A DNA stretch of 64,000 bases from a virus. A program made the translations under genes and the position numbers. The notes under the pieces were generated by a model. The model searched no databases. It saw nothing but the letters and a program-made list of their open reading frames with translations, and was not told the origin of the DNA. Position 1 is the stretch's first letter, and each line of letters starts with the position of its first letter. Shown piece after piece: positions 1 to 64,000 of the stretch. The stretch spans positions 118,678 to 182,677 of IMG/VR virus record IMGVR_UViG_3300028920_002946. The stretch is one strand, 5' to 3'.

Positions 1-275
1 CTGAGGAACTCCAGCCTCCGGATGGCCCTGCAGAGCCTGTGGCTGACGGCCCCCTGGGTGACGCCGAAGAACGCGGCGATCTCCTTCTGCTTCTTCCTGG
101 CGCGGCAGTACATCTCGATGAGGTCCTGCTCGCGCTGCGGCAGCCGGCTGATGAACTCCTGGTAGTCCTCCAGCCTGAACTGGCTGCTCTGCAGCTTGTA
201 GAAGGAGTACTTCTCGGAGGAGAAGCGGTTCTGTATCTCGAGCGGGTCCATGCTGCGATAGCGCCTTGATGACAT
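1..275 (-). CDS. Sigma-70 region 4 / HTH-containing protein (runs off window edge)
   Basis: Own translation (not in ORF track): MSSRRYRSMDPLEIQ...LPQREQDLIEMYCRARKKQKEIAAFFGVTQGAVSHRLCRAIRRLEFL, a sigma r4-type HTH; ATG at 275 with AGGTGG RBS. Confidence 0.7.
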   Translation of the reverse strand, partial: MSSRRYRSMDPLEIQNRFSSEKYSFYKLQSSQFRLEDYQEFISRLPQREQDLIEMYCRARKKQKEIAAFFGVTQGAVSHRLCRAIRRLEFL

Positions 276-288
276 CAACCACCACCTT

Positions 289-1215
289 TCAGAACAGCGA
301 GTACGTCTCCACCTTCTCGGCCGTGACGGATTCCCCGTATCTCACATTGAGGGACGAGGCGAACAGATCCCCCACGGCATCCGGATCCACTGACTTGACG
401 CTGTAGGATTTCAGCACCTCGGCCATAACCCCCTTGTCCACGGACCCCGGCGTCTCGACGATGCCGCCGACGTCCTCCCTCAGCTTCATAAGCGCCATAT
501 TTCGGTAGGCCGCGTCCCTGAATCCCTTGAAAGCCGCCCTCTCCCTCTCGGTAAGCGACGCAGCCCCCAACGCGGAGTAGAGCGCGTCAATCCCCTTGTG
601 TTCGGAGATGAGCGACGCCACGACCTTGCGCCTCACGCGGGGTATCCCGCCGAGGCCGTCGCTCTGGTCGCCGTCGAAGCTCCTGAACTGCGCCAGGAGA
701 GCCGGCGGGACGCCGAACCGTTCGACCACGGCCGACTCGTCGTAGAACCTTTCGGGCTTCTGGCCGCTTTTGGGCCTGAACACGATTATCTTGCCGTCCT
801 CGACCAACTGAAGGAAGTCTTTGTCGTTTGAATATACCACTATATGGCCGTCCTGGCAACGCCAACGCGAAACCAAGGTCGCGACGACATCGTCGGCCTC
901 CTCGTCCGGGCATCTGTATTGGTCGACGCCGCAAGCGGTTAGGAACCTTTCCAGATCCCTGACCTCGTCCATCACAGGGTTCGGGAGGCGGGTGCGGTCG
1001 GCCTTGTAGTCAGGCTTGATCTCCAGCTTCCGCCTCGAGCGGCTGTCCCACACGACGGCAAACTTGTAGCCCCGGTATCGTTTCTTCAAAGAAACGATGG
1101 TGCGCACGAAGCCGAAGAACATGCCGGACGGCCTGCCATCCGCCGTCTTCAGTTCGAAGTTGGCGTTGTGCGACCTGTGGGCCAGGTTCATGCCGTCTAT
1201 GACGAATCTGTTCAT
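289..1215 (-). CDS. 5'-3' exonuclease / flap endonuclease (PolI N-terminal-like)
   Basis: FVIDGMNLAHRS, EADDVVAT, YSNDKDFLQL, GDQSDGLGGIPRV motifs; start reassigned to MNRFVIDG. Confidence 0.9.
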   Translation of the reverse strand: MNRFVIDGMNLAHRSHNANFELKTADGRPSGMFFGFVRTIVSLKKRYRGYKFAVVWDSRSRRKLEIKPDYKADRTRLPNPVMDEVRDLERFLTACGVDQYRCPDEEADDVVATLVSRWRCQDGHIVVYSNDKDFLQLVEDGKIIVFRPKSGQKPERFYDESAVVERFGVPPALLAQFRSFDGDQSDGLGGIPRVRRKVVASLISEHKGIDALYSALGAASLTERERAAFKGFRDAAYRNMALMKLREDVGGIVETPGSVDKGVMAEVLKSYSVKSVDPDAVGDLFASSLNVRYGESVTAEKVETYSLF

Positions 1216-1223
1216 ACCGCCCC

Positions 1224-1928
1224 TCACTGTTGCTGTATCTCCATGTTGAGGACGCTGATCGGGGCCTGCACGGTGCGCGAGGACCGCTTGAACACCACGC
1301 TCGCCGTTCTCCTGTCCCGCGCGACCGACTTGACCTTCCCCTCGAGATTCTTGAACGTGCCGACCTTCGGGACGATGATATCGCCCCTCTTCGGGGCGAG
1401 ATCCTTGATGGAGGAGACGATTTGCCTCTTGAACTTGTTGATCTCCCCGCCGGTGACGGTGTCCGGGCGGTTGCCCCGTATCTCGCCCCTCAGGTACGGG
1501 CTCTGCATCTTGGCGAGCATCGACTCGGATTCCTCCGTCTTCTCGATGAAGACGTACCCCGCTATGAGGTCTATCCCGACGCACTTGTCCTTGACCCTCT
1601 CCACGTAGGCCGGTATGAAAAAGCCGGTGCGATCGCCGAATATGCGGACGATCTCGCACTCCAGGAGGTCGTACATCGTGTGCGTGTCGGACTCCTGATC
1701 GTGCAACTCGACGATCATCCACACACCGTCGCGCCTGTGCTTGGAGGACAGGTCGCGCGAGGCCGCCACATTCGCCGGCACCGCCTTCGGCCTCGTCCTC
1801 GAGCCCTTCGGCCTGCCCCTCCTTCTCTTGGGGGGGCCCGCCCCGATCGCCCTGCGCCCCCTTTTTCTCGCCACCTTCTTGGCCGGCCTGCGGCCCCGCG
1901 CCGGAGCGCGGTCAGATTTTCTCCCCAT
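1224..1928 (-). CDS. nusG: NusG-family transcription factor (NGN+KOW) with basic N-terminal extension
   Basis: WMIVE...FIPAY...IAGYVFIE (NGN) and KRGDIIVPKVGTFKNLEGKVKSV (KOW). Confidence 0.75.
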   Translation of the reverse strand: MGRKSDRAPARGRRPAKKVARKRGRRAIGAGPPKRRRGRPKGSRTRPKAVPANVAASRDLSSKHRRDGVWMIVELHDQESDTHTMYDLLECEIVRIFGDRTGFFIPAYVERVKDKCVGIDLIAGYVFIEKTEESESMLAKMQSPYLRGEIRGNRPDTVTGGEINKFKRQIVSSIKDLAPKRGDIIVPKVGTFKNLEGKVKSVARDRRTASVVFKRSSRTVQAPISVLNMEIQQQ

Positions 1929-3273
1929 CTGTGCTTCCCTTGAGAACGCGTTCCACGTCATCCCTCGAAACCGGCCGCCTGTGCGGCAGCTCCTCGATTT
2001 TCTCTTTTTGCTCGGGTCCCCAAATCTTGGACACCCTCTCCGGGACGCGTTCATCGACCCTCTGCCTTCTCCTGCCCTCCTTGTACCCTCTGACGACATC
2101 CTCCCTCTTGCCGCTCGGCAACTGCGCCAGTTCGCTTATGGACGGCGCGCGCGACACGCCAGCCTCCGGCCCCTCCTCCCGCCGGCCCTTGGCCTGCGGC
2201 CGCTCCTGCCGCGCCGGGACCTCCTGAGGCACGAACGAACCCCTTCTGAACCTGTAATGTATGATCAATAGGTCGCTCTGGAACATGGGGAGGTCGTTCA
2301 GCCTGTTCCTCGAAACTATGTAGTCCAGTACCTCGAACGCCATGGCCCCGTACTTGCGGTTCACGGCCTCGACGAGATCGCGGTACCGCCCGGGGGCGAA
2401 GGGGAGCCCGTTCGCCAGCTTCACGGCGTCGATCAGTATCCTCACGGCGAGAGCGTATATGCGGTGCACCGACATCTTGGACACGAGATAGTTGGCAAAG
2501 GTGAGCGCCTTCGCGAGATCGTCCGGGATGGTCATCAGCATACCCGCCGTCTCGTCCGTGTACATCGCCACGGCCTTCTTGACGTTGTCGCGGGTGATGT
2601 CGCCGAGCATCGACACCTGCCGCAGCCTGTTCTCGGCGTCGCGGTAGTGCCTCCCGACTGCCCTGACGATCTCGTCGAGCGCGCCGTCCTCGTGCTCCAG
2701 GCCCTTCGCCACGCATATCATCTCCAGCTTCGACCGGATGTTCCCGTCGCTCGGCTCCTGGATGGAGAACTCCATGCACCTCGACCGCAGGGTCTGGTGC
2801 ATCTTCTCCGGGGCCGTGGTGCAGAATATGATGATGACATTGGGGTCGCGTTTCTCCAAATGCGTCAGGAGCGCGTCCTTGCCCGCGTCCGATATGTCGT
2901 GCGCCTCGTCGAAGAGGATTATCTTGCGGCTGGACAGGGTTTCGTAGCGGAGGCTGTCCTTGATGTCCTGGATCCTCTCCTTGGTGCCCTGGTTGGCGGC
3001 GTCTATCTCGAGGTAGGCCGAGTTCCTGTCCTCCAAGAACTCCCGGCAGGATCGGCACTCGTTGCAGGGGGACATGTCCCCGCGCCGGTTCTCGCACAGC
3101 ACGGCCCGCGCGAATATCCTCCCGAGCGTGGTCTTCCCCGTGGCGTGCGACCCGCCGAAGATGTAGCCCTGGTCGTAGTCCTGCCTGCGCAGGATGTTGC
3201 GCAGTATCTCCTTGACGTCCTCCAACCCGAGGACCTCGTCGAACACCAGCGGTCTGAACTCTACACCGAACAA
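1912..3273 (-). CDS. dnaX: DNA polymerase III gamma/tau-like clamp loader subunit
   Basis: FRPLVFDEVLG, Walker A ATGKTT, C4 zinc CEN..PCNECRSC, EIDAAN, DEAH, SRC motif. Confidence 0.9.
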   Translation of the reverse strand: MFGVEFRPLVFDEVLGLEDVKEILRNILRRQDYDQGYIFGGSHATGKTTLGRIFARAVLCENRRGDMSPCNECRSCREFLEDRNSAYLEIDAANQGTKERIQDIKDSLRYETLSSRKIILFDEAHDISDAGKDALLTHLEKRDPNVIIIFCTTAPEKMHQTLRSRCMEFSIQEPSDGNIRSKLEMICVAKGLEHEDGALDEIVRAVGRHYRDAENRLRQVSMLGDITRDNVKKAVAMYTDETAGMLMTIPDDLAKALTFANYLVSKMSVHRIYALAVRILIDAVKLANGLPFAPGRYRDLVEAVNRKYGAMAFEVLDYIVSRNRLNDLPMFQSDLLIIHYRFRRGSFVPQEVPARQERPQAKGRREEGPEAGVSRAPSISELAQLPSGKREDVVRGYKEGRRRQRVDERVPERVSKIWGPEQKEKIEELPHRRPVSRDDVERVLKGSTDGEKI

Positions 3274-3845
3274 GTGTCACCCCGTTTCTTCTTTTTTCGC
3301 ACCATCTCGCATCGGCCCGTGCCCTCCCCGGGCAGCGAGCCGACCCCAACATACCCGCCCACGGTCTCCGAAGCCGGCCTGCTGAGCATCACGACCTTGT
3401 ACTCCCGAAGCCGGTTGGACTTTATCACGTCGGAGATGGAGGCTGCGAAATCCTTCGGCTTGACGTACATGTCGACAAGCACGGGCCTCAAGGTTTTCCA
3501 TTCGCCGCCTTTGAAACTGATGGAGGGCTTCTTGACGCTTTCGCCCACGGTGTACGTTCTCCTGAACCACCTCGTGTAGAGGGGGATCTCCGCCCACCCG
3601 ACGCGCTGCAGGTCAATCTTGCCCCGATCCACCCCGAACCCCGACACATAGTCGGCAATGGACTCGGCGTCCCAGCCGAACTTTGACACATAGTGGCCAT
3701 AACTCGACCTATCGAGGGCTTTGAGCGCCGTCCGAAGGAGGCTCCTGCCGGGCCGAAAGGCGAAATCAATGCTCCATTCGCCCGACTTCGTGCACCTCAA
3801 GCCGGTGGATTCCATGATTTTGACCACCTCGGACTGTGACTTCAT
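3261..3845 (-). CDS. Hypothetical protein
   Basis: ATGA overlap with primase stop; MKSQSEVVK start. Confidence 0.6.
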   Translation of the reverse strand: MKSQSEVVKIMESTGLRCTKSGEWSIDFAFRPGRSLLRTALKALDRSSYGHYVSKFGWDAESIADYVSGFGVDRGKIDLQRVGWAEIPLYTRWFRRTYTVGESVKKPSISFKGGEWKTLRPVLVDMYVKPKDFAASISDVIKSNRLREYKVVMLSRPASETVGGYVGVGSLPGEGTGRCEMVRKKKKRGDTCSV

Positions 3846-4543
3846 GCGGCGTCCTCCTGCAGCACGCGGGGGACGCGCGACTTGACATGCCTCACGAACC
3901 TGTCCGGCCCCATCACCTTGAGAAGGTCGTTGGCGTCCGAGTCCCCCATGCTCACGAACTCCAGCCTCGACGTCCCGTACTCCTGGGCCAGCTTGTACCG
4001 CCCTATGTCTCCGGCCTTGTCCTGGTCGAACACGACGATGACGAGGTCCACCAGGAACGTGAGCAGTTCGTACTGGGCCTTCCCGAGGAAGGATGTCAGG
4101 CAGGCGACGGAGTTGGGGAACGCCTTGGAGAAGGCCATGCAGTTGAACGCGCCCTCGTGCACGAACACCCTCCTCGTCCTGCGGATTTCCGGCAGCGCCT
4201 CGCGCAGCCCGAAGAAGGCGCCGATGGCCTTCGCCTCGGACAGCAGGAACTGCACGTACCTCTTCTCCGACAGCGCGCGCGTCTGCAGCCCGTTCACGTT
4301 GCCGAGGATGTTGCGCAGCGGGATGAGGATGCGGTTCTCGAGCCCCTTGAACCCGTAGCTGGCCTCCTTGAGGTCCTCGTAGTCGGGCGACTTCGACTTG
4401 GGGGGCCGCGCCACACGGGTGTACCCGATGCCCCACTTGGACATGTCCCCCGTGGAGAAGCCGCGCGACGCCATGTAGCGCACCGCCTCCTCGTGCTCCA
4501 GGGCGGACCGGGAGGCCCTATCGACCAGACCGTCGAGATACAC
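3842..4543 (-). CDS. DnaG-like primase catalytic core (TOPRIM), no zinc-binding domain
   Basis: RILIPLRN, VHEGAFNC, VFDQDKAG, DANDLL motifs. Confidence 0.8.
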   Translation of the reverse strand: MYLDGLVDRASRSALEHEEAVRYMASRGFSTGDMSKWGIGYTRVARPPKSKSPDYEDLKEASYGFKGLENRILIPLRNILGNVNGLQTRALSEKRYVQFLLSEAKAIGAFFGLREALPEIRRTRRVFVHEGAFNCMAFSKAFPNSVACLTSFLGKAQYELLTFLVDLVIVVFDQDKAGDIGRYKLAQEYGTSRLEFVSMGDSDANDLLKVMGPDRFVRHVKSRVPRVLQEDAA

Positions 4544-5012
4544 GTCCCTTGCCTTTCTTCCCTGAGGGCTTCCCGGCGGCCCGCCTTGCGGGCTTTTTGG
4601 CCGTTTTCGCCCCCGGTTTCTCGAGCCTGAACAGAGCCTGCTTCCTCTCCTTGAGAATGTCGTCCAAAACCCATGCCGGCATGGGCGAGAAAAGTTCGAG
4701 CTCGGTCCCCGGGAACCTCCGCGGCATGACCTCCTCGATCACCATGCCACGCTGGCCGTCATTGACCAGCTCGGGGTAGAATATGGACAGGACGAACTTG
4801 AAGTCGCGCGGATCCAGCTTGCCCCACTTGCCCGACTTCTCCCGGGCCTCCAGAAGCATCCGGCCCTCCTCGGTGTCCCAATCGAACACCTTCGACACGC
4901 GGGCCAGCCTGTTGGCCATCGGGATGTTGAAACGGGGGTTCGCGTCGCGGAGCCACCTGTCGGCGTGCGCCGTGATGAATACGACCCTGTTGAGAAGTTC
5001 GCTGTCCTCCAT
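4518..5012 (-). CDS. Hypothetical protein with Lys/Ala-rich tail
   Basis: ORF directly downstream of a TATATT promoter at 5018-5046. Confidence 0.6.
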   Translation of the reverse strand: MEDSELLNRVVFITAHADRWLRDANPRFNIPMANRLARVSKVFDWDTEEGRMLLEAREKSGKWGKLDPRDFKFVLSIFYPELVNDGQRGMVIEEVMPRRFPGTELELFSPMPAWVLDDILKERKQALFRLEKPGAKTAKKPARRAAGKPSGKKGKGRVSRRSGR

Positions 5013-5017
5013 GCCTA

Positions 5018-5046
5018 AATATAACGGCATGGCAGGCGGAAATTAA
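5018..5046 (-). promoter_or_regulatory. Sigma70-like promoter TTAATT-17-TATATT
   Basis: Same TATATT -10 and 17-nt spacer as other promoters in the window. Confidence 0.6.
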
Positions 5047-5077
5047 ACGGGATCCTCAGGTTCGGTCGCATTAACCG

Positions 5078-5407
5078 CTAAAGCGAGCGTATGATGTCGA
5101 GGACGTCGATATCCCTCTGAAGCAGATGGTGCAGCTCCTCCATGCTCCTCGTGCTCACGATATCCTTCGCCTCGGCGCTCAGCTTGGTGGCCGTGATGTT
5201 GCCGCACGGGCGCACCCTGTGCAGCCTCATCAGTTCCGTGACCGCGGAAACGGGCACCGTGAACAGCCTGTTCTGGTGCATGACGAGCACCCTGCCGCAC
5301 CCGGCGCATATGATCATGACCGGGCTGGCCTCCTCGCACACCATCTTCGTCTGCGTCTGGCACGTGGGGCACTTCACCAGGTATTCGGACATTTCGACTT
5401 CATTCAT
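5078..5407 (-). CDS. Zinc-ribbon hypothetical protein
   Basis: CPTC and CAGC pairs. Confidence 0.6.
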   Translation of the reverse strand: MNEVEMSEYLVKCPTCQTQTKMVCEEASPVMIICAGCGRVLVMHQNRLFTVPVSAVTELMRLHRVRPCGNITATKLSAEAKDIVSTRSMEELHHLLQRDIDVLDIIRSL

Positions 5408-5420
5408 GAGCCATCCCCCT

Positions 5421-5981
5421 TCAGCTGACCACGACCGACAGCGAATTCGCCAACAGGTTGACGCCGAGCGCGTGAAGGTACTCGTCGGAGGAGGATGTCA
5501 GCGCCTCCGGCACAACCACCTCGTAGTCCCTGTTCCTCAGCTCCTCCGCCGTGAAAAGCACGGCCATGTGCGTCTCGAGGCCGACGACGTGCACCCGCTC
5601 CGGCCTCGCCTTACCCAACTCCGAGTCGAGCATCGTCGCGAAGAAGGCGCTCGGCCTGGTGGCGTTCACGATGAGCTTCAAGTGGGGCTTGAACGCCTCC
5701 GGTATGTCCACGTCGTGCGACCCGACGACCGAGTGGCTCCTGCCCCTGCGGTAGAAGGTGTCGCTGGCGTGGTGCACCTCCCGCACCCCGAATATCAACC
5801 CCCCGCGCGCCCTCTGCTCGCGCAGGTAGGACTCCATCCTCACCTTCAGCACGTCCGCCCGGTCCCCGAGGTACATCGAGCCCTTCTTCGAGAACCACGC
5901 GTTCTGCAGCCCGCAGGCTATCACCGCATCCACGACGACACCGCCCGGACGACCCCCGACCACCATATCCGGATCCGGCAC
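5421..5981 (-). CDS. Isochorismatase/nicotinamidase-fold protein lacking the catalytic triad
   Basis: GLQNAWF, TRPSAFF, GLETHMAVLFTA align to xDxQND, KxxxSAF, GxxTxxCVxxTA; true start probably near 5933. Confidence 0.75.
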   Translation of the reverse strand: MPDPDMVVGGRPGGVVVDAVIACGLQNAWFSKKGSMYLGDRADVLKVRMESYLREQRARGGLIFGVREVHHASDTFYRRGRSHSVVGSHDVDIPEAFKPHLKLIVNATRPSAFFATMLDSELGKARPERVHVVGLETHMAVLFTAEELRNRDYEVVVPEALTSSSDEYLHALGVNLLANSLSVVVS

Positions 5982-6072
5982 CAGAGCGAAAGCCTTATGA
6001 CGGCCCGCCTGTCGGGTGGCGACGCGACGAACGAAAAGTCCACGAGCCTGTAGCCCTCCGAAACTTCGGCCA

Positions 6073-6306
6073 TCACCAGTCCTCCTCCGGATCCTCCCCG
6101 AGCACCTCTATGCACGCCTGGCGGAACGCCTGCTGGCGGACGTCGGCGAGGGCCTTCATCTCCTCATTGTACCGCCGCCTCTCCCTCCAGGTCAACCTCC
6201 CGAACTTGGGCTTCAGCATCCTGTCGCCATGCCCACCGAAACCGACCTCGCACGACACCTTGTCGATCACCTTCTTCAGCTTCCTCGGGACCTTCGGCCG
6301 CCTCAT
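6073..6306 (-). CDS. Small hypothetical protein
   Basis: ATGA overlap with upstream gene. Confidence 0.5.
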   Translation of the reverse strand: MRRPKVPRKLKKVIDKVSCEVGFGGHGDRMLKPKFGRLTWRERRRYNEEMKALADVRQQAFRQACIEVLGEDPEEDW

Positions 6307-6791
6307 CTCGCCCCCGCCTGCTTGCAGTTGTCGGAGCAATACTTCGCGTACTTCCCCTTGTGGGAGAAAAACCTCTTGCACACGGGGCAGCGCTTCAACT
6401 CACGGATGCCGTACATCTTCAGGTAAAGGCACATGTTGTAGCACACCACGGCCTCCGGCCACGGGGCGTCGGCCGCCTTTATGGCCACATTCCTCTTCTC
6501 CCCCGCCCTGCCGCCCTGCAGCGGCTCCACGAACTCCTCCAGGGACGGCTTCATGTAGGAGTCGACGTAGTTGACGACCCGCCTGGACACGCCGTTCTCG
6601 ACGAGGTCCACGAGCATCTTTTTGAAGTCGGCCCTGAACTGCGACATGTCCGGCAGGCTCTCGACCGCCCTCCCGGCCGTCTCCGCCGTGAACCCGTGGT
6701 CTGACTCGGACAGCGCGGAAACGACGTCCTGCGCGCCCGCGTCGCCGTTGGCGAACCTCACGAAGAGTGGCTCGACCCTTCCCGCCGGCAT
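6303..6791 (-). CDS. Hypothetical protein with C-terminal CGNR-like zinc finger
   Basis: LKRCPVCKRFF...KYCSDNC. Confidence 0.65.
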   Translation of the reverse strand: MPAGRVEPLFVRFANGDAGAQDVVSALSESDHGFTAETAGRAVESLPDMSQFRADFKKMLVDLVENGVSRRVVNYVDSYMKPSLEEFVEPLQGGRAGEKRNVAIKAADAPWPEAVVCYNMCLYLKMYGIRELKRCPVCKRFFSHKGKYAKYCSDNCKQAGAR

Positions 6792-6795
6792 CGCG

Positions 6796-7116
6796 CTACC
6801 CCAGTATCCTCATGAACCTGTTCATCCTCGCCGCCCTCTTCTTCTGCGCCGAGAGGAGATGGACCTTCCTGCGCTTCGGGTCAACCCTCAGCCGGAGATC
6901 CGGCACCTTTTCGCAGCCGATCGGTATCACGAACACGGCCGCCGTGATGCCCGCCGCAATCTGCCTCTCGAGGTGGCCCAGGACATCCCCCTTGCCGACG
7001 AGCATCCCGGATCCGACGTGCTCCTCGACCATGCGGTAGGCCTCGGACACCACCTCCCGGAGCCTGTCGACGTCGAGATCCAGCCTCGGCCTTGGAACTT
7101 CGGAACCCACGGGCAC
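6796..7116 (-). CDS. Hypothetical protein
   Basis: ORF packed in the operon. Confidence 0.55.
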   Translation of the reverse strand: MPVGSEVPRPRLDLDVDRLREVVSEAYRMVEEHVGSGMLVGKGDVLGHLERQIAAGITAAVFVIPIGCEKVPDLRLRVDPKRRKVHLLSAQKKRAARMNRFMRILG

Positions 7117-7180
7117 CCCCTCATGGGCGCAGACTAAATCAACTCGTTATTACGTGTTTGACCTGCGCGACACGGCCCCG

Positions 7181-8176
7181 TCACGTAACACTTTGGTATC
7201 CCGCGGCCGCGAGGGCCCGGCGCATGCCCGAAACCAGGAACCTGCTCCCCCCGAACACCACGAGCACGGACGGGAACGGGGCGCTGTTGCTCATGCCCCC
7301 GAACTTGAGCCGGCCCTTTATGTATATGCGATATCCGTTAGAAGCGTACTCGTGCCACCACTTCGTGTCTGTACGTGAGGGTACAAGACAAACAACCATA
7401 CATCCCTGCAAACTTTCCTCATAAGCTTTCTGCATCCACTTCACCACACTTCTACCATAAGGAGGATTAAGCCACAAGGATATCTTGTCCGTCATTAAAG
7501 ATTTGATGAACCCGCCAAAAATGGGTATAATAGCGTTATGAACAACACAACCATCGCTTACTGCGCCGGGCTTTTCGATGGTGAGGGCTGTATTCACATC
7601 AAGAAAAGAATTTCCAAGGCCCCCAGCCGAAAAGAGAGGTCTCCCAACTACATGCTTACTGTCAAGCTGAAAATGGTGCACAAACCAACGATTGAACTGT
7701 TCAAGAAAGTATTCAAGGTTGGGACAATAACATTCGAGAAACCTGGAAAGAACAACAAGCGCATTGCATGGAGATGGAATGTCGCCGCCCATGATGCCAT
7801 CACAGTTCTCACAACAATGCGGCCCTACCTCAAAATCAAAGTCGGAGAAGTCGATACTGCCCTTGAATTCATCAAGATTAACACCAGATCCGTCTACGGA
7901 GTCAGAACCGTCCCTTCTCACATCCTTGCTGAAAGAGAACGACTTTACCAGAAAATGCGCTTTCTCAAGAAATTCGAATGGAAAGTGCCTGTTTGCCAAT
8001 GACCAACTACAAGACAACCCATCATCTCGTTCTGTGTAATATCGGCCACATTTGGAGTTGTCGTGCGACGCGCAGACGTCGATGTCGAAGTGGCACACGG
8101 AGTCCACGGCCTTGTAGAAGTCATCCGGGGTCTCCCACTCCGTGCTGTTGCTGCTGAACATGACCTTGGTGTCCAT
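7181..8176 (-). CDS. Phage Dam-type N6-adenine DNA methyltransferase with ~170-codon in-frame insertion
   Basis: MFSSNSTEWETP..FDIDVCAS..DDGLSCSW and WLNPPYG..LVPSRTDTKWWH..KGRLKFGG..APFPS halves flank the insert (about 7493-8002). Confidence 0.85.
   Translation of the reverse strand: MDTKVMFSSNSTEWETPDDFYKAVDSVCHFDIDVCASHDNSKCGRYYTERDDGLSCSWSLANRHFPFEFLEKAHFLVKSFSFSKDVRRDGSDSVDGSGVNLDEFKGSIDFSDFDFEVGPHCCENCDGIMGGDIPSPCNALVVLSRFLECYCPNLEYFLEQFNRWFVHHFQLDSKHVVGRPLFSAGGLGNSFLDVNTALTIEKPGAVSDGCVVHNAIIPIFGGFIKSLMTDKISLWLNPPYGRSVVKWMQKAYEESLQGCMVVCLVPSRTDTKWWHEYASNGYRIYIKGRLKFGGMSNSAPFPSVLVVFGGSRFLVSGMRRALAAAGYQSVT
7503..7531 (+). promoter_or_regulatory. Sigma70 promoter for the nested endonuclease (probably leaderless)
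   Basis: TTGATG-17-TATAAT, ATG 7 nt after the -10, no SD. Confidence 0.7.
7538..8002 (+). mobile_element. Single-motif LAGLIDADG homing endonuclease gene, antisense inside the methylase
   Basis: IAYCAGLFDGEGCIHI motif; YLKIK; lower GC than flanks. Confidence 0.9.
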
Positions 8177-8179
8177 AGG

Positions 8180-9157
8180 CTACCCCTTGAGCAACGCCTT
8201 GATGTCTATGGCCCCCGCGTCAATCCTGCCCCTGTCGTAGTACCTCCAGCGGGCCTTCCAGTTGTCCATCGCGTCCAGCTTCCTCGGCATGTGGGGCCAC
8301 GTTATGTGCTGGAAGGTCAGCTTGCCCTGTCCGTCGGTGCCCGTGTAGGACTTGGCGTTGAACTGCATCTCGCGGATCTGCTCCATGGTGCACATCGCCC
8401 GGGCGCCGCCGCCCTCGCCGGGGTTCACGAAGAACTTCATCCCCTTGAGGGCCCTACCGATTCCCGTCCGAAGGCGCTTGTACTTGCCGTAGGGCGTGCC
8501 GTAATACGCGTATCCGCTGCATATCGCGAGGATGTGCGTGTGGTGCCCCTCGTTCAGCCACCCGTTCGCGCGCGCCTGGACATACGCCTTGGTGAGCGGG
8601 AGGTTGAATATGCCCACCCCGCCGTCGGTCCATATCTTCCCGCGGTCGGTGTCGAGCATCTCGCCGAAGAACCACATGGCGGCGAACGACCTGCAGGCCG
8701 CCTCCGCCATCCCGAGGCCGCCGTCCTTGGCCTCCCAACTCTTGAAGAAATGCGTCCTGCCCCCTACCTCGTCCACGCTGGTGCATATGAACGGCACGAC
8801 GGAGTCGCCCAAGAGGGCCCCGCCGCCGAAATGCTTCGCATGAACGTCAACATACGGCTTGCGCGGGTACAGCGGCACCTTCAGGAATCCCCGCTTGGTA
8901 AACATCCTCTTGATGACGGCGGCGGTTTTCCTGTCAGACTCCCCGCGCCTGCCCATCAGAATGCCATTGAATTCCTCGCACGCCATGCCGAGCGAGAGGC
9001 AGCTCATGACAACCGAGCCGGCGGACGTCGTGACCGCCATGTCAATGAGATCCGTGATCCTCTTGTTCGTCTGGCGCTCGATGTGCTCTATCTGGGCCGT
9101 CTCGTAGGGCATCTTCGCCCCGCCGCCCTCGACGACCAAAACCACGTGCCTCTCCAT
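8180..9157 (-). CDS. Patatin-like phospholipase
   Basis: LVVEGGGAK oxyanion loop, TTSAG nucleophile elbow, TDGG catalytic Asp. Confidence 0.8.
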   Translation of the reverse strand: MERHVVLVVEGGGAKMPYETAQIEHIERQTNKRITDLIDMAVTTSAGSVVMSCLSLGMACEEFNGILMGRRGESDRKTAAVIKRMFTKRGFLKVPLYPRKPYVDVHAKHFGGGALLGDSVVPFICTSVDEVGGRTHFFKSWEAKDGGLGMAEAACRSFAAMWFFGEMLDTDRGKIWTDGGVGIFNLPLTKAYVQARANGWLNEGHHTHILAICSGYAYYGTPYGKYKRLRTGIGRALKGMKFFVNPGEGGGARAMCTMEQIREMQFNAKSYTGTDGQGKLTFQHITWPHMPRKLDAMDNWKARWRYYDRGRIDAGAIDIKALLKG

Positions 9158-9182
9158 GCCCAACCCTCCCCGGGGACGGCGG

Positions 9183-9605
9183 TCACAGCCTGTCGCCCCT
9201 CTTCATGTCGATCCGCATGCTGCCGAACGCCACGTCGCCGTCCCGCCCGTAGGCCAGGATGTCGCCGGGCCGCACGGACACCTTGCGTATGGCGCATTTT
9301 CTCACGGGGTCCATGAACCGGAGGGTGTCCTTCGCCCTCCGCTCCTCCGCATATGCGTGGTACGCGCCGCCCCAGACGCCCTCGTCGCCGTCGGGCGGAC
9401 CCCCGCCCCCGAACGGGTCGACGGCCGTCAGAATCCCCCCGTCGTCGGACAGCTCGTCGGAGTAGCGGGACTGGGCCTGGAACAGCGGCGCGAGCCTGTT
9501 TCCGTCAACGATGGAGAACACCTTCCAGAACTCGACGTCCTGGCCGGCCTTCTTGATCTCGCGCAGGGCCTTCTTCGTCTTTTTCCTGTCCACCACCAAA
9601 CACAT
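9183..9605 (-). CDS. Hypothetical protein
   Basis: ORF packed in the operon. Confidence 0.55.
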   Translation of the reverse strand: MCLVVDRKKTKKALREIKKAGQDVEFWKVFSIVDGNRLAPLFQAQSRYSDELSDDGGILTAVDPFGGGGPPDGDEGVWGGAYHAYAEERRAKDTLRFMDPVRKCAIRKVSVRPGDILAYGRDGDVAFGSMRIDMKRGDRL

Positions 9606-9613
9606 GGGTCGCC

Positions 9614-10000
9614 TCAGTCTATGTCAAGGTCGTCCGAGCCGCAACGGGGGCACCTCTTGTCGGGCTCCCTCTTGAAGTCGCCGTACGTGCGCCACCTCTG
9701 GTCCCCCAGCTTCCGGAGCATGCGCCGGAACTGCCACCATATGAGCCACCAGGAGTGCGGGTCGCGCCTCCCCCACCCGCACTCGTCGGCGAACCATTGG
9801 TCGTGGTCCATCCGCCGCGGCCACCAATACTCGCTGACGTATGACAGGAAGAGGGAGAAGGGGTTGTAGCCCCACCCCACACGCACCGGCCACCGGACGA
9901 AGTCGAAGTAGCCGCCAAAACGCCCAACCTTCAGACCGAAGTCCCAAAAGTCGTCCTGCGACCAATGGCAGGAGTGGCAGTGGAGGTACGCCATGGTCAT
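9614..10000 (-). CDS. Trp-rich hypothetical protein with terminal CxxC pairs
   Basis: CHSC and CPRC; ATGA overlap with upstream gene. Confidence 0.6.
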   Translation of the reverse strand: MTMAYLHCHSCHWSQDDFWDFGLKVGRFGGYFDFVRWPVRVGWGYNPFSLFLSYVSEYWWPRRMDHDQWFADECGWGRRDPHSWWLIWWQFRRMLRKLGDQRWRTYGDFKREPDKRCPRCGSDDLDID

Positions 10001-10929
10001 ATCCTCATCAGTCTGGCGACCGTCGCCTCGAGGAGCTCGCGCCTGGGCAGCCGGGAGACCCTCGACGACACGTCCGCCGCGGAGAGAAGGTCCATAAGCC
10101 TGAGTATCCTGCCGCGCCCGAGCTGGGCCGCCACCGGCGCGATCTTGGTCCTCACTATGTACGGCGGGAGGCCCAGCAGCCCCGCCACGTCCTCGTTTGA
10201 CATCCCCGCGTCCTTGTGCAGCGAGCAGAGGTACAGCCTCCTCGCCTGCGCCTGCATGAGGTGCACGAGCGAGACCAGCTCCCCGGTGTCCATCGTGGAC
10301 GACATGGACAGGGACGGGCCCCACCTCCTGCGCAGCACGGAGTCGACGAGGTCGTACAGCTTCGCGCCCCTCGGGGCGACCATGGCCGACAGGCATGACG
10401 GGCGGTCGAGGCGGCGACCCAGGAACGACAGCTTCCGGCACTCCGACCGTATGGCCGCGAGGTCGGTGCCGTGCCTCTCCACCACCGCCTCCGGGACGTC
10501 GGCGTCGAACTCGCACCCCGCCTTCCGCAGCTGGTGGGCGGCGTAGGCCCTGCACCCCCTCTCGTCGAAGCCCTCGAGGGTGAGCAGCTCGCAGTCGGCC
10601 CTCAGCCTCGTGTACTGCCTGCTTTTGGGGATCGAGCGCCGCTGGACGAAGAGCAGCACGTGGCCCGACGCCGACGAGAGGGCCTGCGAGGCGGCGGCGA
10701 GCCCGTCGGCGTCCAGCTCCCAGAGAACGAGGATCTTGCGGTCGTCGTCGAACAGGCTCGTGCCGACCGCGGCGGACGCGAACCCGACGGGGTCGTCGTG
10801 GACCGACAGCGGCATCGACGGCAGCTCCTCCCGGAGCGAGTCCAGAAGGTCGGACACGAGCGCCGGCTCCTTGGCGTCCACCAATATGCGCCTCGACCCG
10901 GCCTCTATCATCTTGGAGCAGGTGCTCAC
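9997..10929 (-). CDS. holA: DNA polymerase III delta (HolA)-like clamp loader subunit
   Basis: SLFDDDRKILVL, DLAAIRSECRKL, LYDLVDSV..., LGLPPYIV, LSAADVSSR pattern of delta subunits. Confidence 0.7.
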   Translation of the reverse strand: MSTCSKMIEAGSRRILVDAKEPALVSDLLDSLREELPSMPLSVHDDPVGFASAAVGTSLFDDDRKILVLWELDADGLAAASQALSSASGHVLLFVQRRSIPKSRQYTRLRADCELLTLEGFDERGCRAYAAHQLRKAGCEFDADVPEAVVERHGTDLAAIRSECRKLSFLGRRLDRPSCLSAMVAPRGAKLYDLVDSVLRRRWGPSLSMSSTMDTGELVSLVHLMQAQARRLYLCSLHKDAGMSNEDVAGLLGLPPYIVRTKIAPVAAQLGRGRILRLMDLLSAADVSSRVSRLPRRELLEATVARLMRI

Positions 10930-11198
10930 CGGGACATCCTCCTGGCGAACGACAGCCTGCCGCCGGCGCTGGAGAACCACTTCCTCTCCTCGACCGTCAT
11001 CTCGCCCCTGTCGACGGAGAGCTTCAGCGGGACGATGCCGATCGCAACGCGCCCGACCATGGACCGCCGGGACACCTCGCGCCGGAAGCCGCACTGCCTG
11101 CGCGCGGGGTCGTCTTGGAGCTCCCAGCGCCCCCTGTTCCTGCGCATCACCCTCTTCAACTCCTTGAAACTCTTGGCAATAACCTCCCTGCCCTTCAT
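10926..11198 (-). CDS. Small basic hypothetical protein
   Basis: Overlapping stop/start with both neighbours. Confidence 0.5.
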   Translation of the reverse strand: MKGREVIAKSFKELKRVMRRNRGRWELQDDPARRQCGFRREVSRRSMVGRVAIGIVPLKLSVDRGEMTVEERKWFSSAGGRLSFARRMSR

Positions 11199-12181
11199 TG
11201 GATCCCCCTTGCCTCCATGGACTGTTTGACGTACGCCGCCATCCACCCGATCGCCGCGAACAGGCGCGGGCCCGGCTTGAGGTTCAGGGGCGACCGCGCC
11301 GCGTCCAGAACCTCGGACAGCCTCGCGCACGAGGCTATGCAGGCATCGTCGCCCCACCGCTCCGTCAAGGCGTCTATCTCGGCGGCCTTCGACTGGCTGG
11401 ATATCTGCAAAGGGCTGTCATAATGCGTCTTGAGGATGTCGGACAGCGCGGACAGCATGGCCTCGGCGAAGTGCACGGACTCACCGGCCTCGTCGGCGGC
11501 CTGCGCCGCGGACAGGACGTCGTCGACGGAGCCGGACGCGACCGACCTCAGCGCCCCCGGCATCTGGTCGAGGTAGTAGGAGTACCTCGCGTACTCCCGC
11601 AGCACGCTGCGGCTGAGGTAGGGCATCGCCCTGCAGACATCGTCGAGGTTCGCGCGCGAGTGCCCCTGCCTCCTCAGTATCTCGGAGACGTCCGACGGCG
11701 ACAGCGGCCCGAACCTCACCGGCGTCGCCCTGGACCTCACCGCCGGGCTGAGCCTGCCCTCGTCCGACGCGACCATGACGACGACGGCGCCCGCCACCTC
11801 CTCCAGCGTCTTCAGCAGCCCGTAGGAGGCCTGCCTGTTCATCGTCTCGGCGTCGTCGATGACGACCGCGCGCCGCGGCCCCGAGTAGGGCGCCAGGGAC
11901 AGGTGCGAGGCGACCGACTTCGCGTCGGCCGCCTTTATGACCCTTGACGAGCCGCCCACGTGGAGGAGGTCGGGGACGTCCGGGAAAAGCCTGCAGTTCA
12001 CGCAGGCGCAGCCCGGGTCCATCGTCCCGGAGCAGACGGCCATCCTCGCGAACTCCCTCGCGACGGCGTTCTTGCCCACCGACCCCGGGCCGTGGAACAG
12101 GTAGACACCGGAGGGGTCGCCGGACAGCGCCTTTTCCAGAAGGGACAGCACCTCCTTGTGGCCCACTATCCTCTCGAACAC
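11195..12181 (-). CDS. holB: DNA polymerase III delta-prime-like clamp loader subunit
   Basis: FERIVGH, YLFHGPGSVGK, CxxxxxxCxCxxC, IDDAETMN, LLKTLEE, VRSR. Confidence 0.85.
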   Translation of the reverse strand: MFERIVGHKEVLSLLEKALSGDPSGVYLFHGPGSVGKNAVAREFARMAVCSGTMDPGCACVNCRLFPDVPDLLHVGGSSRVIKAADAKSVASHLSLAPYSGPRRAVVIDDAETMNRQASYGLLKTLEEVAGAVVVMVASDEGRLSPAVRSRATPVRFGPLSPSDVSEILRRQGHSRANLDDVCRAMPYLSRSVLREYARYSYYLDQMPGALRSVASGSVDDVLSAAQAADEAGESVHFAEAMLSALSDILKTHYDSPLQISSQSKAAEIDALTERWGDDACIASCARLSEVLDAARSPLNLKPGPRLFAAIGWMAAYVKQSMEARGIQ

Positions 12182-12211
12182 GGCAGGCTCCGATTTTTCC
12201 GGTCTCGCTTT

Positions 12212-12243
12212 GCCGGGCGGCGAAGCCCCCGGCGCGTTTTTTC
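12212..12243 (+). terminator. Hairpin plus U-tract (plus-strand terminator-like)
   Basis: GCCGGG...CCCGGC followed by GCGTTTTTT. Confidence 0.4.
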
Positions 12244-12275
12244 TCTTCTGTATTGGCTACGGTATTTGTTGTTTC
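12243..12275. repeat. 33-bp exact direct repeat, copy 1
   Basis: CTCTTCTGTATTGGCTACGGTATTTGTTGTTTC, identical at 13080-13112. Confidence 0.9.
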
Positions 12276-12541
12276 GGCTCGTTCTCATGCCATTTCGTCG
12301 ACCGTCGCAACCCGTTGCCACTCATAAGGTTGCGGCTGAAGGCCTGCGGCTCCTCCGCCGCTCGGCGGAAGCGTCCAGTGGGCGGTTGAACCCCTCCCAT
12401 GCGGGAGTGGGCAGGTTCTGACGCGTGCGGGCAGGCCCCCTTCCGGCATTCTTTCCCCCGCCGCTCGCCGTCCCCTATGTCCCCCTGCCGAGGGGGCCTT
12501 CGGTCGCGGCTGCCATAACGGGGTGAGTCCCGCACAACGCG

Positions 12542-12570
12542 AATATAACGGCATGGCACGCCCGTTTTAC
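12542..12570 (-). promoter_or_regulatory. TATATT-type promoter ~360 nt upstream of holB
   Basis: GTAAAA-17-TATATT; shares GCCATGCCGTTATATT with the promoter at 5018. Confidence 0.55.
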
Positions 12571-12641
12571 CCAACTTTCTGCGGTAGGCCGGACGCGGCC
12601 GGCAGAATCCCGCCGCGAGCGGTCGGAAACGCCCGCCCGAA

Positions 12642-13004
12642 TCACGGTCCCTCCCCCGATGCGGCCCCCTCGAAGGACGAAACGACATTTTCCGTCCATC
12701 CGGGGCAGCTTTTCAGCACCTCCGGGTGCGTGCTGTACAGGTCGAACGCCACCACGCAGTCCGCCCTCTCCATAAGGACGGGCGGCACCTTGGCGGGGGA
12801 GACCCTGCGCCTCGTCTTGTGCCTGAACACGATGTCCCTGCCGGGCATGTCGGACAGCGCCCCCTCGACGATGGCGGACTGCGCCTCGGCCGACAGGAGC
12901 GCGTTGATGTTCACCAGGGCGGCGCCCGGCAGGGCCCCCTTGGACAGGAAGTCCGTGAACATGCCTATGGACACCGGGTCGGGCGACGTGACTGCCACAA
13001 TCAT
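12642..13004 (-). CDS. Hypothetical protein
   Basis: GGAGG RBS; TATATT promoter at 13038-13043. Confidence 0.6.
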   Translation of the reverse strand: MIVAVTSPDPVSIGMFTDFLSKGALPGAALVNINALLSAEAQSAIVEGALSDMPGRDIVFRHKTRRRVSPAKVPPVLMERADCVVAFDLYSTHPEVLKSCPGWTENVVSSFEGAASGEGP

Positions 13005-13079
13005 ACCTTCCTCCCTTCAGGTTCGGGCCGCACCCATAATATAACGGATGGACCCTCCGGGATCCAACGGTCTCCCCGC

Positions 13080-13112
13080 CTCTTCTGTATTGGCTACGGT
13101 ATTTGTTGTTTC
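13080..13112. repeat. 33-bp exact direct repeat, copy 2
   Basis: Identical to 12243-12275. Confidence 0.9.
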
Positions 13113-13233
13113 CACTCCCGCTCCGCGGGAGCGGGGAACAGATCCATACTTCGTATGTATCTATTCCTTAAGGAGGGGGATCCGGGAACGGGGATCCGGG
13201 AGGGGGGCCGCGAAAATTTATCAAGTTCGCCGT

Positions 13234-13262
13234 TTAATGCCGGGGCGTCTTCGTAGTATATT
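13234..13262 (+). promoter_or_regulatory. Promoter TTAATG-17-TATATT
   Basis: Heads the plus-strand methylase block. Confidence 0.6.
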
Positions 13263-13292
13263 CGAACATAGGCAAACCTGAAAGGACAGGGC

Positions 13293-13673
13293 GTGGAAGG
13301 CGAACTGCAGGAGAGGATGGACGAGTTCAACGAACTGCTGCTCCGCAACACGGCGCTCACCTTCAGCACGGAGGGGGTGACCCGCGACCTGAAGGCGCTG
13401 CTGGCCAGGAAGGCCGATTTCGTCGCGCAGTCGGCGGACGCCGCCGCCAGGATCGCCGCGGCGCCCTGCAAGTCGGCTGTCAGGTCCAAGTCCGTGGACG
13501 AACTCGTCAGGCACGTGGTCGAGGAGATCAAGGGCACGAACTCGACCCTCAACTACGTCATCATGAAGGTTGTCGAGCGGGAGCAGGCCCTGTCGACGGA
13601 GGCCGAGGACTCAAAGCCCAAGCGGAAACCGCCGAAAAGGACTCGAAGGCGCAAGGGGCCGGGCGGTGCCTGA
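13293..13673 (+). CDS. Hypothetical protein
   Basis: GTG start after RBS; basic tail. Confidence 0.6.
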   Translation: MEGELQERMDEFNELLLRNTALTFSTEGVTRDLKALLARKADFVAQSADAAARIAAAPCKSAVRSKSVDELVRHVVEEIKGTNSTLNYVIMKVVEREQALSTEAEDSKPKRKPPKRTRRRKGPGGA

Positions 13674-14196
13674 GCCCGAAAAAGACATCCTGTCCGGCAT
13701 ACACCGGGACATCGAGGAGAACGGCTTCTCCTGGCCCGTGGGGCAGGAGCTGCTGATGACCAAGACGGGGGTGCGCCCGAGCGGGGGCGGCGATAACCAC
13801 GAGGTTTGGACAACGCTCGTGTTCGAGAGGACCGTCGTCGAGATGCGCGCCGCGGAGTGGTGCGGGTATTCGAAGTACGGCGTGGAGATACGCGCCGAGG
13901 ACAGGAATTGGGAAGAGGAGGCCGCAGGCTCCATGCCCATAACAGGCCCGAGGGGGATCGGAGGCGTTATGGACAAGGAAGTTCTGGAACAGCACGAAGA
14001 GCTGAGGCTGAGGGTCGAGGTTCTGTCGGCGAAGCAGGAGATGCTGAGGAGGGCGATTGAAACCGGCACGCACGCGATGACCACGTGCGTGAAGTCCGGC
14101 GTCGACGCGGACAAGGGGCTGCCGGACATGGTGGAGGCGGCCGTCGTCATGTTGCGCCGCAGCCTGGACGACATGGAAGGCCAACTCGAACTGTAA
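13666..14196 (+). CDS. Hypothetical protein
   Basis: GTG start overlapping upstream stop. Confidence 0.55.
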   Translation: MPEPEKDILSGIHRDIEENGFSWPVGQELLMTKTGVRPSGGGDNHEVWTTLVFERTVVEMRAAEWCGYSKYGVEIRAEDRNWEEEAAGSMPITGPRGIGGVMDKEVLEQHEELRLRVEVLSAKQEMLRRAIETGTHAMTTCVKSGVDADKGLPDMVEAAVVMLRRSLDDMEGQLEL

Positions 14197-14257
14197 CCCT
14201 CGAGGCCCCGTGAGCGGGGGCCTGCGGCTGTATGCTTTAAGCGAACGATTGTATGCC

Positions 14258-17200
14258 ATGACCATACGATACGGCAGCGTGTGCAGCGGGATAGAGGCGG
14301 CGACGGTCGCGTGGCACCCCCTGGGGTGGGAGCCGGCCTGGTTCAGCGAAATCGAGGCGTTCCCGAAGGAGGTGCTGAGGCACCATTACCCGCACGTCCC
14401 CGACTTGGGGGACATGACCAGGATAGCCACGGCGATCCGTGGCGGGACGGTCGAGGCCCCGGATGTGCTGGTGGGCGGGACGCCGTGCTTCACCGAGGAC
14501 ACGGTAGTGTTGACCAAGCGCGGGTTGCTGCCAATTAACGAGGTGGTGCCCGGAGATTGGGCGTGGACACACCAAAACAGGTGGAGAAGGGTTGTCGCCT
14601 CCATGTCGAGGCTGGCGGACACCATCGTCCTCAAGGGACAGGGCCACCACGGCCTTGAGACGACCATGGAACACCCCTTCCTTGCCAGGGAGAAGAAATC
14701 GAGGACGACCCGAAAAAACGGCAAACCCATTCGAAAGACATGGGTAGAACCCCCTGAGTGGGTTGATGCCTATGCCATGAGCGGATCGTTTTGGGCCACG
14801 CCGAGTCACATCAACAAGATCCAAATGCCGAAGTTCAAACTCCGCAGTAGCGAAGGCCGCAATCTGCCAAACGGATTCGACGAGGACTTCTTCTGGTTTT
14901 TGGGGGCCTGGGTAGGCGATGGCTGGCTACGCACAGATCAAAGGTCTAACAGGCCAAAAGGCCAGATAAACGGGCACGTGCTTCTTTGTGGAAACAAAAA
15001 AGACCGTGAATTCCTGGAGGGCAAGATAGCCAAGACGGGCCTGTCGGCATCCGTTGCAAATGAACGAACAACTGTGCGCTTCCAGATATCGTCAAAGCCC
15101 CTCTGCCGATGGATCGAGAGGCACTTTGGCAGATATGCCGACGGTAAGAAAATACCAGCATGGATGTTCGGGGCTCCCGAAAAAATCAGAAATGCATTCC
15201 TTGACGGATACATGTTTGCCGACGGCGGCCGCTACACACAGCCAAAAGGCGGTGGAAAGCTGTACAGGTCCGCATCCATCAACAGGCACCTCGTGGTTGG
15301 TCTCAAGATGCTGTACGCCACCCTCGGACGCGCTTCCACTGTTGTGCGCTGCTCCCCGAAAAGGGACCTCAAGATAGAGGGTAGAAAGGTCAAGGAAAGA
15401 CCGTTCTACCAGCTGTCCGTATACGACAAGTCGCGCAGTGCGTTCTTCGCCGACGGGTTTCTGTGGGGAAAGGTGAGAAGAGTCTGTAAAGGCCGCAAAA
15501 AGATAAGAGTCTACAACATTGAGGTGGCGGACGACAATTCGTACGTCGCCGACGGGTACGTTGTACACAACTGTCAGGCGTTTTCGGTCGCGGGCCTTAG
15601 GAGGTCGCTTGACGACGAGCGGGGAAACCTGTCACTGGAGTACGTGAGGATAGCCGATGCAATTGACGACGTTCGATCTGTTCGAGGAGAACAGCCAGTC
15701 ACCACCCTCTGGGAAAACGTCCCGGGGGTCCTCAACACCAAGGACAATGCCTTCGGATGCCTTTTGGGAGCACTTGCCGGCGAAGACGTGCCAATGGAAC
15801 CGCCAGGGGGAAGATGGAAGAACGCTGGTTGTGTGTTTGGACCCAAAAGGTCCATATGTTGGCGAGTACTTGATGCCCAATTTTTCGGTCTCGCCCAGAG
15901 ACGCCGACGTGTGTTTGTTGTCTCAAGTGCTAGAGAGGGGTTCCGTCCACAGGAAATACTATTTGAGTTCGAAGGCGGCCGCGGGGATACTGCGCCGGGC
16001 CGAGAGGAGGGGCAAGGAGCTGCCGGGCCAGCTCAGGGCGGCGCTGGAGCAGGCGGCGCGAACACCTACGACCTGAGGGGCCACGGGGACGGCGACACGA
16101 TCAACGCCCTCGTGGGCGACCACGCCAACCGCCCCACCGACTACACCCCCGTCGTGACGCACGAGCCGGAGCCGCCCCGCGACACCGCGTCGACCCTGAC
16201 GGCCCGCTACCCCGGCGCGAGCCACCAGTGGGCGCCCCACAACGAGGCCGACAACCTCATACCCATGAAGTCGGTGCTCCCGTTCGACACCACGCAGGTG
16301 ACATCCAAGTACAACTACAGCCACCCGAAGGAGGGCGACCCGTGCCACCCGCTCGCTGCGGGCGCGCACCCGCCGGCGGTGGCCATGGGGTCGGAGACCG
16401 GGCAGGTGGCCGTGGACGTCCGCAACGGCACCCTGGGGGACACGTCGCAGACGGTGCAGTCCGGCGGGGCAAGCCCCAGCGAGAACACCATCCCGCACGT
16501 GATATCGCTGCAGGATGTCGGGGCGCGCGACAAGGCCCAGAACGGGCGCGGATGGAACGACGATGGTGTCAGCTACACGGTGGACGCCGCGGCCACGCAG
16601 GGTGTCGCCTTCGGGGCAGATCTGTCGCAGAAGGCCGAGGGGATAGGGTTCAAGGAGGAGCAGGCGCCGTGCGTGGCCCCCGGCACGCACCCCGGGCACG
16701 GGACTCATGCGATTGTACCCATGTCCGGCGAGACCGGGGCCTGCATGGCGTTCAGCTCCAAGGATGACGGACGAGACGCCTCGGAGGAGGTGTCGCCGAC
16801 CCTGAGGGCCGGGGCGCACGACGGGAGCCACGCCAACAGCGGGGCCCCGCCGGCGGTCGTGACTGAGATGGAGCCGCTCGCCTTCAAGGCGGGGCAGGGT
16901 CCGAAGGCGAGGAGCCTGGGTATAGGGGAGAACGTGTCGCCCACGCTCACCAGCGAAGACAGCGGGAACACGCGCACCCCGACCGTGGCGTTCCAGGCGT
17001 GCGGCGCCCGGGCCGACCCCGGCGTCAGCTGCAGCGAGGAGCGCGCCTACACCCTCCCGGCGAACCCGATGAGCGACCGCGGCCAGGCCGTGGCCTTCAA
17101 GTCGAGCCACTACACCAGGGGCAAGGACGGGGCGCCGTCGGAGGTCTGCCCGCCCCCGACGAAGGAGGCGGACAAGGGCGACCAGGACCCGCTCGTGCTC

Positions 17201-17437
17201 GCCGGCGACGAGCCGCCCGCCCGCAGGGTCTACCAGGTGCGCAGGCTCACTGCTCGTGAATGCGAGCGTTTGCAAGGGTTCCCGGACGACTACACCCGGA
17301 TACCGTGGAGGAAAAAGGGGGCGGAGGACTGCCCGGATGGCCCCAGGTACAAAAGCCTTGGTAACAGCATGGCCGTCACGGTCATGGCGTGGATAGGCCG
17401 GAGGATAGACGCTCACCTAAAAGGCGGCACCGCATGA
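14258..17437 (+). CDS. C5 cytosine DNA methyltransferase 1 (intein-containing, long repeated variable region)
   Basis: SVCSGIEAA (I), GGTP|CQ (IV), ENVPG (VI), QRRRRVF (VIII), RRLTARECERLQGFP (IX), YKSLGNS (X). Confidence 0.9.
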   Translation: MTIRYGSVCSGIEAATVAWHPLGWEPAWFSEIEAFPKEVLRHHYPHVPDLGDMTRIATAIRGGTVEAPDVLVGGTPCFTEDTVVLTKRGLLPINEVVPGDWAWTHQNRWRRVVASMSRLADTIVLKGQGHHGLETTMEHPFLAREKKSRTTRKNGKPIRKTWVEPPEWVDAYAMSGSFWATPSHINKIQMPKFKLRSSEGRNLPNGFDEDFFWFLGAWVGDGWLRTDQRSNRPKGQINGHVLLCGNKKDREFLEGKIAKTGLSASVANERTTVRFQISSKPLCRWIERHFGRYADGKKIPAWMFGAPEKIRNAFLDGYMFADGGRYTQPKGGGKLYRSASINRHLVVGLKMLYATLGRASTVVRCSPKRDLKIEGRKVKERPFYQLSVYDKSRSAFFADGFLWGKVRRVCKGRKKIRVYNIEVADDNSYVADGYVVHNCQAFSVAGLRRSLDDERGNLSLEYVRIADAIDDVRSVRGEQPVTTLWENVPGVLNTKDNAFGCLLGALAGEDVPMEPPGGRWKNAGCVFGPKRSICWRVLDAQFFGLAQRRRRVFVVSSAREGFRPQEILFEFEGGRGDTAPGREEGQGAAGPAQGGAGAGGANTYDLRGHGDGDTINALVGDHANRPTDYTPVVTHEPEPPRDTASTLTARYPGASHQWAPHNEADNLIPMKSVLPFDTTQVTSKYNYSHPKEGDPCHPLAAGAHPPAVAMGSETGQVAVDVRNGTLGDTSQTVQSGGASPSENTIPHVISLQDVGARDKAQNGRGWNDDGVSYTVDAAATQGVAFGADLSQKAEGIGFKEEQAPCVAPGTHPGHGTHAIVPMSGETGACMAFSSKDDGRDASEEVSPTLRAGAHDGSHANSGAPPAVVTEMEPLAFKAGQGPKARSLGIGENVSPTLTSEDSGNTRTPTVAFQACGARADPGVSCSEERAYTLPANPMSDRGQAVAFKSSHYTRGKDGAPSEVCPPPTKEADKGDQDPLVLAGDEPPARRVYQVRRLTARECERLQGFPDDYTRIPWRKKGAEDCPDGPRYKSLGNSMAVTVMAWIGRRIDAHLKGGTA
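14486..15571 (+). mobile_element. Intein with LAGLIDADG endonuclease, inserted before the catalytic Cys
   Basis: Starts CFTEDT, ends VYNIEVADDNSYVADGYVVHN|C; LGAWVGDGW and LDGYMFADG blocks. Confidence 0.95.
15657..16076 (+). CDS. Overprinted alternative-frame ORF resembling the beta polypeptide of M.EcoHK31I-type methylases
   Basis: GEYLMPN..CLLSQVLE..KYYLSSKAAAGILRRAERRGKELP, in a different frame inside methylase 1. Confidence 0.65.
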   Translation: MQLTTFDLFEENSQSPPSGKTSRGSSTPRTMPSDAFWEHLPAKTCQWNRQGEDGRTLVVCLDPKGPYVGEYLMPNFSVSPRDADVCLLSQVLERGSVHRKYYLSSKAAAGILRRAERRGKELPGQLRAALEQAARTPTT

Positions 17438-17604
17438 GCAATTATGCCTTAGAGAGCGTCTTGGCGAGGGAGTACACCAAGAAAACAGGCCGGGAGGCTT
17501 ACGAATTGGTGCAGGATTGGCGACAGAGGCAACTGTGGTACCCCTCCATGCGATACGTGGTATGGCTCGAGAGCAAACTCCGCAAGGCAGGGAAGGCAAA
17601 ATGA
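17434..17604 (+). CDS. Small hypothetical protein
   Basis: ATGA overlaps at both ends. Confidence 0.55.
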   Translation: MSNYALESVLAREYTKKTGREAYELVQDWRQRQLWYPSMRYVVWLESKLRKAGKAK

Positions 17605-18155
17605 GGATACCCGGGCCCGTCCATTCCATGTACAAGAACGAGCGCGACTACGAGTCGGCCGTGGAGGCCTTGGACAGGTTCATGGGCGAGAGGGCCGAGG
17701 TGCCGTCCGAGGACGCCGCGGACCACCTCAAGGGGGTCGTCGGCTACGCGTGCCGCAGCCACCTCGTCGAGATAGCCATGAGGGACAGGCGCTTCATGAT
17801 GAACGGCGACGAGACCGTCAAGAGGCGCATCATCAAGGATGTGCGGCCGCCCGAGACCCTGTGGTTCGGCACGGTCCTTGGCATGGTGGACTCGTTCGTG
17901 AGGAACGGGGCGTCCAGCAAGACCAAGGGGTACATAAAGGTCCACGGGACCCCGGGGGCGGCCCTCATCCACGCCAGGCGGTACAAGATGCGCGGGCGCA
18001 TGGCGGCCGTCAAGGTGGACGCCGAGGCCATGGTGGCGGACGGCAAGAGGTTCACCATGTACGAGGACGGTGTCTACTGCGTGAGGAGCATAGAACCGGG
18101 GTACTTCGTGAGGCTCGACGGAGGACCCGTGATCGAAATGGAGAGCCCGTACTAG
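17601..18155 (+). CDS. Divergent KptA/Tpt1 (RNA 2'-phosphotransferase)-like protein
   Basis: PPETLWFGT, VKVDAEAMVADGKRF..EDGVYCV..IEPGYF match the Tpt1 NAD-binding lobe; RH and RAxQGH motifs absent. Confidence 0.65.
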   Translation: MRIPGPVHSMYKNERDYESAVEALDRFMGERAEVPSEDAADHLKGVVGYACRSHLVEIAMRDRRFMMNGDETVKRRIIKDVRPPETLWFGTVLGMVDSFVRNGASSKTKGYIKVHGTPGAALIHARRYKMRGRMAAVKVDAEAMVADGKRFTMYEDGVYCVRSIEPGYFVRLDGGPVIEMESPY

Positions 18156-18194
18156 GGCGCCGCCGGGGCACTTCCACGGAAAGGGGGACGTTTC

Positions 18195-18443
18195 ATGCTC
18201 AAACTGAAGGCTTTCGTCTTGATTTTCCCGCTTATCGGGTTCGTGGTGGCTTCCACGCAATGGGCGTTCATGGACGCGGCCTGCATGTCCGCGCTGACGG
18301 CGATATGGCGCGGGATCTGCGTGGGGGTCGTGTGCGTCGTCGGCGCGGCTCTGCTCCTGGTCCTCTACGGGATGTTCAGGAAGGGGTTGGACTTGGCCGA
18401 GGAGGCCAAGAGGAGAAAGAGGGAGAAGCGGCGGAAACGTTGA
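18195..18443 (+). CDS. Small membrane protein
   Basis: Two hydrophobic segments, basic tail. Confidence 0.55.
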   Translation: MLKLKAFVLIFPLIGFVVASTQWAFMDAACMSALTAIWRGICVGVVCVVGAALLLVLYGMFRKGLDLAEEAKRRKREKRRKR

Positions 18444-18500
18444 CACGTGGGCACGGTGCGCAAGTTCCGTGACAAAGGGCAATAAAGGGGCAATAGGGGT

Positions 18501-20786
18501 TTGGACACGATAAAAGGCGTGGTGCAGAGGATAGTGTACGAGGCGGGCTCCAGCGACTTCAAGGTCTTCAGGCTGCGCCGCAAGGACAGATCGATCATAT
18601 CGGTGACGGGCGACTTCCCGAGCCTGATACAGGGCGCCGCCATCGAGGTGCACGGCAACTTCAAGACCCACCCGAAGTACGGCGTGGGGTTCAAGGCCGA
18701 CGCCCACACGCACACGCACGACGGGTCGGCGAGGGGGATGTGCCTGTACCTGATGTCGATCGCCAAATTCGTGGGTCCGGACAAGTCCGCGAGGCTCGCG
18801 GAGCACTTCGGGGAGGGCCTCGAGAAGGTCATCGAGAGCGAGCCGGACAGGCTCACGGAGGTCGAAGGCATCGGCCCGGGCGTGGCGTCGAGCATCGTCG
18901 AGGCTTGGGCCATGAACAAGACGCTCAAGGATGTCAAGATATTCCTGCACGGCCTCGGGCTGACCGACAGGCGCATCCGCAGGATACTGACGTCGTACGG
19001 GCCCGACAGCGAGAGTATTTTGAAGGAGGACCCCTGGAGCCTGACCGTGCACGGGTTCGGGTTCGGGACGTGCGACCACATCGCGCAGAGGCTCGGCAAG
19101 GACAGGGGCGATCCGCTGCGCTGGCGCGGGTTCACGGTTCACGCGCTCGCGAAGTGCTCCGGGGCGGGCCACCTGTTCCTGACCCGCGACAACCTCATCG
19201 CCGCCTACAACCAATACAGCACCGCGTCGCAGTGGCCGTTCATGGACGGGGAGATACTGTGGGGGCACATCGAGCCGCACATCGGGTCCGCCGTGTCCCT
19301 CGGCATGGTGGTCGTCGACGGCCCGCGGCTGTACGGCACCCCCTCGTTTTTCCACGAGAGCGAGTCGGCCCGCCTCGTCCACAAGATGCTCTCCACGGAC
19401 GGGAAGCTGGACCTGGGCAGGGTAAACCCCGACAAGTTCATCGGGAAATACGAGGAGCTGGAGGGCATCACCCTCTCGGACGCGCAGCGGGACGCCGTCC
19501 GCTCCTTCCTGACCGACAAGATGCTCATCATCACGGGCGGCCCGGGGACGGGCAAGACGACCATAGTCCGCGCCCTTGTGTCCATCCTGAGCATGCTCAA
19601 CGCCTCCTTCGAGCTGCTGACGCCGACGGGCATCTCCGCGAAGAAGCTCGGCACGACGGCGGGGTGCCCGGCCTACACGATACACCGGCGGCTCGGCTAC
19701 AAGGGGGATCGGTGGGACTTCAACGCCCTCGTCAAGTACCCGACGCAGGCCGTCATAGTCGACGAGACGTCCATGGTGGACCAGGAGGTGCTGTACAGGC
19801 TGCTGTCGGCGCTCCTGCCGTCCACGAAGATCGTGTTCGTCGGCGACAACGACCAGCTCCCGTCCGTCGGCCCGGGGTCGGTGCTGCGGGAGCTGATCGA
19901 GTCGGGGTGCGTCAAGACGATATTCCTGGACAAGATATTCAGGCAGGAGCGCCAGTCGGACATCATCAAGGCGGCGAAGAGGATACGCGACGGGGACCCC
20001 GACCTGTCCCTGTTCAAGGCCGACAAGGCGGCCGACATATGGCTCGTCCGGGGCAGGGACCACTCGGCGCTGGAGAGGACGGTCGTGTCGCTGGCGACGC
20101 AGATCATGGCGCACAACCGGGCCTCCGCGGACAAGAAGCACTTCCAGATCATAACGCCTCGCAACAGCGGCCCGCTGAGCGTGGACTCCCTGAACGAGGC
20201 CCTGCAGGCGGCCCTGAACCCGCCGTCGCCCGACAAGAAGGAGTTCATGGTGAACCGGGTTCCGATACGCAAGGGCGACCGGGTCATCGTGAAGAAGAAC
20301 AACTACCAGCTGGAGGTGTTCAACGGCGACATCGGCAAGGTGGCGTTCGTGACGCCCGACCACGTGACCGTGGACATAGAGGATTACAACGATGCGACCC
20401 GGCGAGTGGACATACCGATGCGCGAGGCCGACGAAATGCTGCGGATGGCGTATGCCATAACGGTGCACCGGGCGCAGGGCCTGGAGTACCCGCTGGTGAT
20501 CATGCCGTTCGTGCAGGCCCACGGCCGCATGCTCCTGCAGCGCAACCTCCTCTACACGGCCTTGACGCGCGCAAAGCGCAAGGTCATAGTGCTGGGGCAG
20601 GCGAGCGCCTTGGAGAAGGCGATAGCGAACGACAGGATACAGCGCAGGAACACCCTCCTCGCGGAGCGCATCAGGCAGTGGGGGAGGGGCGAGGGGCGCA
20701 CGCTTCGGTCGCTGTTCCCGAACCCGGAGGATTACAGAGCGGCCGAAACCCTGAAAAGGCTGCTTTCGTACGAGGCAAACTCCTGA
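18501..20786 (+). CDS. recD2: RecD2-like SF1B helicase
   Basis: HhH repeats, ITGGPGTGKTT, VDETSM, VGDNDQLPSVGPG, YAITVHRAQG. Confidence 0.92.
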   Translation: MDTIKGVVQRIVYEAGSSDFKVFRLRRKDRSIISVTGDFPSLIQGAAIEVHGNFKTHPKYGVGFKADAHTHTHDGSARGMCLYLMSIAKFVGPDKSARLAEHFGEGLEKVIESEPDRLTEVEGIGPGVASSIVEAWAMNKTLKDVKIFLHGLGLTDRRIRRILTSYGPDSESILKEDPWSLTVHGFGFGTCDHIAQRLGKDRGDPLRWRGFTVHALAKCSGAGHLFLTRDNLIAAYNQYSTASQWPFMDGEILWGHIEPHIGSAVSLGMVVVDGPRLYGTPSFFHESESARLVHKMLSTDGKLDLGRVNPDKFIGKYEELEGITLSDAQRDAVRSFLTDKMLIITGGPGTGKTTIVRALVSILSMLNASFELLTPTGISAKKLGTTAGCPAYTIHRRLGYKGDRWDFNALVKYPTQAVIVDETSMVDQEVLYRLLSALLPSTKIVFVGDNDQLPSVGPGSVLRELIESGCVKTIFLDKIFRQERQSDIIKAAKRIRDGDPDLSLFKADKAADIWLVRGRDHSALERTVVSLATQIMAHNRASADKKHFQIITPRNSGPLSVDSLNEALQAALNPPSPDKKEFMVNRVPIRKGDRVIVKKNNYQLEVFNGDIGKVAFVTPDHVTVDIEDYNDATRRVDIPMREADEMLRMAYAITVHRAQGLEYPLVIMPFVQAHGRMLLQRNLLYTALTRAKRKVIVLGQASALEKAIANDRIQRRNTLLAERIRQWGRGEGRTLRSLFPNPEDYRAAETLKRLLSYEANS

Positions 20787-22306
20787 TGCCCGGCGTGTAC
20801 TACAACGAGATAGATCCCAAGGCCGCCGCATGGTTGAGGCAGCTAATGGAGGACGGTCTGATACCCAGGGGGGTAGTCGATGAACGAAGCATCGCGGAGG
20901 TTGGAGACGATGAACCTCTTCGATACACCCAATGCCACTTCTTCGCAGGCATCGGGGGGTGGGCAAGGAGCCTCCGGCTCGCGGGGTGGCCGGAGGACAG
21001 GCCAATCTGGACAGGGTCGTGCCCCTGCCAGCCGTTCTCGAACGCCGGTAAGCGAAAAGGTGCGGGCGATTCGCGCCACCTCTGGCCAGAGTTCTTCCGC
21101 CTCATCGAGGAGTGTCGACCTCCAACTGTCGTTGGAGAGCAGGTTGCGAGCGCGGATGGGCGCCTCTGGCTCGCCGGAGTACGGGCTGATCTGGAGACAT
21201 TGGGATATGGCGTTGGGGGCGCCGATCTGTGCGCTGCGGGGGTCGGTGCCCCGCACATCAGGCAACGGCTCTGGTGGGTCGCAGACTCCGACGGCGGGGG
21301 CCCAGCGCAAGAGCAGGCGGGCGATAATGAAGTCGGTGGACAACGGCCGGAGGTCGGGCGGCGGTCAGTCAAGCTCGCCGGGCCTGGGGCAGGGGGCGGA
21401 GCCGACCAGGGGGAAGTCGGGGCTGCAGGACGCGGCGGGGTGGCCCACGCCACAGACGTACGACGTGGGCGAGGCCCGCAAGGACAGAATGCCAGGGCAG
21501 ATGCCGACCCACTCGTATCGTTGGAATCTGAAGGATGCGGCGCAGATAGTGGACAACAGGGCCGGGTGGCGGTCCCCAAATCTCGGGAGCGGGATAACGC
21601 TGGACAGGCTGGTGACGAAGGACGGGGAGCCGTGGACTCCGGGTCAGAGGGCCTACGACAAGGACACGGGAAGGCTGTGCGAGGTGGGCCTGGACCAGGA
21701 GGTGCAGCTGGCGGGGTGGCTCAGCCCGCAGGCGGACGACTCGAGAGGGGTCGGCGGGGCCGGGAGCAGGGAGAACCACCAGTCGATGCTCCACCACCAG
21801 GTGCAAAAGGCGGAGGGCGCGGCGGGGTGGCCGACGGCCCGGGCGACGGATTCGATAGTCCGGCACAGCCAGCGGTGGATGAGGAAGCGGATCGAGGAGC
21901 ACAGGGACGTGGATTTGACGACGATGGCGAACACGGCGGGGTATCCGACGCCGAGGACGGTGACGGGCGGCCCCGAGAGCGGAGAGAGGAAAAAGGAGCT
22001 GGGGAGGACGAAGAGCGGCGGGGGCGACCTGCAGTCGGCGGCGCTCCTGTTTGGAACGGGCCAACCGAGTGGCACATCTGCTCAGACGGGAAGGCCAGGA
22101 GGATTCCGGCTCAATCCGTTCTTCGCGGGGTGGATGATGGGATACCCGAGGGAATGGACCTTTTCGGGGCTGAGGGCTGTTACCCGCTCGCCCGGAAAAT
22201 CGAAGGGCGGTCGCCAATCCTCAAAGGGTACGGCAACGCGATAGTGCCGCAGGTCGGCGCGGAGTTTGTCATGGCCTATTTGGAAACGACCGAAAGCGCG
22301 AGGTAG
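20786..22306 (+). CDS. C5 cytosine DNA methyltransferase 2 (alpha-type chain)
   Basis: HFFAGIGG, SCPCQPFS, GEQV, HIRQRLWW, LKGYGNAIVPQ; central part is low-complexity in this frame; no motif IX. Confidence 0.88.
   Translation: MPGVYYNEIDPKAAAWLRQLMEDGLIPRGVVDERSIAEVGDDEPLRYTQCHFFAGIGGWARSLRLAGWPEDRPIWTGSCPCQPFSNAGKRKGAGDSRHLWPEFFRLIEECRPPTVVGEQVASADGRLWLAGVRADLETLGYGVGGADLCAAGVGAPHIRQRLWWVADSDGGGPAQEQAGDNEVGGQRPEVGRRSVKLAGPGAGGGADQGEVGAAGRGGVAHATDVRRGRGPQGQNARADADPLVSLESEGCGADSGQQGRVAVPKSRERDNAGQAGDEGRGAVDSGSEGLRQGHGKAVRGGPGPGGAAGGVAQPAGGRLERGRRGREQGEPPVDAPPPGAKGGGRGGVADGPGDGFDSPAQPAVDEEADRGAQGRGFDDDGEHGGVSDAEDGDGRPRERREEKGAGEDEERRGRPAVGGAPVWNGPTEWHICSDGKARRIPAQSVLRGVDDGIPEGMDLFGAEGCYPLARKIEGRSPILKGYGNAIVPQVGAEFVMAYLETTESAR
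20880..22244 (+). CDS. Overprinted partner (beta-type) ORF with about six GWPTP-type modules and a motif-IX-like end
   Basis: LQLSLESRL, repeated AGW(P/R/L)(T/S)P units, RLNPFFAGWMMGYPREW. Confidence 0.75.
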   Translation: MNEASRRLETMNLFDTPNATSSQASGGGQGASGSRGGRRTGQSGQGRAPASRSRTPVSEKVRAIRATSGQSSSASSRSVDLQLSLESRLRARMGASGSPEYGLIWRHWDMALGAPICALRGSVPRTSGNGSGGSQTPTAGAQRKSRRAIMKSVDNGRRSGGGQSSSPGLGQGAEPTRGKSGLQDAAGWPTPQTYDVGEARKDRMPGQMPTHSYRWNLKDAAQIVDNRAGWRSPNLGSGITLDRLVTKDGEPWTPGQRAYDKDTGRLCEVGLDQEVQLAGWLSPQADDSRGVGGAGSRENHQSMLHHQVQKAEGAAGWPTARATDSIVRHSQRWMRKRIEEHRDVDLTTMANTAGYPTPRTVTGGPESGERKKELGRTKSGGGDLQSAALLFGTGQPSGTSAQTGRPGGFRLNPFFAGWMMGYPREWTFSGLRAVTRSPGKSKGGRQSSKGTATR

Positions 22307-22307
22307 G

Positions 22308-23198
22308 ATGGGCGGGGCGTATTACAACGAGATAGATCCCAAGGCCGCGGCATGGCTCAGGGAACTCATAAAGGAAGGGCTGATACCCGATGGAGAAGTC
22401 GATGAACGGAGCGTCGCCGAAGTTGGAGACGATGAACCTCTTCGATACACCCAATGCCACTTCTTCGCAGGCATCGGGGGGTGGGCAAGGAGCCTCCGGC
22501 TCGCAGGCTGGCCCGACGACCGACCGGTCTGGACGGGATCCTGCCCCTGCCAGCCATTCTCCTGTGCGGGGCGCGGACTCGGAACTGACGACCCCCGCCA
22601 TCTTTGGCCCCAGTTCAGAAGGCTCGTCGCCGAGTGCCGCCCTCCAGTCGTCTTTGGAGAGCAGGTTGCGAGCAAGGCTGGGCGCCTATGGCTCTCCGGA
22701 ATACAGGCTGACCTGGAAGCATTGGGATATGCCGTCGGGGCTGCCGATCTGTGCGCTGCGGGCATCGGCGCGCCGCATATCAGGCAAAGGCTCTGGTGGG
22801 TGGCCGACTCCAATGCAGATGGATCATTGGATGACGAACAATCCGAGGAAGGACGGGAGACAGAACCAACTTCCAAACATAGCGGCGCAGGCGGGATGGC
22901 CCAGCCCGATGGCAAACGAGAAGCGCAACCGCACGGTGAACCGGACGAACCCGGGGGCGGCGTGGGAGCCGAAGACAAGCCTGACGGACCTCGCATACAT
23001 GGATTCTGGGCGGACGCAGCCTACATCCCCTGTGCAGACGGAAAAGCGAGGCGCATTGAACCCGGAATTAGCCCGTTGGCTTATGGGGTATCCGGCAGAG
23101 TGGGGCTCCTGCGGGGCTACGGCAATGCGATCGTTCCAGAAGTCGCGGCGGAGTTCGTCCGGGCGTACACGGAGGTGAAGAATGAAAGTGCTGGTTGA
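22308..23198 (+). CDS. C5 cytosine DNA methyltransferase 3 (paralog of methylase 2)
   Basis: Same motifs; 5' DNA nearly identical to 20786-21000. Confidence 0.88.
   Translation: MGGAYYNEIDPKAAAWLRELIKEGLIPDGEVDERSVAEVGDDEPLRYTQCHFFAGIGGWARSLRLAGWPDDRPVWTGSCPCQPFSCAGRGLGTDDPRHLWPQFRRLVAECRPPVVFGEQVASKAGRLWLSGIQADLEALGYAVGAADLCAAGIGAPHIRQRLWWVADSNADGSLDDEQSEEGRETEPTSKHSGAGGMAQPDGKREAQPHGEPDEPGGGVGAEDKPDGPRIHGFWADAAYIPCADGKARRIEPGISPLAYGVSGRVGLLRGYGNAIVPEVAAEFVRAYTEVKNESAG
22390..23178 (+). CDS. Overprinted partner (beta-type) ORF with two GWP(T/S)P modules
   Basis: LQSSLESRL, GWPTP, GWPSP, ALNPELARWLMGYPAEW. Confidence 0.75.
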   Translation: MEKSMNGASPKLETMNLFDTPNATSSQASGGGQGASGSQAGPTTDRSGRDPAPASHSPVRGADSELTTPAIFGPSSEGSSPSAALQSSLESRLRARLGAYGSPEYRLTWKHWDMPSGLPICALRASARRISGKGSGGWPTPMQMDHWMTNNPRKDGRQNQLPNIAAQAGWPSPMANEKRNRTVNRTNPGAAWEPKTSLTDLAYMDSGRTQPTSPVQTEKRGALNPELARWLMGYPAEWGSCGATAMRSFQKSRRSSSGRTRR

Positions 23199-23556
23199 GT
23201 TCCTCAAGTTGAAGTTCGTAGAGACAAGCGGGGCCATCAAGTCGCTTGGAAGATGCCTGCTCGAGTTTTCGGTTGTGCTGGCTCTGATGGTTGCCGCAGC
23301 AGTTGCCATGTGGATTCCGGGGTATCTGGCGATAGGGATCCTCGCATGGGTCAACATGCCGTTGGTTGTGGTTATCCTGAATTCATTCGAATCCGATGCA
23401 CTCTTGTGCGGACCAATCTTGATGGCATCGGCGCTCACAATCCTCGGGCTATTGGGTTTTCTTGCCTGGGAGATGCTCAAATGGCTGCACTCCAATTGGG
23501 AACAGGCGAAGAGAAACGTTCAGGATCGGGAGTCGGCAGGTCAGATTTCAGGTTAA
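23182..23556 (+). CDS. Membrane protein
   Basis: Multiple hydrophobic segments. Confidence 0.55.
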   Translation: MKVLVEFLKLKFVETSGAIKSLGRCLLEFSVVLALMVAAAVAMWIPGYLAIGILAWVNMPLVVVILNSFESDALLCGPILMASALTILGLLGFLAWEMLKWLHSNWEQAKRNVQDRESAGQISG

Positions 23557-23581
23557 ATCCGGCCGCCCGCGGTAGTATATT
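23553..23581 (+). promoter_or_regulatory. Promoter TTAAAT-17-TATATT
   Basis: Heads the recombination/replication block. Confidence 0.6.
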
Positions 23582-23680
23582 CGGTTAGGCGGCAAAGTTT
23601 CAGGTTCCGAGCGCACCCGATCGGGTGCAAAAAAGCGTCAGACGGCAACGTCATACCCGAACGGGTATAAAGGAGAACAC

Positions 23681-24730
23681 ATGAGCGTCGAACCCGCCGT
23701 GATCTACGACGAACTCCTTGCGGTCAAGGTCGAATTGGACTTCGAGGACGACCCCCGCCCCTCCACCCTGCAGGACAAGATCATCGAGTGCAACGGGGCC
23801 ATGCGCAAGGTCGAGAAGCGCATGATACAGGTGACCCGCGAACTCGCGGGGCGCGAGAAGGATCTCAAGATCGAGGAGGCCCGCCTGGAGGTCAAGAAGC
23901 GCAGCCTTCTGATCAACGACCCTGAGATAAAGAAGAAGCCGACCGGCAAGGAGCGGGAGGCGGCCGCGGACGAGATGCTCGAAGGTGATCTCAAGAAGCT
24001 TCTCGATATGGGGAACGCGGTGGCGGAACTGCACAACCTGCAGTCCTCCATCAAGCTGGTCCACCAGAACTTGAAGACGACCAACTCCGACATCCGCACT
24101 CTCATGCGGATTATGGAGCAGCAGATATCCAGGCTCAACGTCGGCACGAGGGACGACAAAGAGGTCAAGGATCTCATGGACGGCCTGGGGGAGGCCGACG
24201 AACTGGACGGGGAGATGACGTTGGACGATGTCGAGTCATCGGCCGAGGGGGACGAGGCGCGGGAGCCGGACGGCCCGGCAGGGGAGGGGATCCAAGATCA
24301 GACGGACACCCCCTCCGACGGGGACGGTAGCGACGGCGCCGAGGACGAACTCGATTCGCTGGAGTCGTTCATCGCCGACGGGGATTCGGAGTCCAATGGG
24401 GGCGAAGAGGCCCCCGACGACGAACCCAAAGGCGACGGCGACGACGGATCCGCTCAATCGGCGGTCGCGATCGAAGGCGAGCCAGACAACGCTCAAAACG
24501 TAGACGCGACGGAGGCCGCCGGAAACGGCGGCGGAGGATCCGACGAAGGGGGGCTCGACATCGACTTGGGCGACATCCTGGGGGGCGACGCGGAGGCGGC
24601 GCCACCGAAACCCCAGGACAAGCCCGCGGAGCCGGCGGGGGAGACGAAGCCGGAGGGGCCGCCCCCCAAGCAGGATGGTTCGGGGGACGACTTCGACATC
24701 GAGGACCTCCTTGGGAGCCTCGATGTCTAG
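23681..24730 (+). CDS. Coiled-coil protein with long acidic tail (possibly UvsY-like recombination mediator)
   Basis: Helical N-terminal half, D/E/G-rich C-terminal half; upstream of SSB and RecA. Confidence 0.5.
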   Translation: MSVEPAVIYDELLAVKVELDFEDDPRPSTLQDKIIECNGAMRKVEKRMIQVTRELAGREKDLKIEEARLEVKKRSLLINDPEIKKKPTGKEREAAADEMLEGDLKKLLDMGNAVAELHNLQSSIKLVHQNLKTTNSDIRTLMRIMEQQISRLNVGTRDDKEVKDLMDGLGEADELDGEMTLDDVESSAEGDEAREPDGPAGEGIQDQTDTPSDGDGSDGAEDELDSLESFIADGDSESNGGEEAPDDEPKGDGDDGSAQSAVAIEGEPDNAQNVDATEAAGNGGGGSDEGGLDIDLGDILGGDAEAAPPKPQDKPAEPAGETKPEGPPPKQDGSGDDFDIEDLLGSLDV

Positions 24731-24746
24731 CGAGGGCCGGAAGGGC

Positions 24747-25064
24747 ATGGACATAGGCCAGATCGTCATGGACGGCATGAGAGACGTCGTCCGCGAGCGC
24801 CTCGGCGAAAAGGCCGCGTCCAAGCTTGACTGCAAGGATGCGCGGAAGCGCATCTCCAAGAGGGTCTTCCAGTACTTATTCCACGAGCTGTTGGCCACCG
24901 GGAAGGTGCGACTCCCGCCCGGGCTCGGCACGCTGCAGGTGATGGGCGTGAAGCGGAAGGTGGTCAAGGTCTTCGACAAAAAGAGCAACACAATGGTCGA
25001 GAGGCGTGTGAGCGGCAAAAGGGTCGTTTACAGGCCGGGAGACACAATCCGCGAATTCCTATAG
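24747..25064 (+). CDS. HU/IHF-like DNA-binding protein
   Basis: GKVRLPPGLGTLQV...RVVYRPGDTIRE pattern. Confidence 0.65.
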   Translation: MDIGQIVMDGMRDVVRERLGEKAASKLDCKDARKRISKRVFQYLFHELLATGKVRLPPGLGTLQVMGVKRKVVKVFDKKSNTMVERRVSGKRVVYRPGDTIREFL

Positions 25065-25086
25065 GGAGCGCAAGAGGAGAGTAGCC

Positions 25087-25728
25087 ATGGCTGTTGAGGA
25101 GTTTGGATTCGACAGGGAAGACATCCAGCCCACCAGGTTCAAGAAGTACAAGGGCAAGGCCGGAAAGACAGACCGCGTCGCCATCGTGTTCGACGAGGGG
25201 CAGAAGCCCTGCGTCGGCGCTACGTGCCACTTCAAGGACAGGTACTTCCTGTGCAAGAGCACGGACGAGAAGAAGGAGATCTGCTGCCTGCACAGCTACG
25301 AAGGGAACATACCGAAGACGCGGGTGGCATGCATCATCATCATCTACGACATCGCCGAGAAGGAGGGCAAGAAGTCCCTCCGGGGCTACGAGCTGATCCC
25401 GTGGATCTTCAGCGAGGCGACCTACAGGAAGCTCAACATCCTCGGCAAGGAGTGGCCGCTGGACAAGCACGACCTCCTGCTGACGTGCACGAACGAGGAT
25501 TTCCAGACCATCGAGGTCAACAACTGCAAGGAGTGCTTCTGGAAGTCCAGCGACGACCTCAAGAGGAAGATCATCGCCGAGGCCGACAAGCTGCGGCCGA
25601 CGCTCGGGCGCCAGCTCGCCGCCGATCTCAGCATCTCGGAGATCCGTGAGCAGCTGGGCATCGACGCCCCGGGCGCCGAGGACGCCGCCGTCGACGTGAA
25701 CATCGGCGACGTCGTCGGGAACCTGTAG
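25087..25728 (+). CDS. Putative single-stranded DNA-binding protein (gp32-like)
   Basis: Cys cluster, aromatic core, acidic tail, position next to ruvC/recA. Confidence 0.55.
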   Translation: MAVEEFGFDREDIQPTRFKKYKGKAGKTDRVAIVFDEGQKPCVGATCHFKDRYFLCKSTDEKKEICCLHSYEGNIPKTRVACIIIIYDIAEKEGKKSLRGYELIPWIFSEATYRKLNILGKEWPLDKHDLLLTCTNEDFQTIEVNNCKECFWKSSDDLKRKIIAEADKLRPTLGRQLAADLSISEIREQLGIDAPGAEDAAVDVNIGDVVGNL

Positions 25729-25731
25729 CCC

Positions 25732-26451
25732 ATGCCGCGCATTCTCGGGCTGGATCCATCCCTGCAGAAGGCGGGGTACGTCGTATTGGACAGCGGCGGC
25801 CCGGACTCGGAGACGGTCGAGAGGGGGCTCCTCAAGACGTCGCCGAGGGACGGCGTCACCGTCCAGAGGCTCGTGATCCAGTCCGAGCGCGTGGGCGCGC
25901 TCATGTCGAGGCACGGAATCAGGTTCGTGGGCATGGAGGCCCCGTTCTTCGGGGCGGGAAGCACGGAGGTGCTGTTCGCGCTGAACCAATTCCTCCACCG
26001 GGTCTTTTTGGACGCCGGGGCCTACGTGGTGTGTTTCCCGCCCCAGATGCTGAAGAAGCTGGTGTTCCCCGACACGAGCGTGGCCGAGGTCCACAAGCCG
26101 CACATGATCCACAGGGCAAAAGAGGCCTTGGGCCTCGTCGGAAAGAGGCTCGCGGAGGATGTCGCGGACGCCTATTGGGCCGGGATCTTCGGCGAGAGGT
26201 TCTACAGGTGGCACATAGAAAAGACGCTGCCGACGGAGGGGCTCGGCGAGTACGAGCGGCACACCTTCTGCGGCAAGCACGAGTACACCCGCGGCCCGAA
26301 GAAGGGCTACACCGATCTCACCGGGATCGTGTACAGGGAGAACGAACTGTTCTTCGACTTTGAGGCCATCAAAAGGAGAGCGAAGGAAGCCCATGCCAAG
26401 AAAAAAGCCGAAGCAAAAGTCAAAGGCGCCAAAAGAGCCAAGCAGCGGTAA
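25732..26451 (+). CDS. ruvC: RuvC-like Holliday junction resolvase
   Basis: ILGLDPS, VGMEAPF, EDVADA catalytic acidic residues. Confidence 0.85.
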   Translation: MPRILGLDPSLQKAGYVVLDSGGPDSETVERGLLKTSPRDGVTVQRLVIQSERVGALMSRHGIRFVGMEAPFFGAGSTEVLFALNQFLHRVFLDAGAYVVCFPPQMLKKLVFPDTSVAEVHKPHMIHRAKEALGLVGKRLAEDVADAYWAGIFGERFYRWHIEKTLPTEGLGEYERHTFCGKHEYTRGPKKGYTDLTGIVYRENELFFDFEAIKRRAKEAHAKKKAEAKVKGAKRAKQR

Positions 26452-27691
26452 GGCGTCCGACGCCGAGGCCCTCGCCTTCATAGAGGGTTTGAAGAAGGAG
26501 GGCGTCGTCGGCGACATCAAGAAGAAGATCGACTTCGTGTCGACCGGATCGTGGGTCGTCAACCGCCTCATCGGCGACGGCACCCACGACGACCGCCCGG
26601 GCGGCGTGCCGCGCGGATACATGACGGAGATATATGGCGACGAGGGGTGCGGCAAGACGACCCTCGGGCTGCACATCGCCAAACAGGCCATCGACGCGGG
26701 CGAACGCGTGGTCTACGCGGACTTCGAGAAGAGCCTCCGGACGCAGTTCAAGTACATAGAGAACATCGGGCTGGACATTTCGCCGCCGAATTTCCTCCAT
26801 CTCGAGCCGAACAACTTCGAGGAGGGCGTGAAGCTCATCGGGAAGGCGATGATGATGCTGTCCCCGGCGGTCATCATCGTGGACTCGGTGACGACCATGA
26901 TACCGAAGGCCGCGTTCGAGGCCGACGCCGACGAGGGCGTCCAGGTCGGGCTCCACGCGAAGCTGACCGGCTCGTGGCTGAATTGGATGCAGAAGCGTTT
27001 GACGAGGAAGAACGTCGCCCTCGTGCTCATCAACCAGATGCGGAGCAACATCAAGACCGACATCTACGACACCGCCCCGAAGGAGATAACTTCCGGCGGC
27101 CGCGCCATCCGGTTCTACACGACGGTCAGAGTCCACATGCGGACGTCGTCCAAAGAGATGGTCGACAACATAAGCGTCATCACCGGGGTGTCCGAAAAGA
27201 AAGCCATCAGCCAGACCATCAAGGTCTTCATCGAGAAGAACAAGCTGGACATGCCGTTCAAGTCCGGGCCGATCTACATCCAGTTCGGGCAGGGCATCGA
27301 CAACGTCCTGTCGCTCGTCGAACTGGCATGCAACCGCAAGATCATCAAGGGGAGCGGCGCCTGGTTCTCGTGGGAGGACAAGGACACCGGGCTCTCGTTC
27401 AAGGTGCAGGGAAAGTCGGCCCTCAAGAAGCACCTCGAGGAGAACCCCGAGATACTCGAGGTCATCAAGCCCAAGCTCGTCCCCAGCCGCGACGAAACCG
27501 AGATGGACAACGCGATGAGGAAGCTTGAGGCCAGGGGCATCGGCAACCTCACCAAGGAGGAGAAGGAGCAGCTGAAGGCGATACGCAAGGCCAAGGGGAT
27601 GTCCGTCAACGACCTCGACATGAATTCGGAGGACGCCGACGACCTCGCCGAGCTGGAAGAGGCCATCGACACGGGCAAGAAGGAGGAGTAG
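26393..27691 (+). CDS. recA: RecA recombinase
   Basis: EIYGDEGCGKTT, IIVDSV, LINQMR, SGGRAIRFY, IEKNK..PFK. Confidence 0.95.
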   Translation: MPRKKPKQKSKAPKEPSSGKASDAEALAFIEGLKKEGVVGDIKKKIDFVSTGSWVVNRLIGDGTHDDRPGGVPRGYMTEIYGDEGCGKTTLGLHIAKQAIDAGERVVYADFEKSLRTQFKYIENIGLDISPPNFLHLEPNNFEEGVKLIGKAMMMLSPAVIIVDSVTTMIPKAAFEADADEGVQVGLHAKLTGSWLNWMQKRLTRKNVALVLINQMRSNIKTDIYDTAPKEITSGGRAIRFYTTVRVHMRTSSKEMVDNISVITGVSEKKAISQTIKVFIEKNKLDMPFKSGPIYIQFGQGIDNVLSLVELACNRKIIKGSGAWFSWEDKDTGLSFKVQGKSALKKHLEENPEILEVIKPKLVPSRDETEMDNAMRKLEARGIGNLTKEEKEQLKAIRKAKGMSVNDLDMNSEDADDLAELEEAIDTGKKEE

Positions 27692-27694
27692 GGT

Positions 27695-28870
27695 TTGGTA
27701 CGGGTCGAGATAACGAACTACGAGTCCATCGACCACGCCGTCATCGAGATCGACGGCTTCACGACGGTCGTGGGGCCCAACTACAGCGGCAAGAGCGCCG
27801 CGATGAGGGCGATCAACGCGGCCCTCACCAACCAATCGGGCATGGAGTTCGTGCGGTGGGGGCAGGACTACTGCGAGGTGCGCATAGAGGCCCCCGGCCT
27901 CGACCTGCTGTGGCACAAGGAGGAGGGGAACAACCATTACGTCGTCAACGGGAGCAGATACGCCAAGATAGGACGCGACGAGCCGCCGCGCGAGGTCAGC
28001 CAGCTCGGCTACGGCACCGTCAAGGTGTCCGGGCAGAAGCACGACCTCCACTACGCCGACCAGTTCACCCCGCTGTTCCTCGTGGACGACCAAAACACGA
28101 AGACGGCCGACCTGGTGGCGTCCGTCTACGGGCTGGACAGGCTCTACAAGGCGTCGGAACTGTGCAGCAAGGATCAGCGCTCGAACGACTCGCTGCTGAA
28201 GGTGCGCAAGAGGGACTTGGAGGACGCAAGGTCGGATCTCAAGAGGTTCGAGGGTCTCGACGACGTGCTACGCAAGGCGAAGGCCATCAAGGCGGCGCGC
28301 GAGCGGATAGACGAGGGCCGGGCGCAAATAGATCGGGCCTCCTCCTGGGCGAGGGCCATGTCGGAGGCCTCCATCAAGTGCAAGAGGCTGAGGCCGGCCG
28401 CTGGCGTGCCGATTCCGGAATCCGACACCCTCGCGGGGGATCTTCAAAGGTACGGCGCCGCCCGGGGATTCCTCGACCGCATCGGGCGGCTGCAGTCGGA
28501 GACGGCGGCGTTGAGGCCGGCCGCGGAGGCGGTGCTGCCGGATTCCGGGCCGCTCGGCGCGCGCGTGGGGGAGCTAAGTGGTGCGAGGGGCATGCTGTCC
28601 AGACTCCAGGCGGTCGCCGCGGAGGAGCGGGGGCTGAGGGGCGTTTTGGAGGTTTCAGTCCCCGAGTCCATGTCGGCCGGCCTGCGCGACTCGATGGAGA
28701 GGGTTTCCCGCGCCAAGGGGTATATCGAGTCTCTCAAGTCCGGCAAAGCGGAGATTTCCTCGCTGAAGACCCAACTGTCGAAATGCGAGGCCGATCTGGA
28801 AACGGTCGAGGATGAGCGGGCGTCATTTGACAGGTGTCCGCTCTGCAACCAGAAGTTGGAGGCGGCGTGA
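27695..28870 (+). CDS. SbcC/Rad50-like ATPase, N-terminal half ending at the zinc hook
   Basis: VEITNYESI, VGPNYSGKS, Q-loop DQF, coiled coil, terminal CPLC. Confidence 0.85.
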   Translation: MVRVEITNYESIDHAVIEIDGFTTVVGPNYSGKSAAMRAINAALTNQSGMEFVRWGQDYCEVRIEAPGLDLLWHKEEGNNHYVVNGSRYAKIGRDEPPREVSQLGYGTVKVSGQKHDLHYADQFTPLFLVDDQNTKTADLVASVYGLDRLYKASELCSKDQRSNDSLLKVRKRDLEDARSDLKRFEGLDDVLRKAKAIKAARERIDEGRAQIDRASSWARAMSEASIKCKRLRPAAGVPIPESDTLAGDLQRYGAARGFLDRIGRLQSETAALRPAAEAVLPDSGPLGARVGELSGARGMLSRLQAVAAEERGLRGVLEVSVPESMSAGLRDSMERVSRAKGYIESLKSGKAEISSLKTQLSKCEADLETVEDERASFDRCPLCNQKLEAA

Positions 28871-29904
28871 TGCTCGAAACGGCTACAAGGTTCATCACGT
28901 TCGCCGACGTGCATGCCAGCGCCATCAACCCCGGGTCGCGCATCGGCGACTATCTGGGCGACATCCTCGCGAAGCTCGTGCAGATAGGCAGGGTCGGGAG
29001 GAAGGTCGGCGCGCACTTCTACATCCTCGCCGGCGACCTGTTCAACTTGAAACAGCCGATTCGCAACCCCCATAGCCTGAACCGGGTGCTCGCGGAGGTG
29101 TTCAAGGAATACGGCGCCCCGATATACGCGACCGAGGGCAACCACGATCTGCGAAACGACAGTTACGAGACATTCGACGAGCAGCCCCTTAGCGTGCTCT
29201 ACGAGACCGGGGTCCTCGTACAGGCCCGGGACGAGCTGTTCACCTTGGAAAACGGGATGTCCATACAGATACGGTCGTTCCCGTTCGAGGAGAATCCCGA
29301 CATCAACTCGATGCCGGCATGCAACAGGGTGGCCGACTACCACATAGCCATCCTACACCTGTACTCCAGCCCCTCGGGGGGCAGCCTTCATGGCATGCGG
29401 GTCTACTCCTACCCGGAGATAGCCGGGTTGGGGGACGACATGTTCGTCATGGGCCACTACCACATAGACCAAGGCATCCGGGTCGTGCGCCACGGCGACC
29501 GTGACGCGACGTTCGTGAACGTCGGGGCCATAAGCCGCGGTAGCTTGGTCGATGACAACCTCGACAGGATCCCGCGAATCGGATATGTGACGCTCCACAA
29601 CATTGTCAGGGAGGGCCCGATGGGACCCAAGGTGATGGACGGGGCGACGGTGGACGCGAAGTCCGTGCGGCTGAAGGTCAAACCGGCCGGGGAGGTGTTC
29701 GACCTCGAGGCCAAAGAGGACGAAAAGAGGAGGATGGGCGAGGCCGAGGCCTTCGTGGAGAAGTTGAGGATCGAGGAGGACGAGGAGGGGGGCACGGACA
29801 GGCTGGACGAGGCCATCGACTCCCTCGACGTGGACAAGGACGTGCTCGACAGCGTGCGGCACTACCTGCAGGAAGCGGACATATCGCTCAAGGACGTCAA
29901 ATGA
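28870..29904 (+). CDS. sbcD: SbcD/Mre11-like metallophosphoesterase nuclease
   Basis: DVH, GDLF, GNHD, LH, GHYH motifs. Confidence 0.88.
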   Translation: MLETATRFITFADVHASAINPGSRIGDYLGDILAKLVQIGRVGRKVGAHFYILAGDLFNLKQPIRNPHSLNRVLAEVFKEYGAPIYATEGNHDLRNDSYETFDEQPLSVLYETGVLVQARDELFTLENGMSIQIRSFPFEENPDINSMPACNRVADYHIAILHLYSSPSGGSLHGMRVYSYPEIAGLGDDMFVMGHYHIDQGIRVVRHGDRDATFVNVGAISRGSLVDDNLDRIPRIGYVTLHNIVREGPMGPKVMDGATVDAKSVRLKVKPAGEVFDLEAKEDEKRRMGEAEAFVEKLRIEEDEEGGTDRLDEAIDSLDVDKDVLDSVRHYLQEADISLKDVK

Positions 29905-30734
29905 AGCTGTCGTACACGGAATACCGAAGGTATCTCGACTGCCCGCGCCTCTATAGGATGAAAAGGGACAGGATCGAGCCGCCCGAGAGGGAGAGCAGGT
30001 ACTTTGCGCTGTACGGCCTCCTCGTTGAGAGATTCTTCGAGAGGTACACGAACCGCATCTGCAAAACCGGGCGCGTCCTCAAGGACGAGGAGGTCCGATA
30101 CCTCCTCGGGGAAATGTGGAAGATAACCCTCGACGAGAACTACGTCGTGTGGACCGACCCGTGGGTCAAGCAGACCGAGGATCAGATTTTCGAGACGGCC
30201 TATGAGGATGTCCTCGAAAATATGAGGAAGTTCGACTTCTGGGGGCACGCGAGGGCTGAAGTCCCCTTCCGCATCAACCTGAGGAAGTCCGGGGACGCAC
30301 TGACCTGCCGCATGGACTTCATCCACACCCCGGAGGACGGCTCCGGCGTCGAGATACTCGACGGCAAGGGCAAGATGAAGATCGACAAGGACGCCGACTT
30401 GGAGCAGCTGTATTTTTACGCACTCGTGTATCTGCTCCGCAACGGGCGGCTTCCGAAGAGAATCGGCTTCCTCTACTACAGGTTCAAGCTCATAAAGTAC
30501 ATCGACTTCGATGCGGACACGATACTCTCGTTCAGGGACAAGCTCGCCCTCGTGAAGACTTCGATAAAGAGGGACACCGAGTTCGCCCCAAAGGTGAAAC
30601 TGAGCAAGCACTGCCGCTGGTGCCCGTACAGGTTCGACTGCGACGCCTTCCGCATGAAGAAGGAGGCCAACGCCAAGAAGCGGAACAAGGGCATCGAGGG
30701 TTGGGCGGGGCAGGCCGTGGAACTGGATCTATAG
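29901..30734 (+). CDS. PD-(D/E)XK exonuclease, Cas4/AddB-like with 4-Cys staple
   Basis: YLDCPR, RMDFI..ILDGK, QLYFY, HCRWCPYRFDC. Confidence 0.8.
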   Translation: MKLSYTEYRRYLDCPRLYRMKRDRIEPPERESRYFALYGLLVERFFERYTNRICKTGRVLKDEEVRYLLGEMWKITLDENYVVWTDPWVKQTEDQIFETAYEDVLENMRKFDFWGHARAEVPFRINLRKSGDALTCRMDFIHTPEDGSGVEILDGKGKMKIDKDADLEQLYFYALVYLLRNGRLPKRIGFLYYRFKLIKYIDFDADTILSFRDKLALVKTSIKRDTEFAPKVKLSKHCRWCPYRFDCDAFRMKKEANAKKRNKGIEGWAGQAVELDL

Positions 30735-30743
30735 GAGGGCCGG

Positions 30744-31007
30744 ATGGCCGACCAGGTTGAGAGATTCAAGGAGCTCGAGGCGCGGAGGCAGGAACTGTCC
30801 ACCAAGAAGATAAGGCTGGAGGAGCAGTACAACGCCAAGCGCGAAACCCTGGCCGCCCTCATCGAGGAGGTCAAGGGGGCCGGCTACGACCCGAAGACGT
30901 TGAAGAAGACCATATCGGAGATGGAAAAGAAACTCGCCGCGGACATCGAGGAGTTTGAGGCGGCCATAAACAATGCCTCCCGGCAGCTGGCATCAATCGA
31001 GTCCTGA
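30744..31007 (+). CDS. Small coiled-coil protein
   Basis: Heptad-rich 87 aa ORF with RBS. Confidence 0.65.
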   Translation: MADQVERFKELEARRQELSTKKIRLEEQYNAKRETLAALIEEVKGAGYDPKTLKKTISEMEKKLAADIEEFEAAINNASRQLASIES

Positions 31008-31030
31008 CCGGGGGCGAAAGGAGACTCAAG

Positions 31031-32182
31031 ATGGAGATACGCGTTTCGAAAAAGGAACTCCAAAGGGCGGTGTCCGTCACGCGAAGGGCCCTTTCCAAGG
31101 TCATCATCCAGCAGGAGCGCGGCCATATCCTGATGTCGGTGTCCGATGGGAAGATGGTGGTGTCCGGGACCAACAACGACTTGAAGGCGCTGTGCGTCGT
31201 GGATGTCCAATGCTCGGGCGGGGGCAGGGCGGAGTTCACGGCGGATCCCAAGATATTGGGGAACGTGCTGAACAAGGTCGATCTCGCGGAGGTCACCATG
31301 TCCTACGACGAGGGGGAGCAGTCCGTCAAGGTGTACACGGCGGACGGGGGTTCATCGTTCGCGACCCTGCAGTCGTTCCCGGCTTCGATGATGCTCTCCT
31401 TCACCCCGAACACCAACAGGCAGGCCACGCCCGTCCCGAGGGCGATGCTTCAGTCGTCGCTTGACTACGCCGTCCGCTACCTGTCGAAGATGACCGAGGA
31501 CTCCCGCAACTTCGACATCGTGACCGTGTCCAAGGGCATCATGTACGCGGCCAACGGCCTCAACATGCTCGGGTTCATGGTTTCGAAATCCCTGGAGGCG
31601 GTCAGCGACCTGCGGCTCCGCAAGGCCGTCATCCCCATGCTGTCCGGCGTCCTCAAGGAGATCGACGACGAAACAGTCAGCGTCATCCAGACGGCGTCCG
31701 AGGTGGGGATCGAAACCCCGTCGGCGTATTTCACGGCGCTCAAGCCGGCCGCGGAGCCACCCTCCGTCCCTACCGAACTCATAAAGTCGGAGGGCCCGCA
31801 CACGGTCGTCGACCGCAAGCTGCTGCTGAGGCACCTCGACAGGCTTGCCATATCGCACACCGGGACGCCGGGCATCATCGGCATCGACATAACCGTCGGC
31901 GGGGCCGGGGACTCGTCCTACATCGACATGTCCCTGCAATCGTCCAAAAGCATCGAGAGGGTGCCGTGCCAGAGGGTGGACGACGGCAACGCGGAACCGG
32001 TCACGCACATGGTCGAGTACAAGATCCTGAAGGCGGTCCTCGGTTCGTTCGAGCATGGGGATCGCGTCCGGCTGCACATCAACGAGGAGGGCGGCAAGTC
32101 GTTCAAGGCCTATGACAAGGGCACCATCGGCGAGGATCAGTTCGTGGCGGTCGGCATCGGCGGCTACGCCAAGCTGAGGTAG
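31031..32182 (+). CDS. dnaN: DNA polymerase III beta sliding clamp-like protein
   Basis: 383 aa three-domain size; VSKKELQRAV, ILMSV.DGKMVVSGTNN, SYA...YAANG pattern. Confidence 0.75.
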   Translation: MEIRVSKKELQRAVSVTRRALSKVIIQQERGHILMSVSDGKMVVSGTNNDLKALCVVDVQCSGGGRAEFTADPKILGNVLNKVDLAEVTMSYDEGEQSVKVYTADGGSSFATLQSFPASMMLSFTPNTNRQATPVPRAMLQSSLDYAVRYLSKMTEDSRNFDIVTVSKGIMYAANGLNMLGFMVSKSLEAVSDLRLRKAVIPMLSGVLKEIDDETVSVIQTASEVGIETPSAYFTALKPAAEPPSVPTELIKSEGPHTVVDRKLLLRHLDRLAISHTGTPGIIGIDITVGGAGDSSYIDMSLQSSKSIERVPCQRVDDGNAEPVTHMVEYKILKAVLGSFEHGDRVRLHINEEGGKSFKAYDKGTIGEDQFVAVGIGGYAKLR

Positions 32183-32185
32183 ACC

Positions 32186-32797
32186 ATGGACGCCGCCGTC
32201 TACGAATCCTTTGTCAAGAGGGTCAGCATCGCCGAGGGCATGCGGAGGTCAAAGCTGGAGGACGAGAGCCGCCTGTCCGGGGAGGTGTCGGGGCTCCAGG
32301 AGAGGTCGGATCTCCTCCGTCTGACCGAAAAGGTCATCAAGCACCTCATTGACAGGCTTGCCAAGGGCGATCTCGAGCGCATGGACAGGCTCGTGACCTA
32401 CGGGCTTGAAACGGTGTTCCCCGGCCGCAACATAACTTTCGCATCGCGCCTCGAGGAGCGCGGCAAGCGGATGCGCGTCGCGCTCAGGACCATCCAAGAC
32501 GACATGGAGGTGTCCCCGGCATCCAAGAGCAGCGTGCAGGTCATCGAAAGCTTCATACTCCGGCTCATCTGCATGCGCAAGCTCAAGCGGGCGCCGCTTA
32601 TGATGCTCGACGAAACGTTCGCCGCCGTGGACAGTACGAACATAGACAACGTGGGGAAGCTCATAACGCAGCTGTCGGAGAAAACGGGGATGGATATCCT
32701 TGTCGTGACGCATCTTCCGCAATTCGCCGAATGGGGCCGCCACATATACAGGATAAGCCAGCGCGGAGGCACCGCCCGCGTGGAGAAAATACGATGA
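32186..32797 (+). CDS. SbcC/Rad50-like ATPase, C-terminal half
   Basis: Coiled coil, Walker B/D-loop MMLDETFAAVD, H-loop LVVTH; signature degenerate (KSS). Confidence 0.8.
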   Translation: MDAAVYESFVKRVSIAEGMRRSKLEDESRLSGEVSGLQERSDLLRLTEKVIKHLIDRLAKGDLERMDRLVTYGLETVFPGRNITFASRLEERGKRMRVALRTIQDDMEVSPASKSSVQVIESFILRLICMRKLKRAPLMMLDETFAAVDSTNIDNVGKLITQLSEKTGMDILVVTHLPQFAEWGRHIYRISQRGGTARVEKIR

Positions 32798-33357
32798 GAG
32801 TGTATATCCAGCTGGATGTCCAGAACCTGTTTTTCGCCGCCAAGGACATCGGCAAACGCGTCGACTTCATGAAGATCCGCGACCATTTCAAATCCACGGA
32901 CGATGAGATAGTCGAGATGGTGGCGTACACCATTCGGACGCCGGACGCGGACTACAAGCGGTTTGAGCATTTCATGAAGTCGCTCGGTTACCTCCTTTCG
33001 GTGAAGAAGGCGCAGGTCACCACGGGCGCGGACGGACAGCGGGTGTACAAGAACACCGACCAGGACATGGCCATCTGCATCGACTGCCTTGAGAATGTGG
33101 ACAAGTTCGACAAGTGGGTGATCATGTCCGGGGACGGCGACTTCATCGACCTCTGCCGGCACCTCAAGTCGAAGGGCAAGGCGGTGGAGGTGTGGTCGCT
33201 CGGGGGATCCAGTTTCAACAAGGGGTTCTGCGACTACGCCGACGTCATCAGGTTCCTCAACAAGAATTTCTTCTTCGAGAAGCCGTCCCATGACGACGCG
33301 TATCGCGGGTGCGGATACACCGGACGAAGCGGCGCGGGGGAGGGGGAGGGCGGATGA
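32794..33357 (+). CDS. NYN/LabA (PIN-fold) domain protein
   Basis: LDVQNL, DMAICID, SGDGDF, GKAVEVW. Confidence 0.85.
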   Translation: MRVYIQLDVQNLFFAAKDIGKRVDFMKIRDHFKSTDDEIVEMVAYTIRTPDADYKRFEHFMKSLGYLLSVKKAQVTTGADGQRVYKNTDQDMAICIDCLENVDKFDKWVIMSGDGDFIDLCRHLKSKGKAVEVWSLGGSSFNKGFCDYADVIRFLNKNFFFEKPSHDDAYRGCGYTGRSGAGEGEGG

Positions 33358-33809
33358 AAAGCCCGGGCGTGATATACAGGCAGTACAGGCAGGCCCGGAA
33401 GCTGGCGTTCATACGGGCCGTGTCCAAGGCGCGGAGAAAGACCCACGAGAGCTGCCACTATTCGGCCTGCATCAACTACAACGATGTCGACGGGGCCGAG
33501 AAAAGCGTCAAGCTGTGTCTGCTGCGGCCAGACAACCTGGACGTGTGCACGAACCCCAGGGACTGCAACGCGTTCGCCCGGCGCTGGTCGGACGCGCAGG
33601 TCGCCGAGGAGTTCGAACGCATCATGGCCAACGACGCCGAGAAGAAAAAGACCTTCCCGGAACTCTGGGCCTACGAGTGGGTGCTGGACAAGTCCCTCAA
33701 GGAGGCAAGGGACTCCGGCGGTGTCTTTACCTCTTTGGTCGTTTTCCTCATATCGTTCCTGGAGTCGATTCTAAGGGCTGTCGGCGGCAGGAAGAGGCTG
33801 ATGGAGTAG
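33354..33809 (+). CDS. Hypothetical protein with C-terminal membrane anchor
   Basis: ATGA overlap; hydrophobic C-terminal segment. Confidence 0.55.
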   Translation: MKSPGVIYRQYRQARKLAFIRAVSKARRKTHESCHYSACINYNDVDGAEKSVKLCLLRPDNLDVCTNPRDCNAFARRWSDAQVAEEFERIMANDAEKKKTFPELWAYEWVLDKSLKEARDSGGVFTSLVVFLISFLESILRAVGGRKRLME

Positions 33810-33812
33810 AAT

Positions 33813-34367
33813 ATGCCCGCCGCGCGCAAAAGGAAGTGGGAGGCGCAGGAGACATGCGTCTGCTTCAACTTCATTAACCTCCTCAGGAATGTGAGGTCGG
33901 AGGTGCGGACCCGCGTCGACCGCGGAAAGGAGCCGGAGCGATACCGGGCGGAGATATTGGCGGGGCTGGAGGCGTACGAGGTCAACGGGCAGAGGTTCAA
34001 GTACTCCACCGTGCCGAACAGGCTCGGGGGCGTGCGGTGGTATGTGCGCTGCCCCAAGTGCGATTCCAGGACGATGAAGCTGTTTCTGCCGACTCGCTAC
34101 CCCGACAGGGAGCAGCGGTATCTTTGCGCCAAGTGCCACAGACTCCAGCAGACCTCCCTGGTGAAAGGTAAGTCCAAGAAATACAAGACGATAATACGGC
34201 CGCTGAAGCGGATGCAGAAACTGAAGGACATGCTGATGAACACCCATCTGACACCCGACGAGGCGAAGCCGTTGATAGACGAATACGAGAATCTGTCGAA
34301 AAACCTGAAAAACACGCCGGAATACCGACTGTGGAAGTTCAAGATGGAACACGGGGGGCTGGGCTGA
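33813..34367 (+). CDS. Zinc-binding hypothetical protein
   Basis: GGVRWYVRCPKC...YLCAKCHRL. Confidence 0.6.
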   Translation: MPAARKRKWEAQETCVCFNFINLLRNVRSEVRTRVDRGKEPERYRAEILAGLEAYEVNGQRFKYSTVPNRLGGVRWYVRCPKCDSRTMKLFLPTRYPDREQRYLCAKCHRLQQTSLVKGKSKKYKTIIRPLKRMQKLKDMLMNTHLTPDEAKPLIDEYENLSKNLKNTPEYRLWKFKMEHGGLG

Positions 34368-34373
34368 CACCGT

Positions 34374-34386
34374 TAATCTATTCATA
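34374..34386 (+). promoter_or_regulatory. Second-class (putative late) promoter motif TAATCTATTCATA
   Basis: Variants at 36258, 37029, 49037, 61109, weaker at 56307, and minus-strand 44653-44665, all just upstream of genes. Confidence 0.55.
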
Positions 34387-34422
34387 AGGCATTGGATGTG
34401 TAACCTATCGGGGGACACGTCC

Positions 34423-34839
34423 ATGATTGAGTCGGTGATGCGGGTCGTTACCGCATACAAAAGGCGCTTCGTCAGGAAGCTCAAGCGAAGAAGCCCCGCC
34501 GAACGCCTGAAGTCCCGCAGGTATTACCGGGCGAACAAGAACAAGATACGGATTCAAAGGAGACGGTATCTCCGGAAGAACCGCCTCTTCATGCGGTCGA
34601 GGAAGCTTTTCAAGAGGGTGAAGCCCAGCTGGCTGTCCCCGAAGAAGACGAAGCCGCCGACGATGAAGTCAAAGAGGAAGGCGCCCAAGAGGCACACCCC
34701 GGTCAGCAGACCGAGGAAGATCAACATAGCGAAGCCGCCAAAGCCGCGGGCCAGGAAGGCACATGTCCCCAAAAGACGCACCCCGTCCGCCCCAAAGCCG
34801 TCCAGGCCAAGACCGAGATCCACAAGGGCGCACGCCTAG
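34423..34839 (+). CDS. Extremely Arg/Lys/Pro-rich basic protein (nucleic-acid condensing candidate)
   Basis: Composition; follows the putative late motif. Confidence 0.6.
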   Translation: MIESVMRVVTAYKRRFVRKLKRRSPAERLKSRRYYRANKNKIRIQRRRYLRKNRLFMRSRKLFKRVKPSWLSPKKTKPPTMKSKRKAPKRHTPVSRPRKINIAKPPKPRARKAHVPKRRTPSAPKPSRPRPRSTRAHA

Positions 34840-34867
34840 CAGCCCCCCGGGGGATTTCACCGGATTC

Positions 34868-35212
34868 GTGGCCGTATACAAGGACGGCACCGTCGTCCCG
34901 GAGCGCGAGAACTACTACAGCGAGCGCTTACGCAAGAAGATGGCCACCAACTGGCTCGAGGTCGACAAGTCGGCCGTCGAGCGCCTTGAGATTCATTGGC
35001 GCGGCAGGAAGATGGCCTCCATCAGCAAGGCCGAGCACCCCGAGATAAAGCCCTCCGATTGGTTCTTCAGCCACACGGGCTGTCTGGACATGTCGACCCA
35101 CAGCGTGCGCGTGGTCGCCCGGAACATAGGCTACAGGGACCGTAGCGGCCTCACAAACGTGATATCCATCCTGGAGTGCGACGGCACCATGAAGGGCTAC
35201 GCGCGTGCCTGA
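34868..35212 (+). CDS. Hypothetical protein
   Basis: ORF 34763-35212; start uncertain. Confidence 0.5.
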   Translation: MAVYKDGTVVPERENYYSERLRKKMATNWLEVDKSAVERLEIHWRGRKMASISKAEHPEIKPSDWFFSHTGCLDMSTHSVRVVARNIGYRDRSGLTNVISILECDGTMKGYARA

Positions 35213-36257
35213 CGACATCAAAATCTACTTGGTGTCCGACGCGACGCACTTCGCCATAAGCGACGTCTACCACGGGTACGCCAACGCGTTGAGGGAACTT
35301 AAGGTGCCCCACGAGGAGTTCCCCTACCACCTGTTTCGGACCGTCCTTTCAGACGAAATCTCCTACCACGTGATCCACTCCACGGCTCTGATGAGGTCCA
35401 AGGGCTTCACCCACGCCATGTTCATCGGCGGCATGCGCAACGTCCCGGACTGGATGCTTGAAAGCCTCTACGGCGTGAAAAGCGTCGTCGTCGCGACCGA
35501 GGACCCCCACAGCTTCGACCCGAACAAGAAACGGCTGGGGAAGATCGACTACTACTTCAGCAACGAGAGGTCGGTCGGCGAGTGCGGCCGGTACGGGAAC
35601 ACCTACTACTGCCCGACGGGCGCCTGCAGCCAGGAGTGCGGCGTCACCCCGCGCGCCTATATCGATGAGAGATACCACAGCGACATACTGTTCCTGGGGG
35701 CGCTCTACCCCAACAGACAGAAGATGCTGGAGCGGATAATCCCGATGGTGGAGCGCAACGGCTTGGACTTCAAGATCTGCGGCCATGTGGGCTACATGAA
35801 GAAGTCCAGCCCGCTCAAGAAGTACATCGCCGACGCCCGGACGATACCGCACCGCGAAACGGTCAAATACTACAACGGAGCCAGGGCGGTCATCAACATC
35901 CTCCGCGACACGACGTGGAGTCCGAGGACGAAGAGCCAGCGAAACCCCTTCAACAAGAGCCGTTTCGCGCCCGAGAGCCTCAACCCCAGGGCGTACGAAG
36001 TGCCCCTCTGCGGGCCGCTGATGTTCCTTGAGGACACGAGACCCGAGTCTCGGGAACTGTTCACCGAGGACGAGGTCGTCTTCTTCTCCGACGGCGAACA
36101 GCTTTCCGACAGGCTTGAGTCTTACCTGGTGTCCAAGGACCCCTCCGTGGCGCGCGATATGTCCCTCGCCGCCTTCCAAAAGGTGGCGGCGGCCCACACG
36201 TACGTCCACCGCCTCGTGACCATCTTGGGCGTGCTGAGGGCAGGGGGCCTAAAATAA
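35205..36257 (+). CDS. Glycosyltransferase (CgeB/YkvP-like GT-B)
   Basis: DILFLGA...YNGARAVINI...NPRAYEVPLCG...EVVFFSD. Confidence 0.8.
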   Translation: MPDDIKIYLVSDATHFAISDVYHGYANALRELKVPHEEFPYHLFRTVLSDEISYHVIHSTALMRSKGFTHAMFIGGMRNVPDWMLESLYGVKSVVVATEDPHSFDPNKKRLGKIDYYFSNERSVGECGRYGNTYYCPTGACSQECGVTPRAYIDERYHSDILFLGALYPNRQKMLERIIPMVERNGLDFKICGHVGYMKKSSPLKKYIADARTIPHRETVKYYNGARAVINILRDTTWSPRTKSQRNPFNKSRFAPESLNPRAYEVPLCGPLMFLEDTRPESRELFTEDEVVFFSDGEQLSDRLESYLVSKDPSVARDMSLAAFQKVAAAHTYVHRLVTILGVLRAGGLK

Positions 36258-36270
36258 TACTCTACTCATA
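36258..36270 (+). promoter_or_regulatory. Putative late promoter motif TACTCTACTCATA
   Basis: Variant of the 34374 motif. Confidence 0.45.
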
Positions 36271-36308
36271 CATAGGGTATTTCGTACGGTTCACCAGAGG
36301 GACGATTC

Positions 36309-37025
36309 ATGGGCGAGAGGGACATCGCAGCCTTCAGGATGCCGCAGGTGGAGGAGCCGACCCCGTCGGGGCCGCTGTACCACAAGGGCAGGACGGTGGG
36401 GAGCGCCGCGGCGGTCCTCGACTTCAGCAAGATGATGGACCTCATCCTGTCGAATCGGGCCTTCTTCGCCAGCCTGCCGGCTAACGTCCAAAAAAGCCTC
36501 GCCAAACTACACAGGATGTCCTCGAACGCTTTCAAGTTCGCCTCCGATCGGGAGGCTTACTTCGCCGGCCAAGGACGGCCGGCACTCGGCGACTTGAAGA
36601 AGTACATCGAGAACGTCATCGGCATAAAGGGCCTTCCGGAATCCGTCAGAAATGCCTTGGAGGGCGTCCAAACGGCAATCAAGCGGGAAATGAGCGGCGA
36701 GCCGGCACCGCAGCCGAAGGCCGCCCCGGCACAACCCGCACCCGACGAGGTCGGAAAGCCGCAGGAGTCGGCCCCAACGTCAGAGAAACCCGCGCCAACG
36801 GGGCGCGCGACGGACATGAAGGTACCATCGGGGCGCGGCGACCCCTACGAAAAGCTACAGGCCATGTTCAAGAAAAGCAGGCACTATGCGGACATATACC
36901 CGGCGCTTCCCTTCGAAATACGCCAGGAATTGCAGAGAGTAGGGCTGGACTTGGAATCCCTCAAGGGTTTTGCCAAGCAGGCCTCTCTAGGCATCGTCAG
37001 CAGATACCTGGCATCAAGGCGGTAG
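36309..37025 (+). CDS. Hypothetical protein with Pro/Ala linker
   Basis: ORF after putative late motif. Confidence 0.6.
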   Translation: MGERDIAAFRMPQVEEPTPSGPLYHKGRTVGSAAAVLDFSKMMDLILSNRAFFASLPANVQKSLAKLHRMSSNAFKFASDREAYFAGQGRPALGDLKKYIENVIGIKGLPESVRNALEGVQTAIKREMSGEPAPQPKAAPAQPAPDEVGKPQESAPTSEKPAPTGRATDMKVPSGRGDPYEKLQAMFKKSRHYADIYPALPFEIRQELQRVGLDLESLKGFAKQASLGIVSRYLASRR

Positions 37026-37028
37026 AAT

Positions 37029-37041
37029 TTATCTGTTCATA
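37029..37041 (+). promoter_or_regulatory. Putative late promoter motif TTATCTGTTCATA
   Basis: Variant of the 34374 motif. Confidence 0.5.
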
Positions 37042-37090
37042 AAAAAGAGCACCTTGACGGGACAGGCCCGTACACGAGGACAGGACATCG

Positions 37091-37531
37091 ATGAAGATAA
37101 GGACGTACAGTCCGCAGACGGGAAACCTTCTCGCGGAAGACATCACGGGGATCAACTTCGGCAGCGTCCGCCAAGGCAGGCACGGGGCGCTACCCGTCCT
37201 CGTCAGGCCGTTCGCGGATGTCGAGGTGCTTACCGGGCTGGAATTGTATCTGCAGAACAACGGCGGCTTCTCCCACACCAGCTACGGGTATTTCACGAAC
37301 AGCGACTTCGTCCCCGGTGTGCACTCCTGGACGAGCGACGACAGCGCCTACCCCGCGATAAGCGACCATTTCACGGAGGTGTCCGACCCGCCACAGCCGT
37401 ACGGGGGTGTCAGCCTGGGAGTAGACGGGGACGGGTACGGGGACTACGTCTGGCTGGATGTGCAGCCCGGGCAGACCGAAACGGGATCGACATCATCCAT
37501 CAATTACCGCTTCATTTTCGAGTACTCGTAG
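37091..37531 (+). CDS. Putative beta-sandwich virion protein, paralog A
   Basis: INFGSVRQG, YVWLD, YRFIFEYS; aligns with 37551-37991. Confidence 0.6.
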   Translation: MKIRTYSPQTGNLLAEDITGINFGSVRQGRHGALPVLVRPFADVEVLTGLELYLQNNGGFSHTSYGYFTNSDFVPGVHSWTSDDSAYPAISDHFTEVSDPPQPYGGVSLGVDGDGYGDYVWLDVQPGQTETGSTSSINYRFIFEYS

Positions 37532-37550
37532 ACCAAGAAGGACGTGAGCC

Positions 37551-37991
37551 ATGAGGATTGAATCGTACAACCCCGAGACGATGGTCATGCTGGAGTCGGA
37601 CGCGGCGTCTGTCGACTTCGGCACGGTGGCCAGGGGCCACCACAACTCCACCGCCGTGTCCGTGAGGCCCGTGGCTGGCGCAGGGGAAACCCTCAGCCGG
37701 CTGGCCCTGTTCCTCGAGGACAACGCAGACCTCAACAACACGCAGTTCGGAAAATTCAAGTGGCCGACGCCGATTGCCGGCATCGAACCCGGAGACCCGC
37801 GGCTGAGCGACTATTTCATACCGGCCCCGGGCGTCTCGGACTTCGAGGACTACGGCGAACTCAGCGACTACGGGGTCCCGATGGACCCCGACACGCCGGA
37901 GTACGTCTGGATGGACGCGGAGGCGGCCACGTCGGAGATGAACCTCGGTGACAAGACCGTGAACTTCAGATTCGTGTTCGAGTATGTCTAA
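37551..37991 (+). CDS. Putative beta-sandwich virion protein, paralog B
   Basis: VDFGTVARG, YVWMD, FRFVFEYV; same length (146 aa). Confidence 0.6.
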   Translation: MRIESYNPETMVMLESDAASVDFGTVARGHHNSTAVSVRPVAGAGETLSRLALFLEDNADLNNTQFGKFKWPTPIAGIEPGDPRLSDYFIPAPGVSDFEDYGELSDYGVPMDPDTPEYVWMDAEAATSEMNLGDKTVNFRFVFEYV

Positions 37992-38376
37992 GGGATCCGC
38001 CAGAAGAACCGTCGGCGCAGTCGTCGCCGATGCCGCATACACCTTGATAGCCGCCGGCACGGGCTTGAGCGACGCCGACGTGAGGAGGCTCCGCGAGGAG
38101 GCCCCGAGGCTTGCCAAGAGGGTGCAGGTCAGCAAAGACGAGAAAAACCCGTTCAAAGGGTTCTCGGACGACGAGAAGCGCCTTCTTCTGGCTTATGTCG
38201 TGTATCTGCGGCAGAACCTCATTATGGACTCGACCACGCACCCGAACGACGAGGATGCGGCGAAGATACTGCACGGCGAGGTGTTCCCGGGGACGGACAG
38301 GAAAACGATGAAACGGCTGGTTGAGGAGCTGGTGAGGCAACTGCAGAAGGCCGGCGTGAAGTTCAACGACGACTAA
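37984..38376 (+). CDS. Hypothetical protein
   Basis: ORF packed in the operon. Confidence 0.55.
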   Translation: MSKGSARRTVGAVVADAAYTLIAAGTGLSDADVRRLREEAPRLAKRVQVSKDEKNPFKGFSDDEKRLLLAYVVYLRQNLIMDSTTHPNDEDAAKILHGEVFPGTDRKTMKRLVEELVRQLQKAGVKFNDD

Positions 38377-38390
38377 GAACGGAGTCAAAA

Positions 38391-38882
38391 ATGGCACTCG
38401 GAAAAAAGGATCTCATCGGTGACATATCGGTCATCGACTTCAGAATCGTGTTTGGGACGGCCGCCGTCAGTTCGGATCACCAGAAGGTGGTCATCAACTA
38501 CACCGGCTACGCGTTCCCGGCGCTGGCGAACGGGGAACTCACCACGTACGAGTACTCGCTCGACAACGGGAGCACATGGCAGGCAATGACGCCGTCGTCC
38601 GGCACCGACCTCACGTCGCTCGGGTTCTCCGCGGGCGGCACGGCCCACACGTTCGAGTGGGAGGCGAAGGCGGACGAGGGGACGGACTTCTACAACGTGA
38701 CTGTCAGAATCCGAATGAACGCGGAGAGCGGTTCGGACGAAACGGGAGTCACCTCGACCTCCTACTACTTCGAACGAACCTCCACGAACGTCGCGCAGTC
38801 GGCGCAGCCGTCGCCGTTCCCGGAAAGCTATGCGGGTCAATCCGGCAACGAGCTCATGAGGGGCTTGGCGCCGAGGCTGTAG
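38391..38882 (+). CDS. Putative beta-rich structural protein
   Basis: [11 protein letters not shown] motif, S/T-rich. Confidence 0.5.
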
Positions 38883-38928
38883 ATCTCGACAGACGGGGGC
38901 GCGCGCCGCCCCCGGCAAGGCATATAAG

Positions 38929-39939
38929 ATGGCAGACGGGGCTGATCCGCTCAGGATACTCGGCCTTTCCCCGGGCGCCAGCCTGGAGGACGCCAAGGAA
39001 CATTACCGCCGGCTCTGCCTGAGATACCATCCCGACAAAAACCCCGGGAACGAAACACAGTTCCGCAGGATCGCGGAGGCCTACGCCCAAGTGCGGGCGA
39101 AGCCATCCCTTCTCGAATCCGTGGCCCCCGAGCGGGGCGGCGTCGTAAGCTACCTCAGTAGCGGCATCAAGCTCAGCATGAGGGACATATACCTCGCGAG
39201 CGAGCAGACGGTGTCTTTTCAGCGCCTGACCAAATGCGGCAGATGTTCCGGGACGGGGGCCGCCGACGGCGCCAAGGGCGTGTGCGAGTGTTGCAGCGGC
39301 GTCGGCATCATCGACAGCGCCGTCCTCTCCATGATGGGGCGTGACAACCTCTGCCCGGTGTGCAAGGGGTCGGGCATCGTCGGGGAAGTCTGCCCCGCAT
39401 GCCACGGGGACAAGACGGTCTTGGAGAACGTCACGGCGACGTTTCGATCCACGCTTCATTGCTACTACAAGCGAGGGGTTCTCCTCAAGGGGTTCGGAAA
39501 CGTGCGCCCCGACGGCAGCTACGAGGATTTGATGGTCAAGCTGGACATCCACAAGGATCCCTATGTTTCCGTCGACGGGACTTCGTTCAAGGTGTACGTG
39601 TACGTCACGCCCGCGCAGCGGGTGTCGGGACACAGGGGGGTGCTCCACATATTCGACAGGGACGTGCCCTACAAGGTTGACCCCTGGGACTCCGAAAACA
39701 TCGTCTACGACGGCATACGGCCGGGGTTCCGGCGCGAGATAAGGGTCGTGTACAAGGAGGTCGTGCCCGAGGTGACCGACGAAACAAGGGAACTGTATCG
39801 GCGCATCAAGGACCTCGAGGGGAAATCATGCGACAAGGTGGGATCCCTCGCCCTGACGAAGTTGTGCGAGCCAAACCCGACTCCGAACGCGGGCGGCCCG
39901 GCCAAACGAGGAAAAAGCCGCGCGCGACACCGCTACTGA
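38929..39939 (+). CDS. dnaJ: DnaJ-like co-chaperone
   Basis: J-domain HPD; four CxxCxGxG-type repeats. Confidence 0.9.
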
Positions 39940-39944
39940 CTCCG

Positions 39945-40547
39945 TCACTCGGACGGGATGTTTTCCCTGAAGTCCTTCTGCTTGATGTGCGGGACGCCCG
40001 GGTACTTGTCCCGCACATAAGCTTCAACCCCGGTCACATCGGGGAACTCGATGAAGGCCGTGGTCCGTATCTCCACGGGCAGCTTGTGGGAGAGGATGTC
40101 CTCCATTGTCTCGTTGACCGCCGTGAGGTACTCGTCGGCGCTGATCGGCTTCCCTATGATCGGCCCGACGTTCTCCACCGCCTTCAAGTCCACGCTGTAG
40201 GCGTCGACCAGCCCCTCCTCGTTCAGCGCGTGTACGACGGGGGGCGAGTAGCCGTTTGTGTACACCTTGGTCAGCAGTCCCTTGGATCTTGCGTGACGGC
40301 AGGCCTCCAAGAGGCCCTTCTCCCATATGGTAGGTTCGCCGCCCAGGAACACGACCGCATCGTGGAGCGGCGTGACCAGGACATCGATCATCTCGATGGC
40401 GTCGCCGATGACGTTGTCGGGGTTGACGATTTGCTCGTAGTTGTAACAGCCGACGCACTTGAAGTTGCAGCCGAGGGAGAAGAGGATCACGGAAATGTGA
40501 TTCTCGTACTCCTGGAAGCCCTCCTGTATGTAGCTCACTATCTTCAT
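39945..40547 (-). CDS. nrdG: Anaerobic RNR activating enzyme (radical SAM)
   Basis: GCNFKCVGCYN, LGGEPT, YTNG; adjacent to nrdD. Confidence 0.88.
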   Translation of the reverse strand: MKIVSYIQEGFQEYENHISVILFSLGCNFKCVGCYNYEQIVNPDNVIGDAIEMIDVLVTPLHDAVVFLGGEPTIWEKGLLEACRHARSKGLLTKVYTNGYSPPVVHALNEEGLVDAYSVDLKAVENVGPIIGKPISADEYLTAVNETMEDILSHKLPVEIRTTAFIEFPDVTGVEAYVRDKYPGVPHIKQKDFRENIPSE

Positions 40548-40563
40548 GTCATTTCCTCGCGGC

Positions 40564-43500
40564 TTACCCGCCGACGGACACAAGCTGCCCGTTGCGGTAG
40601 AACACCCTCTTCGGGTACTCCCAGTCCCTGCGGATCCGGTTCCAGCTGCTGACCGGCGTGATGAACCCCACCACCCGCGTGTACTGCCGGACGATTTTCT
40701 CCCCGCATATCTTGCAGGTTTCGTGTTTTCCAATGGTGTAGTGCTCCCGCGCGCACTCGCTGTAGGCGTAGTTCACCGCGAAGTAGACGGTCCCGGTCTT
40801 CCGGGCCATGTCCATCATCCTCTTGAATTGGACCGGCGACAGGGGCTTCTCATCGTCTACGTTGATGTGGAGAATGGCCCCGCCGGTCGTCAGCTGGTCG
40901 ATGCTGCCCTGGATGCGGAAGCGATCATAGATGGAACCCTCCTCGATGAGCGGGATGTACTGGTTCGAGTAGATCTTGAACTTCTTCGGGTTGTACCCCA
41001 TAAGGGTGTCCAGCTCGCAGAGCCTGACGGCCATGGACTCGCCGGGGATCTGCTCGATGTTGTAGATGTTGCCCTCCGATCGTTCGTCCGACTGCCACCG
41101 GAGTATGTTGGACTCGACATTTTTCAAGACCTCGGCGAGCGCGTCGACCCCGTCGTTCGTCCGGATGTCCAGCCCCTTGTTGGACACGTACTCGTGTGCG
41201 CCGATGAAGCCGATGGTCGAGTACTGCTTGCGCAGATGTATCCAGTCATACGTGTAGAGCGGCATGTTCCCGCTGGCGATGAGGTGCTTGATGAGCTGCC
41301 GGTGCGCGTAGAGGATCTTGTGCAGGAGATTCAGGTCCCTCTTCAGTATCCCGGGGTCGTCCTTTTCGAGTACTGCTATCCTCGGCAGGTTCAGCCCGGC
41401 GACCCTGTGGGAGCCTATGGAGAGGCCGCCGACGCCGAAGCTGTTGTGGTATCCGGCGTCCGCGACCTTGCTGAAGTCGTTTCGCAGCCGGCAGCAGGAG
41501 GAGAAGCTCGTCGGGCTGGATTGGAAGACATTCGCGAGCGATTTCCTGCTGTTGATCTCGGCCGCCCAGTCGGCGAACTCGGGATCTATCAGTTCCCCGT
41601 CGTCGTCGACCGATATGGCGAGCGTCATCACGGGGAACGTGAACATACCCTCGGTGCCGTTGATGTCGCTGTAGTACTCGAAGAACAGCTTCGAGAGTTC
41701 GACGACGCTGGAGATGTCGGGTTCGTGGAAGTTGCCTTTCCCATCGGGGATGAGGTATTTGTTGCCGTTCATGTTCAACAGGGTTTCGAGGAACCCGTGG
41801 TCCATCACGCTCAAGTTCGTGAAGGCCGACTGGCTCCCCCTGAAGGGAAAGTTCATCGAGTAGATGAAGTTCTGGAACTGGTTCTTCACATGATACCACT
41901 CGGCGGCCTCGTGCGAGTCGATGCCCGCGTCGTGATCCCGCTTGCCCTTCCGGATGATAGCCGCGTAACCGTCCCCTTTCTCCCTGCGGTAGAACCAGTC
42001 GAGTATGACGAAGAAGTCGGGGTAGCTCGCGGCACCGACAATCTGGTTGCTGATGTAGGCCGTGCTTTGGATGATGAGCGCGATGAACGTGTCGCTCCGG
42101 CGCGGGGGCTTGATTGTCATGTTGCCGCGGAAGAACGCCATGCCGCCGGTCAGCAACTCCCTGAGATCGAAGGCGAAGCAGTTGTGCTGCTTCATTCCGT
42201 TTGCGTAGAAGGTACCCGTTTCCGTGGTGACGTCGTATACGTAATCCCCCAGCGACTCTCCCGAAAAAGTGGAGCGAAACTCCGAAACGGGAATCCGAAA
42301 TATCTTGGATACCTTGTCCGACCGGGGTGTTGTGTCCATATTTCCATTCGGTGTAGCATCGTCCCGGGATTGTAGTTTTTGGGAAAGGTCTTTCATCCCA
42401 GAAGAAGGCGTGAAAGAAATCCCGAACAGCCAATCCATATTGGATCCGCAGATGCGCTTGGAACTTTTCACCCCCATCGATGACAGCACGTCGTGTAGCT
42501 GATTGACCAGTCCGTACCCGGCAACCCTCAAGTTGATTGAGCCGGAGGGCGTAACGGTGCCATCGCTGTCGATCAGCCCGGCGACAAGCGCCTCGACTGA
42601 ATCTTCGTCCCAATCGAAAATGTTCGCCGGGAGTGCCTTCCTGAAAGCGCTGGAGGAATCCTTGATTCCGAAAAACTTGGCGAGAAGCATTTTCAGCCGC
42701 AGTGAACTGAATCGAATTTTCCTGTCAGCAATGATTTCAATGTAGCGATCATTGAGTAGCCTCTTCACCACCGAGTATATGCGAGAGCGCTTGATATCCT
42801 TCTGGTACACATACACCCAATTGCGAAGCTCGTCTATCTTGATGGCAACATCCTCGTTTGTGAGGTTGTTGCTGTCATGGTAGAACTTCGTCCGGCTGAC
42901 ATTTCCATCACCCAGGATAAAACCAATAAGGTAAGCCATGTCCGACGGGACCGATACGGTGCCTGATAGTTCGCCAACAGGCCTCGTAGAGTCGACGGCG
43001 TCCCCAACAGAGAGATCCCCGGCTTTTTTCTCGGAACCGTCGGACAAGATAACCGGATGGTCGTCCGTGACAAGCGCGAAGTCCCCGTTTTCGGTTTGGT
43101 ATGCTATCATGTCACGTTCGTTCTTGTGCCTCAGGATCCTCTTCAAGGGCACCCAAGACCCATCAGCATCAAGTATCTCAAGACGGTGCCTTTGGATGAC
43201 GGATTCGGAAAGAATATCATCCTTGTACCTGTGGCACATGCGGCCGCCATTGCTTTCAAGAGGCATCGTGAAATAGTCGATCGTCTTGAACACAGACCCG
43301 CAGTCTATGACGTCCATACCCGGGGCGGTTACCGCGTGTTCCTCGTATTCAAGGAAGAGGTCGCGCATCGTCAAGGTTCTCACCTTGCCGTTCACTTTGA
43401 TTGTCACGGGGGTCTGTTCATAATACGAATACGGCATGTGTGCGTGCGTAAGGTCGTTCACGAATATCTCGCCGTTCACGATCTTCTCGATGGCCTCCGT

Positions 43501-43827
43501 CGCCGTCTCCTCATCCGCCGTTTCCTTCACCCACTTGTAGAGGAGGAAGAGCGAGTTCAGCTTCATCAGCGACTTGTTGTTCTCCTGGTTGTACTGGTGG
43601 ATGTTTTTCTCTTTGACGTTGGCGTTCGCGTCCACGCTCACGTCCGCCACGCTCCCGGACTTGCCGAAGAACTCTTTCGAAAACTGAACGATGTCCATGT
43701 GCTTGTTGGCGATGCCCTGTATGGAGAACACCTCCTCCCCGTACCTCTTGTACAGGCTCTCCATCAAATCCACGAAGTCGTTCTCGAATGTCTGCTTGAC
43801 GTACCAGCCCTTGAGATGAACCGACAT
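40564..43827 (-). CDS. nrdD: Anaerobic (class III) ribonucleotide reductase, intein-containing
   Basis: PY|C, SCCRL finger loop, EQIPGES, C-terminal metal site and YTRVVGF glycyl-radical motif. Confidence 0.92.
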   Translation of the reverse strand: MSVHLKGWYVKQTFENDFVDLMESLYKRYGEEVFSIQGIANKHMDIVQFSKEFFGKSGSVADVSVDANANVKEKNIHQYNQENNKSLMKLNSLFLLYKWVKETADEETATEAIEKIVNGEIFVNDLTHAHMPYSYYEQTPVTIKVNGKVRTLTMRDLFLEYEEHAVTAPGMDVIDCGSVFKTIDYFTMPLESNGGRMCHRYKDDILSESVIQRHRLEILDADGSWVPLKRILRHKNERDMIAYQTENGDFALVTDDHPVILSDGSEKKAGDLSVGDAVDSTRPVGELSGTVSVPSDMAYLIGFILGDGNVSRTKFYHDSNNLTNEDVAIKIDELRNWVYVYQKDIKRSRIYSVVKRLLNDRYIEIIADRKIRFSSLRLKMLLAKFFGIKDSSSAFRKALPANIFDWDEDSVEALVAGLIDSDGTVTPSGSINLRVAGYGLVNQLHDVLSSMGVKSSKRICGSNMDWLFGISFTPSSGMKDLSQKLQSRDDATPNGNMDTTPRSDKVSKIFRIPVSEFRSTFSGESLGDYVYDVTTETGTFYANGMKQHNCFAFDLRELLTGGMAFFRGNMTIKPPRRSDTFIALIIQSTAYISNQIVGAASYPDFFVILDWFYRREKGDGYAAIIRKGKRDHDAGIDSHEAAEWYHVKNQFQNFIYSMNFPFRGSQSAFTNLSVMDHGFLETLLNMNGNKYLIPDGKGNFHEPDISSVVELSKLFFEYYSDINGTEGMFTFPVMTLAISVDDDGELIDPEFADWAAEINSRKSLANVFQSSPTSFSSCCRLRNDFSKVADAGYHNSFGVGGLSIGSHRVAGLNLPRIAVLEKDDPGILKRDLNLLHKILYAHRQLIKHLIASGNMPLYTYDWIHLRKQYSTIGFIGAHEYVSNKGLDIRTNDGVDALAEVLKNVESNILRWQSDERSEGNIYNIEQIPGESMAVRLCELDTLMGYNPKKFKIYSNQYIPLIEEGSIYDRFRIQGSIDQLTTGGAILHINVDDEKPLSPVQFKRMMDMARKTGTVYFAVNYAYSECAREHYTIGKHETCKICGEKIVRQYTRVVGFITPVSSWNRIRRDWEYPKRVFYRNGQLVSVGG
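42181..43428 (-). mobile_element. Intein (Ser1 start) with LAGLIDADG endonuclease in nrdD
   Basis: PY|SYYEQTPV ... YDVTTETGTFYANGMKQHN|C; LIGFILGDG and AGLIDSDG blocks; lower GC. Confidence 0.92.
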
Positions 43828-43879
43828 AGACAGTTTCCTCCAATAGGGGGCGCGCGGAAGGGTGCCGCGAGCCCTCGAA

Positions 43880-44572
43880 TTAGTGTCTCACGAATATCCC
43901 GATGATTGCCTGAAGCAGGGAACGGAAGCCGCCCCGAGGTTGCTCCCCGCCGTTCATGTGGAAGTCTCTATCTGGTACCGCAGCCACGGCCTCCGGAGCG
44001 GGTGGCTGTCCCTCTTCCGTCTGCGGAGGGTGTATGTCGGTGCGGAAACGTTTCCAGTCGAATAATCTGCCCGGGTCGATTTTTCTGCCCGGGGCGATGT
44101 CCTCGTGGCCGACTATGTTTTCCTCGGGTATCCCATGCTCCCCCATGAGCCCCTTGACCAACTCGGCCAACCGCTCGTATTGGAAGTCGGTGTATTCCAC
44201 GAGGTTTCCGTCGCCCTCGAGCTCGATGCCGATGCTGTATCTGTTGATGTTGGTCCTGGCCTCGCCCCCGACCGTCCAAGAGGATCTGCCCGCGTGGTAG
44301 GCCACGTCCTCGTGCTTCACGAGGGCTATCATGTCGGAGCGGCCCTCGTACGGCTCGCGGGGTATGATGTAGTGGGCGCTGACCTTGTTCTCGACCTTGC
44401 CGGTCTTCTTGTTGCGGTGCAGCTCCTCGTTCGTGAACCAGGCCACCGCGCCGCCGACGCCATACAGCTTCCCGCCCTTCGACCCGATGTGGTGGATGAT
44501 GATCATGTCGAGCGGGTCGGAGGCTGATCTCGGGTGCCTGAAAGGGCTTGGTATCCACCGCTTGATCAGCAT
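43880..44572 (-). CDS. N-acetylmuramoyl-L-alanine amidase (AmpD/amidase_2), endolysin candidate
   Basis: IIIHH, VSAHY, AYHAG, SIGIEL, GHEDIAPGRKIDPG. Confidence 0.9.
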   Translation of the reverse strand: MLIKRWIPSPFRHPRSASDPLDMIIIHHIGSKGGKLYGVGGAVAWFTNEELHRNKKTGKVENKVSAHYIIPREPYEGRSDMIALVKHEDVAYHAGRSSWTVGGEARTNINRYSIGIELEGDGNLVEYTDFQYERLAELVKGLMGEHGIPEENIVGHEDIAPGRKIDPGRLFDWKRFRTDIHPPQTEEGQPPAPEAVAAVPDRDFHMNGGEQPRGGFRSLLQAIIGIFVRH

Positions 44573-44652
44573 AGCTACGCTCCTCCCGGGCGGGCCGATC
44601 CCACCCTCGACACAATCGTCTCTGCATCAGGTTTGGGCAACTAGAAAACCCG

Positions 44653-44665
44653 TATTAGTTTAGTA
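44653..44665 (-). promoter_or_regulatory. Putative late promoter motif (TACTAAACTAATA on minus strand) upstream of the amidase
   Basis: Variant of the 36258/49037 motif. Confidence 0.4.
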
Positions 44666-44796
44666 TTGGCTATCGATTCTATGTGCCCATCCTTCAATGT
44701 AATGGTCGGGCGTCTTCGGATTAAACCGGCGGGCCAAGGGAACGAAAGAAAGAAAAACCGCAAGGAACATCTTTATCAAAAAGTATATTAATAGGA

Positions 44797-45924
44797 ATGA
44801 GGAGGCGATCCGTGGAGGAATCGTACGTGCTGGACCATGCCATCTTCGAAACGGTGACAGGCTCCCAGGCCTACGGGACGAACACGCCCCAGTCGGACAC
44901 CGACAGGACGGGTGTCATGGTGCCCGGCCCGGAGTACACGATGGGTTTGCAGAGGTTCGGCGAGTACAGCGACTTCGAGGGCGACGACCGCAAGTTCTAC
45001 GGCATCCAGAAGTTCATGGCGCTGTGCGTCGAGAACAACCCAAGCATCCTCGAACTGTTGTGGGCGCCGGAGAGGTGCGTCCGACAGACAACGCGGTATT
45101 GGGAGGCCATCCTGCCGGCACGCGATGGGCTACTCTCGAAGAAATGCGGCTACACCTACAGCGGATACGCCATCGAACAGCTGCACAGGATCGAGAGGCA
45201 CCGCAAATACCTCCTCGACCCCCCGAAAAGCCCCCCCTCACGGACGGAAATGGGCCTCCCGGAAACCCCGGTGTTCCCGACCTCGCAGCTGAAGGCCGTG
45301 TGCTCGGTCGCCATCGAGGCCATACCGGAGCACATGAGGACGGACTTCTTCTCGGAGCTCGACCAGATATATGGCGACTGGGTGATGCCCCTCTTCGCGA
45401 GGTACTTGATACCGTCGCAGAGGTCGATGGCCATGGATTGGCTGCAGAAGGGGTTGAGATCCCAGGCAAGGTCGCTCGCCACCCTCGGCAGGAGGTTCCT
45501 GCGGGACGAGTATGTCGAGATGGCGGCCAAGGAAATCGAGTACATGGACCGGCTGCAGGAGTGGCGGAGGTATCTGTCCTGGAAGAAGAGCCGGAACAAG
45601 AAACGCGCCGCGCTGGAGGAGAAGTTCGGGTACGATTGCAAGCACGCCATGCACCTCGTCCGGCTGATGCGCATGGGCGCCGAAATACTGCAGGACGGCA
45701 AAGTCAACGTGGATCGGACGGATATCGACGCGGAGGAGCTCCGGGAGATACGCAACGGGGCTTGGGAGTTCGGCCGGGTGCAAGCGTACGCCAGGGAACA
45801 GGACGAGCGTCTGAGGAGGCTGCGTCAGGAGTCGTCGCTGCCACAGGGGCCCAGCGGAAAAACGGCCCAAAAGGCCTGTGTGGAGGTCACGAAATTGTTC
45901 TATCGAGACTGCGGATATGTATAA
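44797..45924 (+). CDS. Pol-beta superfamily nucleotidyltransferase (RlaP/Nuc-transf-like)
   Basis: GSQAYGTNTPQSDTD, NNPSILELL, YDCKHAMHLVRL, LREIRNG. Confidence 0.85.
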   Translation: MRRRSVEESYVLDHAIFETVTGSQAYGTNTPQSDTDRTGVMVPGPEYTMGLQRFGEYSDFEGDDRKFYGIQKFMALCVENNPSILELLWAPERCVRQTTRYWEAILPARDGLLSKKCGYTYSGYAIEQLHRIERHRKYLLDPPKSPPSRTEMGLPETPVFPTSQLKAVCSVAIEAIPEHMRTDFFSELDQIYGDWVMPLFARYLIPSQRSMAMDWLQKGLRSQARSLATLGRRFLRDEYVEMAAKEIEYMDRLQEWRRYLSWKKSRNKKRAALEEKFGYDCKHAMHLVRLMRMGAEILQDGKVNVDRTDIDAEELREIRNGAWEFGRVQAYAREQDERLRRLRQESSLPQGPSGKTAQKACVEVTKLFYRDCGYV

Positions 45925-45968
45925 ATCATGGGCCTAAACGGTATATTACGGACATGGAGGATGCGCCA

Positions 45969-46217
45969 ATGGCGGAATGCCAAGGTTGGTGGGGCAAGAA
46001 ATTCGGGCATAAGTTCGACCATATCTTCGACGTGGAGAAGGGGGAGCCGACATTGTCGGGCTACCAAAGCTCCCGTAGAGGGCCGGGCATCTCCGGAGTC
46101 GATACCTCCCCGGGCATCATGGAGATCCTTGAGGCCAGCAGACCGGTCAAAAGGATCTATGTCTACAGCATATGCCGAAGATGCGGCCACATCATACACA
46201 GGGACGGCATGTCCTGA
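45969..46217 (+). CDS. Small hypothetical protein
   Basis: GGAGG RBS, TATATT at 45942; C..GH.F and CRRCG. Confidence 0.55.
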   Translation: MAECQGWWGKKFGHKFDHIFDVEKGEPTLSGYQSSRRGPGISGVDTSPGIMEILEASRPVKRIYVYSICRRCGHIIHRDGMS

Positions 46218-46242
46218 AAGGGCTTTTGACGGCAGAAATCAT

Positions 46243-46569
46243 ATGGAACCCAAACACGACGATCTACACGAGCGGACATACTTGGTGCAGTGTTGGGTAC
46301 ACCCAAGTTCCGGCAAGGATCTGATGGACAAGAACAGGATCCTGGAGGAGATGAGGACGTTCCTCGGACACGTCTTCACCGACGACAAGGGGCTGGAGGA
46401 GGGCATGAAGCAATTTGAGAGGCAGGTGGACGGCTTGGTCCTGCATCCGTTCTTCATGAGATCCCGCCGCCCCGTCGCCGACCCGGAGGGCGAGTTCATG
46501 GGCAGGATACGGGAGAGCCACCCCGAGGCGAAGTTCGCCTCCTGCCAGGAGATCCCGAACTCGAAATAG
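46243..46569 (+). CDS. Hypothetical protein
   Basis: ORF packed in the operon. Confidence 0.55.
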   Translation: MEPKHDDLHERTYLVQCWVHPSSGKDLMDKNRILEEMRTFLGHVFTDDKGLEEGMKQFERQVDGLVLHPFFMRSRRPVADPEGEFMGRIRESHPEAKFASCQEIPNSK

Positions 46570-46591
46570 TACTTACAGGAGGCGCATACTT

Positions 46592-48100
46592 ATGGCAGCG
46601 CACAACAAGAGCATTCTAGCGGAGGGCCTGCGGGCCATGGCGCGGACGTCCGTCTGCCCGTGGGACGACTACTACGCCCGCATGGCGCAGACGGACTGGC
46701 TGGAGTGGCGCCATGAGAAGCGTTGCACGAAGACATACTTCATCCGCAACTGCCCCTTCGGCGGCTCCTACGCGCTCCTGGGCGGCGTCACGGAGTTCCT
46801 GCGGCAGGTCCATGACTATCGGTTCACGGACGAGGCCCTCGAGGTCATGCGCGGACAGGGATACCGCGAGGACTTCCTCGAGTATCTCAAACAGAAGCGC
46901 CGCCTCTCGCTCATGACCCACAGCCTGCCCGAGGGTTCGATCTTCTTCCCGGGCGAGCCGGCCGTCGTCATCGGCGGGGCGCTCCTGGACGTGCGCCTCG
47001 CAGAGGGCATGCTCCTCGAGTGCGTGAACTTCCCGTCGCTGTCCATGACGAAATGGAGCCGCGTGGCGCACGCCACCGGCACGGGATCCGTCATGGAGTT
47101 CGCCAGGCGCAGGGCGCAGGATCCCTTCCGCACCAGCCTCTACGCCTACCTCGCCGGGGCGGCCGTGAGCAGCAACGACGAGATGGGGCAGTGGTTCGAC
47201 ATCCCCACCGTCGGCACGATGGGCCACGAGTGGATACAGAGCTACGGGCATGAGTTCGACGCCTTCGACCGGTGGCTGGCGCACAACCCCGACAGGCCCG
47301 TGCTCCTCGTCGACACCGTGGACACCCTGTCGTCCGGCGTCCCCAACGCCATCAAGGCCTTCAAGGCGCATAGGGGGGCCATAGGGGACGCCACCATGGG
47401 CATCCGGCTGGACTCCGGCGACCTGGCCTATCTGGCCATGATGGCCTACCAGAAGCTTGATATGGCAGGCCTGTTCAGCGTGAAGATATACATGACCAAC
47501 GACCTCGAGGAACACTCCATACAGGCCATACGGGGCCAGATAGAGCAGAACGCGGCCCGGTTCGGGTATCCGCCCGGGGAGATATTCCGCAAGCTCGTCT
47601 GGGCGTGCGGCACGAAGCCCGGCACCTGCTGGGACCAGCCGAGCATAGGCGGGGTGGCCAAGCTGACGTCGATGTCCTTCAAGGCCTCGGAGCAGCCCGT
47701 CATAAAGCTCGCGCGGGACAACCCCGTCAAGACGAGCATCCCCGGCAACAACAGGTCGGCGGCGCTGGTCAGCGAGGACGGTTTCCTCCAAGGCATCCTG
47801 ATCATGGGCGCCCGCGAGGATCCGAAGGAGATCCGGGAGTTCGTGCATCCGGACGACGAGAGCAAGAGGACGACCATACCGTTGGAATGGGCGGTCGCCC
47901 CCCGCCAAGTGGGCAGCAGCGACGCGCCGCCGCCATCGGAGACGCTGACGGCGGTGAGGGAGCGGGTACAGGAGCAGCTGGCCATGCTGCATTGGACGCA
48001 CCGGAGGCTCGACAAGCCGCACCGGGTGAAGGTCGGCCTCAGCCCGAGGCTCTTCGAGCTCCGGCAGAGGATGATAAGGAACGGGGCGCTCTACGACTAG
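46592..48100 (+). CDS. pncB: Nicotinate phosphoribosyltransferase
   Basis: FIRNCPFGG, EFARRRAQ, GTMGH, LVDT, GIRLDSGDL, TNDLEE. Confidence 0.85.
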   Translation: MAAHNKSILAEGLRAMARTSVCPWDDYYARMAQTDWLEWRHEKRCTKTYFIRNCPFGGSYALLGGVTEFLRQVHDYRFTDEALEVMRGQGYREDFLEYLKQKRRLSLMTHSLPEGSIFFPGEPAVVIGGALLDVRLAEGMLLECVNFPSLSMTKWSRVAHATGTGSVMEFARRRAQDPFRTSLYAYLAGAAVSSNDEMGQWFDIPTVGTMGHEWIQSYGHEFDAFDRWLAHNPDRPVLLVDTVDTLSSGVPNAIKAFKAHRGAIGDATMGIRLDSGDLAYLAMMAYQKLDMAGLFSVKIYMTNDLEEHSIQAIRGQIEQNAARFGYPPGEIFRKLVWACGTKPGTCWDQPSIGGVAKLTSMSFKASEQPVIKLARDNPVKTSIPGNNRSAALVSEDGFLQGILIMGAREDPKEIREFVHPDDESKRTTIPLEWAVAPRQVGSSDAPPPSETLTAVRERVQEQLAMLHWTHRRLDKPHRVKVGLSPRLFELRQRMIRNGALYD

Positions 48101-48115
48101 CGGAACGGAGGACAG

Positions 48116-49015
48116 ATGAACCCGACTCTCGTGGCGGACAGCATCAGGGACAGGTTGTCGAAATACGTCGCCGACCACAACCTCAAGGCTCTGGTGCTCG
48201 GGGTGTCCGGAGGCGTCGACAGCGCCGTCTGCGCCGCCCTCGCCAGGCCGGTGTGCGACCTCCACGGGATCGATCTCGTCGGGCGCAGCATCACCATCGC
48301 CTCGAACAAGCGGGGTGAGATAACACGCGCGCAGTTAGTCGGCGAGGCGTTCTGCACGGACTTCAAGGAGATCGATCTCGGGGACGAGTTCGCGTCGCTT
48401 GTGAAGATCCTCATCGAGGACGACGAGCCGGGCGACCTGACGCACGAGCGGAGGGTGCGCCGCGGCAACCTCAAGGCTCGCCTGCGCATGATCCGGCTCT
48501 ATGATCTGGCCAGCAAACACGGCGGCATGGTGCTCTCCACGGACAACCTCACGGAACTGCTCCTCGGCTTCTGGACCATCTGCGGCGATGTCGGGGACTA
48601 CGGCATGATACAGAAGCTGTGGAAGAGCGAGGTGTACGCCGTCGCGCGCTCTCTGTGCCGCGCATTCGAGGCGGAGAAGAGGTCGGACAGGAGCGAGGCC
48701 CTGCAGGCCTGCATAGCCGCCGTGCCCACGGACGGCCTGGGCGTGACCGACAGCGACCTCGACCAGTTCGGCGCCTCTGACTACGAGGAGGTCGAGCGCA
48801 TCCTCAAGACATGGCTCTGCCAGGACGAGGACGCGTTCGCCTGGGACTCCTGGCTGCGCTACGAGGGGCGCCCGGAGACGTTCAAGGAACTGCTGGAGGA
48901 GCGCGGGCGCATCGCCGACCACCCCGTGGTGTGTAGGCACGTCGCAACGGCCTACAAGCGCGACATACCCATCAGCATACCGCGGCACGACATAGACGGC
49001 CTTCCCGACGAGTAG
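48116..49015 (+). CDS. nadE: NH3-dependent NAD+ synthetase
   Basis: GVSGGVDSAV, GNLKARLRM, STDNLTE, GDVGD, KSEVY, PTDGL. Confidence 0.92.
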   Translation: MNPTLVADSIRDRLSKYVADHNLKALVLGVSGGVDSAVCAALARPVCDLHGIDLVGRSITIASNKRGEITRAQLVGEAFCTDFKEIDLGDEFASLVKILIEDDEPGDLTHERRVRRGNLKARLRMIRLYDLASKHGGMVLSTDNLTELLLGFWTICGDVGDYGMIQKLWKSEVYAVARSLCRAFEAEKRSDRSEALQACIAAVPTDGLGVTDSDLDQFGASDYEEVERILKTWLCQDEDAFAWDSWLRYEGRPETFKELLEERGRIADHPVVCRHVATAYKRDIPISIPRHDIDGLPDE

Positions 49016-49036
49016 CGCCAGGGGCCTTGGCGCCGC

Positions 49037-49049
49037 TAATCTATTAATA
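49037..49049 (+). promoter_or_regulatory. Putative late promoter motif TAATCTATTAATA
   Basis: Variant of the 34374 motif. Confidence 0.5.
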
Positions 49050-49058
49050 CCCGCTCAC

Positions 49059-49556
49059 ATGGGTATGATGGACGTCACCTCCATGCTCGACAGGGTAGCC
49101 GACAGGCTCGAGGCCGCCGGAAGGTTCCGCGAGGCCGAGGATGTCGATGTGCTGTCCAACACGATCGAGGCCGCGGGGTGGCGGCCGCTGCCGACGAGGA
49201 ACGTGGGCGGCGTCCCGCTCACCGAGCGGAAGATCGGCGACCCCAAGGGCATCAAGGAGAGGGGGGACAAACCCTCGAGATTCGATGTGGCGAAGGAGAT
49301 GGTGGACAGGCACATCGACGAGCGCAACGTCGCCATAGGGGCCGTCAAGGCGGGCATGGAGAGGTACGGGAGGATACTCGACGAAATCGCCAGGGAACAC
49401 CCGGATGTCGCCCCGAAGGCGCGCGAGTACAAGAAAAGGGTGAGCGACATGGCCGTTTCGGTCGAAAGGCAGCTGAAGGACTTCCTGCTCTATTTGATGC
49501 AGGTCAAGGGGGGCCCCGAGGTCACCGAATCCATGGTGGATTACCAAAGCAGTTGA
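49059..49556 (+). CDS. Hypothetical protein with conserved N-terminal helix motif
   Basis: LDRVADRLEAAGRFREAEDVD aligns with the N-terminus of 56363-56872. Confidence 0.6.
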   Translation: MGMMDVTSMLDRVADRLEAAGRFREAEDVDVLSNTIEAAGWRPLPTRNVGGVPLTERKIGDPKGIKERGDKPSRFDVAKEMVDRHIDERNVAIGAVKAGMERYGRILDEIAREHPDVAPKAREYKKRVSDMAVSVERQLKDFLLYLMQVKGGPEVTESMVDYQSS

Positions 49557-49581
49557 CACGGGGGCCTCTCCGTGCTATATT
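49553..49581 (+). promoter_or_regulatory. Promoter of tRNA cluster 1 (TTGACA-17-TATATT)
   Basis: Perfect -35, 17-nt spacer. Confidence 0.85.
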
Positions 49582-49600
49582 TGGTGCTTGGAGGAGAACC

Positions 49601-49660
49601 ATGACAAACGCCATGCTCAGGATAGTCGGAGAAGGTAGGGAGGGGAGAGGGCCGTCCTGA
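49601..49660 (+). CDS. Attenuator leader peptide 1 MTNAMLRIVGEGREGRGPS
   Basis: GGAGGAG RBS; codons AGG ATA GGA GAA GGT GAG GGG AGA match the downstream tRNAs. Confidence 0.85.
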   Translation: MTNAMLRIVGEGREGRGPS

Positions 49661-49684
49661 CGGGGCGTTTTGCGTTTGAACACC

Positions 49685-49720
49685 AACCCCCGTCAGGCCA
49701 GCCTGGCGGGGGTTTCTTTT
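49685..49720 (+). terminator. Intrinsic terminator (attenuator 1)
   Basis: AACCCCCGTCAGG/CCTGGCGGGGGTT plus U-tract; 5' arm alternatively pairs with 49656-49665. Confidence 0.85.
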
Positions 49721-49762
49721 TCTGTTCTTTGACAGTCTGCGGGTGCTAACAAGAACATCCAA

Positions 49763-49838
49763 GGCCCTATCGTCTAGTGGACCAGGACGGGTGGTTCTCA
49801 GCCATCAAACCGGGGTTCAATTCCCCGTAGGGCTACCA
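49763..49838 (+). tRNA. tRNA-Glu(CTC)
   Basis: Cloverleaf, loop TT-CTC-AG, CCA end. Confidence 0.92.
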
Positions 49839-49957
49839 TATAGCAAGCTTGTCGCGAGAGGACTCCGCGCGGGGTCTCCGCCCCCAAGGCCTGGCCCGGG
49901 CCGGCAGGGCGGGAGTAGCGGCGGCAGGGCGCTTTCACTACGGATCGGAGGAGGCCG

Positions 49958-50638
49958 ATGGATACTGCAATCGTGGAAATCAGGGCCGCCGAGGGCGGCG
50001 ACGACGCAAAGCTCCTCGTCGAGGAGCAACTGAAGATTTACGGCAAGGCGTGCATGCTGCATGGGCTATGACTGGCCATCCTGGAGATGCGGCCGGGATA
50101 CGTCTGCATCAAGGTGTCGGGACCCGGGGCCGGAAAACTCTTCGGGCCGGAGGGGGGCGGCCACAGGTGGCAGAGGGTGCCGCCGACGGAGAGGCGCGGC
50201 CGCGTCCAGACATCAACCGTCACGGTAGCGGTTCTTCGGGAGATCCCCGATCTGTCGCTCGACATCCCCGACGAGGACATTGAGATCACGACAGCCCGGG
50301 GATCCGGCAGGGGCGGCCAGCACCGCAACGTCACGGACTCCGCCGTGCAGATCAAACACGTCCCCACGGGCGTTATCGTGAGGTGCGAGTCGGAGCGCAG
50401 CCAGCACCGCAACATGGAACAGGCCATGGGTGTGCTGAAGCAGCGCATCCACCATCTGAGGGCCTCCTCGGTTTCAGAGGGGCGCAACAGCAGGCGCCGG
50501 CAGCAGGTGGGGAGCGGCATGCGCGGCGACAAGGTCAGGACCGTTCGCGTGAGGGACGGCAGGGTCGTCAACCATCTCAACGGCGGGCGCACGACGTACA
50601 AGCGGTATTCGCAGGGGCATATCGAGGATTTGTGGTAG
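49958..50638 (+). CDS. Class I peptide release factor-like protein (PPT, GGQ; no domain 1) with in-frame TGA at codon 38
   Basis: GGAGGAGG RBS; IVEIRAAEGGDDA...GL*LAIL...GGHRWQRVPPTE..GRVQTS..GGQHRN; TGA at 50069-50071. Confidence 0.8.
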
Positions 50639-50644
50639 CGACAC

Positions 50645-50720
50645 GGCCCGGTCGTCTAGTGGTTAGGACATTGGGTTTTCATCCCAAAGATCGCGAGTTC
50701 GATTCTCGTCCGGGCTACCA
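50645..50720 (+). tRNA. tRNA-Glu(TTC)
   Basis: Cloverleaf, loop TT-TTC-AT, CCA. Confidence 0.92.
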
Positions 50721-50756
50721 CCCACTCCGGGGGGCGCTATTGAAAAAGGTATTAAC

Positions 50757-50785
50757 TTTACAACAGCGCCCCTCGGGAGTATATT
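50757..50785 (+). promoter_or_regulatory. Internal promoter TTTACA-17-TATATT
   Basis: Immediately before tRNA(CAT). Confidence 0.6.
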
Positions 50786-50796
50786 GATGGGTTACA

Positions 50797-50873
50797 GGGC
50801 CCATAACTCAGTCGGTCAGAGTAGCGGACTCATAATCCGTCTGTCCAAGGTTCGAGCCCTTGTGGGCCCACCA
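50797..50873 (+). tRNA. tRNA(CAT), probably Ile2 (lysidine) rather than Met
   Basis: Ile2-like body GGGCCCA/CTCATAA; leader 1 contains the ATA codon. Confidence 0.85.
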
Positions 50874-50894
50874 CCCATCACAAGGAGCCCCCAA

Positions 50895-51170
50895 ATGATC
50901 ATCACGGCGAATTACGCCCCAGGGCAGCGTGTCTCGATAGTCGATGCCGAACTCACGGCGAGGGTCATGGGGGTGCTGTTCACCGACCGCGGCGTGTCGT
51001 ACATATGCCGATGGTATGACGGCCAGGAATTCCAAGAGAACGAGTTCGGTGACTCAGAGCTGTCCTCGACGGGAACACAGAACAGGGTGGCGGCGATATG
51101 CGGGGCGAGCGATGAAAAAGGCGACAAGGGAATTGCCGAAAAGGTTGCCGAGGCTAACCGCCGGAACTGA
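50895..51170 (+). CDS. Small hypothetical protein
   Basis: AGGAG RBS. Confidence 0.55.
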   Translation: MIITANYAPGQRVSIVDAELTARVMGVLFTDRGVSYICRWYDGQEFQENEFGDSELSSTGTQNRVAAICGASDEKGDKGIAEKVAEANRRN

Positions 51171-51600
51171 CATCAAGGCCTACCTCAAGGAGAAGCGCCG
51201 CTGTGAGTGCGCGCTTCTCAAGGCCATGCGCGAGGCCCACGCCGACCTCAAGGAACTCCTCAAAAAGATGGAGTCCCATTGGGAGTACGAGGATCTCGTC
51301 TACCGGTTCTACCACCACAGCTACAAGGCGCAGTTCGCCGCCGACCTCGGCAACGAGGTGTTCGACAGGCTCCTGTCTTTGGTGCCGTGGGGACACCGTG
51401 AATGCCCCGTGTTCGTACGCAGGCTGCGAGCGCGGTGCCGGCGGCCGTGGACCATGAGAAGGTCGAGGGCCGACATCGAACTGATGCTCCACGCGCGCTA
51501 CTTCCTGGAGATGGCCGTGAGGTACGGCAGGAGATACAAGCGGGGGCCGAATCCCATGCCGAGCGGGTATGCGGCCCTGATGTGCCTGTACGGATTATGA
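51112..51600 (+). CDS. Hypothetical protein
   Basis: ORF between tRNAs; HARYFLEMAVRYG. Confidence 0.55.
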   Translation: MKKATRELPKRLPRLTAGTDIKAYLKEKRRCECALLKAMREAHADLKELLKKMESHWEYEDLVYRFYHHSYKAQFAADLGNEVFDRLLSLVPWGHRECPVFVRRLRARCRRPWTMRRSRADIELMLHARYFLEMAVRYGRRYKRGPNPMPSGYAALMCLYGL

Positions 51601-51604
51601 TAAC

Positions 51605-51680
51605 GCCCCCGTAGCTCAGACGAATAGAGCCTCGGACTTCTAATCCGATTGCCCGGGTTTGAGTCCCGGCGGGGGTTCCA
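51605..51680 (+). tRNA. tRNA-Arg(TCT)
   Basis: Loop CT-TCT-AA, CCA; T-loop TTTGAGT variant. Confidence 0.88.
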
Positions 51681-51681
51681 C

Positions 51682-51756
51682 GCGGACGTAGCTCAATGGT
51701 AGAGCTCGACCCTTCCAAGGTCGCTGTTGTCGGTTCGAGTCCGATCGTCCGCTCCA
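51682..51756 (+). tRNA. tRNA-Gly(TCC)
   Basis: Loop CT-TCC-AA, U73, CCA. Confidence 0.92.
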
Positions 51757-51775
51757 ATTTGTCAAGCGGGATCAG

Positions 51776-52393
51776 ATGAGAAAATTTCGGGATCTATGGA
51801 AACCCTACATCAACCGGCAGAAGTGCTCGGAGTGCCAGCTTGTGACGGCGCTCAACGCGTACACCTATCTGCACGGCAGGCCATATTGCGAACAGGATTC
51901 GGACGAGTACGAGCGCCTTGTCGATATGGTGGGTGCCAGGCACGGGTCGGCGATACACATCGAGAGGGCGTGGAAGCTGTTGGGGATATGGCCCGTCGCC
52001 AGATATATCTCCTTCGATGATGTTCTGTCGCACAGCCCGAGCCACATTTACATGAAGAGGCTACCGCACGACAGGAACTCGAATTGGTCGAAGAGGGTGA
52101 CATGGGTCAAGCGCAACGGGACGATCCAGCGCCAGTCGAAGTCGAAGGCCGTGCTGCCGGCCGAGGTGACGATATGGCATCCGACGGTCGGCTACCACTC
52201 ATGTCTAATTATCGACCGCAACGAGGCCCTCGACATGGTGAGGGTGTCCAACTTCAAGCACGACACGCATTGGTCGGGCTGGATGTTCGTTTCGGAGCTC
52301 AAATGTCTCGAGAGCCGGGTCACGAGCGGGAAGGACGGCTTGAACAGCGATGGTCAGCAGTGGCTGTACAGGGTTTTCGGAACGCGGGAGTAA
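51776..52393 (+). CDS. Papain-fold (C39-like) peptidase candidate
   Basis: Q..SECQLVTALNA, YHSCL, VSNF; stop lies inside tRNA-Gly(CCC). Confidence 0.5.
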   Translation: MRKFRDLWKPYINRQKCSECQLVTALNAYTYLHGRPYCEQDSDEYERLVDMVGARHGSAIHIERAWKLLGIWPVARYISFDDVLSHSPSHIYMKRLPHDRNSNWSKRVTWVKRNGTIQRQSKSKAVLPAEVTIWHPTVGYHSCLIIDRNEALDMVRVSNFKHDTHWSGWMFVSELKCLESRVTSGKDGLNSDGQQWLYRVFGTRE

Positions 52394-52458
52394 CTCAGTG
52401 GCGGAGTCTCTGCTTCCCAAGCAGATGGTCGCGGGTTCGAACCCCGCCTCCCGCTCCA
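52384..52458 (+). tRNA. tRNA-Gly(CCC)
   Basis: Loop TT-CCC-AA, U73, CCA. Confidence 0.92.
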
Positions 52459-52473
52459 CCGTAAGGAAGTTTT

Positions 52474-52812
52474 ATGGCCTTAGACTACATCTTCGATGAG
52501 GATGCAGTTCTCAAGGAAGCGGGCGAGTGGCCCGAGATACATTGTAGTGCCGAGGTGTTTTGCAACAGGTGTCGGGTCAAGCACACTACACTCAAATTCA
52601 CCATGAGCCATCCAGATTACAAGCTACCCAAGGACGTTGTAGGTTGCTTCTATGGGCATGATATGCGCGCCTGTATGTGGTACAACGGAAGAATCGAAAA
52701 GGGGTGGTACAGGAGTAGCGACGTTATCTGCTGCCCCCAATGCGCCCCTAAAGAGAAACGTCATGAAAGATGGAGCTTGTTCTGGTGGAATTTCTGGGGT
52801 CGGTTTTTCTGA
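52474..52812 (+). CDS. Cys-rich hypothetical protein (lower GC)
   Basis: Flanked by duplicated CTCCCGCTCCA (52448, 52850). Confidence 0.55.
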   Translation: MALDYIFDEDAVLKEAGEWPEIHCSAEVFCNRCRVKHTTLKFTMSHPDYKLPKDVVGCFYGHDMRACMWYNGRIEKGWYRSSDVICCPQCAPKEKRHERWSLFWWNFWGRFF

Positions 52813-52865
52813 AGAGGAAGGCTTCACACGAAAGCTGAACAGTCCCCCTCTCCCGCTCCATATAT

Positions 52866-52941
52866 GCGGCAGTAGCTCATCCGGTAGAGCACCTGCTTGC
52901 CATGCAGGAGGTGGTCGGTTCGAGGCCGGCCTGCCGCACCA
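52866..52941 (+). tRNA. tRNA-Gly(GCC)
   Basis: Loop TT-GCC-AT, CCA. Confidence 0.9.
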
Positions 52942-52991
52942 GATTAATCCAGGACGCCCGACATATTATATTGGTGTATGGAAGCCGTAAA

Positions 52992-53106
52992 ACCCATGGG
53001 GCCGGAGGCAAGACAACCGACCGCGCGGCGGCGCCGACGGGGGACAACTTCCCCGGCCTCACGAAGCCGGGCGCCCTTGAGGTTAGAGTCGCCTTTCCCC
53101 ATGGGT
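52992..53106 (+). ncRNA. Unidentified structured RNA candidate (~115 nt)
   Basis: 10-bp terminal stem ACCCATGGGG/CCCCATGGGT, extended bulged helix, two apical hairpins; TTAATC-17-TATATT promoter at 52944-52972. Confidence 0.5.
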
Positions 53107-53120
53107 CCCGGCATATGTAA

Positions 53121-53197
53121 GCCCCTGTAGCTCAGCAGGATAGAGCACGAGTTTCCTAAACTCGGTGTCCCGCGTTCGAGTCGCGGCAGGGGTGCCA
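53121..53197 (+). tRNA. tRNA-Arg(CCT)
   Basis: Loop TT-CCT-AA, CCA. Confidence 0.92.
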
Positions 53198-53204
53198 AAT
53201 ACAG

Positions 53205-53783
53205 ATGGAGGATGTCATGAGGGCAACGCCCAAGAAGTCCGCATCGAAGGCCCCGCGCCCGAGGCGCAATAGCACCCGCAAGGCTGCCGCCAAGCCCAAG
53301 CCGAAAAAGAAGAATACCCCGCCCGACGAGGAGGGGTTCCTCCATGACCGCCTCCTGACGGTCGAATCGGCCCTCAAGAACTTGACCAAGCACGTCCGCC
53401 ACATCGAGAAGGCCCTCGATGACGCCGAGGGAAGGGGCCGGGAAAAAGCCGCCTGGGAGGGTTTCGGCGAGGGCATGAGCGCCCTGTCGGGCCTCATCAC
53501 CGACATCCGAACCATCGAGACCAACATCCGCGATATAGTGGCGCAGAATCCGACCGACCGCCTCGAAAACGCGCTCGGCCGCGCCGTCATGCTGTCGCTG
53601 CTGTGGTTCAGGGAGGGCGACCGCGAACCTCTGCAGATACACAGGATCCTCGTTGCGAAGGTGCTGGACATCTTGAAGGAGTGGGCCTCCAAGAAGGATG
53701 TCAAAACCTTCGAGGGCAGCATGGACCAAGCCCTCGCCAGGAGCGTGTACGACGCCCTCGGCGGCCATTCGATTCTCGACTGA
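53205..53783 (+). CDS. Hypothetical protein with basic N-terminal tail
   Basis: GGAGG RBS suggests start near 53217. Confidence 0.6.
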   Translation: MEDVMRATPKKSASKAPRPRRNSTRKAAAKPKPKKKNTPPDEEGFLHDRLLTVESALKNLTKHVRHIEKALDDAEGRGREKAAWEGFGEGMSALSGLITDIRTIETNIRDIVAQNPTDRLENALGRAVMLSLLWFREGDREPLQIHRILVAKVLDILKEWASKKDVKTFEGSMDQALARSVYDALGGHSILD

Positions 53784-53829
53784 CAACCAAACGAGGCGGC
53801 GCCGCCGCCGCAGAAGAAAGGCGTTCAAA

Positions 53830-54348
53830 ATGGCAATGACCGTACCGGACGACGTCGTGCCGATCATCACGCCGGCGATACGGAATCGTATCGCGCAGCT
53901 ACTCGAGGAGGCCTTCAAGCTCGCCTCGCTGGCAGACTGCTCGGATGTCCTCGAGGGAAGCATCGACAAGCTGACGGCGAAGTACTTCCAGGAGGGCGGG
54001 TCGCCGAGAGATCTCGATGACATGCCGGACAACTCCGACCCGCCGTCGATGTCGATCCTCACAACCGATCTTCCGTCGCCCCGGTCCCTCCTCGAGTCCG
54101 GCGGCCAATCCCGGGCGGTTGGCAGGAACGTCAAAAAGACCCGGGGGATCCCCGTCAGCGAGTTGGTTGAGGCCGACAACTATACGGCGCGCGGAAACCC
54201 CGTGTCCAGGTACAAGGGTGTGTCGTACAGCGGCATGGTGCGCAGGCCGTGGGTGGCCAGGTACAAGGGGAGGCGCCTGGGCTGCTACAAGGATGAGGTT
54301 TCCGCCGCGCAGGCATACGAGCGCGCGCGGTCGAGGAAAAGGGGTTGA
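53830..54348 (+). CDS. Protein with C-terminal AP2-like DNA-binding domain
   Basis: SRYKGVS...WVARY..RRLGCYKDEVSAAQAYE. Confidence 0.7.
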   Translation: MAMTVPDDVVPIITPAIRNRIAQLLEEAFKLASLADCSDVLEGSIDKLTAKYFQEGGSPRDLDDMPDNSDPPSMSILTTDLPSPRSLLESGGQSRAVGRNVKKTRGIPVSELVEADNYTARGNPVSRYKGVSYSGMVRRPWVARYKGRRLGCYKDEVSAAQAYERARSRKRG

Positions 54349-54373
54349 CATCGACCCGCAACGGCGGTATATT
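54345..54373 (+). promoter_or_regulatory. Promoter of tRNA cluster 2 (TTGACA-17-TATATT)
   Basis: Perfect -35, 17-nt spacer. Confidence 0.85.
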
Positions 54374-54427
54374 TGATGGATGTCTGCGCCGGGCGTGCCG
54401 CGGCGCAAACCAGCAGGGAGATTCGGA

Positions 54428-54496
54428 ATGTCTGTGACGGTCCTCAAACGAGTCGTTGTCAAGCGTCGGGTATCGACGCCAAGGGGGGCCGTGTAG
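54428..54496 (+). CDS. Attenuator leader peptide 2 MSVTVLKRVVVKRRVSTPRGAV
   Basis: GGGAG RBS; own translation; GTG GTC AAA CGA GTT AAG CGT CGG GTA match the downstream tRNAs. Confidence 0.85.
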   Translation: MSVTVLKRVVVKRRVSTPRGAV

Positions 54497-54527
54497 CCTA
54501 GTTTCCGTCTCACGCGATGAATACACG

Positions 54528-54561
54528 ACCCCCGGGCGAGCAGCCTGGGGGTTTTCTTTTT
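54528..54561 (+). terminator. Intrinsic terminator (attenuator 2)
   Basis: ACCCCCGGGC/GCCTGGGGGT plus TTTCTTTTT; 54522-54533 alternatively pairs with 54484-54495. Confidence 0.85.
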
Positions 54562-54637
54562 GGGTCCGTAGCTCAGTTGGTAGAGCTTGCGCCTTTTAAG
54601 CGTAAGGTCCCGGGTTCGAAACCCGGCGGGCCCACCA
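54562..54637 (+). tRNA. tRNA-Lys(TTT)
   Basis: Loop CT-TTT-AA, CCA. Confidence 0.92.
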
Positions 54638-54670
54638 GAGGGGACTTGCTATTCTATGCATATCCTTTTC

Positions 54671-54745
54671 GGGCGTGTAGCTCAGTCGGTGCAGAGCGCG
54701 TGTTTTACAGGCACGAGGTCGAGCGTTCGAGTCGCTCCGCGCCCA
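54671..54745 (+). tRNA. tRNA-Val(TAC), CCA not encoded
   Basis: Loop TT-TAC-AG. Confidence 0.85.
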
Positions 54746-54762
54746 CGGAAAGGGATGGTGCC

Positions 54763-55173
54763 ATGGGAAACGAGGAAATCGACGGCTTCAGCACGGAGAT
54801 GATAAGAGAACTCAGGAACGACTTTACATTCTTCATCGCCATGTCCATGCTGAAAATAATGGCGTCATCAACGCCGGACGCCAAGAAGTTCATTCGCGAG
54901 GTGGTCTGGAAATGGCGTGAAAAACAGGTGCAGGCACTGCACATAGTGGCGAGCGAGATGGACAAGAGGATGTTTGAGGACAAGGAGTTCTCCGAATTGT
55001 TCGGCCCCGTCATGAGGCAAGTGAACAAGACGCAGCGCGGGGTGATGATAGACTGCATACGCAAATTCTGCGACACCATGGAGGAAGCCCTCGTCGCGTC
55101 CATGTCGTCCGAAACGGACGGAGGCGACGGGGATCCCTTGAATGAAGAAGGCGAAGGCAACGTGCCCTCATAG
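54763..55173 (+). CDS. Hypothetical protein
   Basis: Stop lies inside tRNA-Lys(CTT). Confidence 0.55.
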   Translation: MGNEEIDGFSTEMIRELRNDFTFFIAMSMLKIMASSTPDAKKFIREVVWKWREKQVQALHIVASEMDKRMFEDKEFSELFGPVMRQVNKTQRGVMIDCIRKFCDTMEEALVASMSSETDGGDGDPLNEEGEGNVPS

Positions 55174-55239
55174 CTCAGCTGGTAGAGCAGCGGACTCTTA
55201 ATCCGCGAGTCCCAGGTTCGAACCCTGGTGGGGGTACCA
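55164..55239 (+). tRNA. tRNA-Lys(CTT)
   Basis: Loop CT-CTT-AA, CCA. Confidence 0.92.
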
Positions 55240-55256
55240 ATTTTTCAGGGCGGCAA

Positions 55257-55333
55257 GCCCCCGTAGCTCAGCGGATGAGAGCACCACGCTCCGGACGTGG
55301 GGGTCGCGCGTTCGAGTCGCGCCGGGGGTACCA
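55257..55333 (+). tRNA. tRNA-Arg(CCG)
   Basis: Loop CT-CCG-GA, CCA. Confidence 0.92.
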
Positions 55334-55347
55334 GCCAAGGGGTGGGC

Positions 55348-55854
55348 ATGGAAGGCGGATGGTTCGTCAAGCTTCTGCTTCTCACCGTCCAGAGGACGTG
55401 GGCCCTTCTGACGGGCGGGGTGGAGTCCCTGTTCTACCTGAAGCATTGGTCGAGGGGCCACAGGATCATCGCGAATGCGCGCGACCTGATAAGGGACACC
55501 GCCGAACTCGAGAGGTTCTACAAAGAGATGCACGTGGTCGAATACCGGCGGGATTGGCTTGACAGATGGTCGTTCCCGTGGGTCACGGCCGTCAAACGGA
55601 AGGGCGACTGCGAGGATTTCATGACGCTGTCGTACGCGATAATGAAGGAGAAGGCGAAGTGCGTGAGGACAGCCCTGTACGGTAGGAGGGACGGCAAGAG
55701 AGGCGGCCACGCCGTGCTGATCGTCCGCGAGTCCGGCGGGTGGGTCTTGATGAGCAACATGCACCGGTATATATGGTTCGACAATCCGCATGACGCGGCA
55801 CGGAAGCATTACGGAAAGGACACGACCAGGTACTACTTCCTGGACAGGACATAA
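55348..55854 (+). CDS. Transglutaminase-like cysteine peptidase
   Basis: KGDCEDF and GHAVL motifs. Confidence 0.7.
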   Translation: MEGGWFVKLLLLTVQRTWALLTGGVESLFYLKHWSRGHRIIANARDLIRDTAELERFYKEMHVVEYRRDWLDRWSFPWVTAVKRKGDCEDFMTLSYAIMKEKAKCVRTALYGRRDGKRGGHAVLIVRESGGWVLMSNMHRYIWFDNPHDAARKHYGKDTTRYYFLDRT

Positions 55855-55861
55855 AACATAC

Positions 55862-55938
55862 GCCCCCGTAGCTCAACTGGATAGAGCGTGCGGCTACGGA
55901 CCGCAAGGTTCCGGGTTCGACCCCTGGCGGGGGTGCCA
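55862..55938 (+). tRNA. tRNA-Arg(ACG)
   Basis: Loop CT-ACG-GA, CCA. Confidence 0.92.
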
Positions 55939-55944
55939 TCTTCA

Positions 55945-56021
55945 GGGCGGTTAGCTCAGCTGGTTAGAGTACGTGGTCGACATCCACGAGGTCGGGAGTT
56001 CGAATCTCCCACCGCCCACCA
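55945..56021 (+). tRNA. tRNA-Val(GAC) with C33
   Basis: Loop TC-GAC-AT, CCA. Confidence 0.85.
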
Positions 56022-56050
56022 TAGACATTCAGGCTGCTTGATGGTATATT
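56022..56050 (+). promoter_or_regulatory. Promoter TAGACA-17-TATATT
   Basis: Directly after tRNA-Val(GAC). Confidence 0.6.
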
Positions 56051-56058
56051 ACGGGCGT

Positions 56059-56298
56059 ATGAAACCTGAAACCGCCGACACACCGACGAAACCTGAAGCG
56101 GTTAACTACGTGGTCGTGTCATGTTGCGCCTGCAACAAGGTCATGTCGGACGACCGACAATGGTTCGACGGCACCGACCTATTGGCCGTCGTGCCCAAGC
56201 ACTTGGTGAGCCATTCCATCTGCCCTGAGTGCTTCGCCGCGCACTACCCTGAAATGCACGCCCGGTTCTCCAAACAGGGTAAAATACAGGCCGGCTGA
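56059..56298 (+). CDS. Small zinc-binding protein
   Basis: CCACNK...W...SHSICPEC. Confidence 0.6.
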   Translation: MKPETADTPTKPEAVNYVVVSCCACNKVMSDDRQWFDGTDLLAVVPKHLVSHSICPECFAAHYPEMHARFSKQGKIQAG

Positions 56299-56362
56299 CT
56301 CCCTAATAATGCTTTAATCGCCACACCTGCTGTACGGACATCAGCAATCAAGGGGATGCCAC

Positions 56363-56872
56363 ATGCAGGCCAGGACTGCCGCTGCCGTTGTGCGCGCAAT
56401 GGACTCGATAGCCTCATCACTCGAGAAAAAGGGACTCCTCAGGGAAGCCGAGGAACTCGATGCGGCGACCAACGCCGTCCAGCGACACGCGACCGACCCA
56501 AGCCAGAACTCGTTCACTTACGACACGTTGCAGCAATATCCCGACTTGATGAAGGCGATCCCTGGTGAGATTCTGTCGGTCATGAAGGCAATGAAAGATT
56601 CAAGCCTATGGTGGCGCGATGACGGTGCCTCCGTTACATTCGACCAATACACATTGGATTCCTCACAGATCAAGACGCTTGCAGCCGCCGGATCCCTCGT
56701 CAAGATATTTCCGGAAGAACACGATAAGTACGGGGATGGGTATCCCGTGCACGACGGATACACAGCGGAATTCAATGTCAAAAGAACGCCACAATTTGAA
56801 CAAGCAGGCACCGCCGCGCTCCAAGATCTCCTCAGGAAAAAGGAATACAAGGAGTTCGACCCGGCCATATAG
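56363..56872 (+). CDS. Hypothetical protein with conserved N-terminal helix motif
   Basis: MDSIASSLEKKGLLREAEELD shared with 49059-49556. Confidence 0.6.
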   Translation: MQARTAAAVVRAMDSIASSLEKKGLLREAEELDAATNAVQRHATDPSQNSFTYDTLQQYPDLMKAIPGEILSVMKAMKDSSLWWRDDGASVTFDQYTLDSSQIKTLAAAGSLVKIFPEEHDKYGDGYPVHDGYTAEFNVKRTPQFEQAGTAALQDLLRKKEYKEFDPAI

Positions 56873-56881
56873 GTGACAGCA

Positions 56882-57229
56882 ATGGACGATGCCAATAAAG
56901 TAGTGCAAGCATACCTCGCCGGGAAGTCAAAGGAAGCGATGGACTTCTCGTCCATCGCGCCGCTGCTCAAGTCCGAGAAGAAAATGGACGACCGCGAGAT
57001 AGCGCGCGCCCTACGGCTCGCCATAGCCGCGGAACACGACGCGGCCCACCTGTACGAACTCATCGCGGACAGTTGCGAGAACAAGGTTGTCCGCGAACTG
57101 CTTCAGGACATCGCCAACGAGGAAAAGGTCCATGTCGGGGAGCTCCAATGGCTCCTCTCCCACATCGACAGGGACAACGGAAGGCTTCTCCAAGAGGGCG
57201 TGGAGGAGGCGCAGGAAATAGCAGAGTAG
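56882..57229 (+). CDS. Ferritin-like/rubrerythrin-type di-iron protein
   Basis: AIAAEHDAAHLYE and DIANEEKVHVGE ExxH motifs. Confidence 0.8.
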   Translation: MDDANKVVQAYLAGKSKEAMDFSSIAPLLKSEKKMDDREIARALRLAIAAEHDAAHLYELIADSCENKVVRELLQDIANEEKVHVGELQWLLSHIDRDNGRLLQEGVEEAQEIAE

Positions 57230-57288
57230 CACATCCCACATCCAGCATCGACACGATCAATAACGACAACGGCAAACAGGGGAGAGCA

Positions 57289-57543
57289 ATGATGAGGGTC
57301 GTCATTGCCTTGGTTGCGCTCGTGTTCTTTTCATGCGCGCCGAGGTTCACGGTCTACCTCCACAGGGAGGACAAGATGAACACGGACGGCATCGTCGTCC
57401 TGTCCATCGACACGCTTGAGGGGGTGCACAAAGGCAAGAGGGTGGTGTACGTCATTAGAAGGGATCTCGGCAGCATCGGGAGCGCGGTCTACGGCGCGAG
57501 GCAGAGAAAAATACAGCCAGAGGTTGACAGTCTCTCGAGATGA
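57289..57543 (+). CDS. Small lipoprotein candidate
   Basis: Signal peptide ending FFSC. Confidence 0.5.
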   Translation: MMRVVIALVALVFFSCAPRFTVYLHREDKMNTDGIVVLSIDTLEGVHKGKRVVYVIRRDLGSIGSAVYGARQRKIQPEVDSLSR

Positions 57544-57552
57544 GGGTATATT
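57524..57552 (+). promoter_or_regulatory. Promoter of tRNA cluster 3 (TTGACA-17-TATATT)
   Basis: Perfect -35, 17-nt spacer. Confidence 0.85.
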
Positions 57553-57574
57553 TGGTTGCACAAGGAGTGATGTA

Positions 57575-57655
57575 ATGGTCTACACGGCGAACAACCCAAA
57601 CCCCGTCCAGCAACCGCGGAACCGCGTTCCGTCGGGGTTGGTGGTATTGCCGTAA
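57575..57655 (+). CDS. Attenuator leader peptide 3 MVYTANNPNPVQQPRNRVPSGLVVLP
   Basis: AAGGAG RBS; AAC CCA CCC CAG CAA CCG match the downstream tRNAs. Confidence 0.85.
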   Translation: MVYTANNPNPVQQPRNRVPSGLVVLP

Positions 57656-57675
57656 GATCAGGCACCAAAAATACC

Positions 57676-57715
57676 AAAGCCCCGGCGGACGAAAGTTCTC
57701 CGGGGCTTTTTCGTT
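57676..57715 (+). terminator. Intrinsic terminator (attenuator 3)
   Basis: AAAGCCCCGG/CCGGGGCTTT with GAAA apex plus U-tract; 57670-57684 alternatively pairs with 57633-57648. Confidence 0.85.
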
Positions 57716-57735
57716 TGGTTCACCTAGGAAAAGAG

Positions 57736-58140
57736 ATGAACACGAAGGATATAGGCGAACGATCCGAGGCACAAGTATTGGCCACCCTCTTAAAAGGGGG
57801 TAAGACAGTACTGAAACCATTCGGAGATAACCAAAGGTACGACCTCGTGGTCGACGAGGATGGAGAATTCCTGAGAGTTCAGTGTAAGACAGGAGTATTG
57901 AAAAAGGGATCAATATACTTCCCGACTTGCAGTAGTTACGGACACCGAGGAAGAGGGAAGAAAGGCTATAAGAGAGAAGCAGACATCTTTGCCGTCTATT
58001 GTCCTGCTACTGACAAGGTCTACATTATCCCTGTCGAAGAAGCACCCGAAAGGCAGTGTTACCTACGGGTAGAGAAAACGAAGAACTCTCAAGACAAAAG
58101 AATTCGATGGGCCGAGAAATACGAATACACGGGTGCGTAG
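57736..58140 (+). CDS. PD-(D/E)XK endonuclease, I-Ssp6803I-like homing endonuclease family
   Basis: GERSE..PFGDNQRYDLV..RVQCKT..DIFAVY; lower GC; stop inside tRNA-Asn. Confidence 0.75.
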   Translation: MNTKDIGERSEAQVLATLLKGGKTVLKPFGDNQRYDLVVDEDGEFLRVQCKTGVLKKGSIYFPTCSSYGHRGRGKKGYKREADIFAVYCPATDKVYIIPVEEAPERQCYLRVEKTKNSQDKRIRWAEKYEYTGA

Positions 58141-58205
58141 CTCAATGGTAGAGCAAGTGGCTGTTAACCACTGGGTTGGGGGTTCAAGTCCCTCCGTGCC
58201 CGCCA
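58131..58205 (+). tRNA. tRNA-Asn(GTT)
   Basis: Loop CT-GTT-AA, G73, CCA. Confidence 0.92.
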
Positions 58206-58230
58206 AATTCAGACCGGTCGCAAATGGCTC

Positions 58231-58704
58231 ATGAATGGCTCAAACGGCTCATGTTATGAGAGATTGACCGGTGAGAAGTTCGTGACGACCGCAATCTACC
58301 CGAACAGGGAGAGGGACAGGCGCGAACTGGAGCGGCTGTCCGACCTCAAGGAGGGCGGCGACGCCTCGATGCTCTTTCACAGCAGGAACGGTACGCTTCT
58401 GGCCCGGGGGTACGCCCGGGTGGTGTACGGAGACCACGGCCCCTACGTCGAGATGTTCAGGGATCAGGTGGAGTGGGCGGCGTGGGAACTCGAACGGTCG
58501 GACATCGGATACTACAACAAGTGGTGGACGAAGGACGGGACCCGCGTCATGCTGTACGAACAGAGGAAGACGGTTGCCGACCTGCCCAACCCGCCCGCCG
58601 GCAAGCGGTCGCACAGGGGGAACAGGAAGGAAGGATACGCTGACTACCGGATAGGAAGACTGTATTTGGATCCTTACGAGGTGGTCATGAAACACGGAGT
58701 GTAG
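58231..58704 (+). CDS. Hypothetical protein
   Basis: VYGDHGPYVE; stop inside tRNA-Pro(TGG). Confidence 0.55.
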   Translation: MNGSNGSCYERLTGEKFVTTAIYPNRERDRRELERLSDLKEGGDASMLFHSRNGTLLARGYARVVYGDHGPYVEMFRDQVEWAAWELERSDIGYYNKWWTKDGTRVMLYEQRKTVADLPNPPAGKRSHRGNRKEGYADYRIGRLYLDPYEVVMKHGV

Positions 58705-58772
58705 CGAAGCCTGGTTATCGCACAAGCTTTGGGAGCTTGGGATCGTCCGTTCAAATCGGACCGCTCCGACCA
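58695..58772 (+). tRNA. tRNA-Pro(TGG)
   Basis: C1, loop TT-TGG-GA, A73, CCA. Confidence 0.9.
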
Positions 58773-58779
58773 GATTTGA

Positions 58780-58855
58780 TGGGGCGTGGCTCAGTTGGTA
58801 GAGCGGCTGACTCTGGATCAGCAGGTCGGAGGTTCGAGCCCTCCCGTCCCAGCCA
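58780..58855 (+). tRNA. tRNA-Gln(CTG)
   Basis: U1-A72, loop CT-CTG-GA, G73, CCA. Confidence 0.92.
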
Positions 58856-58934
58856 GTTTCACCCCCCGGGGTGCGGCCTGTAGCGGGCCGCGCGGCCACA
58901 CGGCGGAAATCAGGCTCCGCCACGGGAGACCAAT

Positions 58935-59009
58935 TGGGGTGTAGCTCAGTGGTAGAGCGGCGGCCTTTGGAGCCGCGCGTCGGGCGTTCGAACCGCCCCA
59001 CCCCAGCCA
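58935..59009 (+). tRNA. tRNA-Gln(TTG)
   Basis: U1-A72, loop CT-TTG-GA, G73, CCA. Confidence 0.92.
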
Positions 59010-59020
59010 TGGAGGAAGTA

Positions 59021-59278
59021 GTGTCAAAGAAAATAGGCAAGGACTCAACGATTGAAGAGGCGATAGCCTATGCCTTTGATCTTGACGGTAGGATGAAGTG
59101 CACGGACTTCAACGGTGTCGCCCACATCATCCATCTGGACGGGTCGACGTTCACGATCAAAAACGCGATCATCAAGAGGTACGGGAGGTTCGTGGTTGTC
59201 TATGCGGAGCACCAGCACCCGATGGTGTGGTTCAAAGACGACCTGTACCGATTCGGATTGACGAAGTACGGAGTGTAG
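59021..59278 (+). CDS. Small hypothetical protein
   Basis: GGAGG RBS + GTG; stop inside tRNA-Pro(CGG). Confidence 0.55.
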   Translation: MSKKIGKDSTIEEAIAYAFDLDGRMKCTDFNGVAHIIHLDGSTFTIKNAIIKRYGRFVVVYAEHQHPMVWFKDDLYRFGLTKYGV

Positions 59279-59345
59279 CTCAGTCTGGTGGAGCGCTGCG
59301 TTCGGGACGCAGAGGTCGCCGGTTCAAATCCGGCCACTCCGACCA
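59269..59345 (+). tRNA. tRNA-Pro(CGG)
   Basis: Loop TT-CGG-GA, CCA. Confidence 0.92.
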
Positions 59346-59373
59346 ATCTTTCACCTGTTTACGATCTTGCGAA

Positions 59374-59450
59374 CGGGAAAGCCCAGTCTGGTCAGAGCAC
59401 TACGTTTAAGGCGTAGGGGGTCGTCAGTTCGAATCTGGCCTACCCGACCA
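59374..59450 (+). pseudogene. Degenerate tRNA, Pro-like body with TAA at the anticodon position
   Basis: Good anticodon and T arms and ACCA end; broken acceptor stem and positions 8-9. Confidence 0.55.
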
Positions 59451-59490
59451 ACTCATGTTGTCCTTTGACAACACTTTCTGTTCAAACAAC

Positions 59491-59519
59491 TTGTAATAAG
59501 TTCCGTTAGGGACTATATT
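59491..59519 (+). promoter_or_regulatory. Promoter TTGTAA-17-TATATT heading the low-GC islet
   Basis: Motif match. Confidence 0.55.
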
Positions 59520-59581
59520 AAGTGGGTAATGATGCGATGCTTATGCACTTCATTCTGTACAAATACTCAAAGGAGAGGGTC

Positions 59582-60145
59582 ATGCATTACCCAACTGTTT
59601 TTGCTGTGTTCTTTCTGCTGCTGGTTGCATGCAATAACAACGATGTGGTGCTCCCGGAAAACTGCACTGAACCAAACGTTGTCGCAGCCTTAGGAACAGG
59701 GTGTAATTCAAGTGCTTCGGAGCTCACGCTTGATTTGGTAGATTCAGCAGAATACTGTGACGCTGAACGTTTGAGATGGACATACGACCAAAACACGTGC
59801 GTGTTACGCTTAGTACACAGCCGCAGCATTCTCAACTGTGCCACCAAGCTTGATGTACGTGCGCGAATTAACAGAGACACAATATTCGTCACCGAATACG
59901 ATGTCCGTTTAGATGATTTACCAAATATTGTAGCCGCTTGTTGTCTGTGCCCGTTTGATACCTACGTAGAAGTGGCAGATGCCCCGTCAGAGGAAATAAT
60001 AGTCGTCCTCTACAGACAACTTTGTATTGGTGCTGGGGAATATAGGGATACCCTCGTGACGCGCACACCACTCGACATTGACACCTCCCCGTCACCATTC
60101 TGTAATGGCTATGTTATACTACAATTAAGGGAAGCGGATGGGTAG
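59582..60145 (+). CDS. Cys-rich lipoprotein (low GC)
   Basis: Lipobox LLVAC. Confidence 0.65.
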   Translation: MHYPTVFAVFFLLLVACNNNDVVLPENCTEPNVVAALGTGCNSSASELTLDLVDSAEYCDAERLRWTYDQNTCVLRLVHSRSILNCATKLDVRARINRDTIFVTEYDVRLDDLPNIVAACCLCPFDTYVEVADAPSEEIIVVLYRQLCIGAGEYRDTLVTRTPLDIDTSPSPFCNGYVILQLREADG

Positions 60146-60232
60146 CAGTTGGCAGATATGATCAAGGAATCTCAAAGCGTAAGGCAAATGGTAACGGAAA
60201 ATCATCGAGATTCTTGAAGAAAGAAGATAAAG

Positions 60233-60667
60233 ATGCCTTGTGCGACACATCTACAGATGGTAGATGAAAACTCGTGTTCATACACGAGCACAATTTATGA
60301 CCTCAAGCACTACATAGAAACTGTCGGTTTCAAGGTGGACCTTCATGCAGCCATTGGGTGTAGGTCTAAACCGTTTGACAGTACTTCTAAAAAGTATGTC
60401 AGTGGAAGGACCTATTACGATCACGATGAGCCATTCCAACGTTTGGTACAAATAGACGAGCCCTGCGTTATATGCGCTGTTATGACGATTGCGCATGAAG
60501 GGGGACACGCACTCCATTATGTGCAAAGCAACAAAGAAAACCAACCTCCTTGTGAGGAAAGAGAACGTAGAGCGTACAGATTGGGGTGGAAGATACTTAA
60601 GGCACTCTCAGTAAGTTTCATTACGAGAGAAATGTGGAAGGAACACCACGAATTGTTAGTCGGGTAG
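60233..60667 (+). CDS. HExxH metallopeptidase-like protein (ImmA/IrrE-like)
   Basis: TIAHEGGH...EERRA; low GC. Confidence 0.55.
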   Translation: MPCATHLQMVDENSCSYTSTIYDLKHYIETVGFKVDLHAAIGCRSKPFDSTSKKYVSGRTYYDHDEPFQRLVQIDEPCVICAVMTIAHEGGHALHYVQSNKENQPPCEERERRAYRLGWKILKALSVSFITREMWKEHHELLVG

Positions 60668-60740
60668 TAGCTTAGCTTGGTAGAGCATTTGACTTTGGGA
60701 GCCAGAGATTTCGTCCGTTCAAATCCGGCCACTCCGACCA
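60661..60740 (+). pseudogene. Degenerate/chimeric tRNA-Pro(TGG)
   Basis: TTTGGGA loop; mismatched stems; last 25 nt identical to the tRNA-Pro(CGG) 3' end. Confidence 0.55.
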
Positions 60741-60745
60741 AATTT

Positions 60746-60822
60746 CGGGGCGTAGCGCAGCCTGGTAGCGCACGTGAATGGGGTTCACGTGGTCGCTGGT
60801 TCAAATCCAGTCGCCCCGACCA
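60746..60822 (+). tRNA. tRNA-Pro(GGG)
   Basis: Loop AT-GGG-GT, A73, CCA. Confidence 0.9.
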
Positions 60823-60840
60823 ATTCACCGGAGGCATGAG

Positions 60841-61107
60841 ATGGTCTGGTACGTCTACATGCTCAGGTGCTCCAAGGGCGCCCTCTACACGGGCATCACG
60901 ACCAACGTCGAGGTGCGCCTCCAGACCCACAACTCGGGGCGCGGCTCGAAGGCCCTCAAAGCCCTCGGCCTGCCCGCGCGTCTCGCCTATTTGGAGAAAC
61001 GACCTTCCAAGTCGGACGCACTCAAACGCGAGGCGGCCTTGAAAAAGTTACCGAAATCGGAAAAGGAGACCCTCTCCGCCAATTTCCGAAGGTCCGCTTC
61101 GTTTTGA
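60841..61107 (+). CDS. GIY-YIG nuclease (YhbQ/UPF0213-like)
   Basis: WYVYMLRC..LYTGITT..RL..HN.G.G..ALKREAALKKL. Confidence 0.9.
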   Translation: MVWYVYMLRCSKGALYTGITTNVEVRLQTHNSGRGSKALKALGLPARLAYLEKRPSKSDALKREAALKKLPKSEKETLSANFRRSASF

Positions 61108-61108
61108 A

Positions 61109-61121
61109 TAATCTCTGCATA
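61109..61121 (+). promoter_or_regulatory. Putative late promoter motif TAATCTCTGCATA
   Basis: Variant of the 34374 motif. Confidence 0.4.
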
Positions 61122-61152
61122 CACAGCCCCCAATGTAAGTTATCGCGAGGGG

Positions 61153-61503
61153 TTGGATAAGGTGAAATACTACATGCCTGTCTTGTTCTTCGTCGCCGTG
61201 GGGTTGTGGCTGTCCTGCGGCTCGTCCATCAAGAGTAGCGTAAACATACAGAAATCAATCATCCCCGCCGCCGAGGCGGCGATGTACACCCCGAGCCGGG
61301 AACCCGAACCCCGAATCGAACCCTCCGTGTTTACCGACACCGGCGGCATCTCAATCAACCGCAGGGAGAAACGCGCACCCCATGCCGGACTCCCGCCGAA
61401 ACCCCTGATCGAGTGCCGCAGCATCCTCGACACCGTCTCCGTCCTCAACAGGGCCTCCTATGTCCTGATAAAGGAGACGAAAGAGGAACTTTCGGAGCCG
61501 TAA
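61153..61503 (+). CDS. Lipoprotein candidate
   Basis: Hydrophobic signal ending WLSC. Confidence 0.5.
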   Translation: MDKVKYYMPVLFFVAVGLWLSCGSSIKSSVNIQKSIIPAAEAAMYTPSREPEPRIEPSVFTDTGGISINRREKRAPHAGLPPKPLIECRSILDTVSVLNRASYVLIKETKEELSEP

Positions 61504-61563
61504 GTTTACGGCATCGGTTCTCCCAAAGTATATTATGATGTCACCCCTCCAAGGGATTCCGTC

Positions 61564-62187
61564 ATGGACTTGAAGGAAGCCTCCCTGGTTATGTGCCACC
61601 TTCTCATGCACGAGAAGGATGTCAAGGACGCACGCGAGGCCGCCGAAAAAGACTCGCCGGACAGCACCTTGGATCCCGACACCGAGGCCGAATTCGAGGA
61701 GAGGCTGCGCGAGGCCACAGCGGGCATCGCCGAATTCGGAAACCGCCTCGCCGCCATCCCCGCCTTTTTCGATGTCATGGAGTCGTGGCTCGTCACGGTC
61801 GTCGGCAGGCAGGGCGTGTCCGAGGAAACCATGAACGAGGCCGTGGAAACCAACGATCGGGACACCATGATAGAGCGCACCGGCGCCTTGGCCGCGTCCG
61901 TCCGCGACTATCTCAGATCCCAGGGATTCATCATACGAGACATGGGGGCTGGCGAGGACGGGTGGGACATGTGCGTCAGATGCGCCGAGAAGAAGTCCCG
62001 CACCCTCTGCTTCGACCTTCACCAACGGTTCGCGGACGCCATCAGGTTGAAGCTGATGCACGTTTCAAGGAGATTCGGCGGCCACTATCTGCCGGGCATC
62101 TACACATGGCGCGACGCCCAAAGGCTCCTCAAGGGGTTCGGCGACGGCCGCAACGGTCAGGAGGAAGCGGATGATCGAGGATCGTGA
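61564..62187 (+). CDS. Hypothetical protein
   Basis: TATATT promoter at 61529. Confidence 0.6.
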   Translation: MDLKEASLVMCHLLMHEKDVKDAREAAEKDSPDSTLDPDTEAEFEERLREATAGIAEFGNRLAAIPAFFDVMESWLVTVVGRQGVSEETMNEAVETNDRDTMIERTGALAASVRDYLRSQGFIIRDMGAGEDGWDMCVRCAEKKSRTLCFDLHQRFADAIRLKLMHVSRRFGGHYLPGIYTWRDAQRLLKGFGDGRNGQEEADDRGS

Positions 62188-62386
62188 CCTGGACATAATA
62201 TCGACCATGTCGGACATCATATCGGCGGTGACTGACGCCGCCCGGGAGGGGGTCGTCGACCGAGTCGTCGCCACCCAGCATGTGTCGATGTACTTGAAGG
62301 AAGCGGCGAAGTGCATTGATCGGGGGGCGGCCGGCGGCGAGAAAACTCGCAAGGGGGTGCCGGATGGATCAGACTCCGCAGGATGA
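62171..62386 (+). CDS. Small hypothetical protein
   Basis: GGAGG RBS. Confidence 0.45.
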   Translation: MIEDRDLDIISTMSDIISAVTDAAREGVVDRVVATQHVSMYLKEAAKCIDRGAAGGEKTRKGVPDGSDSAG

Positions 62387-62783
62387 GGGTGCGACTCTTG
62401 AGGAGGAGGCGCTGGAGCACGCGCTGACCACGTCGAGCTTCCTCATGTGCATGGCGTTTATAGAGAAGATAGTTCGGGGCGAACGGCCGAAGGATCCAAC
62501 GAAGAGGACCTTGAAGATATGGCTGCCAGAGGGCAAAACATCGCTCGGGATGAAGATAGCCGAGAACAACGAGGAGGCGCTCCTCTTGGTGAGGGATTCG
62601 GACGAGGCGGGCGAACTCGGCGGGAGGAAGAACAGAGTGCACGCGGCAGACTCGGAGGGGTTGAAGAACAGGAAATGCCTCGTCGCCATCGTGGACGACG
62701 CCAGCCAGATAACCGAAACGAGGATGGCGAAGATTATGAAGGCTCTCGAGTCGTGCCAGCCCGTGTACATCCTCATAGGGTGA
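62364..62783 (+). CDS. Hypothetical protein with degenerate P-loop-like features
   Basis: PEGKTS and AIVDDA. Confidence 0.45.
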   Translation: MDQTPQDEGATLEEEALEHALTTSSFLMCMAFIEKIVRGERPKDPTKRTLKIWLPEGKTSLGMKIAENNEEALLLVRDSDEAGELGGRKNRVHAADSEGLKNRKCLVAIVDDASQITETRMAKIMKALESCQPVYILIG

Positions 62784-63004
62784 GTCCAAGCCCGGTTAGG
62801 CTGTTCGTGCAAGCGATACCTCGAGAGTTTCCGGGGGCGAAAGCCCTGCGCCGCAAGTCGGCCGACGAGAACGTCATCATCGTGAGCGGCGTGGAGGACG
62901 GGGAGAAATTCGACAGGTTCATCGAGAACAGGCTCATTCTACCCCTGCTACAGACAGGGAAGGAGCCCCCCACGGTGGTGGTTGAAGGGGACAAAACCAT
63001 ATGA
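62780..63004 (+). CDS. Small hypothetical protein
   Basis: GTGA overlap with upstream stop. Confidence 0.4.
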   Translation: MSPSPVRLFVQAIPREFPGAKALRRKSADENVIIVSGVEDGEKFDRFIENRLILPLLQTGKEPPTVVVEGDKTI

Positions 63005-63107
63005 CGTAAGTGTCCGGGTTCACGTAAGTACGGGTGTTCAAGCCCCCCTGATTTCCTTGGTGCGTTGCCGTGCGTCAGCCGTTCAACAACAAACCAAGGA
63101 GACAAGG

Positions 63108-63344
63108 ATGAACTCCGAGAGATGGGGCACCCTCCAGGGCATCAAGGGGGAGATCAAGGAACTGGCAACCGACCTCCGCGAGAACAAGCGGTGGAAAACC
63201 AGGGAGTCACGGAGATGCAGGCACCTCCTCATAGCCTACGGGCTTCTTCGCGGGCGGCGGTATGAGCAGATTGAGCGCCCTCGTGAGGGCAATGAACCCG
63301 ATTGGCTGGCTGTCAAGGAGATCAAAGATGCCTGTCCAGCCTAG
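63108..63344 (+). CDS. Small hypothetical protein
   Basis: RHLLIAYGLLRGRRYEQIE; AAGGAG RBS. Confidence 0.6.
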   Translation: MNSERWGTLQGIKGEIKELATDLRENKRWKTRESRRCRHLLIAYGLLRGRRYEQIERPREGNEPDWLAVKEIKDACPA

Positions 63345-63636
63345 AATGTACGTGTTGGTCAGGCGCGACCTCTCCGACAACTACCGCATGGTGCAGGGCA
63401 AGCACGCGCTCGCCCAATACGCCCTGGACGAGCCCGTGCTGTTCAAGGTGTGGAACAACGGCACCATCGCGGTCCTCGGGGTCAGGAACCTGATAGAGAT
63501 GAAGATGTGGGAGCAGAAGCTGCTCGCCATGGAGAAGAGGTTCAGCGCGTTCCGAGAACCGGACCTTGACGGGCAGCTGACGTCCCTTGCCTGCTTTGAC
63601 GTGGGTGACATCTTCGCCAGCCTCAGGCCGGCGTGA
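63328..63636 (+). CDS. Peptidyl-tRNA hydrolase PTH2-like protein
   Basis: MYVLVRRDL..VQGKHA..FREPD.DGQLTSLA. Confidence 0.75.
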   Translation: MPVQPRMYVLVRRDLSDNYRMVQGKHALAQYALDEPVLFKVWNNGTIAVLGVRNLIEMKMWEQKLLAMEKRFSAFREPDLDGQLTSLACFDVGDIFASLRPA

Positions 63637-63644
63637 CACGGTGT

Positions 63645-63720
63645 GCGCCTGTAGCTCAACTGTCAGAGCAGTGGTCTTTAACACCATGCGTTGCGGGTTA
63701 GAGTCCCGCCAGGCGCGCCA
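63645..63720 (+). tRNA. Putative ochre suppressor tRNA (anticodon TTA)
   Basis: 7-bp acceptor GCGCCTG/CAGGCGC, loop CT-TTA-AC, CCA; T-loop TTAGAGT. Confidence 0.7.
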
Positions 63721-63775
63721 TTCATTCTATCGAAGGGAAACGGACATGTTATAGCACCCAACAAGGAGGCATGAC

Positions 63776-64000
63776 ATGTCACGTTCCTACCGCAGGCCGT
63801 GGGTGACGGAGCAGCAGAGGCGGGGCGCCCGCTACTCGAAGAGGTTGGCGAACCACAAGGTGCGCCGCACCCCGGACATAGCGAGCGGCAAGGCGTACCG
63901 CAAGGTGTTCGACCCGTGGAACATCCGCGATTGGAGCTATCGGTGGACTTGGGAGGACGACAACGAGTCCCGGCCGTTCTGGAGGGCCATCTGCAAATAG
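63776..64000 (+). CDS. Small basic hypothetical protein
   Basis: AGGAGG RBS; MSRSYRRP start. Confidence 0.6.
   Translation: MSRSYRRPWVTEQQRRGARYSKRLANHKVRRTPDIASGKAYRKVFDPWNIRDWSYRWTWEDDNESRPFWRAICK

Follow-up and report, generated by a model that had tools for sequence, protein, structure and literature searches.

A putative ribosome-mediated attenuator preceding an Asn/Pro/Gln tRNA block in a viral genome

Organization of the locus

The window analysed here is a 64,000-nucleotide stretch (positions 118,678 to 182,677) of the virus record IMGVR_UViG_3300028920_002946, in which six tRNA genes stand behind a promoter, a short open reading frame and an intrinsic terminator. This unit is the third of its kind in the window, and its features and those of its two siblings are as follows, in window positions.

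49553–49722, +, sibling unit 1: promoter, leader and terminator, preceding 8 matching tRNAs
49601–49660, +, leader 1, with Glu/Gly/Arg-AGR/Ile-Met codons
49685–49714, +, unit 1 terminator
54345–54561, +, sibling unit 2: promoter, leader and terminator
54428–54496, +, leader 2, with Val/Lys/Arg-CGN codons
54527–54553, +, unit 2 terminator, 8 nt 5' of tRNA-Lys
57524–57552, +, sigma70-type promoter TTGACA-17-TATATT (11/12 match)
57562–57567, +, Shine-Dalgarno sequence AAGGAG, 7 nt 5' of the leader ATG
57575–57655, +, leader ORF P0122, 26 codons
57590–57622, +, control codons 6–16 (Asn four times, Pro CCA/CCC/CCG, Gln CAG/CAA), holding the segment 1 core at 57599–57605
57627–57648, +, segment 2 (conserved core 57627–57639), partner of segment 1 or segment 3
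57670–57690, +, segment 3 (conserved core 57678–57690), antiterminator 3' strand and terminator 5' arm
57676–57716, +, intrinsic terminator 3:4 with U tract, −24.1 kcal/mol, between leader and tRNA genes
57736–58140, +, PD-(D/E)XK endonuclease gene (PF11645), an insertion that separates tRNA-Asn from the terminator
58131–58205, +, tRNA-Asn(GTT)
58231–58704, +, 157-aa gene, no assigned family
58695–58772, +, tRNA-Pro(TGG)
58780–58855, +, tRNA-Gln(CTG)
58935–59009, +, tRNA-Gln(TTG)
59269–59345, +, tRNA-Pro(CGG)
59346–60745, +, AT-richer insert (43–47% GC) with two ORFs without known function
59491–59519, +, promoter-like site inside this insert
60746–60822, +, tRNA-Pro(GGG), final tRNA of the block

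The coordinates given in a preliminary description of this DNA are all correct, codons 6–16 of the frame 57575–57655 read as it stated, and the six anticodons that it listed (GTT, TGG, CTG, TTG, CGG and GGG) all belong to tRNAs called by ARAGORN. Transcription would start near 57559, as judged from the promoter, and promoters of like shape precede leaders 1 and 2 and most orthologous leaders. As in leader-peptide attenuators, the promoter thus precedes a short ORF equipped for translation initiation. An ATG-TAA mini-ORF at 57570 was rejected as the true start, as it lies 2 nt from the Shine-Dalgarno sequence and the closest relative, L228, lacks it. The DNA was traced to one DNA run, which is probably its source, and to no RNA run; Logan contigs of this DNA run are identical to the leader letter for letter and do not count as independent observations.

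The endonuclease gene is missing in three relatives (L207, L228 and L222), where tRNA-Asn follows the terminator after 10–11 nt. The 157-aa gene has 131 homologues and served as a marker of the syntenic region in relatives; it had no match in Pfam, PHROG or PDB, and a borderline atlas lead to a phage lysozyme-like protein (0.90), with a poor model, was not relied on. The AT-richer insert is flanked by two degenerate tRNA-Pro copies, at about 59372–59450 and 60661–60740 (Rfam 28.5 and 22.5 bits), which are absent from the preliminary list, and in L228 the starts of Pro(CGG) and Pro(GGG) are 83 nt apart. Because this 1.4-kb insert with its promoter-like site precedes it, Pro(GGG) may not be under the sole control of leader 3. 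No terminator was detected in a search of 57720–61300.

As for the virus itself, a giant uncultured phage with a contig of 464 kb, INPHARED contained no cultured close relative, RecA, NadE and release-factor baits retrieved no close viral relatives, and the 169-aa ORF at 56363 had no homologue. Within the 39% of the genome examined, a baseplate-J gene is present and neither terminase nor sheath gave a match.

Correspondence between leader codons and tRNAs

Codons 6–16 include the exact codon for each of the six anticodons of block 3, so the control codons are cognate to the products of the downstream genes. Nine of codons 6–17 are read by block-3 tRNAs (binomial P 5e-7 on phage codon usage), against none of the same 12 by the tRNAs of block 1, and none of 33,117 windows of phage genes matches leader 3 in holding all six Watson-Crick codons within 12 codons. 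Each of the three leaders in the window fits the tRNA block behind it much better than either of the remaining blocks, giving a diagonal in the 3 × 3 comparison, and the Arg codons are divided as the Arg tRNAs are, with AGR in leader 1 and CGN in leader 2.

Alternative folds of the leader RNA

All the pairings proposed in the preliminary description were recovered by computation. Segment 57633–57648 can pair with 57670–57684 at −19.1 kcal/mol (−31.9 for the whole 2:3 arm, 57629–57688) or with 57599–57605 at −11.5 kcal/mol (−38.7 for the whole 1:2 arm), and the terminator stem at 57676–57709 has −24.1 kcal/mol. Antiterminator 2:3 and terminator 3:4 are mutually exclusive. The leader RNA folds with z = −4.2 relative to dinucleotide shuffles, and the antiterminator complement has z = −3.3, compared with a mean of +0.12 for 165 matched viral terminators with the same stem.

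When a stalled ribosome was modelled at each codon, the terminator probability was about 1 at codons 2–8 and from codon 17 to the stop, and 0.00–0.46 at codons 9–16, where the antiterminator formed instead. With a computed footprint of 9–12 nt, a ribosome on the control codons is predicted to leave segment 2 free and a ribosome beyond them to cover it. Codons 6–16 had been proposed as the sensing stretch; at equilibrium this holds for about codon 8 or 9 through 16, but not for codons 6–8, where a stall leaves the terminator because a local hairpin still hides segment 2. In a model of the nascent transcript, 2:3 forms wherever the ribosome stands as far as codon ~16 and is lost in all three leaders when the A site goes beyond codon ~16–17; the final control codon is codon 15–17 in each of them. 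The barrier from 1:2 to 2:3 is about 21 kcal/mol (findpath). A further suggestion, that tRNAs are grouped so that each sensing stretch stays weakly structured, found no support: leader 3 lies at quantile 0.46, the mean for 16 leaders is 0.44 (P = 0.23), and only leader 1 has a clearly unstructured stretch.

Conservation and covariation among orthologues

Nineteen orthologous leaders were compared, 12 of them retrieved with a search pattern in which the Gln codons and portions of both segment 2 and segment 3 are fixed; as the orthologues are related, the covariation counts below are of non-independent events. The 2:3 helix is paired in 97.4% of cells, with two-sided changes in 4 of 12 pairs, and none of 500 shuffles equalled it in percentage paired, cells changed or covariation score; it is also the best among slid registers. 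The lower stem of 3:4 is paired in 95.4%, with two-sided changes in 4 of 8 pairs and 0/500 shuffles, and the same segment 3 bases are compensated on both partners, segments 2 and 4. In each of the 19 orthologues the proposed 1:2 protector is predicted to fold ahead of the synthesis of segment 3 (P >= 0.80); it is mostly no better than under synonymous recoding, however, its register differs by lineage and its covariation is weak. With the full transcript at equilibrium, the window, L207, L216 and L230 switch and most orthologues remain terminated; in many of them, switching would therefore have to be under kinetic control.

The ATG-to-stop frame is open in all 19 orthologues, preceded by a Shine-Dalgarno sequence or with the ATG close after the −10 box (leaderless-like). 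The N-terminal codons are free to vary among relatives and the Asn/Pro/Gln core is retained. Both Gln codons occur in 19/19; L209 and L235, which were fetched by protein and not by the pattern, have them in swapped order. The set of three Pro codon classes is complete in 17/19, with CCA and CCG swapped in L207 and L228.

Recurrence in other phages and bacteria

In a survey blind to codons, 27 viral terminators lay no more than 30 nt from a tRNA, and 20 of these had a stand-alone short ORF whose end is 15–35 nt 5' of the terminator, compared with 38 of 653 other terminators. The amino-acid match between leader and block was 0.51, against 0.30 ± 0.03 when permuted (0/20,000; n = 16, the window left out). 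In a set of 24 unrelated leaders, the plateau of the antiterminator mostly stops where the matched codon run stops, and there is an enrichment of the antiterminator complement (mean z −2.7 against +0.1, P 6e-13). Cellulophaga phages phi17:2 and phi4:1, which are in culture, contain three of these units. A few bacterial chromosomes share the design, and that of Chryseolinea serpens DSM 24574, a type strain, has two candidates; a stand-alone short ORF is missing at 45 of 57 bacterial terminator–tRNA junctions. In the stretches examined, the tRNA arrays of L121–L126, L142, Variovorax V45v66 and Justusliebigvirus showed no such unit. The leader-attenuator design for tRNA blocks is thus common, but not universal.

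Proposed mechanism and alternatives

Alternative folds, footprint switching over the control codons, and covariation of 2:3 and 3:4 in 19 orthologues all bear out the attenuator reading of the preliminary description, and we consider it very probable that a ribosome-mediated transcription attenuator ties the Asn/Pro/Gln tRNA block to the decoding speed of those codons. The analysis shows the anatomy, the codon–anticodon match, the predicted folds, the covariation and the recurrence, whereas we infer that the leader is translated, that switching really takes place, that there is a pause at 1:2, and which signal acts in vivo. RNA polymerase would start at the sigma70-type promoter and a ribosome would load on the leader ORF. 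With charged tRNA for AAC, CCA, CCC, CCG, CAG and CAA plentiful, the ribosome would pass codon ~17 and cover segment 2, and the 3:4 terminator would end transcription at about 57716. Were any cognate tRNA scarce, through cleavage by a host anticodon nuclease, degradation or excess phage demand, the ribosome would wait at codons ~9–16, covering segment 1 but not segment 2, and the free segment 2 would form the 2:3 antiterminator, allowing transcription of the tRNA block. Fresh tRNAs would then relieve the stall, amounting to negative-feedback control of supply for each isoacceptor, and without translation the 1:2 hairpin would form first and termination would be expected. If this mechanism holds, our best guess, favoured by a modest margin, is that the signal is loss of functional tRNA, in counter-defence or host shut-off. 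With one control codon per tRNA, the response would be weak when the shortage is mild (PMC1183508).

The same switch might instead have evolved to sense amino-acid starvation through uncharged tRNA, as in trp, his or ilv attenuators, with the tRNA targets incidental. Missing and uncharged tRNA are alike to a stalled ribosome, and Asn, Pro or Gln starvation should induce the unit (PMC1183508). However, extra tRNA is no cure for a shortage of amino acid, and amino-acid attenuators prefer runs of the single starvation-sensitive synonym (PMC1183508), whereas here there is one codon per isoacceptor, a set kept through position swaps; the AGR/CGN split of the leaders also mirrors the Arg tRNA split exactly. 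This origin therefore appears improbable.

Still less probable is a sensor of general translation rate or nascent-peptide arrest, in which Asn-Pro-Asn-Pro..Gln-Gln-Pro-Arg or a slow ribosome would open the switch irrespective of codon identity. The leader peptides have no common motif across units, each tracking its downstream tRNA set, and the conserved synonymous codon sets would be unnecessary for a peptide signal, even though the peptide core is conserved among orthologues, Pro-rich stretches are slow, and 2:3 forms on the nascent transcript for any ribosome position to codon ~16. Protein antitermination is common in phages, and 39% of the genome was examined, which leaves room for an N/Q/NusG-like protein that overrides the terminator at a set infection time, with the leader and 2:3 unused or vestigial; compensatory 2:3 changes, the conserved open frame and codon set, and the presence of the design in unrelated phages as well as on bacterial chromosomes make this equally hard to credit.

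The faintest chance goes to T-box-like direct tRNA sensing, or to a constitutive terminator with another promoter and a chance codon match: a GGTGGTA stretch in segment 2 resembles a T-box and there is a weak promoter-like site at position 57999, but no Rfam family, T-box or other, matches over the leader at E <= 1, the T-box-like letters are not conserved among orthologues, the terminator-to-tRNA-Asn gap of 10–11 nt in several relatives leaves no space for a further promoter, and chance is excluded by the codon-window count, the survey permutation and the complement enrichment.

Comparison with known systems

The preferred attenuator shares with trpL, hisL, pheL and the multivalent thrL and ilvL a promoter, a leader ORF with control codons, segments 1–4 and a U tract (PMC1183508, PMC3082878), as well as exclusive 2:3 and 3:4 hairpins, with segment 2 freed by a stall at the control codons and covered by a ribosome at the stop. 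It differs in targeting tRNA genes and not enzymes (tRNAs, an endonuclease and uncharacterised ORFs lie downstream, instead of biosynthesis or synthetase genes), in having one codon per isoacceptor rather than one-codon runs, in that its own product would relieve the stall, in that three parallel units share out the tRNA set, and in being carried by a phage. The E. coli pheST (pheM) attenuator controls phenylalanyl-tRNA synthetase by leader-peptide attenuation and likewise sustains the supply of charged tRNA, but with a synthetase as target, for one amino acid and on a host chromosome.

In T-box riboswitches, too, the state of one particular tRNA decides between termination and antitermination, but they bind uncharged tRNA directly, without a leader ORF, and mainly precede synthetase, biosynthesis and transport genes (PMC2494555). 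The Anabaena trn operon (L-array) with TrcR is likewise an accessory tRNA array induced when translation is impaired, but by a repressor acting at initiation, in response to general translational stress over hours and without codon-specific blocks; its papers mention neither attenuation nor a leader (PMC8421152, PMC10272220). Unlike such a single array, the window has three promoters, each with its leader and terminator.

Phage tRNAs are known in counter-defence: T5 tRNA-Tyr counters retron Ec78, T5 tRNA-Lys/Thr/Asn act against PARIS, and a phage tRNA-Thr counters P2-OLD (10.1101/2023.03.15.532788, PMC12409363, PMC12445682), with tRNA-Asn(GUU) among the rescuers from tRNA-cleaving defence (PMC12409363). 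These systems give a likely reason to supply tRNAs, and the amount made matters for rescue; the available parts of these reports describe no sensing or conditional expression.

Implications

The mechanism is classical leader-peptide attenuation, and its use for tRNA genes with one codon per isoacceptor was found in no paper; our literature search, which covered few subscription journals, returned none on leader-peptide attenuation of tRNA genes. We lean slightly towards the view that this is a widespread, unreported layer of regulation, in which the tRNA genes of large phages, and those of some bacterial chromosomes, are divided into blocks, each behind a leader sampling all the codons that its tRNAs read. 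Such leaders would detect the loss of tRNA isoacceptor by isoacceptor and bring out replacements, with host anticodon nucleases or tRNA decay as the trigger. If so, the leaders would be a readable record of the tRNAs that each phage expects to lose.

The purpose of phage tRNA arrays is an old question, with codon bias, host tRNA decay and counter-defence among the answers, and a switch that responds to slow reading of its own codons would argue for on-demand supply. Each leader predicts which depletion should induce which tRNA block. Leader-peptide attenuation, known from amino-acid operons, would thereby gain tRNA genes as targets and phages as carriers, in a loop that corrects itself for each isoacceptor separately, and such units may constitute compact natural sensors of tRNA cleavage.

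Unit architecture and codon match

Three promoter-leader-terminator-tRNA units are found in the window, at 49553, 54345 and 57524, and in the third a leader ORF (57575-57655) precedes tRNAs for Asn, Pro (three) and Gln (two). The best promoters of the region, near-consensus TTGACA-17-TATATT, are located at these positions, and in all three units the promoter is followed by an SD, an ORF of 19-26 codons and, 21-30 nt on, a hairpin that is GC-rich and ends in a U tract. Automatic terminator detection ahead of tRNAs gave these three and no others; beyond the terminator of unit 3, none was detected through Pro(GGG).

The codons, anticodons and pairings that the preliminary description gave for unit 3 all proved exact on rechecking. 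Nine of the 12 codons 6-17 of leader 3 are read by its own Asn/Pro/Gln block (P 5e-7), compared with none for block 1 and three for block 2; leaders 1 and 2 match their own blocks at 10/12 and 9/12 codons, respectively, and other blocks at 0-1. All six codons exactly matching the anticodons occur in leader 3, whereas none of the 33,117 stretches of twelve codons taken from the phage's genes equals this, and the Arg codons are divided between leaders 1 and 2 in the same way as the Arg tRNAs. The remaining codons in or just after the control run (57590-57631), namely GTC, CGG, CGC and GTT, each have a reader among the block-2 tRNAs; because orthologues keep only the Arg codon after Pro, these codons are probably structural.

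Predicted folding of the leader

The ribosome-free fold of leader 3 consists of a long 1:2 (protector) arm plus the 3:4 terminator (z -4.2). With the ribosome modelled as an unpaired footprint, the terminator probability is ~1 when the A site is at codons 2-8 or from 17 to the stop, and 0.00-0.46 at codons 9-16 (a longer footprint moves this range to 8-15). In the nascent transcript without segment 4, the 2:3 antiterminator prevails until the A site is beyond codon ~16-17 in all three leaders, in each of which the control run ends at codon 15-17. The folding energies for unit 3 are -38.7 (1:2), -31.9 (2:3) and -24.1 kcal/mol (3:4), and since the barrier from 1:2 to 2:3 is estimated at ~21 kcal/mol, an untranslated leader should remain in 1:2 and terminate. 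The earlier suggestion that blocks are grouped so that each sensing stretch stays unstructured was not supported.

Orthologues of unit 3

The 157-aa gene after tRNA-Asn was used as a lead to syntenic contigs, and a pattern built from those yielded 18 more metagenome stretches, 17 of them with the full unit. The 19 distinct leaders compared are related in sequence, and 12 come from the pattern, which fixes some positions. All have an open frame whose first codons are free to vary, and all retain a core of Asn and Pro codons, after which come two Gln codons and Pro. Wherever the contig extends far enough, the tRNAs downstream are for Pro and/or Gln, in most cases along with Asn. Both Gln codons are present in 19/19 (order reversed in two protein-fetched leaders) and all three Pro codon classes in 17/19, with CCA and CCG exchanged in the fetched stretches L207 and L228.

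Across the 19 leaders, pairing reaches 97.4% in the 2:3 helix and 95.4% in the lower 3:4 stem. Each carries four two-sided changes, and both outdo 500/500 shuffles (percent paired, cells changed and covariation score) as well as slid registers. Segment-3 bases are compensated in both segment 2 and segment 4 at the same positions. The 1:2 pairing is formable in all orthologues, largely because Pro/Asn codons are complementary to the G run; its register shifts and covariation is weak. Equilibrium folding leaves many orthologues terminated at every ribosome position, and with the nascent transcript 2:3 is lost right after the control run in all of them, which argues for a kinetic switch. The trp leader is comparable, its II:III and III:IV helices being similar in stability (PMC1183508).

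The terminator lies 10-11 nt before tRNA-Asn in L207, L228 and L222, so that read-through is the sole way in which this tRNA can be produced there; the window's PD-(D/E)XK gene is an insertion. Orthologues also exist for units 1 and 2. As a single hint that leader codons may follow the gain or loss of their tRNAs, L209 has neither CCG in its leader nor a nearby Pro(CGG). An extra unit in the same phage clade (L209:19496-19650; L211:11921-12085) has a Ser/Ile/Phe/Asp/Met-rich leader before Phe, Asp and Met tRNAs, and is probably present in this genome past the window end.

Recurrence in other phages and in bacteria

Viral contigs were screened, blind to ORFs and codons, for tRNAs that start no more than 30 nt from a U tract, and arrays of GenBank phages were added to the set. 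By a blind rule, 20 of 27 tRNA-adjacent terminators have a short stand-alone ORF whose end lies 15-35 nt upstream of the stem, versus 38 of 653 others. Leader composition matches the leader's own tRNA block at 0.51, versus 0.30 +/- 0.03 for permuted blocks (0/20,000; 16 leaders, window left out). In unrelated leaders the antiterminator plateau ends mostly at the end of the matched run, and sequence complementary to the terminator arm is over-represented upstream of it (mean z -2.7, P 6e-13), the comparison being terminators with unit 3's own stem (mean z +0.1). At one extreme, L131 (3462-3649), L190 (7769) and L193 show a one-sensor variant, in which a single ~45-codon leader that includes all 20 amino acids or almost all stands ahead of a whole array of 23-28 tRNAs; at the other are one-amino-acid units (Gln, Leu). 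The design is also found in the huge phages LR745206, LR756501 and LR756504 and in two cultured phages of Cellulophaga, phi17:2 and phi4:1. The first leader in these two has TTA, CTA and CGT, the codons for its tRNAs Leu(TAA), Leu(TAG) and Arg(ACG).

In bacterial genomes, where units were matched by inspection, no leader was present at 45 of 57 terminator-tRNA junctions. Matching units occur in three Chryseolinea genomes, including C. serpens DSM 24574, whose chromosomal tRNA cluster carries Asn and Lys, then Pro, Tyr, Arg and Ser (His added in L278); His, Ser, Tyr, Arg and Pro codons abound in the second leader. The L278 cluster also contains an RNA ligase gene. Three gammaproteobacterial MAG chromosomes (L329, 1935-2195; L333; L347) have a long leader whose last part is an Arg/Phe/Asn/Glu/Asp/Lys/His-rich run; the leader lies 67 nt upstream of the terminator and is followed by Phe, Asn, Asp/Glu, Met, His, Arg and Lys tRNAs in a housekeeping context, adjoining mutS and nhaA in L329. 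Others are in one Ignavibacteriaceae and one Planctomycetota bin.

Units in a cultured phage and a bacterial chromosome
KT962247, ~87518, ~88470 and ~90037: Cellulophaga phage units
L356, 1418-1566 and 3289-3431: two candidate leader-terminator units of C. serpens DSM 24574, similar in L278 and L355

The phage and its tRNA array

The window makes up the final 64 kb of the virus record (182,677 bp, 62% GC, completeness estimate 39%) and encodes a baseplate-J protein, a UvsX-like recombinase, a sliding clamp, DNA methylases, NAD synthetase, a nucleotidyltransferase and a hydrolase from a PHROG family resembling Pth2, a gene set indicating a jumbo phage. Two window proteins are also carried by a 463,769-bp contig, and window DNA is contained in a marine-sediment sequencing run. 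Roughly one in four crude gene calls ends in TAA, including leader 3.

Features in and around the tRNA array (window coordinates)
Within 14210-22306 and 46592-49015 (joint listing): two large genes for DNA methyltransferases, of which one apparently contains an intein-like insert; a PncB-like gene paired with NAD synthetase, immediately 5' of the array
49763-63720: the record's full set of 22 tRNA calls
49959-50638: release-factor-like gene (PCRF, RF-1 domains) inside block 1, interrupted by an in-frame TGA after codon 37 (CTA-TGA-C)
50757-50785 and 56022-56050: promoter-like sites, one 12 nt upstream of tRNA(CAT) at 50797
58131-58140, 58695-58704 and 59269-59278: TAG stop of an ORF at positions 8-10 of the next tRNA gene, the stop codon therefore being part of the tRNA
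59346-60745: AT-richer 1.4-kb insert separating Pro(CGG) from Pro(GGG), a degenerate tRNA-Pro copy at each boundary, the second sharing its 3' end with Pro(CGG) and resembling an attachment-site duplication
59491: promoter-like site of this insert
63645-63720: tRNA with anticodon TTA (ochre reader), 3' of the Pth2-like gene

Given the site before tRNA(CAT), attenuator 1 may not control the whole of block 1. The release-factor-like gene is taken as a second translation-sensing device; in relatives its TGA is at the same place, in frame in L126, L131 and L142, and in the CTT-TGA form of L117, L119, L121, L122 and L125 requiring a +1 shift, as in prfB. The similar tRNA of the relative L206 has CTA (amber), as do L209, L230, L141 and L146.

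Mechanism and meaning

Unit 3 has the sequence-level features of a ribosome-mediated attenuator and is predicted to work like trpL, hisL, thrL and ilvL. A T-box is ruled out, as an Rfam search gave no match, and an amino-acid-operon attenuator because the downstream targets are tRNA genes; the TrcR-repressed Anabaena array is set apart, its papers making no mention of attenuation or leaders (PMC8421152, PMC10272220). Leader-peptide attenuation, whether reading tRNA supply or starvation, is very highly probable. Amino-acid attenuators favour, singly, the synonym most sensitive to starvation (PMC1183508); one codon per isoacceptor, with the Arg split matching the Arg tRNAs, points to tRNA supply as the signal, and a leader-peptide attenuator of this kind is highly likely. 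Slow decoding at any of the six codons would open the block supplying their tRNAs, and the newly made tRNAs would close it again; every functional step here is inferred.

The observed unit is real, and its novelty is a known attenuation mechanism applied to tRNA genes; a full-text literature search found no account of leader-peptide attenuation for tRNA genes. Its purpose may be homeostatic tRNA supply in late infection. Our best guess is that the tRNA switch would serve counter-defence, because host nucleases that cut tRNAs, and rescue by phage tRNAs made in sufficient amount, are documented (PMC12409363, PMC12445682, 10.1101/2023.03.15.532788; review PMC7824862), PARIS AriB, for one, cleaving tRNA-Asn(GUU), and because other translation-rescue and NAD genes adjoin the tRNA array in this phage.
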